Shown here: positions 1-64,000 of the stretch, piece after piece
How positions within the stretch are numbered: position 1 is the stretch's first letter
How the letters are laid out: each line of letters starts with the position of its first letter
From: Schmidtea nova
Taxonomy: Eukaryota
NCBI GenBank assembly: GCA_044892505.1
Contig: CM097882.1
Coordinates: 390,166,001-390,230,000 of the forward strand
Length of the DNA: 64,000 bases
Reading direction: 5' to 3'
The notes under the pieces: generated by a model
Database searches by the model: none
Seen by the model: the letters and a program-made list of their open reading frames with translations, nothing else
What the model was told of the DNA's origin: nothing
Translations under genes and position numbers: made by a program

Positions 1-1393
1 AGTAAAAACCAGATTGTTGGCAATGACAGCTACTAAACAAGGATTTCAATGGTTAAAAGGTAATGAAGAGATAGAACTTGTGAGAAAAACAATTGATAAA
101 ATTGGACTACAAGATAAATAATTGACAAAGATTTAATTTTAACAAGAAAAAATAAAATTTGGATTCCAAAAACAATAGAATAGAATTTGTGAAAAGCATG
201 CACAAAATGTTGTGTCATGCTGGGTGTAAGAAGGTAATTGATTATATTAAATTTAATTACGATATGGAAGAATTAAATACAATCGCGACTCAATATATAC
301 AAAGTTGTGAAATATGCCAGAAAAGAAAAACTTTGACAACAAAAACAAAAGAAATAATTGTAAAAACAGAAGTTGTGGAACCTTTTGAAGTTATAGTGAC
401 AGATTTTTGTGGACCTTTACAGACGAACATTCATGGAAAAAAATTATTGACATGTGTCGTCGATACATTTCGTTTACAGCAGTTGCAAGATGAAAGATCT
501 ACAGCGGATACTATTATGAAATTCTGGATATTAAAATATGGGCATATAGAATTATTCAAGTTTATTGTGGCAAAACATTTGAGTCTAACTTGATAAAAGA
601 GTTAACAAAGAATCACAATATACAGCTACAATTTTCGAGCCCTTATCATCATAATACCAATGGTTTGATTGAAAGACAATTTCGAACAATACCAGATTGT
701 ATCAGTACGTCATTAAAAGACAAACGTAAGAGGAATTGGGTTGAAGTGTTACCTGAAATCGAATTTACTTTAAATGCAACTATTCAAAGCACAATTGGAA
801 AGAGCCCCTCAGAAGCAATATTTGGTTTCCGGATATCTAGAGAATGGAACAAAAATAATAGAAGATACAACGATAGCAGTAAAATAGTGGTCGAGTACAA
901 TCAAAACAAAGAAATTTAAGTTATAAAAATGAGAACCGGATACACTGAGAATTCGATATAAATGAAGAAGTTTTAGTTAAAGTAGATGTGAGAAAAAAGA
1001 TGAAGATCGATATATAGGACCTTTTATCGTTGTTAGAAAGATACATGAGAATAGCTATGAATTACGAGACAGAGATGGAAAAATGATGGTGCGCAACGTT
1101 GAATGCTAAAGCCTTTTAAACAGGGGGATGTTAGGGATATTTAATTAACTAATTTATAAATAACACATATTGAATTATAAGTAATCAATATTATTATAAA
1201 GTCAAAGTATTATAAGTGTAATTACTGGCACGCATAATTGTCATTATTATTTAATTGATTAATTCGCCATTATAAATTGGTTCGAATAAGACAAATTATT
1301 ACATAATCAGTTTTATTTGAATATACTTTAACAGCAATAAATCTTCAATTATTAACAAATATTAAAAATAATATAATAAAATATTCAATAACA
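1..1393 (+). mobile_element. 3' part of a degenerate Ty3/Gypsy LTR retrotransposon (integrase, PPT, 3' LTR), truncated by the window edge
   Basis: Frameshifted integrase: HAG..CEICQK zinc finger, DFCGP, FSSPYHHNTNGLIERQFRTI, and GPF.V near 1015. PPT AAACAGGGGGA at 1118-1128, then LTR TGTTA...TAACA at 1129-1393. Paralogous to the element at 32-37 kb. Confidence 0.9.
1129..1393 (+). repeat. 3' LTR (~265 bp)
   Basis: Starts TGTTA directly after the polypurine tract and ends TAACA (terminal inverted repeat); AATAAA near the end. Confidence 0.75.
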
Positions 1394-1425
1394 ACCTTTT
1401 TATACATTCAAATCAAAATTCAAAC

Positions 1426-1810
1426 ATGTCTCTCGAAGCCACTGAAGTCGAAAAAGTTGAAGAAGTAGCAGCAGTTCCTGAATTCAAAGTTGATGCCCAA
1501 TCTAGACTATAGGAAACAGTAAGAAAACGTGATTTAATTAATAAGTATTTTCATGTAAATTTCTTACATTAATAAAGAGATTTATTATTTTTATTTTTTC
1601 TTTAGTTTATTTACTAGAAATGGTGCTTTAAAATATTCAAGAATCATATCTGACTATTATAATAAATCTGGATTATTGCTCTCCCGAGTTGTTGATGCAC
1701 AAAATATATCACTATACAGGTATCAAAATCAAGGAACTGCTAGAAATGCACTTCAATATGGTGCTTGGGGCAGGCGGTAAATGCGTTGAAAATTGCGTAG
1801 TATATAAGTA
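1426..1810 (+). pseudogene. Uncharacterised, probably two-exon pseudogene (LDYCSPELLMHKIYHYT family), paralog of 21287-21618
   Basis: ATG at 1426 (MSLEATEVEKVEEVAAVPEF), a GTAAGA donor near 1519 and a CTTTAG acceptor near 1605. The second exon aligns with the 21.3 kb copy, and many differences are synonymous. Confidence 0.55.
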
Positions 1811-3939
1811 TATTCTTTTTTTGTTCTTGTTATGTACCTTTTTCATTTTCAATTTAAGTGGAATATTTTCTCTTCTAGTTGAATTTATTAACAATAAATT
1901 ACCAAAAATATATAAAATATTTTGCTTTTTAATATGAATTCATATATTGTTATATTTTGGTCCACGTGGGACTTGTGTGTTATTTATTTTTAGAGGCAGA
2001 TGAAGGTTGAAATTCAAAATGAATTTTATTTAGTTTGTTATACAGTTATTAAATTAGACACGTTAGATTTTAAAAACATATTCGAAGGAAAAAAAGTATA
2101 TTAAATTTAAAATAACATTTAACTGTATTTTCTTGTATGAAAATTTTAGACAAATTACTTTTACTCGGAATATTTATTTATTTTAACTTTAAAAAGAAGA
2201 AATTTAAAAAATCTTTTATAAGATTAAAGTCACATTGGAAGTGAGAATTGTTCAAAAGAATTCTTAGTAAAAGATATTTTCTAATTGCGGTTACGAATCG
2301 TGAAACAAAACAGTTAATTATTACAATTCCAATCTCATCGGATATTTGAGTAAATTTTAATTAAAACAGTTTTGAAGTCGAAAAACGTTCTTTACAATTG
2401 ATTTTATTGTAAAGTTTTTTTTCTCGAAATCAATATTTTTTTTCTCATTATTCAAGGAGAGTATCAGAATTATTTAAGAAAATGTGTGTTTAGCTTTTCA
2501 ACCAATCAGAGAAGTTCAATAGTATTTTCTAATAATCATAGAATTCCGGCAATTTATCCGTTCAGTTTTTACGGAAAATTGGCAAGTTTTATTGTTTTGA
2601 AAATTGAATCAATACTTAGTGTACATTTTATTATAAATTTTGGCCCAAATTATAAAATCAACCAAATTTATTAAATTAATTCATTTGTTTCGCATTTATA
2701 TCAAAACCGCATGTTTTATAACATGAAGTGTTTATTACTGATTTTCTACTTCACTTGTAAAAATAATAAAAATATTTCTTGAAAATATAAAATTGCAAAA
2801 ATATTTGTGACAGTCACCTTTTTAAAAATTGGCTAGTCAGTTTAGTCTAAAATCACAAATTCAGTGACTTATTTAAACTTTTCAACTAACTGGACTTTTA
2901 CAATAATTATAAAATAATAAGATGTTTACAAAGCAAATAGAGTACAATCACCTGCAATGTCCAAAATATCATCACTGATTTATTGGTCATATATACGCAT
3001 GTTTATTATTGTGGCAAGTTAAAAGCCATATTATATTAAAATACTCATCTTGCTACAGCTAACCATTCTCTTATTCACCATACACATTTATGCGTTGGAC
3101 GATAAACTTTAAAATATACAAAATTTCTCTATAAATAAATACAGAAATTTATACTTTAGTAACAGTGAAGTTAAAAAACTGAATCCAATGTCAGCAAAAG
3201 TGGTATACCTAGATTGAGAAAATTGTTTAATGAAATAAACACAAAATTAAATTAATTAAATGTTGTTTAATAACGCACTTAATGTGGGAAGGTTAATTCA
3301 ACCCTTTCCAATTATTCAGCTTGTCTCACAAAGTAAACTCATAAGTAGATATCCTTTCACGAATTTCGTAAAATAATCTTTTAATAGATGTATAGGATAA
3401 AATCACGTAAAAAGGTCAGACACTTAGGTATAATTACTATCTTAGCCCTGCTCATTTGAAAGTATTGTTTTAAAACATACAATGTAAATATATAATTATA
3501 TAAAATAATTAGTTATTTTGTCATATTCATATCAAACTTAAATATAATAAAGTTTTTCAGCAATGTACAATTTTAGAAAATTTTTTTAAATATTTTCCTT
3601 CTTCTACAATAGAATTACTTTATTGAAAGTTTCGCCATATACAATAAACTTGTTAAAGTGATTAAAAGCTTTTTTGCTAAAAACTTTAGTGCTTAACAAG
3701 TTCGCTGTTTATACAAGTGGTAAATCATAAAATATTGTATTTTTTCTGTATGTACATAATTTTGTGTTTCTCTTTCTATTTTTTAATATTATCTCCTCTT
3801 TGAAATATTAATAAATATATTTTTCTTTTTTAATTTTTCCATTATTACATCTCCACTTGACTTTTTTTAATTTGATACAACATTGATATCCATTGGAACA
3901 CAACGCTCTTATAGAGTCTTTACAAGCAATGATGTCAGA

Positions 3940-4290
3940 AATAAGTAGGTAAAATATAATTTTAAAAATTTTTCAAAGTTAAAATTAAGTAGGTCAATAA
4001 TAATAATTCTCGAAGTTATTCTAAGTCAGAATTAAGTAGGTCAATAATAATGACAAATTAAAAAATTTTTCTAAGTCAGAATAAGTAGGCCAATAATAAT
4101 TTTCGAATATTCATGTCAGAATTAAGTAGGTAATTAATAATTTTCGAAATTTTTCTAAGCCATAATTAAGTTGGTCACTTTAAGGATACTTTAAAGTCAA
4201 CAAAGTAGGTCAAATATAATTTTCAAAATTTTTCTGTCAGAAATAAGTAGGTAAAATATAAAAAACTTGAAAAATTTTTTTAAGTCAGAA
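3940..4290. repeat. Degenerate ~40-bp tandem array with core TAAGTAGGTCAA
   Basis: About 8 copies of (T/A)AAGTAGG. Its reverse complement recurs at 18760-18980. Confidence 0.85.
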
Positions 4291-4539
4291 TTAACTATTA
4301 AGTGACACAACACTTTGTGACTCACATGGCATTGTAAGTGCAAGTTTAATAAAGTTAATGAAATCAAGCTGCAAGATTAACAAAGGTAAGTAAGGAGTAA
4401 TTTGATTCTTATAATAATAATAATAATAATAATAATATTTTAAAACTTTGATTATAACATTTAAAATTAACACTGGTTTAAAAATCGAAACTATAATAAA
4501 AATTTGGACAAGAAAAAACTAAATTTGATAATATAAATA

Positions 4540-5021
4540 TTTATTGAATAACATTAATGTAAATTGTGCACTGTCAACTATCCAAATTGGAGTCATAAAA
4601 TCTTTTGTATCTACTTTATAACCCTGAATTATTATAATAATGAACCAGTGTTCTTGATCCTTGTATTCGATTGAGTGGAACGCATCATGAAAACGAGTTT
4701 TTCAGTTGTTGATGTAGATTGTTTCTTTGCAACATAAATTTTTATTGATTTTCAATAAAACTTTATTTAGTGCAACAACATGTTTTTAGATATATTTGCA
4801 GCTAAACTGCCATACAATGACTTTGTTAATTTGACCGGATACGATAATCTAAAAGGATTTCTTTCTACCAAGAAATAAATTTTATAATCATAATACATTT
4901 GAACTGGTTTGACTTCTGTCTTGATTTTCTTTTAATTTCTTCTTTACTTGTTTTCTTCCCTATTTATCGGGCTGTAAAAAATTTTATCGTAAGTAGGAAA
5001 ATTTGCTTTGTGTGATTGCAT
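4540..5021 (-). pseudogene. Polinton-associated uncharacterised ORF (KINK..CxETIYINN family), homolog of 38017-38427
   Basis: Minus-strand translation VALNKVLLKINKNLCCKETIYINN...HWFIIIIIQGYKVD aligns to SAINKVLIKINKKLSCSETIYINN...NWFIDISIQGYKVD. Contains stops. Confidence 0.75.
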
Positions 5022-5485
5022 TTTAATAATTATAACATTATCTTAAAATGGCTTTGTATTTATAGTCACGAGTTTATGTCTTTGTCCAATGAAAATGACG
5101 CATTCAAACTGTGTATGTTATGAATGTGTGTATGTCTTTGTTGCATGTGTATCTTTGTCCCATGCTATATATAATTGATGCATGTATGCGTATTTTATGT
5201 AGTTAAATGTTTTAGTTAATGTCTTTATTTAAAATGTTTATGTATTTATTTAATGTTTATTTGTCTTTATTTATTAGTTAAATTATTTAAAATTATTCTA
5301 ATAAAAAAAACCTCTATATTAATAAAAAACATATTACTATTTTACATAAAAAATTAGAAAACTGAACTTTAATAAAAACTTATAAACAAACTAAAATATG
5401 AATGATAATACATTTATTAAATGAAAACTAAAAATGGTAAAAATCTAAATAATAATAAAAATAAACATATTTACAATCTATTCCA

Positions 5486-5800
5486 TTATTGTTGCGGTGA
5501 TGATTGATTGCAATCTGTCATCTCACGATTGCATTCGTCGGAATCTGGAAGATCATCGGGAATCTTGCGATGACATTCTTCACAATCAGATGATTCTGGA
5601 GATTCATCGCATTGTGAAAATTTATCACATTGAACTGATTCGACACAATCTGAAGGAACCGGAAAATCAGTGGATCCATCGCAATCCGGAGTACAATTGG
5701 ACCATCGTTTAAGTTCTTTGTCTTTTTCTTCTTCTTCTTTTACTCGATTATTTTCAGTTCCCTCCGTAAAATCCATATACGGAACCTGTCAATTCTGTCA
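5486..5800 (-). pseudogene. C-terminal acidic/Cys-rich part of a Polinton-associated ORF, homolog of 31150-31765
   Basis: YMDFTE...EEKDKELKRWSNCTP...CNQSSPQ aligns with YLGVTE...EEDDQLKQWPNLTP...CDQSPQ. Confidence 0.6.
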
Positions 5801-5811
5801 ATTCAAACTGA

Positions 5812-6219
5812 AAATTAAAATAATGGATCTTATGGTGAATCTTCATCTACATTCAAACATTTTAATGTAACTTCATTATCTCTGTCAAAAAATACTGATT
5901 ATTGAGAATTTTTTAATCAAGATTTTGAAATTGATAATTTCAGGGATGCATATAGGCAAATTCTTGTCAGAAATTTAAGATATTTATATAAAACTTGAAT
6001 TTTGGTATAAGTCTCGAAGAAATTAAAACAAAATATCCATTCTTTACATTTGTTCTTGCTCCTGATTTCGATTTGAGCCAAAATCAAATCCCACGAAATG
6101 GGAATTTACGATAAGTTATCAAATCGGGTAAAGACATTGACGAAACGGTTCATGTAGTGATATATGGAGTCTTTGAAAATGAAGTACAAATTACTGCAAA
6201 TCGAACAGTACTAGTTTGA
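5812..6219 (+). pseudogene. Polinton major capsid protein (double jelly-roll), C-terminal fragment
   Basis: NGSYGESSSTFKHFNVTSLSL and FVLAPDFDLSQNQIPRNGNLR*VIKSGKDIDETVHVVIYGVFENEVQITANRTVLV* match the typical Polinton MCP C-terminus (FDLTPD..GNLRL..ETVNVIVYAEFDN.IEI..R.V). Confidence 0.8.
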
Positions 6220-6233
6220 ACTTTGTTGTATTA

Positions 6234-6560
6234 ATGAAACAAATCACTATAATAAAATTATAATCGAGTAAGTTTTTTAATTTGTAAAATAATTAATTAA
6301 ATTAGTTCTGTTTAGGTATACAGACTTGGTAAAAACTATTGGGAAATCAATTTATTTGAGTTTATCCGTATTTGAATATTAATCAGGCCATCATTGTAAA
6401 TACTCAGACATCTACTGTAGGCGGTGAACATTGGATTCGGAATTTGGTATATATTCAAATATATACCAAATTCCGAATTAATTATTGTTGCCGGGAAATT
6501 ATTAAAGAAAATTAATTTTAATTTTAAACGTATAATCAATTATTAAAACAAAATCAATTT
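6234..6560 (+). pseudogene. Polinton adenain-like (C5) cysteine protease, N-terminal part
   Basis: LLGNQFI*VYPYLNINQAIIVNTQTSTVGGEHWI matches F.GV.P / IVNT....GEHW. Starts 15 nt after the MCP stop. The catalytic Cys region is not recognisable. Confidence 0.75.
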
Positions 6561-6929
6561 AGAATAATTATGATAATAAAAATTAATTATTTTTTAATAA
6601 AATACTAATCGATTTTAAGTACTTGGTAATAAATTTATCACATTAAATACTTGTTATTAAAATTTTGATTAAAACAAAAAAATATAATCAAAAGATTTTA
6701 TAAATAAATTTTATTCACATATATTTGTTTCGATAATTTTCCAAATAAGTTTGACTACATCATTAGATTTTTTGAAACCTTAAATCACTATCTTAATTTG
6801 ATATATCAAATTTTCATCAGGTTTTTCAAATTACAATCTTTATTGCAATTCACATAGGTAAAATCTTCATTAAATTGAATTTCTTTGTTGATTGCTAATA
6901 TAAGTTCTGAAAAAAGCTTCATAATGTAT

Positions 6930-7880
6930 TTTCAGCGCTAGCTGTAACTATAGGCGGGAACCCTAAAGTAGTCGCTGGACCCATAATTAACTTATCATGG
7001 ATTCCCCTAAAGCTGTTCTAGGGCCTTCACTTATTTTGCCTTTGCCACAGATAGTAAAATAAATCCTTTATTGGGCATAGGGTCAGCATTTTTAGAATAA
7101 AATTGTTCCATGCCAATGTAAATTTAGTTTTATCTTGAGGTTCAATAATAAACTGTTTGTGTTGCATAACAGAATGGTAAATATCATAGCTTTCCCATCG
7201 TTCAATACATTTTTTCATCATTCCATAAGATGGAAAGACAACTAATAAACCACGCGGAATGAACTTGATTAAATTTAAATTATCATTTCCAAGAGAATTT
7301 GTATATGCTATTTTCTCACGAGTCAAATAGCTGGAATATAGAGTTTCACCATCAGCACCTTTAGTACAAACCGCGACCATCATCTGATCTGTATATCAAT
7401 ACGTAACTCTACTTCAAATTTAATATCAATGTCCAATTTCAGAGTTCCTGCTAGATATAGAGTTCCACTCGTTAGTATAATGCTGCGAAAATCACAATTA
7501 GCCAAAGATTTTATGGTGCGTTCTGGAGTCATACACAAAAAACTAGGAATTCGATTTTTATCCACAACAACTCTTTGATTCTTTTAAGAAACCCAATTGA
7601 ATTTATTATTGTTTTTGGTTGAAGTAGAAATTTTATTGTCTGAATTAATTGTAGAAGTTTTCTTCATATGATGCTGCCATGCGAGTTCTGCAAAGAGTAA
7701 GCAAAGAATTTTCCTGTAGCTTTTGGAGATTCCAAACTTTCTCGTTTACTGCCTTTTAATAAATCAGTAACCTTTTCCATGTATATTATCTGAGATGGAT
7801 AAGGTTGAAAGGGAAAATTTATTGATATGTCACGAATAGCAAATTTTAAAAAAACTCGAACCATACTCAACAAAGATTTA
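6930..7880 (-). pseudogene. RTEL1: RTEL1-like (XPD/DinG family) helicase pseudogene, intronless and internally deleted
   Basis: FPFQPYPSQIIYMEKV..LESPKATGK, then FLCMTP..RSIILTSGTL, KGADGETL, IPRGLLVVFPSY, and a frameshifted SVA.GKISEG. The central Fe-S/DEAH region is absent. Confidence 0.75.
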
Positions 7881-8029
7881 TTTTTTAAAAAAATTCCAAA
7901 AATTTTAAAATTCAAATAAGTCCAGTCAAACTACAGAATCTTAAATTTAATATTTAAATGTAAATTTTCTAAACTCAATGTATTTTGACTTATATACCAT
8001 TATTGTTACATTTTTATCAAGTAGCATAA

Positions 8030-8420
8030 CCCCGGTAATAGAACCCCCGTAGCAAAACCTATTTTGTGATGGTTTTTGCCTGAAAACGATTTATATTGTA
8101 TTTTCACTTATATACAATTATTGTCACATTTTCATAAATTTTATCCAGTAGCAGAACCTTTCTAGCAGAATCTTTGGTAGCAGAACCTCTTTCGTGATGG
8201 TTTTTGCCTGAAAAAGATTCATATTGTATTTTCACTTATATACCATTATTGTCACATTTTCATCAACTTTTATCCAGTAGCCGAACCTCTTTTGTAATGG
8301 TTTTTACCTGCAAAAGCTTTATACTATATATTTCACTCATATCCAATTATTGTTATCGTAATTTGAAGTAGCAGAACCTTTTGTATCAGAATCCTAGTAT
8401 CAGAACTTTGGTATGAAAAG
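8030..8420. repeat. Degenerate ~110-120-bp tandem repeat (GTAGCAGAACC / GTGATGGTTTTTGCCTG)
   Basis: About 3 units are visible; inverted homologs lie at 16130-16410. Confidence 0.75.
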
Positions 8421-9238
8421 AGTGAATTAATGAAAAGACTAGTTATTGAATGAGTGATTTCGTCAAGAAAAGTGATTATTTTTGCTGATTGTATTAATCT
8501 GTGTGTGAATATTGGAGATATTTGATTGGTTAAATCTTATAAAACTGGATGAATTGAAAACTTTCTTTACATTGTGATAATAGATTGTATCATTTCATTC
8601 AGTGAAAGAATTCTAAATAGGTAATGATTAAAAGTAATATTTTATTAAATCGATAAAATTGATTTGAAATTAATAAAGAGACCTCAAAATTCTATTGAAA
8701 TGTCATTGAAAACTAATTCATAAAGAGGAAGTCTCATGAAAGAATGCTTATCTTGAAGGATTCAAATGGTTAATTCTTTAAAGGTAAAATCTTAGAAAAT
8801 CTATTCATAAAGGAGAAATTTACTAGAAAGAAAGTAACTTATTCAACAAAGGGGATTAATTCTTTAAAGGTTCAATTGAATCTAATAAAAATGAGAGAAA
8901 TCAAATCAAAAGGACCAATCTATTAGAAAAGAGTTAATTTCCATCAGAAAATATTATTAAAATGTGTTAATTTAATCAAATGGGTTAAAGAAGTAATTGA
9001 ATAAAATCATGTGGGAATTTACAAAAATGGCAAGTCTATTGAAATAGGTTAATTCTATAAAAAAGGTGTGTTAATTAAATCAAACAGGGGTTATCATTTA
9101 AAATTGGTAAAATCATTTTTAAAATAGTTTGTTTCATAAACAGAGTGAATTCATTCAAAACTGGTTATATTATCAAAAATTGTTATCTATTTAGATCTAC
9201 TAAAATAGTAATGTATTCAAACTTCAATCATCAAAGAT

Positions 9239-9240
<2 letters not shown>

Positions 9241-9282
<42 letters not shown>
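9241..9282. repeat. (TA)n microsatellite
   Basis: Direct reading. Confidence 0.95.
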
Positions 9283-9284
<2 letters not shown>

Positions 9285-10288
9285 TTAAAATAGGGATATT
9301 TAATACAAATATGGTATTTTATAAGTGATTTCTTCATTTTTGTCATTTTCTTCATTTTGCCATTCAAATTAGGCTAAAAAGAGGTTAAATAACTTTTAAA
9401 TGATGAATTATTCCAAAAATGATGGAATTTTTTTTAAAAAGGGTAAAATGAAAAGTAGGTTAAATTTTTAAATGTAGGTAATCCACCTGAAAGGTAATTT
9501 ATTAGTAAATTTGTCTATTAGGAAATATCTTGAAAATGGGTGAATGTTTCAATGAAGGAAAATTATGAATATGAAACGAATATACAGAAATCCTTTAAAT
9601 TAACGGAGTGAAGAATCAATTTGAACATTTAATAAGAAGTATCAAGAATTTTTTTATTAGTTGGTTATTTTATCATTTTCATAGGTTTACCTAGTTAACG
9701 GGGATTTTATAATGATTTTTAAAAAAAAATATACATGTTGGTTATCAAGTGAAGAATTAGATGAGCAATGAATTCAATTGAGCTTTGCTTAAAAGTCATT
9801 AGTATTAATATTAACAGTCATTAATATTAACAGCTTTAGTTAATAAAAATTTCATTTTAACAACGTGGTTATTTGAATACTTTTTGTTAAAACTTAAAAT
9901 AAAAAAGAAATTAATTCAATTATTCTAAATATTAAATTCAATATTATGACACCATATTTAAAATCATTTCGTTTTAAATATCATATCTAGTTAATGGGAA
10001 TAGATAATTGATTGATGGGGGAACTAACTTCTTAGTTGGTTAATACATAGAGCTAGTTGGTTGATGTCTAAATAACTAGTCGGTTATTGATTTGTGGATA
10101 GAGTCATTTGGAATCTGATCATTAACTAGTCAGTTGGTCATTTATGGTAAATAAATATCAATTTATTAAATAAATATCAACGTTGTATTTTTAAATTTTA
10201 ATTAAAAGTTTAATTTCATAAAAAAATTAATTTAATTTTAAAATAATTTAAATTTTACCCAATCGGATATTTCCTAAAATATTTAGTA

Positions 10289-11419
10289 CACCTAATTCTG
10301 TTTTTACGCGAACTTCTTTTACGCGAATTTGAATTAACGCGATTCAACAAAATTATTTCGTTCTGTTTTTACGCGATTTTATTTGATTTAACGCGATGCA
10401 AAAAATTTCATTTTTAGCAAAAAAAATTCAAATATAAATTCAATTAAAGTTAAAGGTAATTTATAATTTTAAGTCCAATCATTTATTACATGCAAATAAA
10501 TTTTTTTTTATAGGAACCTCATTACAATTAATAATGTCAGCTAAAAAACAAACGAATAGAAAAGCTATTTCTTTGGAAATTAAAATCAAAATTTTGGATA
10601 GACTAGCCACTGGAGAAGGTGTTACTTCTGTATGGAAATATTTTAATTTAAAAGAATGAACCATAAGAACTATAAAAAAATGAAGAAGCTATCAGAAAAT
10701 CTGTGATTGCTGGAACAAATATGAGTGCTCATACAACATCATACACAAGAGACACTGTAAAAGAGAAATTGGAGAAGGCTCTTGTAATATGGATGGAGGA
10801 TTGCTCACAAAAACGGAAAGAGCTCGGAAATTTGAACGTGACGTAAAATTATTAATGGGTAATTATCGTGAATTATATAACAGCATTATCAAACCAAGAA
10901 CACAACGATTGATAACTGAATTTGTGACTAAACTCAAAACAACTGAAACATCAACACAACTTGAACATGAAAATGAAGTTGCAAATATTTCTAGTGATGA
11001 CAGTGACGTTCAACGCTCACATAAACGAATGAGTATATCATCAGGAAGTGACAGCAATTAAAAAATATGTTTTATAATATATTTTGCCATTTTTTGTTTT
11101 ATTAAAATGAATTTTTTTGTGATATTTTGTTAAATAATGATTTTTTTTTGTTAAATTAGTATTTTTTATTATTTATTTCGTTTGTCCTTTAATATTATAC
11201 TTATAAATATATCTTTAAATAAATATAAAATTTGTAAAACACCTAAAAATATAAATTTATATATTTTAATCTCATTATTTTGGTTGATTTTGAAAATTTG
11301 GAACCAATCCCATACTTTTATATGGATACTATATCTTTTTTTACGCGAATTATTTTACGCGAATTATTTTACGCGAATTTTCGAGGAACGTATCTATCCT
11401 GTATAAACAGAATTAGGTG
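10289..11419 (+). mobile_element. Internally deleted pogo/Tigger-like DNA transposon
   Basis: Perfect 15-bp TIR CACCTAATTCTGTTT, TA TSD on both sides and subterminal TTTTACGCGA repeats. CENP-B-type HTH from ATG 10534 (RKAISLEIKIKILDRL..LEKALVIWM) is fused to the transposase C-terminus; the DDE domain is missing. Confidence 0.92.
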
Positions 11420-11479
11420 TACTTAGTTTTTAAAATTTCATATTATGTCATTTTAACTCTGTTTGTCTTAATTTTGAGT

Positions 11480-11760
11480 CGTTGATGAAATGGTAAAAGT
11501 TACCAATCAAATATCTGACTCCAAACATTTAATACGAAAAGTCATCGTCACCACTGATTTACGCACGGAAATCGGCGTCTCTCTTCACATCAACGAGACA
11601 TCCTTTTACATGTTATGCAACAGGTTCCGAGTTTCCTCAATCACTGAGGTCTTACCAAATTCAATCTTAGACATACACTGTCGCATCCTAGGGGGTGTTC
11701 GTCCTGCAACAAAACCATCTTCCTCATCCAGATTCCCCTCCATTCTGTTTTATTGACATT
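11480..11760 (-). mobile_element. LTR 3'-end fragment related to the LTR-like segment at 58169-59465
   Basis: Shares TTTGGAGTCAGATA.TTGATTGGTAACTTTTACCATTTCA.CAAC with 59420-59465. Confidence 0.5.
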
Positions 11761-11769
11761 AAAATTTAT

Positions 11770-11990
11770 GCAAGAAAAATCAAGTAGGAACTACCCTTTT
11801 AGTTTACCTAAAAATCAAAATCAAAAACTATAACCCCTCCATTTGTAATTTATGGGGACTTTGAGTCAATTTTACCAATTGATTCTAAATATCATCAAAA
11901 ACATTTGCCGGTATTAGCAGGACTATTACTTTTAAATAATTTAAATAATTCAAAATCACAGTAAAAATTAATAGGTATTGAATACGTAAT
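11770..11990 (+). pseudogene. Protein-primed PolB fragment (Exo I region)
   Basis: TITPPFVIYGDFESILPIDSKYHQKHLPVLAGLLLLNN is homologous to 39270-39410. Confidence 0.75.
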
Positions 11991-12061
11991 ACAATTTTTA
12001 AAGAAAGTAGAGGAAATTGCTGTCACAATGGTCCTGCCTTATTATGACATTCATGGAAATG

Positions 12062-12330
12062 AGTAGGGGGATATGAGCTTACTGAACCCACTATCCCCTG
12101 TGTATATTACACAATTGCTCGATCTTTATATAGCATACGTGATTACATAATCATTACGTAATTCTCGGGTTAACATAGCACACTCGTACTGCACAATATG
12201 TCTCAATCTTTAAAATAGCGCATGAGCTAAAGATGTCATAATTATGTAATCGAAGTCAAAGACCAAGGTCGTTTTGAGGTCAATGTCATTGTGTAATCGG
12301 GTTCAAAGGTCATGGTCATTTTTTAAACAT
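12062..12330 (+). mobile_element. Putative Polinton terminus (AGTAGGGGGA...) followed by AGGTCA-type repeats
   Basis: The first 10 nt are identical to the reverse complement of the end at 22550, with weak further similarity; similar to 50441. Confidence 0.45.
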
Positions 12331-12619
12331 TAAGTTTTTGGCGCAATTAATAAATTTTACCGCCGTTTTGTTTAATCAAAGTAAATATTAAAATTTTTAG
12401 CGCTACTTAGAAAAGTTTTAATAAAATTTATTACAATTAATATTTTATAAGTATTATTACAAATAATATTTTGTAACAATAATTTTATTTAATATAATTT
12501 TTATTACTAATTATTACTTATTATAAGTATTATTATTTTATTTAATATTATTTTTCATAATTATTTTTATTATAATTATAATTAATAATTTTTTTATTAA
12601 TATTTATACTATTAATATT

Positions 12620-12622
12620 ACA

Positions 12623-12710
<88 letters not shown>
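12620..12710. repeat. (ATT)n microsatellite
   Basis: Direct reading. Confidence 0.95.
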
Positions 12711-12712
<2 letters not shown>

Positions 12713-13028
12713 CTATATCAAGAAAATAAGAGACAATATAAAGAACATGTGCTTTCATATTGCCAGTTCTAAAGAGCAGTGATTAAATGCCTGTGCCTAA
12801 AAGACACGCTGGACAAGTGATCGTGTTCACAAGGGTCGCATGTGACTCCCCAAAAATAGGGTCAATAGGACCTGGGCATCAATAGTTCACTATCTATAGC
12901 GATCATGTCTCGGATAATCAAGGGTAGCCAGCTAACAAGACATCATACACAACATAGTGTTTCATACGCCATGAATGTGCTGGCAAGATATCGTCATAAA
13001 CAGTATGACAGAAATTAATTAATGTTAA

Positions 13029-13246
13029 ACCTCTAATAACTAAATCCGCATCAAGACGGACTTTCCAAAAACTGTGATAGCATGAACATCTAAACCGTTA
13101 TCCATAAGATTTTCTTGCCACAATTTAGTCAAATAGTAGGCTATGCATTAGTTTTTTAAATTTGTATAACGGTCCGTTATAATAGTGCATCAGTTCGAAG
13201 TGCGTTTTTTAAGAGAAAATTGAAAAGAAATTGTGGCATTAGAGGG
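13029..13246. mobile_element. piggyBac-type MITE
   Basis: TTAA on both sides; imperfect TIR ACCTCTAAT / CCCTCTAAT. Confidence 0.55.
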
Positions 13247-14589
13247 TTAAGCAATCATCGCAGAGGCCTCCTATTTGGTTGGATATAGGTCGCCCACCAG
13301 AACGACTGGCTTGCCTTATTAAAAAATTAACGGAACCCACCCACCCTAATATATTTTAAAATAAAACACAAATAAAATTTTTATCATTTTTTTGCCAAAA
13401 AGCCTCTGATTTTATCTAAAATTAATGAATTATTGAAATTACAAATAAATTATCATTTCTAGATGTTTCTCTCGGACCGTTGAAATAATTATCTAAAATA
13501 AAAATTTAAATAAATATTACAAATCGAATATGTTTTAATTAATTGTTTGCATTGGAAAGCATATATTTAAAAATAATAACAAAATTTACTAAAATACTTT
13601 TACTAAGCTAAATTATCAAAACTAAAAGTAATTTGTTTTAAATAATAATTTTCCTATTAGTGCGAAAATTTAAAAAATGTTATAAAAAAGTCAATTTAAA
13701 ATTATTACTAAAATTAATTATTATTAATTTACTAATTAAATTTGTTGATATTAATAGTTTTCTTTAAAATGTAAAAAATTTTCTAAAATATCACATAATA
13801 TATGTTATTTGTTTTTATAAATTGACTTGAATTAAAAATGCCTACAAAAATTGATTAATTAACTTAAATTGAATTATTTTTCCTATTTAATTGCTTCGAA
13901 ATAATTCTCTTTAAAATTAATTACTTTAATTAGATTTATGTCAGTCTTTATTTAGAAAATTAATTACTTAGCAAATATTATAGATTATACTTACCTAACC
14001 AACATAACCAATATTCACTTCTCTTTTCTCCATATAATAAAAAACCTAAATAATCAAAATTAAAAGTACATTTATAAATTAAAAATAAACTTACAATTAT
14101 CCAATTTCATTTAAAAATAAATATCTAAATAAAACGTAAAATAATTATTAAAAATTAAAAAGTTTTTTACTTTCTATTTTGAATATTATCTAAAATAAAA
14201 TAATTAATTTGAAATAATAAAACAAAAAGACTTACTTGATTAATTTAAAATTTTATTTTTAATATGTTTTACTTAAAATTTTCATAAAACTAAATTAAAC
14301 TTATAAATTAAGGTAAACTATAATTTGTAATATAACATAATTTAATATAATATAATAAATTTTTATTTAATAATTTGCAATCTAACTTATATTAAGATTT
14401 TATTTTAGAGTTTGCAAATAAATATTAATTTACTTTTCAATTTACTTTTAAATTTATTTTTCAATTAATTTACTTTTCAATTGTCTAATTTTTATGAAAA
14501 TTAGGAGTTTTTAATAAAAGTGGTTCCTGAATGACCTAATTAATATCAGTTAAACATGTCGGAGTACGTAAATATTGTGTCCAAATGGC

Positions 14590-15090
14590 TATATTTATGT
14601 GTTTTATCAAACATTGGGATTTGAGAACCCCGTGTATCAAAGCTGATGGCGACATCTTATTACACAGACTTCGATGGGTCAAAGATGATATCGACACATA
14701 ATTGGTTGTTGAATGTTAATGGATGGGATCGTAACTGTACTGTAGTTAATATTTTATATAAAAAGTATCACGCACATGTGTTTTATCAAACATTGGAATA
14801 TGGGAACTGAGTCAGTCAAAGATTATAAGCGAATGATGACATCTTATTACGTGGACTTTGATGGGTCAAATATGATATCAACATATTATATAAATACTTG
14901 TTGAATTTTAATGGATGGGATCGTAATTGTACTGTAATTAATATTTATCACAAATTAACATACACGTGTGTTTTTATCAAACATTAGGGTTTATTTTGTC
15001 GGATTTTGGAACCGTATGGGTCAAAGCGGATAAGCGAATGGAGCAATCTTATAACATGGAATGAGATGGGTCAAAACTAATAGAATAATG
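14590..15090. repeat. ~185-bp tandem repeat, about 2.7 units
   Basis: TGTTTTATCAAACATT at ~14600, ~14780 and ~14970; GATGGGTCAAA and AATGGATGGGATCGTAA recur. Confidence 0.85.
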
Positions 15091-15855
15091 ACTGTATCAT
15101 GGGATAGATCACAGTTATAGTATAAAGTTTTAATGTATTGATTTGTAACTGTCAGGTGAATTTCTTAGTGAAATGATACCTGTTAAAGATTTTGTGCTTA
15201 TTTTTTAGTAAACATTTTGTCGTTTTTTAGTGATATTTGGCTTTCATTTGATAGCAAATACTGGTCTTTAGAGTAAATCGATGAGGTTTATGCAATAAAT
15301 TGCACACACTCACAAATACATTGATTCAATCATCACCACAAGTTGTAATAGTTGACATGTTTTTCTAAAATATTTCAGATAATTATAATGAAAGGTTACG
15401 GTTGATAATGAAGCATGGTGGGTATACATTTGTATTCGAGAAATGATTGTGACATGTATGAGTCATGTGTTCATTATTCACAATATTCCTTTGTTGAATT
15501 GCATACCTATGTGAGTCACTTCATGTTTGTTGTACACATATTGCATGCAAATTGTTTTACTAATATCCCGAAATTATAAAATTAAACACTGAAATATTTT
15601 TAATAAAAACTTTAATAAAAAAGACAAATTGACTGATTTATTAATTATCCACATTGCATGTGAAATGATATTTTCTCAACTCATTTCTCAAAATGATAAG
15701 TCATCAACAGATCAATGCAGTTTTTAAATCAGTAAGCACATCGATACAGTACTGCCGGAAGTTTCACATCAATCGTCTTCATAAATGATTCATTAAAATA
15801 ACATTCGGATCGATCCCAGTTGCCATCAATATTCGAAATGGCATAATTTCTGGAG

Positions 15856-15859
<4 letters not shown>

Positions 15860-15904
<45 letters not shown>
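15860..15904. repeat. (TA)n microsatellite
   Basis: Direct reading. Confidence 0.95.
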
Positions 15905-15907
<3 letters not shown>

Positions 15908-16429
15908 ATTCTTTTAGTTGATAAAGATCTTGGATATTAAAATTTGCGTCATATTTTCCTAAAATTCAAATTTAAAATGAAAATAATTAAAATTTGTCAT
16001 TTGATGTTAAACTTGACATTGAATGAAAAAAATGGTATTTATTTATCAGAGTAAATATTGTTTTAATTGATATGTGTAAAAATGATAGTTTACTGGGTAA
16101 CATGACCATTTCTAGCAAGGTAACATCTTTCTCATGGTCATTATCAAATATAGTAAAATTCATGTGATAATATATTGGTTTGAAAATAAGCTTTTAAGCA
16201 AAAAGACCATCACAAAATAGATTAGGTTACCAAATGTTCTGCTATCAAGGTTTATGATATAATTTTATAGTACACAATTGTCAATTTTCCTTTAGAAACA
16301 GTATATTTGTTATTAAAAATATGTTCAAGTGGAAAGCTTTTGGTCTCAAAAACCATCACAAAAAGGGTTCTGTTACCAAAGATGCTGCTACCAAGGTTCT
16401 GTCACTATGATAGATAAATGAAGAAAAGC

Positions 16430-17300
16430 ATCACACGAGACTTGGTGGGTAAATACCCATAATAAATTATCATAATATAGAAATCATTACACACAAAATA
16501 TTTTATACACTATAGTACAAACACACACACACACAAAATATATAAAAATTTATGATACACAGAAATATTATCATCACAGTATAGTGCAAAACACACATGA
16601 AATATCATTACATACAAGAATTACACACAAAGGATATCATTACATACATAGAAAATAAACACACACATACAAAATATAATCACAATATGTCATCATACTA
16701 TAGAGTAATAAGAAAAAAAATATCAAGAATACATAGAAATTCATCACACACAAAATATCATCACATATATGAAATTTCATCACAAAATGTCATCATACTT
16801 TAGTGCATTAACATTGAAAATACACCAAAAAATCATCAAAAGTACACACAAAATATCAGGAATACTAAGGAAATTATCAAGAATTCCAAACAAAATATCA
16901 AAAATACATAGAAATTCATCACATACACACAAAATCATCAGAAATACACAAAATATTTAAAACACATGAAAATCATCAAAGATACACACAAAATATCGAA
17001 TATACAGAAATTCATCACAAACACAAAATATCATCACATATATGAAGTATCATCACAAAATGTCATCATACTATAGTTCTATAACATAGAAAATATATCA
17101 AAAATCATTAAAAGTACACACAAAATATCAGAAATACATAAAAATTTACCACATATACAAAGTATTATTACATACATGAAATATCATCACAGTGACAAAG
17201 AATACATAGAAAATACATAGAAAACACATAGAAAATCATCAAAAATACAGATAAAATATCAAAAGTACATAGAAAATCATCACACACATCAGAATTTGTC
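16430..17300. repeat. A/C-rich degenerate minisatellite (CATAGAAA..CATCAC..CACACAAAATATCA)
   Basis: Many recurring short motifs, with a higher-order repeat at ~16730 and ~17005. The ORFs here are low-complexity artefacts. Confidence 0.85.
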
Positions 17301-17479
17301 ATTGAAAGTATATGTAAATATTGTGAAATGTATGTTCAAGTGAGAAGCTTTGAAACCTATCACAATTTGTGTCTGTTACTGGATAATATTAAAACATTGT
17401 GATAATGTAATTGATTAAAGATCATGATGGGTTATATTAATGAATAATATTGATTGTAACAATATTAACTATATCTGAG

Positions 17480-18310
17480 TATTAAGCTTTGGCAGATAAA
17501 AACCCGAGTAATTATCTTGATAAGAATTACTTTAAACTCTTGAATAACAGCCTATATGGTAAATCTGGCGAAAATCTGAAAATACGGATGAATTTGAGAC
17601 TATGTAATTCATCTGAAAAGATGATTATATATTCTTCAAAGCCGTCTTTCAGAAAGTCTATCGAAATTGATGATGATCTAATTGCAGTACACCTGAATAA
17701 AAATTAAATATGTTTAGATAGACCTAGTTATATCGGTCAAACGGTACTAGATCTATACAAACTGCGGATGTATAGGGATCTCTTTGATTGTACTATAGGC
17801 ATTGTTGCTGGCGACTGACTCGTTCTTTCTTGAGGTCTAAAACTGTAAACTTACCACACTTTTACCGGCAATGATTTCAGATTGTCTTTTAGAAATATCT
17901 AACTATGATCACGACCATCTCTTATATTTACGACATCTTGACTCTGTTATAGGTAAATTTAGGGATGACAGTACGCCCGAAATATTATAGCCTTCTTGGC
18001 GATGTTGAATCCAATAAAGTCAAGGGGTTTAAATTTATAGGCACTAACATCAAGCATCAATCTTATATTGATTGCTATCTTAATGATCGAATATTTACTG
18101 TCACATAAACTCGTATAGGGAATAAAAATCATCAACTTTTCACAATTAAAAATAATAAAATCGCACTTAGCAATAACGACGATAAGCGCCAATGGGTTGA
18201 GAGGAATGGAAGTCTTGCATTTGGGCATAATTTGGGATTCAATGCCTGAACTGATGGCGATAATATTCCGCCCGAAGAATTGCCGGATCCTTAACCAATG
18301 CAGATGGAAC
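17480..18310 (+). pseudogene. Protein-primed PolB C-terminal fragment (divergent Polinton subfamily)
   Basis: KNYFKLLNNSLYGKSGEN (motif B), LDRPSYIGQTVLDL, a frameshifted GDTDS motif and VIGKFRD. Contains stops and frameshifts. Confidence 0.9.
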
Positions 18311-18669
18311 AAGATTCATGGCGACAATATAGTTTTCAAAAATAAAAGTTTACTTTTTTAAAAGATTTTGTTATTTTTAAAGTTTTTTTATTGTTTGTTT
18401 TATATAAGAACCTGTGTAAATATTAAATGTTTTTATATAGGGACCAGTAACATTTTTTCATACCATAATTGTTTGGTATTAATTGATTATTTTATAAGTT
18501 TTCTAAGATAGAAATATTATAAGANNNNNNNNNNNNNNNNNNNNNNNNNNNNNNNNNNNNNNNNNNNNNNNNNNNNNNNNNNNNNNNNNNNNNNNNNNNN
18601 NNNNNNNNNNNNNNNNNNNNNNNNNNNNNNNNNNNNNNNNNNNNNNNNNNNNNNNNNNNNNNNNNNCTT

Positions 18670-18980
18670 ATCTTTGTTAATATTGTAGCTTGATTGCATT
18701 GCCTTTACTAAACTTGCACTTACAATGCCATGTGAGTCACAAAGTGTTGTGACACTTAATAGTTAATTCTGACTTAGAAAAAATGTTCAAGTTTTTTATA
18801 TTTGAGCTACTTAATTCTAACATAGGAAAATTTTGAAAATTATATTTGACCTACTTAATTTTGACGTAGAAAAATTTGTAAATTTATAATTATTATTGAC
18901 TTACTTAATTCTAATTTAGAAAAACTTTAAAAATTATATTTGACCTACTTAATTTTGAAATAGAAAAATTTTAAAAATTA
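18670..18980. repeat. Inverted homolog of 3940-4400, including a TGACCTACTTAATT array
   Basis: AAACTTGCACTTACAATGCCATGTGAGTCACAAAGTGTTGTG matches the reverse complement of 4300-4350; five or more TGAC(C/T)TACTTAATT units follow. Confidence 0.85.
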
Positions 18981-19088
18981 TTGTTGTATACAATTTAGTT
19001 GTCGATAGTTACACAGTCAGCCAATCGAATTCGAGTATTTATCAAAAGAAAATACTATAAATACCACATCTTTGAAAATATAAATCTA

Positions 19089-19550
19089 ATGTTATGCAAT
19101 ATAAATTATAAAGGTAAATGTTAAGTTCCTGGCATGATATTCCCGGGCGGAAAACCTCAACAAGTTGTAGATAGAATCAAAAAGTATCCCATCATATTTT
19201 TCAGATCAAGGAACTGTCGAATAATGGGGTGTAAACAACCGTTTATAATTGGAGATTTACCATACAAAATAAAAGATATTCAATTACAATTGAGAACTGA
19301 TTTAAATGAATTGACAAGAAATAACAATTGTATTTATGAACCAGAAATATTCTCCGGTTTGAGCGTGCTGAAATTTTATCCATTATGTGTTAATGTATTT
19401 ACCAGTGGTAAAATAGTTATACTTGGAATAAAAACTTTAGAATATCATGCTCTAGTTCATGAAATTGTAAATTATATAAAATCAATGATTATTGATCCTA
19501 TATTGATGACATATAAGATATTTCTAGAGTTTTTGCTTGATATTGAATAA
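19089..19550 (+). CDS. Compact TBP-like protein (Polinton-borne), mildly degenerate copy A
   Basis: YEPEIFSGL..F.PLCVNVFTSGKIVILGIK resembles TBP repeat 2; NINYKG..PIIFFRS..RIMGCK resembles repeat 1. In-frame TAA at 19122-19124, then open for 138 aa. CTATAAATA lies ~30 nt upstream. Confidence 0.75.
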
Positions 19551-21286
19551 TTGTTTTATAAATTAAAAATTTCATTACAATTTGTTTGTTTTAATTAGAA
19601 ATTATATTAGTTTTTCCGGGGACTTTTTGTTATTTTAACTTTAAAATTCATGTTTAATTATTACTTTTATTGTAACTTTTAATTAAAATAATAATAAAAA
19701 ATATAAGTATTTTCTATTAAATTGCTTTCTTTTTGAAAACTTATATTTGTAATTCATATTTAATTACTTCTGTTATTGTTAAAGTAATGATATTACTATG
19801 TAATTAATTTTTTATTAATTTGATTTTTCATTTAATTGAATTCTTATTAAAATTTCTACTTTAAATTCTTATTTAAATATATCTTTATTAATTTTTAATA
19901 CGAATTATATTACTCTCTCTATAAAATTTTAATTATTTTTAATATTTTATTCAAAGTAGTAAGCTTTATCCTAAGATTTGATAAATTAATTTAAAACTTT
20001 TAAAATTAATTGAGAACATTGTTGTAAATTTTGTATTCAACTAACAATTTAATTTAAAATTATCCTGAATGTATTCGTAATTGATTTATTGTTTTCCTCT
20101 AAATTTATACTTATATTTATACTTATTATTTTAAGAAATAAATTATCTATTTTCTTATGAGAATTTATATCAATTTAACTTTGATTGATGTTCACCATCT
20201 AGTACATGAAAAGTAGTAGTATCCAGTAAATAATATTTCTTATGTGATGATTTTAGAGCATCGAAGTTTGTGTCAGTGTCTAGTAATACTCATGTATTGA
20301 AAGAGTATACTTGAATTTATCAAAAATATAATTAACTTCTTAGCTTGTTAGTTATTTGATTAATAGTTGATTATTTAATTATCTGGTATTGATTGATTGA
20401 TGGGTAGTTATTTTGTAACTGGTTATAAATTTGAAAAATTATCATTTTTATATTCAATGTAGTTATCTTTTAATTAAAATTTATTACATTTGTTTCCTTA
20501 TTAAATGAATTTTATTTGTTTCTTTAAATTATTTTGTACAATGTCAATAACTATATTTGATCTTTCATTGTAAACTTACTCATTTTATTATTTTTTTTAC
20601 TTACAAATAATTGTATAAGTGCAAACCAATTTTGTTTGATTTTGACCATTGAGTATTGTTTTTTTAGAAAAAGAAGGTTTATACGCTTATTATTTGTAAT
20701 TTAATTAAAAATATATTTAATTATTTAAATATTAACTAAACAATTTAATTTATTTAAAAATGTACAAAGACACTTATTAGTAAGGGATTAGTTGATTGAT
20801 AGGTAGTATATATTGAGACCAATGTTATTTTGATGACTAATTGAAAATTAGTGATTGTGTAAAACTATTTGTTAGTTTTTAATGGTACGTTTATGTGTGT
20901 AGAGTGAATCGATAGTTGATTGGTAGCAGATTGATGTGAAGAGCTTGTTATTTAATGTGTATAAGTAGTTGGTAGCGAGTACTTGATTTATTTGTTAACT
21001 GATTTAGAGCTATTAGTTTAACAGTTCAATCCCAAAGTATTACCGTCATTACGCCTACAGAAATTTATTCCCACGTGTATCAATATATTTTCAAACAGCA
21101 AAAATGCTATGCTTGTAATTTAAACTTTGGATTATAAAAATTATGTGGAAAATATAATAAATGAAATAAATACAATAATTTATTAAATAAATTTTGTTTG
21201 TATTAATTTTTAGTCCTTGATTTTAAAAATTTGAAAATTTCTAAAAGAAATAGTATTTTTTACTTTTATATTAATTTATTCTTTAG

Positions 21287-21618
21287 TTTATTTGTTCGAA
21301 GTAGTTCTCAAGAGTATCCAAGAATTATACTCAAAGATTCAAAGTAATCTCGATTATTGTGCCCCCGAGTTATTGGTACACAAAATATACCATTACACAA
21401 AGTTCAATATCGAGCAGTTGCTCGAAATGCATTATGATATGATTCTTTGGGCTGACATAAGTGTGTCAAAAATTGCATTGTATGTAAAGATTTAATGTGA
21501 GATTCATGTACCAATGGATGTGCTGTTTGTCATGACTTTAAACGACAACAATTACTACATATTTTGGTTACCCAAATGCGAAAGGCATACTATGATGACC
21601 TCCACAATACAAAGTAAT
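21287..21618 (+). pseudogene. Uncharacterised pseudogene exon (LDYCAPELLVHKIYHYT plus Cys-rich tail), paralog of 1605-1810
   Basis: Same CTTTAG|TTTATTT acceptor context. After a frameshift it continues KCVKNCIVCKDLM.DSCTNGCAVCHDF. Confidence 0.6.
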
Positions 21619-21729
21619 TGTTGAAGATTTCCATGGATAATGATTTATTTTTAAAATACTTTGTTGTTTTTATAATTTTATTTTTATGAATTCTTTATTG
21701 TTGGTCGTTAAATTGAGCATTTTGGTATA

Positions 21730-22100
21730 TATATTATTGAATTCTGACCATTTATAAATTTTTGGAAATTCCCCGAGTCGATCCTTTTAACGTGTAAAAT
21801 TTGATTGGGTGAAACAAAGTTTTCATGTTTTTACTTTTTGACCTTTTCTTTTGTCCACGTTAAATTCTCAGTAGATTGGAAAAAAAATTATTGAATTCTG
21901 TCCATTTTCAAAATTTTTCTAAATTACCTGAGTCGACCTTTTCTACATATAAAATTTGGTCGGATGAGACAAAATTTTCATGTTTTTACTTTTTGACCCT
22001 TTTTTGTTCGCCATTCAATTCTCAGTAGATTGGTATAAAAAATTATTTAATTCCGAGCATTTTTGGAAATTCCCGGAGTCAATCTTTTCACATGTAAATT
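21730..22100. repeat. ~152-bp tandem repeat, about 2.4 units
   Basis: ATTGAATTCTG.CCATTT and TTTTCATGTTTTTACTTTTTGACC and TTCTCAGTAGATTGG recur with that period. Confidence 0.85.
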
Positions 22101-22299
22101 GATCGCGAACATCAAATTATGAATTTTGTTGAAAATATTAATTAATTTTAAAGATTTTGAAAAGATTTATAAAAAAAATTATTATTTTTATAATTTTTAC
22201 TAAAATTTTGAAAAGTAAAATAAAAGCAAATAGAAATTATTAAATTTCAGTATCAGGTCATTGGTTACGTAAGAATTAAGCTATTATGTTTTTAAGTGC

Positions 22300-22550
22300 T
22301 ATATACTAGCTACGAAAGAGTTAAGTATCATAAAGTATTTCATAATTCCGGTAGTGTTATGGGACAGTTACGTAATATCTACGTGAATTGGGAAGTTTTG
22401 TGTAATAAATACGTAATGATCACATAATAATTACATAACATATATGTTATTATGTAATTCTTAAAAGCTACGGCTATCTTTTCAATTATTACGCAATATA
22501 TACAGTTTAGAGATAAATGGCTTGTACTAGACCACTTACTTCCCCCTACT
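22300..22550 (-). mobile_element. Putative Polinton terminus (reads AGTAGGGGGAAGTAAGTGGTCTAGTAC inward)
   Basis: About 70 nt are homologous to 29275-29342; 5'-AGTAG end. Confidence 0.6.
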
Positions 22551-22559
22551 ATTAAGAGC

Positions 22560-23350
22560 GATAGCAAGCGAGAAGCACCAATATGCTGACTCAAAAATCC
22601 TATAATAAATTTCAAACAAAGCTACTTTTTCCCCATCGAATGAGAGTCATTCAAGATAAATTTCTGAGCAACGGTCGTAACGGAAGATTTAAAGATGAAA
22701 ATGCAAGCCGAATGCAAACAGATCAATCACCAAATAAAGCCCAAAACGTAAACGACCAAGCGCCGAGAAAGGCCGAGAAAGGCCGATAAATGAATATAAA
22801 TCGAGATCGAGAAGAGCTCTAACCCAACAATTAAATTCTCCTCGTTGTAATAGCGTCGTTATCAAAAAAGCTATTAACAAATTTTACTAATAAATCATTG
22901 TTATAACTTGGAATAAATGTATTTGACTAATACTGCCTTCACTTTGTTTCATAGCAAAAGTGGTATCAACCCAAGGGTGCAACATTTCAGATAGAGCACA
23001 CAGCCTACCTTCCCGGTTAAGGATGACACGCGATAATAGCGAATTACCAAAATAAGTGACCTAAATTGGATGGTAGGTGTGAGGAGAATATCAGACCTTC
23101 TATCGGTTACAGGGAACCCGACAGAACGGCCAAATCTGGAGTAGTACTAACACTGGTGCTTAGCTACCGGTTTGGGTTCTACTGAAGTATGCAGGACCAA
23201 CGTGTAGATAATGAATCTAAATGGGCATATATCATGGGAATTTCTGTGCGTCGTCGTTCACCCCTAGGACGAGAATGAGTATCAACGAAAAGAGAACTAC
23301 GCCAGGCGACCAGCAATAATAATAAATAATTAACGCTGCTACCAAGGAAT
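22560..23350 (+). mobile_element. Possible LTR remnant with a tRNA-Met-like PBS and downstream leader
   Basis: ...CATAGCA AAAG TGGTATCA near 22950-22968; GC-richer than the flanks. No coding match recognised. Confidence 0.3.
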
Positions 23351-24305
23351 TACCATCTTATAATAATAATTTTAAAAAAAATTAAAATGAATGCTTTTAC
23401 AACTCAGAAATAAAATTTTGAAATAAAATTTTTTATAGCATTATTATTACTAATTATTCTACAATAAACAGAAAACAGATGTCATAACAAATAAAAATCA
23501 TTGCAGAGTTGAATATGAAAATTACGTTTCCATGGAAATATAATATGGTATTTCAATAAAACAGTTGAAATTTTCAAAAATTATATTTACAATACCATTA
23601 ATTTTTTCTAATTTAAATTGAAATTAATGTAGAAAGTCTGTTATTGTTGTTCTGTGATTTGACAGAGGCTTGCTAAAGATTGAAGCAACGAATTGGATGG
23701 ATTTTAAACAATCGCTTGATATGATTTAGAATTGTTAGAATTGCCTGCAGTATTTGTTTGCCGTTGATATCGTCATTCGAGTTTTGAGGAGATTCGATGG
23801 GAATTTCCACTGCAATCATTTCTACACTATATGAGGTTTAAATTTATCAAGTCTTGTTAAAATGATATTCTTATTTTTATACTTCTCAACAATATATTTG
23901 TACAATTTATCCCATTTTTTATAAAAAAGTTAATAGTAAAGAAATATTAAAAAAATAATTTCAAAACAAAAAAATAATTTCATAACAAAAAAATAATTTC
24001 AAAACAAAAAAATCATGAAATATTATTTTTGGCCTTTACCGATTTATAATAATTTATAAAAAAAGTTTTAATTTAATTTTTCAAATTATTTTAAATCATA
24101 ATCATTTTTTTTATAAATATTTTTTAAAAAAACGGAAGATTTAGAAATATTTTCAATGTTACTTTATTGAATAAAACTAGACATCTGTCAATAAACTAAA
24201 TCATAGAAATATACCAGGGCAAATGAGATGCATCGTTTTACAGACCAATAAATTTTCCATAATTTTTTCTCATTTATAATTTGTATTTATTTAAATTATA
24301 AATAT

Positions 24306-25240
24306 TGTTGGATTTTATTAATGAATCGGTAATAATGTCTGACTCTTCGTGCTTTTATTTTAGAAATAATCAAATCACCCAAAACAATAACTTTTATTTA
24401 ATCTAGCACAATGATTTACAATCGTTAATGACACTTTTTTGTCTGCACTTTCACTTCGATAGGATGAATATCCTAATGCGAAATCCTCTTTATTGTAAAC
24501 TGATTAAATTTAATTCGCTTATACTATCACACTTTCGATTTCTTACCTCTTTTTTATTTTTGAATTCTCTTTGATCAACTGGCGACTTTTAGAATTCTAA
24601 CTTTGTTTATATAGTGACTACTGTCACTTGAGTTGATTGGGCTCTAATTGAATTTTTGATGATAATCTCGAATTTTCTATTTTATCTTTCAGAATTTCGC
24701 AAATCAATTATATTGCTTCTGGGTTTTCAATAATTTTTTTTGGTTAATTAAATCACTTTGTTGATCATTCGAGTTTTTATCTTTACAACGAGGTTTCCAG
24801 ATGGTTAATAAGGCCTTGGTAATTGGGCCAACTGTTGACTCCGGGCCTTCTTTTTAGTTATCTTATTGCTTTAGTAATTAGATAATTTTGTTGATGACTC
24901 GAATTTTCCACACTGCTAGGGTTTTTTATTGACTGGGGTTTCTCGTTTGCTCGGGTTTTCTATTAGGTAATTAATTTTTAAATAATTTTTTTCTTAATAT
25001 TTCTTTTTAAGAATCCTTCCCTCGTTGATTTTATATTATTATATTTGGATTTATCTCATCATTTGGCATTTGCTTATACCATTTTCCACAGCAAAATTTT
25101 TTTTAATTTTCTAAATTTTTAAATTATTTTGCATTTTATTGATTTGTACTTAGTTTTTGTTGTTTTTATTTTATTTCCTGCTTGTTTGGACAAATCCCAA
25201 TCACTATTTATAAATTTCAAAATACATAACTGTTAAATAC
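24306..25240 (-). mobile_element. Probable solo LTR; right boundary approximate
   Basis: The minus strand ends ...ATCCAACA and shares GTAAATCATTGT, AATAAA.GTT and GAGTCAGA with the LTR-like 59340-59465. Confidence 0.4.
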
Positions 25241-25969
25241 ATCAATACTAATAATATTAACTTTCAAAATATTTTTTGAAAAATGATTATCAGTTATTAA
25301 ACACAATTTTAAAGTCAAACAGAAAATAATAAAAAAATATTTAACTTTGTGATAATCTTGTTTATGTGTAATGTGCGTCACCCCTCATCGTTTTTTAGTT
25401 TGGTTTCTAGATATTTTGTAGGTGTTTAGTTATGCAATAAAAATAAATAACTGAATATAAAGGCCGTCAAATAACGGTTACATTTTTTTGAATTTATAAT
25501 TTTTTCTGAATTTTGATAATAATAAAAATAAGAATAAAAAATAACATTAAAAACTTAAAATTATTATAATTATACTAATTATTTTTAATAATAATATAAT
25601 AATAACTAAAATTACTTAAATTTAGATAAGTGTAGGACTGGGGAACGGACCTACATACACATATTTCTCTACATTAATCGTAGTACTTAGCTAACAATTT
25701 TTAAGTATTATTAATAAAAAAAATTTTAAGTTTTTAGTAATACATGTCGTAGCATTTTATAATTAATAAAAATATTTTAAGGAAAGAAATTTCACTCTTT
25801 GACCTTTTTGTCACATTAATTTCAAAAATAGATAAATCAGTAAATAAATTAGCATTTATCCAATATGCAAAAGGTGCAAAAAATCAACAAAAATCTCTTA
25901 TTTAAGCAATATGAATCAATAATATTATTTGAATATTTTTTGAATATTTTTTTCATTTTATCTCATTAA

Positions 25970-26530
25970 CCTAGCTTTTTGGCAAACATTGTGACAGAGG
26001 ATGAGACTCCTTTGATCCATTACATGCTTCAATCTAGAAAAGTGAGGATTACCTGGAGAAAATCTGCAAAAGATCTGCGGTTCAAAGACCTCACATTGCG
26101 AATACGTGAGGCTAAAAGTAATTTGGGATGTGTAAGAAGTCTTGAAGATTACTTTTCTAAAGGTAACATAAACTTAAAGAACTACAGCAATTTGTTAGTA
26201 AGGGTTATATTACACAAACAAAAAGCCAGGATCTTTATTTGCTTAATGACAACACTCAAATGCACGTATCTTTTCAAAATCAGAATGTAGAACCAAAATG
26301 TGGGTTTGCGTATTTTAATCATCCAACATACAGTACAGATCTTGGACCTAGTGATTTTCGCTTGTTCAATCATTTGAACATAGATCTGAGATGTAAAATA
26401 TTTGAAATAAAGAATAATTTAAAAGAAAATGAGAACTTCTTTCGGAGAAGGAACAAGAAGTCTTTGAAATTGCTATCAACTTTCAAATCAATGATGAACC
26501 TTTGGAGAAAGTACATCAAAGTTAATTGAA
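25970..26530 (+). pseudogene. mariner transposase relic
   Basis: NIVTEDET (IVTGDET) and HPTYSTDLGPSDFRLF (HPPYSPDLAPSDF.LF). Confidence 0.85.
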
Positions 26531-26699
26531 GTCATGATTGATAAATAAACTTTACATATCTGTTTTACCTTATAATAATGAATTGTATTCCAGTATTTCT
26601 ATTTTTTCTACTCTGGTCTGAAGACATTTTAGCCTTATAACGTACAACAATTACTAAAATGTAAAGTATTAAACAAGCATAATAGATTTTAAAATTTTA

Positions 26700-27032
26700 T
26701 TTTTCATTGAAAAAATATGAGTGAACAACGAGGTATATTTTATTTAAAGGTATTTCAATGAAACCTTTCACAAGAAATAAACTAAGTCAGAGTTTGGCGT
26801 TATACTCCAATCGGCTTACTGAAAGGACCAAATGTAAAATTAGACTTTTTCTCGAAAGATTATAGTGTCCTAATAATCTTCGGAAACCTTACATCAAATT
26901 GTATTGGGAAAATTCAAAAGGTACTCCACGTCGATGACTTGTAAAAACTGAATTAAGTAGACAAAATAACACAAATTAGTAATGTTTTTGGTATATTCGC
27001 AAGAGCTTGACAATTGATGAACAATTGGTGAC
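26700..27032 (+). pseudogene. piggyBac transposase, part 5' of the Polinton insertion
   Basis: Ends LTIDEQLV and continues in frame at 42226. Confidence 0.8.
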
Positions 27033-27766
27033 AGTAAAAGGCAGTGAGGACTCAGCCCCACTTTTTTCACACAGAACGGTTGCTAAGGCATGCCCACGCA
27101 TATATAATCCCCGAGGAACCTGTTGCTAGATTAAACCAACACATAAATGTGTTATTTACTTGTAACCTGTTGCTAAGACTAACACACGTATCAATTTATA
27201 ATTCCTAAAGTAGCTATTGCTAAGGTAAACAAACACACATTGTGTAACTTTCGTGACTACTGTAGGTAACTTCAAAACATGCAAAACACTAATTATTATT
27301 CGTAACACACACGATAATGTTTTTTTCTAAATGAATGAAATTTTTGTTTTAATTGACTGACTAAAATTTCGAGAAGTTGTTTTTAAACTAATAACTTTCG
27401 ATATATTATATAATTTTTGTAAAATAAACTTTAGAAATTCAAATGTGAGAACTACGAAAACGGATGAAATGAATGTAAGAATTGTGAGAGTAGTAGAAAT
27501 CTTTAAACCTTTTAGCAGCAGGGAACTATAAGAGCAGATGAAACTTATAAATATTTGTAAAAAGAACTAATTATTTTTACATTACATAAAAAGATTGAAA
27601 CAAATCATTAAAAATATTACACTAATCAGATGAAAACACCGTACGGTAAAACCGATTTAGATCTGGACAACACATAAAACTTTTAATAATAAATAAACAT
27701 AATTTAAATGTTTTATTTTAAAATGTTTATTTAATTTAAACATAATTTTTAACAAAGTTTTATTCA

Positions 27767-29250
27767 TTACAAATCTGAATCTGAACCTTTTATCATCCAA
27801 GTTCGTTAAGGCTACTTTATGGTTTTTATTAGTAAATAATTGATGATGTTTGGTAACTATTCGTTATTTAGCAAAAGAAACCATCGAATTATTATAATAA
27901 CAATTCAGGTATGACTGATGTTTTAGGTCAGTACACTTCAATGTTATACACTGAGACATAATGCTCTCTTTTTCACTTAAAAGACAATAACACTTTGGTC
28001 TAAGAAAAACCCACTCCTTGTACTTGAGTCCTTTATTATCGTCTTTGAATTTTCCAATGACGGAATTTCGGCTTCTCTAGTACAAGGGATGATTTGGATC
28101 ATAATTCGGGGTATCTAAAAGTCTATCCATAACCAAAGCCGACCAAAGAAGATCCAAATTACTATTATTAATCTCCAAGAAAAAAGAGTCTGTATCACCA
28201 GCTACTATATTAATCTCGCATTTGAATTCATTACGATATTGTTGTAATTATTCATACTGGAGTTGATACATCCTAAGTTTAGAGAAATCCGTACAGTTTG
28301 ACCAATGTAGCTGGGTCTATCTAAACACACAGAGTCCTTATTAAGAAAAACAGAAATTATGTCATCATCAATCTTATAAGTTTTTCAAAAGGTAGGTTTT
28401 GAGGAATATGTAATCAGTTAAGACGCTGAATTACAAAGTCGTAAATTAAGTCTTTTCTTAAGATTCTCAGCAGTTTTACCGTTAAGACTATTATTTAAAA
28501 GTTTGTAATAGTTCTTATCTTAAGTCGTAGAAGAAGCTGCCCTTAGTTTAGTGTCTGTGTCAATGTAATTTTTAAAAATGTATTTCTGTTTGTACTGAAC
28601 AGCATGATAAACTCTAATTATTTTGACACCTAAAGAAACAAAAAGCACGAGAAGCCTCCAATGAACAACATAGTCGAACTTGGGATAATACGTAAACATC
28701 AGCTTGTCAACTTTTGAACCCGGAGCGCACAATTCTTCTGCTGAAACGGGAAAATCATTTAATTTATCGTGAATTTCTGAAGGGATTTCAAGATCCACTT
28801 CAAAAGTCACGCCATAAGTCAAAATAACCAAATCAGCATGCCTTAATTTAATTAATTCATAATAATAGATAATCCAAGAGAACCATAAGGTAATCTTTGA
28901 CTTAAAGCCCACCTGTATAAATTATTTATGTCAATATATGAAAGTTCAGTCGTTTCGGAGGAAACTACAAATGTCAAACCAATATGGATCTCTCCTTCGA
29001 AAAAATTTTAAATCTCCATATCCTGAAGAAATTCGATTGGTTCATCAAAGGTATTGGGCGTAGAAGCCCACCGTATACCTGGAATTCCCAAGAAATTAAA
29101 AGGCTCAAGTTGATTGTAAGTTATAGACTTTGCCCTAAACTTTTGAAAGAAATCGGCAAGAAGAAAAACATTCAGTTTCAGGTAGACCATCATATAGTCA
29201 CAAAAAGCCCATCCGTATAAATTATTAATGTCATTGTAAAGCAATTAAGT
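27767..29250 (-). pseudogene. Protein-primed PolB, C-terminal half (inverted copy of ~40080-41454)
   Basis: CDYMMVYLKL.VFLLADFF, HIDINNLY.WAL (motif A), KLLQTF.NNSL (motif B) and IVAGDTDSFF (motif C). Roughly 85% identical to the plus-strand copy, estimated by eye. Confidence 0.9.
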
Positions 29251-29259
29251 CGTTTCATA

Positions 29260-29342
29260 GGATACTACTATAATTATTACGTAATATATACAGTTTAGGA
29301 ATAATTACTTGTGCTAGACCGCTCACTCCACCCTTCTCTACT
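29260..29342 (-). mobile_element. Internal second-type Polinton terminus (AGTAGAGAAGGG...)
   Basis: Homologous to 22480-22550; directly abuts the truncated pPolB. Confidence 0.55.
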
Positions 29343-29439
29343 GTTCTCTTTATTTACTGACTCAAATTGAGATCATTAATTCTCGTAAATTGTATAGACA
29401 GAATTTTATTCACTACAAGATAGTTAAAATGAAAATTCA

Positions 29440-29990
29440 AAATGTTATGTTTTGTGCGCCGCACACATGTTTTGTTGTAATAATTGATTTTCTATGATTT
29501 TGTAATAAAGATAATGTATTTTTAAATTAACACTTTTTATGTAGAATTTAATTTCTTATAAAATGGCTTGATTAAAATTTATTGTGTCGTTTTGGTTGTA
29601 TTGCACATGTGTTTTGTATTTAATTTTGCTTTTTGCTTTTTTTTGACTTTTTTAAGTTTTGATCTATATATTATAAAGATAAAATTTAATTTTTTATAAA
29701 ATGTCTTCAATAAAAATATATAATTTGTCGTTTATCGTGCTGCACACATTTTTATTGTTAATCTTGCAATTTTCAACTATTTAAAATAATTTTATGGAGT
29801 TTTCATTGTAATAGTGTATGTATAAATTTTAATTTTCTACAAAATGGTTTGATTAGAAATTTAAGTTACCGTTTTTCTTGTTACGTACGTGTTTTGTTGT
29901 GAATAATTTATTTATTTGCTGATCGATAATTTTATCGTGTTTTCAGTGTAACAATTTTTAAGTAAATCTAATTCTCTACAATAATTTATT
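29440..29990. repeat. Degenerate ~140-bp tandem repeat, about 4 units
   Basis: GTCGTTT..GT..TGCACA..TGTTTTGT and TTCT.TAAAATGG recur. Confidence 0.6.
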
Positions 29991-31149
29991 GTGTATATAT
30001 AATAACTTGTGAATAAAAATTATACTTTAATTAATTTATTTATATTTACAATTTATCGAATAATTATATAATTTTTTTTTCATATTTAATTTTAATTACT
30101 TTAATTTGTAATAATTTTTATAATTTATTAGTGTAATAATTTTTATAATTTATTAGTTATTTAATTTTAAAATTAATTAAAATTTATTAAATTGTCTTTT
30201 GAATTTTCATAATAATTCATATTTAACAATAAATGATCATATATATTTTTTATAACAATGAATTATGTGTTCAATAATTTTAATTTTTAAAAATTTATTT
30301 ATAAAAATAAATTACATTGGTATTTACAAACGTGTGTGTGTGTTTCCTAGAATTTGATTGGTTAAAGATTTTTGAATTTAGTTTATAAACAATAGTTTTC
30401 ATTTAAGAAAAACTTTTTACTGCAACCTAAATTTGTAAGTTAATTTTTGTTTTGAAATTTTGAAATAATCAACTTATTTTTAGATAAAATGAACAACACC
30501 AACCACAATATGGGCAGTGACAACAACATCGATCTCGACAACTACATGAACAACGTTATTAACTACAATACTAAGCATGCCATACAATGAATTATTTAAT
30601 GGAAAAGAATCTGAACGACGAAAGGACAAAAGAAAGTAAATGTAAGTCCCGATTTATTTTAATAATTTATTTATTGAATGTAATTTATATTTAATTACCT
30701 TTGTACATAAATAAATATTAAGTAAGCTTAATTATTTAATAATTAGTTTTCTTTATCGTTTTTGTAATTTAATGATTATTCTTTATTTATTATCCAATAG
30801 TATTTGTAATATCTTTCATTTATTTGTATTGTAATTTATTAGATATTGTTTACAACTTATATTTTCACTATAATTAGCTGAATTATTTGAATTTTTAATA
30901 ATTTTAACAATTAATTTTGTAATGTTCACTAAATCTTTTAAAATTATTAACATTATTTTAATTTTAATTTGTAACTTATAACTAATTATTTAAAACTTAT
31001 TTAAAACTTAATAAATAACTCGATAACAAAATAAAAAACTCAAACTGAAAAAAATAAAATAACAATGATAAACATTTATTAAATAATAAAATGAAAATAC
31101 ACAAAAGGATAACATTTAAAACTAAATGATAACATATAACAAATAAAAA

Positions 31150-31765
31150 ATTTATAATGTTCATTCTCAGATCTCTATATTCGAAAGTTTGCAATAGAAT
31201 TGTTCGCAATCAAGCGATTGAGGCGATTCAATAGATTGATTTTTGTTGTATTGGGAGATTGATCTATCGCAGTCGAACAACCAAAATATTATTGGAATTC
31301 GGGCAATTCATTTGAACAATGACTCGATTCATTTGTTTGATCTAAATCAGGCGATTTTTCTCATTGAGGCGATTGATCGCAATCATGCGATTTTTCGTTA
31401 TCATGAGAATTTTATCATCTGACGTTTCGGGTGTCAAATTTGGCCATTGCTTTAGCTGATCATCCTCCTCGTCAATATTTTCCAATTTTTAGGAATGCGA
31501 TTCGAATTAGTTGAGGGCGTTCCGTAACACCCAGATATAAAATTTCTGTATCCGCCAAATATGGCATTTCACTGTCCCGATTGACCAGGTGATCGAGCAA
31601 GACCTGGTGAACATCGATCTCAGTCAGGCATTGGATTTTGTAGAGAAACTGCTCTGTAGCCGTATATGTCAGCTTCGGCATCAGCATCGGATATATTTCT
31701 TCAAGTTTGGCGAAAAGTACGGCCAACAATTTCTCTAAAATGAAAAAATAGTAAAACTTTACCAC
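31150..31765 (-). pseudogene. Polinton-associated uncharacterised gene: helical N-domain plus acidic tail
   Basis: 97-aa open frame continues after a frameshift as LENIDEEDDQLKQWPNLTPETSDD..CDQSPQ. Homolog at 5486-5800. Two CTGATTGGTTCA boxes lie upstream at ~31875 and ~31925. Confidence 0.6.
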
Positions 31766-31974
31766 ATTTCGTTATATCAGACATTTTTGATTGTGAATAT
31801 AAATTATTGCAAAATGACCATTGTATATATATATACGATAGAAACACAAGGCATGTACAAACTATTACACACTGAACCAATCAGATTCGAGTATGCATAA
31901 AATTTTATTGTCAAAATACACATTGAACCAATCAGAATCGTGCATTAATATTGCAGATTTATTGCAATCATGAG

Positions 31975-32040
31975 TCACATGTTAATATGAAATTTAAAAA
32001 CTCTATATTCAATAATTGAATTTATATCGGTAATAATATT
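31975..32040 (-). pseudogene. C-terminal end of TBP-like copy B, separated by the Gypsy insertion
   Basis: Removing the Gypsy and one ATATT gives in-frame LNIVDNIITDINSIIEYRVFKFHINM*. Confidence 0.75.
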
Positions 32041-32325
32041 TGTGATATGCAGTACATTGAATAAAAGTTAAAATTAAAATTTTGTGAAATTTTTATAAAA
32101 TCTTTATTGTCATTTAAGAAATTTCGATTTTGAAAAATTAAATGAAATTTATTGAATTATTATTTTGATCAGTGGATTAAAAATGTTTGTTTAAATAATA
32201 ATTGAAAGTGAAGAGAATTTTAAAAATAAATAAACAATTGATTTTAGTGAAATAAAAATTAGAATAAAAACTTATGTCTTTTGATTTACCAAATGATTCG
32301 ACCGACAACTTCGTTGCGGCTAACA
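32041..32325 (+). repeat. 5' LTR (285 bp)
   Basis: TGTGATATG...GGCTAACA; near-identical to 36627-36912. Confidence 0.97.
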
Positions 32326-33422
32326 TGGCCACCACGTCTTCGGAATTTTTTCTTGGACAATTGATACCGACAAAGTTCAGAAAAGGAGATGATGTCGACA
32401 AATTTATTGGAGAATGCGAAACGTTTTTTCAGTTTGCAAATTTTACAGGTGTCAAACTGGAAATAATAGTAATTTCCCTGTTAGATGATGATCTCAGGAA
32501 GAAATATAAAAGTATCGACCCAAAGATCAAATGCTTCAAAGAGAGAATGAGAACGGCATTTAAAACGGAAACAACAGTATTACAAGATATCAAAGCAGCC
32601 TTGGAATACAAGCAAACAAACGAAGAACCCGAAAGGTACTTCGAGATGATAGACAAGAAAGTAGATAAAATCTTCGAACGAGAATGAACAAAAGAAGATC
32701 TGAAGGAAAAACTCTTAATAGAATGCTCAAATGTGAGAGAGTTAAAAATGGAAGTATGTCTAAATCAGATCAAAGGAATAGACCAAATAAAAAAGAAAAT
32801 CATAAGGTTACACGAGGCTTATAAGATGACGGAGGAAATTATGGCCATAGAAAGAAGCAGACCAGAATCAGGAAATGTAAGAAGTTACAGAGATGCAGCC
32901 AGAACGAAGAACAACTATACACAGAGACCATATATGCAAACAAGACAATACAATAAGCTGGAAGGAAGAAGAGATTACGAGAATCAAAAAAGTAAAAGAG
33001 AGATGGAATGTTGGACTTGTCACCAAGTAGATCATTTAAGCCGAGACTGCCCAAAGAAATCGATTGCATGCTTCGGATGCGGAAAAGAAGGACATATCAG
33101 AAGAGAATGTCTAAATATAAAATGTAGGAGATGCAATAGAAATGGCCATAAAGAAGCTGAGTGTTATACAAATTTAAACCGAAAAGAAACAAGAAGATTA
33201 AATTCGAATGAACAGTATCAAAGAAATAGAGGATATCAAGGAAAAGGTGGATATTATAATTATGTAGAACAAGGAAGAATGAAAAGAGAATCAAGGGGAA
33301 CCAGAGATAGTTATGTAGCAAATATCGAGGAGAAGTTTTCAGAAAATGGAGAGTATGAAGATCGAAGATACCCAAACGAGAATGCTCTGACAGAAGAGGA
33401 GATAGTCGGAGCGATATATTAG
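32325..33422 (+). CDS. gag: Gag with three CCHC zinc knuckles; one premature TGA at 32685-32687
   Basis: CWTCHQVDHLSRDC, CFGCGKEGHIRREC and CRRCNRNGHKEAEC. The two ORF-track pieces are in the same frame. Confidence 0.9.
32326..32336 (+). promoter_or_regulatory. Primer-binding site TGGCCACCACG (tRNA-Arg-like, inferred)
   Basis: Immediately follows the LTR. As recalled, it is 10/11 identical to TGGCGACCACG, the complement of a eukaryotic tRNA-Arg 3' end. Confidence 0.6.
33371..33412 (+). promoter_or_regulatory. -1 ribosomal frameshift signal
   Basis: C CCA AAC heptamer in the gag frame, a 6-nt spacer, then an 8-bp stem GCTCTGAC/GTCGGAGC. pol is in the -1 frame and open from here. Confidence 0.75.
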
Positions 33423-36400
33423 AAAATTGGAGAAATTCCCAAATTATGAATTATTATAGTATAAGTAGTATATTACCTATTATAGAGAATACATTAGAGA
33501 GCGAGCTAACAAACGAGGAAATGATATGCACAGCAAATAAAGTAAACATATTTTTGAAAAAGAATTGGAGAATCAGTAAAGGTAAAGAGAATGCGATTGA
33601 TAGAAGTGTAGATATTATGGCTTTAGTTGAACAGAATCAGAAAATAATAAGATATGACAGAATGCAGGGCCGACCAAGTGTAACAATCGAGATCAATGGA
33701 GAAGTCATGGAGTGTTTATTGGATACCGGTGCAAGAATTAATGTTATGAGCTGGAAAAACTTTCAGAGATTACGAGAGATTGAGTTGATAAGGACAACAA
33801 TAACACTTCGGTGTGCAAACGACGGAAAATTAGAAATAAAAGGTAGCGCAGAAATGAAAGTCAATTTGAATGGTATGGAGAGAAAAATACAGTTCACAAT
33901 AGTTGAACAACTAACACCAGAGGTTATCGGAGGTATTGAGATGCAACAAAAATTTGGCATTGATTTCCAGTTTAGTAATACTCAGGATGAAACAGAGACG
34001 ATCAACCACGTTGGGAACATAGAAGCCAAATTTGGGAGAGTTATCACAGAAGGAGAACGGTTTCAGAAGGCCAGAGATACGATTAAGATAAAAGATCCGA
34101 ATATTATAGAATTAATAAGGAAGAATCATAATGTGTTTATGGCAGATAAATGGGATATAGGATGTACAAAGTTATTGAAACATAGAATTGAGACACAAGG
34201 AGGACCGATAAATATTAAACCGTGGAGGCAACCGATCAATTTAGAAGGAAAGATTGATGAGGTAATTAATAATCTGTGGGATAATAACATTATCAAGAAG
34301 TTTAATTCTCCTTGGAACACGCCGTTAATTTGCGTGTGGAAAAAAGAGAAACAGGATGTCAGGCTGTGTCTAGATTTTAGACTGTTAAATTTAGTAACGG
34401 TGAGACAGGCTTTCCCAATGCCAAATATATCAGAATTATTAGATAAACTGTGGGGAGCTCAGTACTTTACTTCGATTGACCTGGTTAATGCATACTATCA
34501 GGTTGAGCTGGATGAAGAATCAAAAGAAAAGACAGCTTTTTCAACGAAGGTAGGACAATTTTGTTTTAATAGAATGCCCTTCGGAATAGCGGCGGCACCA
34601 GGAACGTTTCAGGAGCTCATGCTGAAAGTGCTGGAAAACAGAGCTGGTACAGCAGTTTACTTGAACGACATCTTAATATTCACAAATTCAATCAATGAAC
34701 ACTATCAAGTTCTGGAGGACGTATTAAAGAGAATAGAGAAAGCTGGTTTTAGAATTAGACCGGAGAAATGCCACATTTTAAAAAAGGAGAAAAAGTTTCT
34801 GGGGCACATCATAAATGAAAAGGGTATTCAGACCGACCCAGCTAAAACAGAGTCAATACGATCGTTCCAAAGACCAAAATGTATCAAGAGTTTGAGAAGC
34901 TTCCTAGGAATATGTAATTATTACAGGAGATTTATTGAAGGATACTCAGAAAAGTCGAGAGCACTAGAAGAACTGTGTGGGAAGAATAAAGAAAAGAAAC
35001 TAGTATGGACAGATAATTGCGAAAGAGCGTTTAACGAGATGAAAGAGGCGTTGACGTCAACACAAGTGTTAGGTTTCCCCGATGTCAATAAAGAGTTTAT
35101 TTTAGATACAGGCGCCAGTTTTGGGTCAATCGGCGCTGTATTATCACAGTTAGACGACGAGGGAAATGAAAGGGTTATAGCATATAGCTCGCACGCAATG
35201 AACAACCACGAAAAGGGATATTGCATAACGAGAAAGGAGTTATTAGCAGTTTACTATTTTTGCCAGCACTTTAATCATTATCTGAACGGGAGAAAACTTA
35301 CATTACGCACAGATCATAAAGCGATCACATTCATGTTGAAAACAAAAAAGCCGATCTCAGCACAATTCCAGACATGGATCAACCTTCTCAGTAGTTTCGA
35401 TATAAAAATAGAATACAGAGAAGGGACAAAACACGCGAACGCAGATATGTTATCAAGTAAGACATGTGGAACGTGCACACAATGTTTATTAATTCACGAA
35501 GACCCAAAAGAGGGTAAGCTAAAAACCAGAAGAATTAATGCGATAGATAACGATGAAAAGATCGAATGGCAAGAAAATAGTACAGAGATAAGACAAATAA
35601 AAGAAGAGATTATCCGAGATGCGTCATGGAAGTTTATTCTGGAAAACGGTATAGTGAAAACAAAGGAAAGGAAAATATGGATCCCTGAAGATAAACGTCA
35701 GGAAGCGATAAAGACAATCCATAGTTTACTTTCTCACGCAGGAGTCAAAAAAACGACATTATATATGAGAAACAACTACGATATGAAAAATATGAAAGAA
35801 ATAGCAAAAGAAATTATTATAAAATGTGAGCCGTGTCAAAAAGTAAAGGTAGTGACATCAACTACAAAAGAGGAAACCATAAAATTATCAGCAGGTGAGC
35901 CATTTGAGAAGATATATATAGATATATGTGGGCCTTTGCAAGAAACGTATAGGAAAAAGAAATATATTGTTGCCATAATTGATCAATTTAGTAGATAAAT
36001 AGTACTAAGACCAGTAGCAAGACAAGATAAAGAGACAATAAAAGAAACTATCATGAGGGATTGGATATTAAGATTTGGAGCACCAATGGAGATTCATGTA
36101 GATTGTGGGAAAGTATTCGAATCGAGAGCAATATCAGAAACTTTGCTTTTCAAGTCCATATCATCATAATACGAACGGTATCATAGAGAGACAATTCAGA
36201 ACAATAAGGGATTACATAAATACGTCACTGAAAGAGAGGAAAAAAACAGATTGGGCAGAAATATTGCCAGAAATAGAATTCACACTGAATGCAACAATAC
36301 AGAAGTCGATTGGTAAGAGTCCAGCAGAGGTAATATTTGGACGTAAAATATTTAGAAAACGATGTCACACAAGACCTGGACCACAAATCAAAAAATCAGA

Positions 36401-36620
36401 GCTAAAAGTAGGAACACCTGAACAGATACCAACAAAGAGGTCTTTCAATCAAGGAGAAAAAGTGCTAATTAAGGTAGAGTCAAGAACGAAAGAAAGAGAT
36501 AGATATGAAGGGCCGTACGAGATTATTCAGAAAATACATGACAGACGATATCTGTTGAGAGACAATTCGGGAAAGACAATACAGAGAAATGTTGAAAAGA
36601 TGAAGAAATATTTTAAAGAA
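33372..36620 (+). CDS. pol: Pol polyprotein (PR, RT, RNase H, integrase), disrupted in the integrase
   Basis: LLDTGA, YLND (a YxDD variant), LRTDH, H..H..CEPC, IDICGP, SPYHHNTNGIIER and YEGPY. Stop at 35996 and a frameshift near 36140. Confidence 0.95.
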
Positions 36621-36626
36621 GGGGGA

Positions 36627-36912
36627 TGTGATATGCAGTACATTGATTAAAATTTAAAATTTGTGAAATTTGTGAAATTTTTTTAAATTTTTATTGTCAT
36701 TTAAGAAATTTCGATTTTGAAAAATTAAATAAAATTTATTGAATTATTATTTTGATCAGTGGATTAAAAATGTTTGTTTAAATAATAATTGAAAGTGAAG
36801 AGAATTTTAAAAATAAATAAAAAATTGATTTTAGTGAAATAAAAATTAGAATAAAAACTTATGTCTTTTGATTTACCGAATGATTCGACCGACAACTTCG
36901 TTGCGGCTAACA
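36627..36912 (+). repeat. 3' LTR (286 bp), preceded by PPT AAAGAAGGGGGA
   Basis: Direct repeat of 32041-32325. Confidence 0.97.
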
Positions 36913-37302
36913 ATATTATCAACTATATTTAAATAGTCCCTAGTTTTTAAACCCAATATAACTACTTTTATCGCTTGCAAATATATTAACACACGGGGTT
37001 ATATTTCATGTATCTCAAAGCTGGAAATATTTTTGGCTAGTAAACACATTCTATTAATTTAGCCAAATCATTTAAATTACAATTAAATCTCAAGTCTGCC
37101 GTTACAGTAATTGATTGTTAAATTATAAATCTTTACTTTTTCATCGCTAATAAATTCCTTGCATCCCATAATTCTAAATCTCCCGGTTTTAAAATATATT
37201 ATAGGATATTTACCACTTCTATCAATAATTTGCTGTGATTTCCCATTTTGAAAATTCATGAGATACATCAGTCTTACCTTTATAATTTATGTTGCTAATC
37301 AT
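36913..37302 (-). pseudogene. TBP-like gene copy B (main part), divergent from the ATPase
   Basis: MISNINYKG..KYPIIYFKTGRFRIMGCK..LQSITVTADLRFNCNLNDLAK..VY*PKIFPALRYMKYNPVC.NIFAS.KVVILGLK, with small frameshifts. Aligns end to end with 19089-19550. Confidence 0.8.
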
Positions 37303-37394
37303 TAATGAAAATTATTTTAAATATGACAATAATAAAAACAACTATTATTTAAAATAAATATAAAAAATAATAATAAATTAATAAAATTTGAAAA

Positions 37395-38012
37395 ATGGAA
37401 TTAAGAAATGATGCATTATTTCAAATTGTTGGACCAAGCTGGAGTGGAAAATCTTTATTTGTTTGTAAATTATTACAATCGGAGTTATTCAAAGTTTAAT
37501 AAAATTTATTGGCATAGGGGTGCGGATAATAACCATGGAATGACTCAAGATCAATTTCGTAAAATTAAAAATGACAATCATAAAAGGTTTCGATAAAAAT
37601 TGGTCATCTAAATTACGAAATGGTGATGTGATTATTATTGATGACTTGTATCAAGAAGCAAATAAAGAAAAAGATTTTATTAATTAATTTACCAAAATCG
37701 CTAGACACAAGGTTGTTACAGTTATTTTTATTACTCAGAATTTATTTCATCAGGGTGGCATTCATAGAACCCGGAATTTAAATGTTCAATATATTGTTTT
37801 TTTTTAAATCCTAGCGATGCAACAGTTATTGACTTTCTTGCAAGACAAGCATACCCTTCTAATTGGATTTTATTGATTGATGCGTTTCAAGATGCTACAA
37901 AGCTGCTCATGGATATCTTTTTCTTGATTTCACACAACAATGTAATGTTGACTAAGGAGTTAGGACAGATAGTTTCAACAAGAAAGGAGCCATGGTTTAT
38001 AAACAAAGTTAA
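37395..38012 (+). pseudogene. Polinton packaging ATPase (A32/FtsK-like)
   Basis: IVGPSWSGKS (Walker A), VIIIDDL (Walker B), IFITQNLF, RNLNVQYIVF.NPSD and GYLFLDF..VRTD. Contains frameshifts. Confidence 0.92.
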
Positions 38013-38016
38013 TTAC

Positions 38017-38427
38017 ATGTATATTATCAATCATGTTAATGAAATCTCGAGTAAAGTTTCACGTTTGATAAATGCTAGAATTACAAAGAAACTAGGTAAA
38101 ACAAAAGAAATCGGAAAAACAAGGGTAACAAAGAAAACAGTTTCAAAACCCAGTTATACACCATCTAAAAAATTACTTATTGATAATATTCCAAAGAGTA
38201 ATCGTATTCACTCTTTTAAAGAAGATGTCAGTGCAATCAATAAAGTGTTGATAAAAATTAACAAGAAATTATCTTGCAGTGAAACAATATATATCAACAA
38301 CAAGAAAACTTACTTCTATAACTCATTTGAATCCATTGAATTTATGGACAATGAAAATTGGTTTATTGATATATCGATTCAAGGCTATAAAGTAGACCCA
38401 AAAGAAGGAGTGTCTAGAATCGCCTAA
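38017..38427 (+). CDS. Uncharacterised basic protein (136 aa, open frame), conserved in the element family
   Basis: ATG 4 nt after the ATPase stop; homolog at 4540-5021. Confidence 0.7.
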   Translation: MYIINHVNEISSKVSRLINARITKKLGKTKEIGKTRVTKKTVSKPSYTPSKKLLIDNIPKSNRIHSFKEDVSAINKVLIKINKKLSCSETIYINNKKTYFYNSFESIEFMDNENWFIDISIQGYKVDPKEGVSRIA

Positions 38428-38519
38428 AATATTTTTAATGTATTTTTAATAAATGTTATAATCATTTCTTGAGTTTTTTGAAAATTTTTGTATTTTTGAA
38501 AATTTTAAGTTTTTTAAAG

Positions 38520-38590
38520 TTTGACCTTAAAAATTTTGAACTTGACCTTAAAGTGACCTTGATCTTTGACCTCTAGTTGACCTCATAATT
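38520..38590. repeat. TGACCT cluster (5 copies) between the KINK-family ORF and pPolB
   Basis: TTTGACCTTAA, CTTGACCTTAA, GTGACCTTGA, TTTGACCTC, TTGACCTC. Confidence 0.85.
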
Positions 38591-38739
38591 TGTCCTTTAA
38601 ATGAGCTTAAAAATTGAAAATAAAATTTTATGACTCATCGTGTGTGTAAAAAAATTATAAGGGGTTGCAAAAAAAGAACCCCAGGGGGTCTAGTTGATTT
38701 TGATTGGACGCACACGTGCGATGACGTCAGATGTCTTTG

Positions 38740-41454
38740 TTCTAGAATGCACATTTCTGTCTACTCTGTAAACATTCTGATGACCTATGTTTCATTTACA
38801 GCATTTAGCTATTTTGAAATATAGTGAGGTAACTGATTATTAATAGATATAGGATTAGTAATTATTATCTTTCTGATATTGATTTTGACCCTTCAGACTA
38901 AAACCCCTGGACTTGCTATTAATGTTCTTTCTTATGATGAGGATGCTTTGCTTAAAACCTGAAGATTTTAAACATTCTTGTGTTGACATTATACACAGGT
39001 CGAATGTTGTTGGTGGTACTCCTTTTAACTTAATTTTGTTAGAAAGTGGTAATGTATATCATTTTATTGCTGTCACCGATCTTGATAGGCATTTGACTTA
39101 TCTCAATCACTATTTTTCAGATACTCTCGTAAAAGCTATATAGTGTCATCGATGCTTTAGTAGATTTCGAAAACCTGAAACATTTAATTGTCATCAACAG
39201 TTGTGTGCTAAACATCAATTGAGCACAAATCTTTAAACTTTACCAAGAAATAAAAATTTATAATTTTCTAATTGGTCTAAGACAATAACTCCACCTTTTT
39301 TAGTTGACGCCAATTTTGAGGCAATCTTACCTACGGATGATAAGTATTTTCAAAGACATGTCCTAATATCTGCCGGTCTTTTACTTGTAAATAATATTAC
39401 TGGAGAAAAGCTTTACAAAGGTTTCCTAGGGCTTGGTTGCGTTTCTAAGTTTTTTCTTAAATTAGTGATATTTCTTAAACTATAGTTTATCCCTTTCATA
39501 AAAATAATTAAAAGAAATCACTTTTTATGACTTAAGCCAATCAACAAGCATTTTCAGTAGCGAAAATTTGCTATCTTTGTAAGAAATCTTTAGTCTAACA
39601 GATTAGGGATCATGATCACTACACTGGAGAATTTTTGGGAGCTGCTTGTAATTCTTGTAATCAATCCCGTCAGTTATACAAGTTTTTACCCGCTATCTTT
39701 CATAATTTAAAGGGCTATGACTTGAACTGTATTCTTGGTTTGGCTGATTTTTAATTTTGGAAAATTTCTTGCATTCCAACAACTAGCGAAAAGGTCTTCG
39801 GTGATTTAACTATTAAATTTATCGACTCTTGTCAGTTTTTTAATTCAAGCTTAAATGATGCCGTTAAAACTTTTACTTGTTTACCTTTGACTTTTTACTT
39901 TTTACCTTTGCCTTTGATTAGATCAGAATTCCACGGGACTATTGTTGATTGTAAGGGTATTTGTCCTTATAATTTTACTACATATTTAGAAATTCTTAAC
40001 AACATTTATGAGTTGCCATCAATCTGGGAAGGTGTTACTCAAGCCGAATATGACAAGGTATTTGTAATTTGGAGGGAATCACAGTGTCAAACTCTGTGTG
40101 ACTATATGATGGTCTACCTTAAACTGGATGTTTTTCTTCTTGCTGATTTCTTTCAACAGTTTATGGCAAAATCTATAGCTTACAATCGACTTGAGCCTTT
40201 GAATTTTTCGGATATTCCAGGTATGTCGTGGGCTTCTGCACTTATTACCTTGAATGAACCAATCGAGTTTCTCCAAGATATGGAGATTTATATTTTCCTC
40301 AAAGGAAGGATCCATGGGGCTTGAAATTTGTCTACAAGCATCATGTAAATTAAATTGCTTAACATTGATATTATTATTTTTTATATGGATGAGCTTTAAG
40401 AAAAGAATTACCATATGGCGAGTTTTCTTGGATTATTGCCAAAGATGAACTAAATAATGTAATTAATTTAATGGATACCGATTTGGCTATTTCAAGTTCA
40501 TGATAAATTAAATGATTTACCCATGGCAGCAGAAATAAATACGTGTACTCCGGGTTCAAAAGTTGAGACACTGAGAGTTTAACTACCTATGTTGTTAATT
40601 GGAGGCTTCTATAGCTTTTTGTTTCTTTTGGCGTTAAAATAACATGAGTTCATCGGGCTGTTAAGTACAAAGAGAAACCCATTTTTTTAAAATACATAGA
40701 TACAAAACTCAACTTAGGGCAGCTTCTTCTACAGCTTTAGATAAGAACTATTACAAATTCTTGAATAATAGTCTTCACTGTAAAACTGTTGAGAATCTTA
40801 AGAAAAGAAGTAATTTACGACTTTGTAATTCAGCATATTCACTGATTATATAAACTTTAAAACCTACCTTCTACCTAATTTCTGTTTTGCTTAATAAGGA
40901 CTCTGTGTGTTTAGATAGACCCAGCTACTTTAGTCAAACTGTACAATAATATCGTAATGAATTCAACTGCGAGAATAATATAGTAGCTGGTGATACAGAC
41001 TCTTTTCTTGGAGGTTAAAAATTGTAATTTGGATCTTCTTTGGTCGGATTTGGTTAGGGATAGGCTTTTATATACCTCGAATTATGATCCAAATCATACC
41101 TTGTACTAGAGAAGCCTAGATTCCGTCATTGGAAAATTATGTCACAGGGTATAACATTGATGGGTACTGACCTAAAACATCAGTCGTACCTGGATTGTTA
41201 TTATAATAATTCGATGGTTTCTGTTGCTCAATAACGAATAGTTAGCAAGCATCATCAATTATTTACTAATAAAACCATAAAGTAGCCGTAACGAACTTGG
41301 ATGAAAAAAGGTTTTGGTTGGGGAAAATGAAAGTCTTGCATATGGACATTATAAGAGATGTGACTCGTTTATAGACCAATCAAAAGATCAGGTTAGCGTT
41401 CTATATATAGATACATCGCTCAATTCAAATTATATATCAGATTCAGATTTGTAA
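38740..41454 (+). pseudogene. Protein-primed family B DNA polymerase, near full length and degenerate
   Basis: LAINVLSY, RDHDHYTGEFLGAACNSCN, IFHNLKGYD, IKFIDSCQF, KGICPY, YLKLDVFLLADFF, KFLNNSL and VAGDTDSF. Confidence 0.93.
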
Positions 41455-42219
41455 TGAATAAAACTTTGTTAAAAATAATTGGTTTCATTATATTTAGTTT
41501 TATATTTCTTTAGTTTATTAAGTTTAATTAATTTTAAAAATTTTATGTATTGTCCAGATTTAAATCGGTTTTACCGTGCGGTGTTTTCATCTGATTAGTG
41601 TAATATTTTTTATGATTTGTTTCAATCTTTTTATTTAATGTAAAAATAATTATTTCTGTTTACAAATATTAATAAATTTCATATGCTCTTATAACTCCCT
41701 GCTGCTAAATAGTTTAAAAATTTCTACAACTCTCACAATTCTCGCATTCATTTCATCCGTTTTCATAGTTCTCACATTTGGATTTCTAAAGTTTATTTTA
41801 CCAAAATTATATAATATATCGAAAGTTATTAGTTAAAAAACCACTACTCGAAAAGTTAGTCAGTCAATTAAAACAAAAATTTCGTTCAATTAGAAAAAAA
41901 GCGTCGTGTGTGTTACGAATAATAATTATAGTTTTGCATGTTTTGACGTTACCAACAGTAGTCACGGAAGTTCTACAGTGTGTGTGTGTTTACCTTAGAA
42001 ATAGCTACTCCAGAAATTATATATTGACACGTGTGTTAACCTTAGACACAGGTTACAAGGCGACTTTTACCATAGCAACAGCTTTCTCGGGGATTATATA
42101 TGTATGTGTGTGTTTACTCTGGCAACATCTTTCCCGTAGACTAAATATTAATGTTTGAGTTTACCTTAGCAACCGTTGCTACGTGAAAAAGTGAGTCAAA
42201 GTCCTCAAGACACCCTACT

Positions 42220-42330
42220 GGTGACGTTTCCTGGATGATGCAGTTGTCGCATATACATACCTTTCAAACCAGATAGTTATGGAATCAAATTTTAAGTCAT
42301 GTGTAACTGCGAAAAATTTATCTCATTCTT
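42220..42330 (+). pseudogene. piggyBac transposase, part 3' of the Polinton insertion
   Basis: TFPG*CSCRIYIPFKPDSYGIKF matches F.GRC.FRQYIP.KP.KYGIK. Confidence 0.85.
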
Positions 42331-42779
42331 GTATTTTTTTTAAAAATCACTTAATTGGCTGTACAGTCAATGAAATTATAGTCAAATATATTTGAATTGT
42401 AGATAATGATATCATATATATTTACAAATAAAGATAAATGTATTCTAACACTTAGTTTTTAAATTATTTTTGAAATGCTGTTTGATTATTTCAATTATCA
42501 TATATTTAAATAAAACAAAAAATGTTATTGTTATAAACAATATTATTAACATAATATAACTTTATAAACAAAATTATAATTTTTATCATAAAATAATTAT
42601 ATGATCACTTACTGAAATTTTATATTTTAATAATAATAATACTTTATTTAATGTTATATAAGTTAAAGAAAAGAATACTAAATTATTCAAGAAAAAGATA
42701 TTAATAATACTTTTAAAACAATACAATTCCCTTCATAAAATAATTTTTTAATTTAAGATATTGTAAAACAGAAGAATTA

Positions 42780-43260
42780 AATAAAATTACTTCGAAATCT
42801 ATTGAATTTCTTTCAAATGTTGGAAAATCTGAAAGAGAAATTTCTAGTCAGCTTCGAATACCAAAAACAACTGTGCACGATGCATAAATTTACATGATAA
42901 TTAAAGGTTTATCACTAATGGGTAAACTCTTACATCTACTAAGTACGGTAGGATTCTTTCAGGCCATATGGTACGATCTGCAAGACAATTAATTAAGGAG
43001 AATTTCATATTTCAACATACTGTTAATACCAACGAATGGTTCAAAAGTAAAAAATAGAAGTGCATACATGACTAATTCAAAGTACAGACCTCAATTCAAA
43101 TGAAAGCATATGGTTTCATTTTTAAAATAAATTTGTGACAGACAGTATTCAAAATAAATATGATTTATCAGAGATAGTTTTCTATTACTCCTTATCAAAC
43201 CAATAAAATAGTTAATTCAATGCCAAAAAGAATTGATGATGATATACTTTCTAAACTCTA
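42780..43260 (+). pseudogene. Tc1-like transposase relic
   Basis: Degenerate L.IPKTTVHD, FIFQ.., QS.DLNS.E..W and SMPKRI motifs. Confidence 0.55.
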
Positions 43261-44021
43261 TTGAATTGAATTACAATTTCATTAATATAAAAAGTTAAAA
43301 TAAATTAAAATTTCATAAAGCGGTCGAATAATTTTTCTTGATAAAAGTTTTAATTTTATTTATAAAGTTATCACATGCAAATATAAAGATGTCTGCTCTT
43401 TGTCTTCACAAAGTAATTATTCATTACTGAAGCAATGAGTTATCACGGTGAGTAGTGCATCTGCAAGAGGGTGTCAGGCAACCAAATGTTGAGCTATATT
43501 CTTTGTAAATTATGTAATGTGGGATGGGTCACCAATATTTTTTTGCATTTTAAGAAAAGCCTCGATATGTGCTTTGTTCGACTCTGTGGAGGGTATCTTT
43601 ATATTGACTTCAAAATTTTTTTAAAAAGTCTTTGTTTTTATATTATGATTCATCGAAAAAATTCGGACAAGACCACTTTGACCTCCTACAGAACAAATGA
43701 CTCATTGTTTTGAGGATGCGTAATTTCTTTGTTAGCCAAAGAGCACATATATTCCTACTCATACAGAAATATTAAGTAAAATTTAATATAACAATAACAT
43801 TCTTTACGTTCTATATAAATATATGACAATTGAAATAATTAAATACCATTACTTCAAAATAATTCTAAAAAGCTAAGTAGTAAGGCACTTTTTTCTTTAA
43901 CTATATACATTTGTATATATTATCATAATAAACTTTTGTTTCATCTTTGATCTTTTTTTAAATATTAATATCAATAATTCCCATAATGGATGACTACAGA
44001 TCAAAATGTCTTTAAATAAGT

Positions 44022-44053
44022 ACACAATATTTCGGCACAGCCTTTATCAAGTG
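44022..44053 (-). ncRNA. Penelope-type minimal type I hammerhead ribozyme motif (family 1), within a fold-back at 43998-44103
   Basis: The minus strand reads CAC-TTGATAA-A-GGC-TGT-GCC-GAAA-TA-TT-GTGT, identical to the motif at 54678-54709. Confidence 0.65.
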
Positions 44054-45914
44054 ATAAAGGCTGTGCCGAAATATTGTGTACTTATTTAAAGACATTTTGA
44101 TCTAGTCTTACCATTNNNNNNNNNNNNNNNNNNNNNNNNNNNNNNNNNNNNNNNNNNNNNNNNNNNNNNNNNNNNNNNNNNNNNNNNNNNNNNNNNNNNN
44201 NNNNNNNNNNNNNNNNNNNNNNNNNNNNNNNNNNNNNNNNNNNNNNNNNNNNNNNNNNNNNNNNNNNNNNNNNNNNNNNNNNNNNNNNNNNNNNNNNNNN
44301 NNNNNNNNNNNNNNNNNNNNNNNNNNNGATTTAAATAAAAAGAGACCAAAGGTGAAAATAAAAGATAATTATGATAAATAATAAATAAATAACAAATATA
44401 TAATAAATAAATAATGAATAAATGATAAGTAATATTTTTATTTATACAAAAATAATAAATAATTTTACTAGTAATTATGAGTAGTAATTTTGGAAACAGC
44501 GGATGGACACACGGAGTTGGACTAATGGACAGACTGTTGAATTATATATGTATTGCTAATACAGTAGATATGAAACGACAAACATTTTAGTCCCTGTTGT
44601 TAAACTTAACTCTTGGCTCTATTAATTATATTAAAATATGTCGTTATATCTCACGTTTTATTTTCTCTTCGGTTGTACAATAAAAAACATTTAGAAAATT
44701 AATCTTCTTTCTTAAAGTATTATTTTTCAATCTCTTCCAAAAATCATGGATGTCAAATAATTAATATTTACAATTAATAATTTAAAGTTTTAAAAATTCA
44801 TTTTTAAGAAATTTGTTTTTAAAATTAAATTTCAATTAAATGTAATTAGTTTAGAATAAAATCGAAAAAGATGAATAATTCTGACCAATTATAAATAGAT
44901 TATTCTGATTGGCTTACATCTAGGCGAGAATATATTTTATTAAAATTAGAAAAAAACATCATTTTGCGTTATGGAAGACGATTCAGAGTCCATTCAAGAA
45001 CCAGTACAGGTAATTTCACAAATTAAATATTTTTTTATTGTGTGTTTTCTTCTTAAATTGTATTTCCTTAAATTCTGTAAAAATATTGCTCTTTTAATAA
45101 TAATAATACAAAATTATAAAAATAAATAATTAATTTGTTGAATTTTAGGATTTTTAAATATCCTTGAAGTGTGTGAAATGTTATTGAATCTTTTAAAAAT
45201 ATAAATAAGGACTAAAGTTATATAAATAAAATTAGGAATTTTGCAATAATTATTATTCGAAAAAGAAAATAAAAATTCTTATGTCCTATTTTTATACTGT
45301 AAATAAAAAAAGAGTAAATAAAAAATTGATATATTCACAATTAAAAAATTTAATGACTTAAAAAATATCTAAAATATAAACTTGTGAATAAGATGTCCTG
45401 AAAGTGGGTTAATGTAAATCAAAATCAAAATTTTAATCAAATATTTCAAAATTGTGCAGTTTCTTAACTTTAAGAATAAAATTATTATTATTATTATTAA
45501 AAAATAAAAAGTAAAGTTAACGATGCATTGGAGTAATATAAATAATTTAATCGTTTCTAATTTGTGCTAATCATGCGATATGTTTAACCGTTTGCGGACG
45601 GTAGACCAGCAATGCTGGCCAAACTTTAAAAAAATCATACCACGATATAGGGCATTCGTATACTAAAAAATTCGTATACTTATTCTTATACTTATTTAAA
45701 TTAATTCTGTCCACAAACGGTTAAAAATAAATCTGAAACCCTGTTTGGATCGTGTTTGATAGTCGTTCTTCAATTTAAAGTATTAAAAACATCCAAATTT
45801 ACAATAAACACAACATTATTGTATATCAGTGATTATTTTTAAATATCTATTCGTACCTAAAATTAAATGAAAATGCAAAGAATAATAAAGTGAAAGTATA
45901 TAATAAAGTATATT

Positions 45915-45975
<61 letters not shown>
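45915..45975. repeat. (AAT)n microsatellite
   Basis: Direct reading; abuts a Penelope-like terminal repeat. Confidence 0.95.
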
Positions 45976-45976
<1 letters not shown>

Positions 45977-46458
45977 TAATAATTAAAAACAAAAGCCAAT
46001 CCAAATATATATTCTGCACAATATATTTCAAGAACTTAATTCTTCCATGGGATTTAGAGTTGTTTTCAGTCATTTAAATGTTTGTAAATATGTGAGTGCG
46101 AGAGTTTTTAGTGCGTGTGTTTGCATCTTTTTTTGCGGTTTAAGTAAATTAACTGATGTGATCGTTGATGATGTTTATTTTTTTCTTTTAATTTGTGTTT
46201 AAACTTTTCAAATGTCATTGGCGAAATGCCACATACTTTGGACAAGACTGGCCGTCTTTTCTGTACTCGAGTATTAAAGCATTTTCAATTAGGGATTATG
46301 GATTTTCTTTTCAATCAATTTGTTGTTTATAAATATGAAAATATTTATAATATATTCTTAAAAAAATATTTTTTATAAAAAAAGAATATTATATTTTTAA
46401 GATTAATTTGTTTGGAAAATCAATTTATTTGATTTATATTTGAATGGAAGATTGAGTA

Positions 46459-46499
46459 GCACCTGATGAAGAGAATTAAATTCTCAAAATATATTGTGC
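46459..46499 (+). ncRNA. Penelope-type minimal type I hammerhead ribozyme motif (family 2), with G12 mutated to A
   Basis: GCAC-CTGATGA-A-GAGAAT-TAA-ATTCTC-AAAA-TATA-TT-GTGC. The inverted partial copy at 46016-46045 retains GAAA. Confidence 0.75.
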
Positions 46500-46989
46500 A
46501 GAATATATATTTGGATTGGCGTTTGTTTTTAATTATTTTAGTGAATTGTTNNNNNNNNNNNNNNNNNNNNNNNNNNNNNNNNNNNNNNNNNNNNNNNNNN
46601 NNNNNNNNNNNNNNNNNNNNNNNNNNNNNNNNNNNNNNNNNNNNNNNNNNNNNNNNNNNNNNNNNNNNNNNNNNNNNNNNNNNNNNNNNNNNNNNNNNNN
46701 NNNNNNNNNNNNNNNNNNNNNNNNNNNNNNNNNNNNNNNNNNNNNNNNNNNNNNNNNNTGTTTAATTCTAGAACTACCAACAGTTGTTATATATCTATAT
46801 CTACTGAACCGATCATTTTGATCTGTTTGATATTTAGTTAAAATATTAAAATTTAAAGAAAATTTTCAATAAAAAATATTTTTTTAATTTTTATATTCCA
46901 GGTATATAATATATACATATATTTACATAAAAGTAGTAATATTATTTATTTTTTATTATTACTATTTGGCTCACCACAATTTTTACATA

Positions 46990-47470
46990 TAGAGATTTTT
47001 TTTTAATGTGCATTTACCACAAACATATTTTCTGCATCCAACACAGATATTCAGAGTTTTATTCCATTACATTAATCCTATTTGCTCCCAAGTCGAGAAT
47101 ATTGAAAAATATTTGTTTCTAATAATGTTTCGAATACAGTAGAAGTACTTTTTTAGCTAGCTTACTTTTATTACAATTATTTGTTTTATAAATTATTGAT
47201 AAAAATCGAGGTAAATATTTTTTTGTTTTCCAAGTTTTGGCAATTCTCTTTTATTTGCACAAAATTTTCCTACAAAAGTTGTGCGTTTTTACAATAATTT
47301 TGAGACTAGTAATTTGCTGGTAAAAAATTATCAGTAATTACATTTTTTCCAGTACTGGTAAAAGGTTCACTCAAAGGAATTGGCGACTGTCTTGCTTCGA
47401 CCTTTCCCAAATACGGGACCGTATAACAAATTTATTTTTGAGATCAGATTCTACCAATAAACGAATTGGT
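46990..47470 (-). pseudogene. piggyBac transposase relic
   Basis: EPFTSTGKNVITDNF(FTS), NKRELP and C-terminal C.GCRKYVCGKC. Confidence 0.75.
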
Positions 47471-48869
47471 TTTAGTTAAATTATATTTTCTTTATTTTAT
47501 TACATATTGAATTTTTCCCAATTTTTTCCTGATTTTATTTAATTATGTTTTCCCTGATGTGATTTGTAGATCATTTATTCACTTATTATTATTTATTCTT
47601 TCTTTTTATTCTATCATTGTTTTATTTTCCCCCTTTTTAATTGCTAATTTATGTTATTGAAATTCATTTTGGTTTATTTTATTTATTTTGCGTTTATTTA
47701 CTCTTTTTAGCTTCCTTTCAGATTTAGACTTTTTCGTGTGTTTCTATAATAAATGATCGTGACATTCACCCGCTCGAGAGTTCTAACCCAAAAGTATTAA
47801 CATTCAATCTTTATAATAAATAATTTAAAAATAAAATTTTCAAATTAATCTTCATATATAAATATTTATAAAGCATAAATATTTCAAAAGTTAAAACAAA
47901 AACCTTTTAAAAAACGACAAAAAGTAATAATAATTAAAACAATTTAACACATAGTTTTCTTGATTTTCGTGAAATAAAGAGCAAATTCATCTCACAAAAG
48001 AAATCTGAATATGCCAAAATGCATTTGCTCTGATTAATCAAGATTGTCGACTTTCCGTTTACTTTTGCACATTTCCGGATATACTTATACACGTATTAAT
48101 ATTATTATTTGCATTGCTACGCAGTAAAATAAAGATATTAAGTCCCGTAGTTATGGTAAATGCTAGATTTTCATTACTTTTAAATCTTGCTCAACTTTGT
48201 TTTTTATAAATGAGCATTTCTTTACTGCGTACCTTTCTATCTGAACATCTCTATGGATACATAATTCGTTTGATAAAGTTGAAACACTTTTGAAAATGAA
48301 TAATTATTCAAAAGCTCAGTGTGGAGATTATCTTTTCTTATAAATGTAACCCATATTCTCCTAGATTAAATATATATTCAAAATTAGAAGTAAGCACGTA
48401 TTACCAATGTACCTTAATGTGGCAAAATGGCCATATAATAAACAAGCGATCTTTTAATCATTAAATCACTTGGTTATGAAATGTTCCAGGTTGTTAGTCA
48501 ACATGCTATGGTCAGTTTATACTGTATATTATCATATGATGAAGTTTAGAGGAAATAAGTTAATCAAAACAAAAAAACTACCCTATCTGCTGTAAACTTC
48601 CGGTTACTAATAGGATTACTGAATTAGTACGTCTGATTGGACTGCACTGCTATTAGGTTTTCAAATACGAAATTGGCGATTTCGCATAAGATTTTAGAGT
48701 TTTGGCGTTTTCTTAACAAACATTATTTATATTTTTCTGTAAATTTCTAATTAAGCAAGTTATTATAATAATCCTTTGTCATTAGTTTTATTTCGCTTCA
48801 CAACTTATTTTTACTTCCTCACTAGATAAAATTAGACCACCTTTTAATCTACAATTTTTTCCTTTTACT

Positions 48870-49480
48870 TTCGTACGAGTTTAAATTGGGCCACGTCGAT
48901 GCTGAAGTCACAGGGAAATTCCCTGATGCTAATGTTATTGAACGAACAGTGAGATTCTGGTTGCAAAAGTTTAAATTAACGAATTTAGCTTTGGAAACCA
49001 GAAGAGAGGTCAATCCGAAACTTTAATTGATGACCAACATTTATATGGCAGAAGGACTTGGTGTAAGAACTTGTGGCAACTTTTATTCTTTTACACCAAA
49101 CCTTTGCAAACCATCTACAAGTAATGGAAAAGCAGAAAATACAAGATAAATGAATCCCATACAATAATAAAGAAATTGAGACATTCAGAAGCGGGCATAT
49201 ACCATGTTCAACCAAATAAAGCTGAACGATTTTCTGCACTGTATAGTCAAAGGTTGCGAAAATAGATCTTATATGACAATTTGGAAATATCTGCACAATG
49301 GCCAGATGCAGATGAAACGTCAAACACCAAGGAAATAAAACTTTTAATCATAAGAAAGTCATATATAAATAATAATAAATTTTCCTTAAATGAGAAAAAA
49401 ACTAACAAATTTAATACTTTTTGCCCATCGGGCTGCAAGTGCAAAATGAACAGATGACACTCCATTAAGTTATATAAAAA
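48870..49480 (+). pseudogene. mariner transposase relic
   Basis: FKLGH..ERTVRFWLQKFK, HLQVMEKQKIQDK*IP and DFLHCIV.G.E. Confidence 0.75.
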
Positions 49481-50440
49481 ATTATATTTAAAAATTGAAA
49501 TTAAAGATTTTAAACTTGATTTTTAATGTTACTTCATAGCTTCAATGGTTCTAACCCGCTAACAAACAATTGCTCAACCGTATTTTAAAATGTTTATCAT
49601 TTGAGTAAATAATTTTTTTAAAAATTTTCAGACTTTAAAATTAATTTTTCATGACAATTTCAAACTGTGGAACAGGATAATGGGGAGGGGGTACCGTGAC
49701 AACCGGCATTTGCCTGACTATTTGACATACACATTCGCCAATTGTATGATCCACATCTATATAAACTCGCGAGGCTAAATATCGCGTCTTGTGGAATGGC
49801 CATATTAACTTTCACAGTTTTCTTTTCAACGCCTTTTTGTTCGTCGAATTAATCTTCTCTTTTTGCTTAAACGATTCTTGCAAAAAAATAAAATACTTTT
49901 ATCAATTATTAAAGGGAATTTATTTTCACGCTTTATCAATTGGTCATTTTCCATGGAATTTATTGCTTTGTCTAGTGAATATTTTTCATTATTTTCAGCT
50001 ATTTTGAAACAATTTGGAAATATAATACAATTTATTTAAACTCAAAGTTAATAATTTCAAATTCATTTTAAAAATATGCTAAAATATTTTTGACAAATGT
50101 ATTTCGTGCATTTGAAACTTTATTATTCAAATGAGTAACGAATAAATGTTCTAAAATTCACAGAACACTTTTTATCTTATTCAGTTGGAAGAAACAAAAA
50201 AATTAACAATTTTAAAATATCATTATTTTACGCTTTATAAATTTATTTATAGAAAAGTCTAAAAGTTGATTAAGTTTTCAATTGACTCATTTGAGTATGA
50301 TGGCACAATTGTTAACAAATATTTATTAGTTTATTATTCTTATTTTTGCCAACGCATTATGAAATATTCTATTATTCTATTTGAATTTAGCTTTCTAAAG
50401 TTTGTTAATTATATATTACTGAATAAAAATATAAATTATC

Positions 50441-50520
50441 AGTGGGGGAATATGAGCTATCTGGATCCGTATGAATTATCGCGCGTTTTTAGTAGGATTT
50501 TTGAAGTGTGTTTAGTCTTA
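50441..50520 (+). mobile_element. Possible Polinton terminus remnant
   Basis: AGTGGGGGAATATGAGCTA resembles AGTAGGGGGATATGAGCTT at 12062. Confidence 0.35.
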
Positions 50521-53098
50521 AATGTTTAAAAATTAAAAAAAAGATTTTGGAGTGATCTTTAATCTGCGTTTTGTTTTACTGCGGATTTAAAAATTTTTTT
50601 TTTATTATTTATTTTTTTATTTTAATTTTTTATTTACTTTATTAAAAAATTTATTTTAATATTATTATTTATTAATTTTCTATATTAAACTTAACATTGT
50701 ATTTATTAGTATTTTATAATTAGTTTTTGTTATTGTTGTATTTATTTTTCTTTATAATAATTATTTTTATTAAGTAGTATTAATTTATTAATTTTATTTA
50801 TTATTATAATAATTATTTTACTTACTTACTTTATTTATTTATTTTTAATTTTATTTATTTATTTTAATATTATATTTATTTTATTATTTAATTTAATCAC
50901 TTTATTTATTTTTATACTAATCTTAATATTGTATTTATTTATTCATCCTATTTATTTATTATTATACTTTCATTTTAATTGTTATTATCTTTTTCTTTAT
51001 TATCATTAACCTGTATTGATTATTTATATTTATATATTATTATTTTGTTTATTTTATTTTTTATACAATATTCTTTTATTTTTTTGTTTTTTTATTAAAA
51101 ATATTTTTAAATATTACTCTATTTAAAATATAATTTAATTATCCTATTAATTACATTTTTTTTGTTTTCACTTAGTATTTCTTCTTAGTATTTCCTGTTA
51201 TTATTTTGATATTACCTTCAGTATTTTCTGTTTATTTAAGTATTTTTTTATTAAATTATGTATTTAAATTGATAATATTATTCATTTTATTTTATATTAT
51301 TNNNNNNNNNNNNNNNNNNNNNNNNNNNNNNNNNNNNNNNNNNNNNNNNNNNNNNNNNNNNNNNNNNNNNNNNNNNNNNNNNNNNNNNNNNNNNNNNNNN
51401 NNNNNNNNNNNNNNNNNNNNNNNNNNNNNNNNNNNNNNNNNNNNNNNNNNNNNNNNNNNNNNNNNNNNNNNNNNNNNNNNNNNNNNNNNNNNNNNNNNNN
51501 NNNNNNNNNNNNNNNNNNNNNNNNNNNNNNNNNNNNNNNNNNNNNNNNNNNNNNNNNNNNNNNNNNNNNNNNNNNNNNNNNNNNNNNNNNNNNNNNNNNN
51601 NNNNNNNNNNNNNNNNNNNNNNNNNNNNNNNNNNNNNNNNNNNNNNNNNNNNNNNNNNNNNNNNNNNNNNNNNNNNNNNNNNNNNNNNNNNNNNNNNNNN
51701 NNNNNNNNNNNNNNNNNNNNNNNNNNNNNNNNNNNNNNNNNNNNNNNNNNNNNNNNNNNNNNNNNNNNNNNNNNNNNTTCTTTCGGTTGTTGACAAAATA
51801 AGATGCGGATTTTATAATTTTATATTTAAATGATCATATATCAATTTATTAAGATCTCTATTTTTCATTTTTTTTATTTTCAAAATATGTTAAAAAAGTA
51901 ATGTTTAAAAATATTTTGATCTATAATCTTTATAATAAATAAATATAATAATTTCACAAATAACTAACTTGTAAAGTGAAAAATCTCTTCCCATTCTCTC
52001 GTAAACACAATCAAGAAAAGTTAATAGAATCAGTAAACAATATAAGTGTCAATGAGTGTAAACATATACATTGCCCAATCTAGCAAAAAACAAGTAACAA
52101 ATATAATATCATGTCCAATAATAGAATTCCAAATCTACTTTTAATACAAACAAACTGTATTTTTGAGTTATAATTTTTGTAATTTTCGATCTTAGATATA
52201 GATAATCAAATTGGAAATTAAATTTAACAGAATTTTCTTGTTGAGTTACTTTGCGGGCATTTGATACTGCCGCTAACTTAATGATAATTTTTCCTGTGAA
52301 AAAAATTATTTAACTTTTTATAAAAGGTGGTGCAAGAAATTGTTGGGCTATTAGGTAATTTTCCTAACTGGTGGTTCATGCACACCTTAGTGGTGGATTC
52401 GAGAATATCTAGGGGGGCTAAGTTGTAATTTTACAAATTCACAAATGAACTTAAGCGAAGCTATTGAAATAAAATCTAAAATCTAAAATTTCTTTTTTGT
52501 TAGTAAAATTTATAATTATCCATTAATTTTCCTATTTTCAAGCATAAATAAGCAAAAGCAAGAACAAAAAAAGTCATTTCCCATAAATTTATATTTCAGA
52601 TAAGAATTAATATTTACTATAAATAAATAATAAAACTATTTATGTTTGTTTTTTCAATTTACATAATTAAATAATTTTGGTCAAGGGGTGTGAGAATATT
52701 TTAGTGGTGCCGTTATTAAAAAGGTTAAAAATCACAGCTGTGAATAATACTTATTCCTCATGCTATTAATAACAAATAAAAACCCATTAGAATAACATTT
52801 AGTTTTCTAATATATTTTTACATATTTTGAATCCACTATTTGTTTAAAATCTTTAATTTTATCCTTTATGCTTTAATGGCAGGTAACCCTATGGACAAGA
52901 GCTTATTTGCACAATTGATTCTGGTTCACATATTTACTCTCTTTTTAATAAATCTTTCACTTGAACAGACGTTTTAAAACGATAATCAGATTTGAATCTA
53001 TTAAAACATTAACAAAAATAAAATCTTTACATTTCTTTCTTTCAGCATTTTTTCAATTGTTTTTTTAAAAGAAAATCACATCCTTCAGCATATATATA

Positions 53099-54433
53099 TA
53101 CCGGCCTAACAAAAGTCTACAGTCAGGCAGTTATTTACATTTGCAGTTTTTAATGAACAGCAATGGGAACAAATGTCACAAACACACACAAATACTGAAT
53201 GTCTGTAGTGCTGAGAGAGTTAGTACTTCGTTATATTACCTTTCATCTGGATAACAAAGCGCACTCGTTTAGGCATTGTATCGATTACTTTTCCAGGAAG
53301 TCAGGGGAGATGTGTGATTATTCCTCAAGCAGATGTGTTTCCAGTTCGGATGCGTTACAGGCAATGGCAATCCTTTTGCGAACTCGTCTACCAAGGACGT
53401 TCCACAGAAACTCAATAGGATTGAGATCAGGGGTTTGTGGAACCCAATCCGAAACGTTGATGCTGTGCTGCAGAAAGAATTCCTTCATAAGGTGCGAAGT
53501 ATGGATTGGTGCATTATCCTGTTGGAAAATGAGCCCCTCAATTTCTGGGAGAAAGGAAACAAGCTCATCTTCCAGAATGACACGGTATTCCAACGAAGTC
53601 ATGTGATTGCTGCACTTCACTAGAGGGACAGTTCCACGAGCTGAGAAGAGACTCCAAAACAGGATAGAACCTCCTCCATATTTCACAGTTGGCTGAATGC
53701 AGTCAGGGTGAAATCGTTCTCCTACACGACGCCAGCAAAATTTCTGTCCATAGATTTGAAGAGTGAAACGTGATTCATCACTCCAAATGACTGAGCGCCA
53801 TTGTTCTGTTGCCCAACTCCTTATCTCCCGGCACCACTTCAAGTGACGACGACGAATTGTTTCTGAAATCAAAGGCTTCCTTGCGTAGTACCTGCCATAC
53901 AAACTATGAAAATGTAATGCGCGAAGAATGGTGGACATGCTGGCATGCACAGGTTCAGTGTTAAATGTGGACACTAACTTGGACAGGGGGAACCGACGAT
54001 GAGCCACCACAAGTTGTTTCAGCTGCCATTGTGTACGGATGCTCAGAGGTTTAGGGCGGCCTGAACGTTGCTTGTTGACATATGTCTGCTCCTGGTGGTC
54101 CTTCCTCAAGAAGTAGTTAACAGTTCTTTTGAGATAGCCAGTCGATGCAGCTGTTTCACTCTGACTTTTTCCACAAAGGTACAATCCGTAAATAATGCCT
54201 TTCTGAAAGTCTGTAAGCTCTCTCCGAGGACCCATATGTTTATCTTTCAACAACATGACTCACTGTTATCACTGTTGTGTGTCTGTGGTAAGTAGTCATA
54301 TTCTGTGTGTGAGTGCGTGCGTGTGTACATGCAGCATGTTAAAGGTGTTGGTGAACTTTGTTCCCATTGCTGTTCAAATTTGCACCGCAAACGTTTATTA
54401 TAAATTGCAAAATGTAAATAACTGCCTGACTGG
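53099..54433 (-). mobile_element. Tc1 (DD34E) DNA transposon; right TIR runs into an N gap
   Basis: Inverted repeats CAGTCAGGCAGTTATTTACATTT...AACAGCAATGGGAACAAA at both ends, with a TA run on the left. Confidence 0.92.
53318..54256 (-). CDS. Tc1 transposase, 312 aa; premature stop ~30 codons before the natural end at 53220
   Basis: RSGRP, WSDESRF, FQQDNAPIH and PDLNPIE, with 34 residues between D and E. The downstream frame continues MPKRV..KGNITKY*. Confidence 0.93.
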   Translation of the reverse strand: MLLKDKHMGPRRELTDFQKGIIYGLYLCGKSQSETAASTGYLKRTVNYFLRKDHQEQTYVNKQRSGRPKPLSIRTQWQLKQLVVAHRRFPLSKLVSTFNTEPVHASMSTILRALHFHSLYGRYYARKPLISETIRRRHLKWCREIRSWATEQWRSVIWSDESRFTLQIYGQKFCWRRVGERFHPDCIQPTVKYGGGSILFWSLFSARGTVPLVKCSNHMTSLEYRVILEDELVSFLPEIEGLIFQQDNAPIHTSHLMKEFFLQHSINVSDWVPQTPDLNPIEFLWNVLGRRVRKRIAIACNASELETHLLEE

Positions 54434-54676
54434 ANNNNNNNNNNNNNNNNNNNNNNNNNNNNNNNNNNNNNNNNNNNNNNNNNNNNNNNNNNNNNNNNNN
54501 NNNNNNNNNNNNNNNNNNNNNNNNNNNNNNNNNNNNNNNNNNNNNNNNNNNNNNNNNNNNNNNNNNNTTTGATCTTTTTTTATTATTATTATCAATAATT
54601 CTCATAATGACTATAGATCAAAATTTTTTTTTATAAACAATAACACAATATTTCGGCACAGCCTTTATAGAAATAC

Positions 54677-54709
54677 ACACTTGATAAAGGCTGTGCCGAA
54701 ATATTGTGT
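54677..54709 (+). ncRNA. Penelope-type minimal type I hammerhead ribozyme motif (family 1), within a fold-back at 54605-54747
   Basis: ACAC-TTGATAA-A-GGC-TGT-GCC-GAAA-TA-TT-GTGT: stem I ACAC/GTGT, stem II GGC/GCC, palindromic ATAT stem III. Confidence 0.7.
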
Positions 54710-56056
54710 TATTGTTTATAAAAAAAAATTTTGATCTATAGTCATTANNNNNNNNNNNNNNNNNNNNNNNNNNNNNNNNNNNNNNNNNNNNNNNNNNNNN
54801 NNNNNNNNNNNNNNNNNNNNNNNNNNNNNNNNNNNNNNNNNNNNNNNNNNNNNNNNNNNNNNNNNNNNNNNNNNNNNNNNNNNNNNNNNNNNNNNNNNNN
54901 NNNNNNNNNNNNNNNNNNNNNNNNNNNNNNNNNNNNNNNNNNNNNNNNNNNNNNNNNNNNNNNNNNNNNNNNNNNNNNNNNNNNNNNNNNNNNNNNNTTA
55001 AATAATAATGAATAATAACAAATAATTAACAATAATAATTTATTTCAAAGGGAAAATTTTATCCAAAACAATGTAACGTGAGATTTACATTGATGCAGCA
55101 TATCGTTACGCTTTTCTCTTAGGAATTTCTAATACTACATAAAAAATTATCTTTTTTTCTCAATTGTGTACGATAATTAATCAATTATTTAATTTTAATT
55201 AAAAGTGAAATATTGAAATTTAAATACTTGTATAAATAAATAATAATTAAAAATAACAAATACTTATTAATTATTTATAATAAATAAGTAATATTTGTAA
55301 CCGAAAATTTTATAATACTTATTAGAAATTAAAATTTTATATTTTTAGTTTTAATGAATAAAAAATATTTTGTTTTCATTAATTTATGAAAATTGATTAA
55401 CCATTAAATTTTGCCTTAGCCGATTCGTAAGAATTAGATAATATTTATTTAATATAGTCCCATTTAGTTTAATAATTCCCAATCGCAACTGGAGATATTG
55501 TCATCAATTATTCTAATATATTATACATTTCTAGAGATAAGAGCTTTGACGCGTAAATAACTCACGATATAGATTCGTCCTTCCACTTTATATATTTGTA
55601 AATACAGAAATTATATATTTTTAACAAATTCCAATCAATTATTAATTTTTATTTTATTAATTATTTGTTATAATTTATTATAATTGTTATATTTATTTGT
55701 TATAATTTGTTATTAATTTATTTGTTATAGTTTATTTGTTATAATTTATTATTGTTATGTTTACAAATCACATAATTAAATTTCTTTAGTTAAATTAGAT
55801 AATGAATATTTTAATAAATTATTTCTATACGAGTAGATATAGTTGCTATAAGACGGTAATATTTCATCCTCTTATCGACTGATTAAATTCCTTAAAATGA
55901 TCCACAAAATGATCCGTAAAATATATAGAAAACGGGCATTCTATTTTCATATTTTCTTTTACATTTCAAAAATTATAAATTTTTAGTTTTTTAGACTTTT
56001 TTTATAGACAATTGAAAAAGATTGTTTAATTATTTAAAGAAAAATATGGTCTTTAA

Positions 56057-56375
56057 CCCCTTTCATGTGCGGAACGTAATATTACGTTTTTTAGTAGACT
56101 TTTACATCCCCACGGTGTGATGTTTGTAATAATTTTGTAATAATTTTAGCAGTTTGTTCTTCGAAGGAAGTGGATGGTAGGAAAATCCGTAGAGTCACAA
56201 TACGAGTGTGCTGACTGTAATGTTGGTTTGTGTGCAGCACCTTGCTTTCAATTCTATCACACTATTCGAAAATTCTTTTTTTGTTAAAAAGTTAACAAAA
56301 TAAAAAATTTTGTTTTTTCCAAAAATAACTCCACATTACGCGAAAATTTCGAAAAAAAATTCCACATTAAAGAGG
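56057..56375 (+). mobile_element. Non-autonomous piggyBac retaining the C-terminal Cys-rich domain
   Basis: TTAA TSDs, TIR CCCCTTTCATGTG / CCTCTTTAATGTG and internal SQYECADCNVGLCAAPCFQFYHT. Confidence 0.9.
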
Positions 56376-58168
56376 TTAATTTGGTTTTTAAGAACAATGA
56401 AATTTCTGATATTATAATTTTTTAAAATTTAAAATTATTAATTTAAACAAATAATTTAAACTAGTTGCTGCTTTGAAATATTCACGGAAGTAAAACAAAT
56501 TCCATATTTTAGAAATACTGTGAAAGTTTACAAAAACACAAGATTTAAAAAGATGTTCTAAACCCATTTTTAAAAGGAATAAAATGTATACATGTATTTG
56601 ATATATTTATCGCAAATATTTGTACATTCAATACAAATGCTATTTATAGATTTTGTCATTTATTACCGAGACCTTCATAATAGGCTATAATTCCCTTCTT
56701 TTAATCACATTTTCAGTATGATGGTGATAACTTTGTACTTTTCCTTGTGAATCATTTTTTTAATTTTTAATTATATATTGATTTAAAATAAATAATCTAG
56801 ATTGTTTTAAATTTAAATTACATACGTTTTATGTCTATTAATAATATGCATTGCCGGATATACCTATAGGCTGACTAGGCTACATCCTAGGGTCTCCATT
56901 ATTCAAGGGGCCCCAGAACCGAAATTTGACTTTTAATTGTTTTTATAAAAAATGTTAATTTTTTAAATAATTAAAATTCAATAATGAAATTCATAATTTT
57001 GAAATTTTTACAACTACTCTTTGTAATTTTTAAACAAACTATTATTTTAACAACTAATTCTAAAACAAACAAAAACAGGTATTGAAATACTATTTTTAGA
57101 TTTTTATACATATATTTTATTACTNNNNNNNNNNNNNNNNNNNNNNNNNNNNNNNNNNNNNNNNNNNNNNNNNNNNNNNNNNNNNNNNNNNNNNNNNNNN
57201 NNNNNNNNNNNNNNNNNNNNNNNNNNNNNNNNNNNNNNNNNNNNNNNNNNNNNNNNNNNNNNNNNNNNNNNNNNNNNNNNNNNNNNNAAAATTATGTATT
57301 TTAAGGTGTTATTAGTATGAATTATATAATCAAACAATTATTACTGAAGATAAAATATTTATAAGGACATCAAGACCATATTAGCCTAGGGCCTATACAA
57401 TAGTAAATCCGAATCTAATAATATGATAGCTTTTGAATTTGTTATTTAATCTTATCATAACATTTTTTTGCTAAATATTATTAATCATTATCTTTAATTA
57501 TATAAATTATAATGCATGAATTATAATACATGACAAAAGTTTATTGTGATTATAAAAGATGGTATTTTTTAAAAGAAATTAATAAAATAATAAAAATGGA
57601 GAAGCCGGTTAACTGATTTTTATTTGAAAGAAAAAGGATTTGTAATTAGATATATCGAAATAATCAGAAGCTTAATAATTCCTGACAAAATAATTACCGT
57701 TTTTTAGAATACATTATCAATGAATTTTTAATAGGATGCTAAAATACTAAACCGGCCAGTTTGATTCTATTAATTGTCGATGCTTAATTAAAAAAAAAAT
57801 ATTTATTTTATATTTTTCCCTTCAATGCATTAAAATATTTTTTAATTGTTATATAATAGCACTATTTTGAAATAACACTTAAAAAGGTACTGCTAGAATT
57901 TTGTGTTGAATAGGATAAAAATTTGCGCATTTATTGTCTGAAGAAATTAACAAGTTGACTGTCACGTGTAAGACCTGGGGTAGACATATAGAATCATTTC
58001 GAAAGCATATTGAACTTCAGACGCAAACCAGCTGCGTACCACGCGTCCACGTGGTACATAATGAAAATCGCATTTCGAAGGCGCCCTGTGCACCGCCGGC
58101 TTGCACCCTCTATTACATACCATGACATCGTATAAATTTAGTATTCACCAATATGGCGGCAGACAACG

Positions 58169-59465
58169 TGTTAAAGTAAATTTTAAAAATAATTAAAATC
58201 GAAGAAAGATCAAAAGTGAAGAAAATTATATTTTTTTGAATAATGAAAAGATGCAAGCAAATGAGCAAATGAAATTGACAAAAGGAAAATTAATAAATAT
58301 AGAAAAATCCGATAAAAAATAGTTTCATGGCATCAATGCAAATTATTTCTAGAAATGTAAATTTTATTGATGATTTATTTTATAATGATTTGTTGAGGAT
58401 AGCTAAATAACAAATTTATAAATAAACAAATAAAATTACCTGGGGGAAAATCATCATGATAAAGAAAACGGTCAAAGGGGAACACGAAAAAGGAAACGGA
58501 AATAAAAAGAAATGAAAAATGAGAAGTTGAGAACAAACAAGAGGGATCAAACAAGAAATCAAAAACAAAGGTAATTCCTAATTAATAAGTACAAAAACGC
58601 GAAAGGAATTTTCAAAACGTAAACAAAAACAAGTAGGAAAATAAAATCCTGACAGCTTGTCAGATAACAGGAGTGTGTATAAAAGTCGACTTAAAAAGGA
58701 AAAAAGGGAAATCCAAAATAATCTATACAGCTGTCATAGATAAAACAGGAATTGGGGAAAAACACGAGTTGGCCGAGAATTAAAATGCAAAAAACAAAAT
58801 TATCTCTAGTGTCATAAAATTTGACGAGATATAAAAGTAGAGACACAGCAGAAACAGTCAGAATATTTTAAACCGAATATTGTTAGGAGAATATTTTAAA
58901 CAGAAGTTGTGTGAGACGAGATTATTCGGAATTAGAAGTTGTTAAAGAATTTGTAAGAGACTGAATTTGTTAGAGAAAGAGAAGTTAAGAAAAAGAGAAG
59001 TTAAACTTGAAACAGAAGTGAATTTAAGAATAGAAGTGAAATACGAAAGGAGAAATTTTATATACGAAAAGAAATTTGTTGATTGAATCAGTTGCAGAAA
59101 TAAAGAAATTGTGTTGCAAAGGCAAAGAAAGCTAAGCAGACAAGAAATCAAAAGGTCAAGGAATATTGAGTAAATAATAAAGTCAAAGCGCGGAAACAAT
59201 CGACATCAATTACCAATATTTAATCCAAATCAGTGGTTAGTAGTTGTTGTCTCCTAGACATTATACACGAGCTATTCTTCACGAAGTGTCGTTATAAGCT
59301 CATATAATTGTCGAAAGGGGTATTGAATTGAGCGTGATATTTTGAATCGTGTAAATCATTGTAATAGTCAAATAAAGTTTGTTACTGAAATAGTTATTGG
59401 AGTTCAACTAAAGGCACGCTTTGGAGTCAGATAGTTGATTGGTAACTTTTACCATTTCACCAACA
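58169..59465 (+). mobile_element. Probable ~1.3-kb solo LTR
   Basis: TGTT...AACA ends, purine-rich body, AATAAA at ~59371 and a 3' end shared with 11480-11530. No TSD found. Confidence 0.45.
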
Positions 59466-60829
59466 ACACCAGAACCCAACAGATTGAATGTTTACTAGAT
59501 TAAAAAGTTTATATGGTAAAATTTATTTTGAATATATTTAATGCTCGAAAGGATATAAAGTACAGAAAAAATGGTCCTGGAAAATTTTCGAAATTCCTAA
59601 TAATTTTTTTTTCGAGTAAATAATCATTTTTGTAAATGGGTATATTACCTGTGAGTTTTTATTTTGGTTCGTTATCCCAAATTTTAAGAACTTCAGTTAT
59701 TACTATTTCCATTATATTCTTACACAAAAAAGTATAAATATTTGATATTAACCAAGATAAGTATATTTTTGCTTCAAAAAAAAACGCATTTTCGAAATTT
59801 TTTGATCTATTATCTGAAAAAAATGAAAAATCAATTGTAGACAATAAAAATACAAATGCACCGCACCCAGCCCATATGCAATGACATGTGAATATTTAAT
59901 TAATATATAACGAGTAGGTAGCGTAAAGTTACAGTTTCTGAGGCAGTTGCTCAATGGTTACTATAGTAATTTTACTCTGCTTTTATCTAAATATTTTGTT
60001 TTAATGCGTTAGATATAGTTTTTATTGTAATAAATCACTCGTAATTTCTGGGAATATAATTAAATTAATATTTCAATTATTTCCAACATTATTTGCAAAA
60101 AAAACAAGATTAGTTGAGTAGGTTCTTTTAAATTGAATTCACTTAAAAATATTTCCAATTTGTTTATAAATAAATTGCAAATAAACTTTTCAATGAAAAA
60201 CAACGAAAACTAATTGCAAAGATTTATTAATTTAATTAAGAATTCAGATTAACCAGATTTAATATAATATTTTTTATTTGAGTATAATATTATTATATGT
60301 TCATTGCAAAGGGGGTTGATTGAAAAAAAGGATATTATAAAGTAAATAATTTTCTAAATAATATTTTGTATTTTATATTACCGTTTCGTTTATTAAAAAA
60401 AATACATAAGAAATGGACAGTACAGACCGTCAAAAAGAAGTGATGTACTGCCGAAAGTAGTAATCCTGGTCACCTTATCTTGCATCACTTTTATTTAGTT
60501 TTATTTTAGTCACCCCAAATACAAAGGGTCATGATATATAAAATTAAATTAAAAAACCTTATAAAAACTTTTAAAAGATTATTTAGTGAAATTAACTTGG
60601 ATTTGTTTATATTTAATTTACCTCATAGTGGCTAATGTTGCGATTGTTTCAAGAAGAATCGGTACTAATTTCAGACAAATAAAAAAAGATTTCTACAAAA
60701 TCTTCCAAAGAAAATTACAACAATTTCTCTGTCGGCATATAAAGGGACTCGAGTTATTTTATAAAAATTAAAAATCTGATATTTATTATTTGTTAAAATT
60801 AATGCATCAAAAATCTTTCTTTCAAGTCA

Positions 60830-60972
60830 AATATCAAATCATTGCGTTAGGTTTAGACTTTCCATCTAGTCGACGTGCTGAAGCAGCAGCAGTTTGTCCA
60901 TTAGTAATTCTTGATAGATTTATTTCATTGATTCTATCCGCTGGTCTCTGACTCATTGGAATATACCTGAAC
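60830..60972 (-). other. Possible terminal exon of an unidentified host gene
   Basis: CAG acceptor followed by an open frame YIPMSQRPADRINEINLSRITNGQTAAASARRLDGKSKPNAMI*, GC-richer than the flanks. No homology recognised. Confidence 0.25.
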
Positions 60973-61087
60973 AGTTAAAAGTTGTAACTTACGAATCTTT
61001 TACTGATTTACCCCTTATTTGCTTCTGCTATTTTTTTTATTTTAGTTAAAAAAATTGAAAATTCTATGGCAAAATATTTTTGTTTAA

Positions 61088-61312
61088 CCCTTTGAGGGCT
61101 GAACTATTTTTTCCAACTGTGCAAGATCACATGTGTTTATATTAACCTAAACTAGCTCACAATAAAAATATTACACGAAATGCATAGTATGCATTAAAAT
61201 TACCACATAGGCAACACATTTAACGTCGTGGCTAGTTGAGAAACCCAGTAGGAAGATATAAAACAATTTTTGAAAGAATGGTCTTCTCAGATAACCAGCT
61301 GCCTTGAAAGGG
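61088..61312. mobile_element. piggyBac-type MITE
   Basis: TTAA-CCCTTTGAGGGC ... GCCTTGAAAGGG-TTAG. Confidence 0.7.
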
Positions 61313-62859
61313 TTAGCCTTTGATTTCCTCAACTGGCTTTGAGTACTTTAATAATCTTGCTATTACAGAACATTTTAAAATTAGAATAGTCTCTAAACAA
61401 ATTTTATCAGAATTATCATGTGGAAAGTTTATTTATTTATAATATTCAAGGAATTTAGCAGAGATATTTCTAATGTTCATGATAGAATAAATTATCAACG
61501 ATTTGTAGAGGAATTATACACTGTTTGTGAATTATTTCATTTATTATCTCTGTAAAATTCTACGCCTTTTAAAATATTTTTTTAGATTTCAAAATATCTT
61601 TCATCGGTAGCAGAATAAATTAGTTAATTTGCAAAAAAGGAAAAAGGAAATTTCAAAATTAGAATACTTCCAAAATACGTATTTACTAATAAACTTCAAA
61701 CAAAATAAAAACCATTTAACTAAATATCTAAATTAATTCAATTACTAAACATTGAATATTTAAACAACTAAGCCTTTTCTTCAAAATCTGAAATATTAAT
61801 TAAATATTAAAACTCACTATTGTTCCAACAAAAAAGAAATACAAAATTTTTTACATTGTTTTTTTTGTTTTTTTCTGTTCCAGAACATCTTTTTTTATTT
61901 CGAATTAATTCTAATATATAAGCTGGCCAGACTCATACGCCAGAATCGTTTCAATGCTTTTAATGTGCATTATTATACTTCTCGCTCATGAATGCGATCT
62001 TAGCGGTGTATTAGGCACATTACCGAAAGACCGTAAACCGAAAGAGGTCAGAAAAAAATCCGCAAAAGTTTGGATCGATCCCAGGTGTGTTCGAAAGACT
62101 GTGACAACCAAATCTAAAATAGAACTTTACATTTTATCACAGAATATTTAATTTTTACAAATATTAAAAAGCTATTCGTGTTGCATTTGCTTGAAAATTA
62201 CTGATAAATCTTCAAAATAAATCAATGTTGTTGCGTTTTATTCAATATGAGCAACAAGCTATTATTCACGGTTCTAATTATTTAGTTTAAAATGAAAGAA
62301 AATATCAAAAGCAAAAGTTTAAAAAGCAAAAACATTCTTACAAATATTGTATAAATTAAAAAGAAATAAATTGTCTATGAATATAATAACGTAAATTTGC
62401 AATATAATTAAAACAGGGCGAGACCATAAACAGACAGGTAGTCGAATGTATTTTATAAATGGGATACATATATTCCACCTCACATCCATTATGCATTATT
62501 GTGCTTCATATCACATTAATTACTGAAATTAAGGTTTATTTTTGATTAATTTATAAAGATAAATTTTATTTTTTCATAAATATCTTTTTGATTTATAATA
62601 TTATTTAAAAATATATTATAACATTATATATAATCCTATACTTTATAGTGGCTAAATATATGTTATAAGATTTTTAAAGNNNNNNNNNNNNNNNNNNNNN
62701 NNNNNNNNNNNNNNNNNNNNNNNNNNNNNNNNNNNNNNNNNNNNNNNNNNNNNNNNNNNNNNNNNNNNNNNNNNNNNNNNNNNNNNNNNNNNNNNNNNNN
62801 NNNNNNNNNNNNTTGTCAAAATATTAAAAGAGATATTAATAGCTACACTATCAAAATTA

Positions 62860-63420
62860 TTCATTTAAATACACTTGGAAAAATATCAAAGACATCACAT
62901 TCTAAACATTTCCCTGTGTATAACTCCCGTAAATCATTTATTAATGGTCAATCTTTAGAATCAGTTTTCTGAACTAGTGGTTTAAATTTTAAACGAAGAT
63001 AATATGCCATAAAATTAAAAATAACTCCTTGGTCAATGGGTTATAAGAGCTATGTTACATTTGGGGGCCTTAATACAATTTTCAGAGGTATAGATGCATT
63101 AATTTCCATATCAACTGGTTGGCCATGTACATTATCAAGAAAAAGCAAAGCTCTAGAATCCCATTAGCTTTTTCGCAATACCTTTTCACTTCTGGACAAA
63201 ATCAGTTTGAGGTACCCTTGCCTTTTTGTTGCTTCTCCTGACATTGGTAAATAGGTAATTTTTCTAAGTGTTTCAGAATGATAAACAACCAACGACTTAA
63301 GTTTGAAATCACTAATAGCGTTTCAACAAATTAATTTTGTAAGTCGATCTGGCAATTTTAAAACTGAAATCTTATATTTCATCTTTGGTGATGAACATAC
63401 GTTTAGACATGAGCTTCCAG
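62860..63420 (-). pseudogene. pogo/Tigger (DDE_1) transposase relic
   Basis: FKLKSLVVYHSE, RALLFLDNVHGQP, PPNVT and PIDQGVI..YYLR. Confidence 0.85.
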
Positions 63421-63695
63421 AACAAAGCGGTTTTTTCCACATGAAAAATTATATGAGGTGTAAATTTTCCGAAATTTAATATATTTGAATATATAAGGAA
63501 ATGTTTCATAAGCTTATAGATTAACAGATGATTTTTCGTAGTAATTTGAAGACTATGAAGATTTGATCTATGCTTAAACCTGTCATACCCCTTGACTTGC
63601 AGTAAATGTTTCCTTTGTCAAATTTTCACATTCTTCAATTTTTATTTTTTCATATATATTTTTAGTCTTGGCATTAAAAATTATTTGAATTAGAG

Positions 63696-63800
63696 CAGGA
63701 GTGTCAAACCTTTCAGCTTCTCTGGGCCACATTGGAAGAAGACGAGTCATATTGGGCCACACATAAAATATTCTAACCCTAAAGATAGCTGATAAATAAA
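63696..63800 (+). mobile_element. hAT/Charlie-type 5' end (MER30-like)
   Basis: CAGGAGTGTCAAACC...CTGGGCCACATTGGAAGAAGA...TTGGGCCACACATAAAATA..CTAAC..TAA.GATAGCTGAT, preceded by a TTAGAG Charlie-like target site. Confidence 0.65.
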
Positions 63801-64000
63801 AAACGTAATGTTGAGGTTCCAAGAATCTCAACTTGATGGTTCGTGTATAAATAAAAACACAAAGTCTGTTTACTAAATTTTATTGATCTTACAATTTTTT
63901 GCAATGTGATAAAAATTACCTTTTAATAAAAATGTAACCTTTTACACTTTGTGTATATTTTTGTTATTTAAATGTATGTGGTTTTTTGAGCAAAGTTGTG

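Follow-up and report, generated by a model that had tools for sequence, protein, structure and literature searches.

A decayed TBP-like gene in Schmidtea nova marks a non-autonomous Polinton family and points to a candidate late-gene factor in its autonomous relatives

Why does a Polinton carry a gene for a TBP-like protein, and is the copy of that gene before us still a working one? The question arises from a 64,000-nt stretch of the Schmidtea nova genome (GCA_044892505.1, CM097882.1, positions 390,166,001 to 390,230,000; hereafter the window), which holds two TBP-like copies, A and B. The original prediction took copy A for an intact, diverged gene in a Polinton gene arrangement of its own and read its retention in two subfamilies as the mark of an old, selected cargo gene. 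Several Polintons have inserted into the window, one nested among the others, and the features on which the answer depends are collected in Table 1.

Copy A is a pseudogene. A 138-aa TBP-like frame from ATG to stop is indeed present at 19134-19550, with a Pfam TBP match of 33.5 bits against a cut-off of 22.9. The span 19089-19550 (154 codons), which had been taken for an intact frame, is broken: the ATG at 19089 opens eleven codons, codon 12 is TAA (19122-19124), the frame is then open as far as 19550, and 27 nt present in the sister copies are missing after 19288. A genome search for relatives of copy A gave at least 150 matches; its open sisters encode 162 aa, are 80-84% identical and have as first codon the counterpart of 19089. 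The 138-aa frame has lost its first central strand to the stop and most of its second to the deletion, and the predicted model of this frame lacks both long central strands (pTM 0.44, against 0.86 for an open relative). Because of these losses we treat the '138 aa' frame as a product of decay; copy A itself is of interest only as a marker for a non-autonomous family. The CTATAAATA at 19055 lies 34 nt 5' of the ATG at 19089 and 79 nt from the ATG at 19134, so the TATA box described about 30 nt upstream suits the first ATG and not that of the 138-aa frame. CCAAT recurs in 37 and TATAAATA in 27 of the 38 A loci that have the promoter stretch, and we infer a promoter role for CCAAT and CTATAAATA at the A-type gene. 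The end-to-end alignment with copy B holds loosely, copy B being frameshifted and split by an LTR retrotransposon and the best tblastn segment 34% identical; the absence of an ATPase beside copy A is confirmed.

The 3' remainder of copy B lies at 31971-32040, beyond the inserted Ty3/Gypsy LTR retrotransposon (32041-36912; LTRs 95% identical, a gag zinc knuckle and an 879-aa pol frame). Elsewhere in the window, a broken XPD/FANCJ/RTEL1-type helicase gene (7027-7930, minus strand) directly follows the A-type left-arm piece; its pieces match Pfam Helicase_C_2 and the PDB structures of XPD and FANCJ (E ~1e-7 to 1e-6) and are possibly a processed or captured fragment of a host gene. A 313-aa Tc1/mariner-type transposase frame occupies 53318-54259 (minus strand), and further decayed Polinton pieces, among them a TIR gene, a putative capsid gene and two pPolB remnants, lie at 3934-6437, 27786-29200 and 38773-41370.

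Table 1. Features of the window that bear on the TBP-like gene (positions are those of the window)
Feature	Position	Strand	Remarks
Piece of left arm, A-type element	6449..6912	+	88.5% to L116 element 613-1090
Broken pPolB C-terminus of another Polinton	17516..18237	+	not native neighbour of copy A
TGACCTACTT array, likely subterminal repeat of a different Polinton	18667..18986		inverted 80% match to 4091-4390
Right part of A-family Polinton	18985..22550	+	5'-truncated at 18985; ends ...CCCCTACT at 22550; 83-88% colinear with full-length L116 element
Putative promoter of A-type gene	19021..19063	+	CCAAT at 19021, CTATAAATA at 19055
Copy A, decayed TBP-like gene	19089..19550	+	early stop, 27-nt deletion, changes at positions nearly invariant elsewhere
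Fragment C, second, older TBP-like remnant (C-terminal ~45 codons)	21025..21150	+	within A element
Remnant of orf90, small gene after TBP-like gene in autonomous elements	21301..21432	+	tblastn
Right TIR of A element	21722..22550		155-bp array, then terminus
Copy B, frameshifted TBP-like gene of autonomous-type subfamily	36908..37302	-	83% DNA match to open B-family copy
Broken packaging ATPase	37395..38009	+	head-to-head with copy B

The neighbourhood upstream of copy A is not native to it. The pPolB C-terminal remnant (17516-18237) and a 44-bp array containing TGACCTACTT (18796-18981) do stand before copy A in the window, but they do not form with it the Polinton gene order that had been proposed. 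Compared with its sister loci, the window begins to resemble them sharply at 18985, and among 40 scored matches the window alone spans this junction. The array or the pPolB end occurs within 600 nt upstream in none of the 55 A loci with a promoter region; 52 of the 55 share another upstream sequence. A run of N interrupts the upstream segment at 18525-18666. Since both flanks of this run match adjacent parts of one repeat (4091-4505), around an AAT microsatellite, the pPolB end and the TGACCTACTT array probably belong to one element, distinct from that of copy A. The inverted match of the array, 4091-4390, adjoins a gene that the young autonomous family described below keeps within its TIR. 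These similarities suggest that a different Polinton contributed its right arm, made up of the pPolB end and the array, and that the 5'-truncated A element is joined to it.

The original prediction was right to place copy A in a family apart, with its own layout, and this family is a TIR-bounded, non-autonomous Polinton with a full length of about 6.7 kb (5.6-6.7 kb). Sister A copies have the same 3' end, ...CCCTACT, as the window at 22550 and its inverse as their 5' end; the window copy is without its left end. In 3 of 40 flanks the gene lies between both ends (elements L095, L107 and L116; 5.6 kb once and 6.7 kb twice). The ends are of the form AG..CT, with TIRs, and exact 6-bp target duplications flank L052, L065 and L095; four of six positions agree in L116, and none was found in L107. 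Polymerase, integrase, ATPase and capsid genes are absent from the three full-length elements, which retain only a 5' stub of pPolB. The order in L116 is TIR, a broken homologue of an unnamed S3 gene, pPolB 5' stub, arrays, TBP-like gene, second TBP-like remnant, orf90 remnant and TIR, and the second remnant (fragment C) is in the same place in 19 of 20 loci chosen by that region. Other Polinton genes turn up in 12 of 40 A flanks, where their positions vary and no ATPase adjoins the TBP-like gene. Followed for 1.5 kb in 30 loci, the A-type pPolB stub never leads into the polymerase body; nine show the start of the TBP-like gene instead. The TIR, measured on L116, is about 80% like that of the autonomous subfamily S2a over ~400 nt, which makes an S2a-type subfamily a plausible helper of the A family. 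An autonomous parent with an A-type TBP-like gene was not found among the genome loci sampled.

Other features of the A element deserve mention. A near-perfect 42-bp palindrome (6435-6476) lies in the left arm of A-type elements, by the TIR, and several copies break off exactly there; a Helitron reading based on it was dropped once the TIRs and 6-bp duplications were found. The L116 element (G000:C1:196510444-196520443) also holds, at 870-1430, a broken and probably intron-bearing frame, ORF-X, with a homologue upstream of pPolB in subfamily S3. A Pfam search with ORF-X and fragment C gave no match.

The TBP-like gene is at home in autonomous elements. A young family (G000:C1:386452945-386468386) is 15.4 kb long, with copies 96-98% identical, ~950-bp TIRs and a 6-bp duplication, and carries an open 156-aa TBP-like gene head-to-head with an A32-type ATPase; six copies encode one protein sequence. 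The same head-to-head layout is common to subfamilies S2, S3 and B and was present in all 20 sampled loci that had been picked by their ATPase. The gene is thus a fixed part of this Polinton lineage, which the term 'cargo gene' understates. In the young family the integrase (rve, 34.8 bits) and the ATPase (Pox_A32, 28.4 bits) score above their Pfam cut-offs. Its pPolB is a 1368-aa frame whose homologue in the window matches DNA_pol_B_2 below the cut-off (E 2.9e-4), and its 406-aa and 340-aa frames have no Pfam match. The labels MCP, mCP and protease are those we presume for its frames from size, order and motifs. The element also carries a 147-aa gene (orf147), in two copies within the TIRs, behind a CCAAT and TATA promoter, and its integrase and protease genes seem to be split by introns. 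Contigs of four runs that cover the element were set aside as evidence of expression; they run unspliced through the interrupted stretch of the integrase, as DNA would. The subfamilies look mosaic, with a young-type gene block beside a pPolB only 74% identical (L085-L086, L079-L082), and the TBP-like genes are more diverged at silent sites than the adjacent ATPases (Y against S2a, dS 1.28 and 0.12). This pattern suggests mosaic subfamilies formed by the swapping of modules.

The gene also has relatives well beyond this genome. A search outside it returned 112 representatives at E <=1e-10, many of ~150 aa and matched over most of their length, and on metagenomic contigs such relatives stand beside ATPase, integrase or putative capsid genes in varying order. 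A scan of viral contigs with the TBP-like alignment gave five loci at 30-33% identity; the one examined is a large virus with a canonical TBP. In the tree, one database protein groups with A, Y, S2, S3 and B (98/91); the A-family copies have a clade of their own (100/99), and canonical TBPs fall in a separate clade (100/99). The host TBP is a canonical, intron-bearing gene about 1.1 Mb from the window (L170, G000:C1:389097133). Recent capture from it was rejected, given the separate clades and a best segment only 34% identical to the Polinton protein.

Divergence between subfamilies supports an old gene under selection. By the Nei-Gojobori method, dN/dS of the TBP-like gene between subfamilies is 0.12-0.39 for the computable pairs, one pair being saturated, and all bootstrap intervals of pN/pS lie below 1. 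Open A-family against open B-family copies, the comparison proposed with the original prediction, gives 0.31-0.39, and the other computable subfamily pairs 0.12-0.34; the three B-family copies differ from each other at 0.15-0.18, and the ATPase control gives 0.06-0.09. Together with dozens of relatives of ~150 aa in other organisms, these values bear out the prediction of an old, selected gene. Within the A family dN/dS is about 1. We compared 57 copies (59 with at least 100 aligned codons, less two near-duplicates; two copies identical to L015 had been excluded beforehand) and found no significant purifying signal, the synonymous share being as expected whatever the frequency class (P 0.28-0.46). 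Of 414 private changes 93 are synonymous, as neutrality predicts (expected share 0.22), and lineage-linked changes comprise 3 synonymous and 5 non-synonymous. An apparent excess among shared variants fell to P 0.08 after type matching and was gone with more copies. Retention of the gene in the A family therefore argues only weakly for selection, the family being non-autonomous and its 57 copies without a significant signal. The copies differ from the commonest codon of each column by a median of 5.8%. A sense codon is the commonest in all 162 columns of the alignment, and 7 of the 57 copies align over at least 160 codons without a stop; hence the source gene was open when the family spread.

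The open protein is predicted to adopt the two-repeat saddle fold of TBP. Pfam TBP scores are 59.2 bits for the open 156-aa copy and 56.6 for an open A copy (cut-off 22.9). The AF2 model of the open relative (pLDDT 97, pTM 0.86) matches human TBP with Z 12.7 over 145 of 156 residues (rmsd 2.5), and yeast TBP likewise; the next unrelated fold has Z 6.6. The ESM Atlas places the protein among TBP clusters (0.96), with recognition below the Atlas threshold. When its profile is aligned to canonical TBPs (probability 99.7), repeat 1 proves to be short by ~11 residues, helix 1 among them. The shortened first half-repeat noted for copy A is therefore a trait of the family. The roles given to the residues that follow, DNA-facing and other, are those of their counterparts in TBP. 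Over 50 sequences, three intercalating Phe are kept (F38 in 49, F97 and F113 in all 50), as are the first central Asn (N4) and, judged by sequence, the acidic residues of the stirrup (E93 in 47, E95 in 48). The first Phe has become Pro in 48 of 50, in an alignment uncertain here by one residue, and the second central Asn is Ser or Thr in all (S/T68). Of the canonical four Phe and two central Asn, then, three and one remain. New residues are fixed at positions of the DNA face (R44 in 48 of 50, M46 and N111 in 50 of 50; also Asn6). The role of the four Phe in TBP is also described in PMC12209930.

A promoter-like motif, ATAAACA, accompanies the gene in autonomous elements. In the young 15.4-kb element all nine occurrences of ATAAACAA are on the gene strand. 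A third-order Markov model expects 1.2 (0 of 500 simulations reach 8), for a motif that was picked by eye on this same element. Eight of the nine sites lie within 110 nt of a gene start (ATPase, orf181, orf78/integrase, putative minor and major capsid, orf132 and orf139), and S2 and S3 have sites at matching offsets. Twenty further autonomous loci, relatives of each other, have 158 sites on one strand and 2 on the other, at a density of 0.99 per kb, compared with 0.09-0.12 in A flanks. Among distant metagenomic contigs with the gene, strand counts are 9/1, 7/2, 9/0 and 5/0; seven of the nine contigs examined have 3-9 sites on one strand, and two have 0-1. The motif is absent from the TBP-like gene, pPolB, orf90 and orf147 of the young element, and none lies within 140 nt of the assumed start of the putative protease gene. 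An ordinary TATA box takes its place at the A-type gene and in two metagenomic relatives, and the gene strand of L116 has no site. Distances from motif to ATG vary from -7 to -100, and four sites fall within the coding sequence of the preceding gene. No gene precedes the ATPase site on the same strand, so the motif is not a terminator. Four scans of viral contigs with ATPase and putative capsid queries, single and aligned, confirmed no related Polinton without the TBP-like gene; the link between motif and gene is therefore a co-occurrence in one lineage. Repeat 1 of TBP contacts the 3' half of the TATA box. It is in this half, on the side of repeat 1, that the motif departs from TATAAAA, a fit that is suggestive only.

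We think it rather likely that a mini-TBP made early recognises (T)ATAAACA in front of the packaging and virion genes and draws host TFIIB and Pol II to them. Host machinery would transcribe the motif-free TBP-like gene first; the protein would then bind (T)ATAAACA through its remodelled DNA face, and its conserved second-repeat stirrup would bring in host TFIIB and Pol II. The block of packaging and virion genes (ATPase, integrase and putative capsid genes) would thereby be switched on. The A family likely arose from such an autonomous element by deletion and inversion and kept the TBP-like gene behind its CCAAT and TATA promoter. An autonomous relative whose termini are similar likely mobilised it in trans, and it has decayed neutrally since insertion. 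That the two-step scheme, with a minimal re-specified TBP and its own (T)ATAAACA late promoter, also explains the gutted family, which would have kept the gene behind a strong host-type promoter because the factor boosted its helpers in trans, is a doubtful extension.

Among the rival explanations, it seems unlikely that recognition of the motif falls to a host factor (host TBP with a tolerance for TATAAAC, or a Forkhead or Sox protein), or that the motif is an initiator, with the TBP-like protein doing something else. ATAAACA and AACAAT do resemble host Forkhead and Sox sites. A T precedes ATAAACA in only 35 of 64 contexts, the host has its canonical TBP gene, and we take TATAAAC to be the box variant that forms a G-C Hoogsteen pair. 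The strict strand bias (158 against 2) and fixed place of the motif, however, suit a directional core element, and DNA-face residues that are new and invariant in the family point to a specificity of its own. Binding of a box variant by cellular TBP through a G-C Hoogsteen pair is described in PMC8643651.

A decoy role, in which binding to host TFIIB or to other partners of TBP lowers host transcription and the protein has no promoter of its own to serve, would account for a protein that retains the TFIIB stirrup and has lost helix 1, the first stirrup and one intercalating Phe; PMC12209930 describes a Giardia TBP that lacks three Phe and binds DNA unconventionally. We consider a decoy quite improbable, since three Phe and the concave face are constrained beyond its needs and the element has a dedicated TATA-like motif. 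Least credible, to the point of being very improbable, is that copy A is the working cargo gene of a second autonomous Polinton, placed after pPolB. The adjacency of pPolB end, array and gene in the window and the separate clade of the A copies speak for it; the stop and deletion in copy A, the junction seen in the window alone among 40 scored matches, full-length A elements of 5.6-6.7 kb without core genes, and 0 of 30 pPolB-stub loci reaching the polymerase body within 1.5 kb speak against it. The early-made mini-TBP thus remains our preferred reading. A conserved mini-TBP with one sharply placed motif offers a direct and cheap test of a herpesvirus-like late-gene switch in a 15-kb element, and, if the reading is true, a natural TBP with changed specificity, useful for the rules of TBP-DNA recognition.

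Viral TBP-like proteins are already known, but for TBP-like genes of related viruses the literature that we found offers nothing beyond one figure label: in the text of Starrett et al. (2021; PMC8502044) TBP occurs a single time, where the legend of Fig. 5 labels it for Polinton-like viruses from non-animal datasets. A search for the term in 10.64898/2026.10.13.758929 and PMC12220804 gave no relevant TBP passage. Our search of the literature found no mini-TBP with its own late motif in animal Polintons, no TBP-bearing non-autonomous Polinton family, no late-promoter motif of Polintons and no account of the timing of capsid and packaging genes in animal Polintons; an earlier annotation might exist in Repbase reports, subscription papers or supplements on bioRxiv.

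The autonomous elements resemble Polintons, Mavericks and adintoviruses in their size of 15-16 kb, TIRs, AGT...ACT ends and 6-bp target duplication, and in pPolB, an rve integrase with a chromodomain and an A32-type ATPase. Their TBP-like protein shares with cellular TBP (PF00352; human 5fur_A, yeast 7o4i_O, archaeal 1mp9) the saddle fold, the YEPE[IL]FP stirrup of the second repeat, three intercalating Phe and the first central Asn; unlike it, the Polinton protein has 156-162 aa, a repeat 1 shorter by ~11 residues, Pro for the first Phe, Ser for the second central Asn and invariant Arg, Met and Asn on the DNA face. TBP-like proteins of giant viruses (NCLDV) match its fold (best E 2.4e-8) at ~16% identity and are mostly larger. 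Most giant viruses encode their own RNA polymerase, and no RNA polymerase gene was seen in the young Polinton element. The likeness to the TBP mimics of herpesviruses (KSHV ORF24, EBV BcRF1 and HCMV UL87) would lie in the pairing of a viral TBP-like protein with a modified TATA box on late genes; according to PMC6541308, KSHV ORF24 drives late genes from the modified box TATT. The fold similarity to these mimics is weak (BcRF1, E 4e-3), and the Polinton protein is not a member of their group. The herpesvirus mimics make direct contact with Pol II and work as part of a complex of six proteins, whereas the Polinton protein is, in the predicted model, the saddle alone, with its TFIIB stirrup intact.
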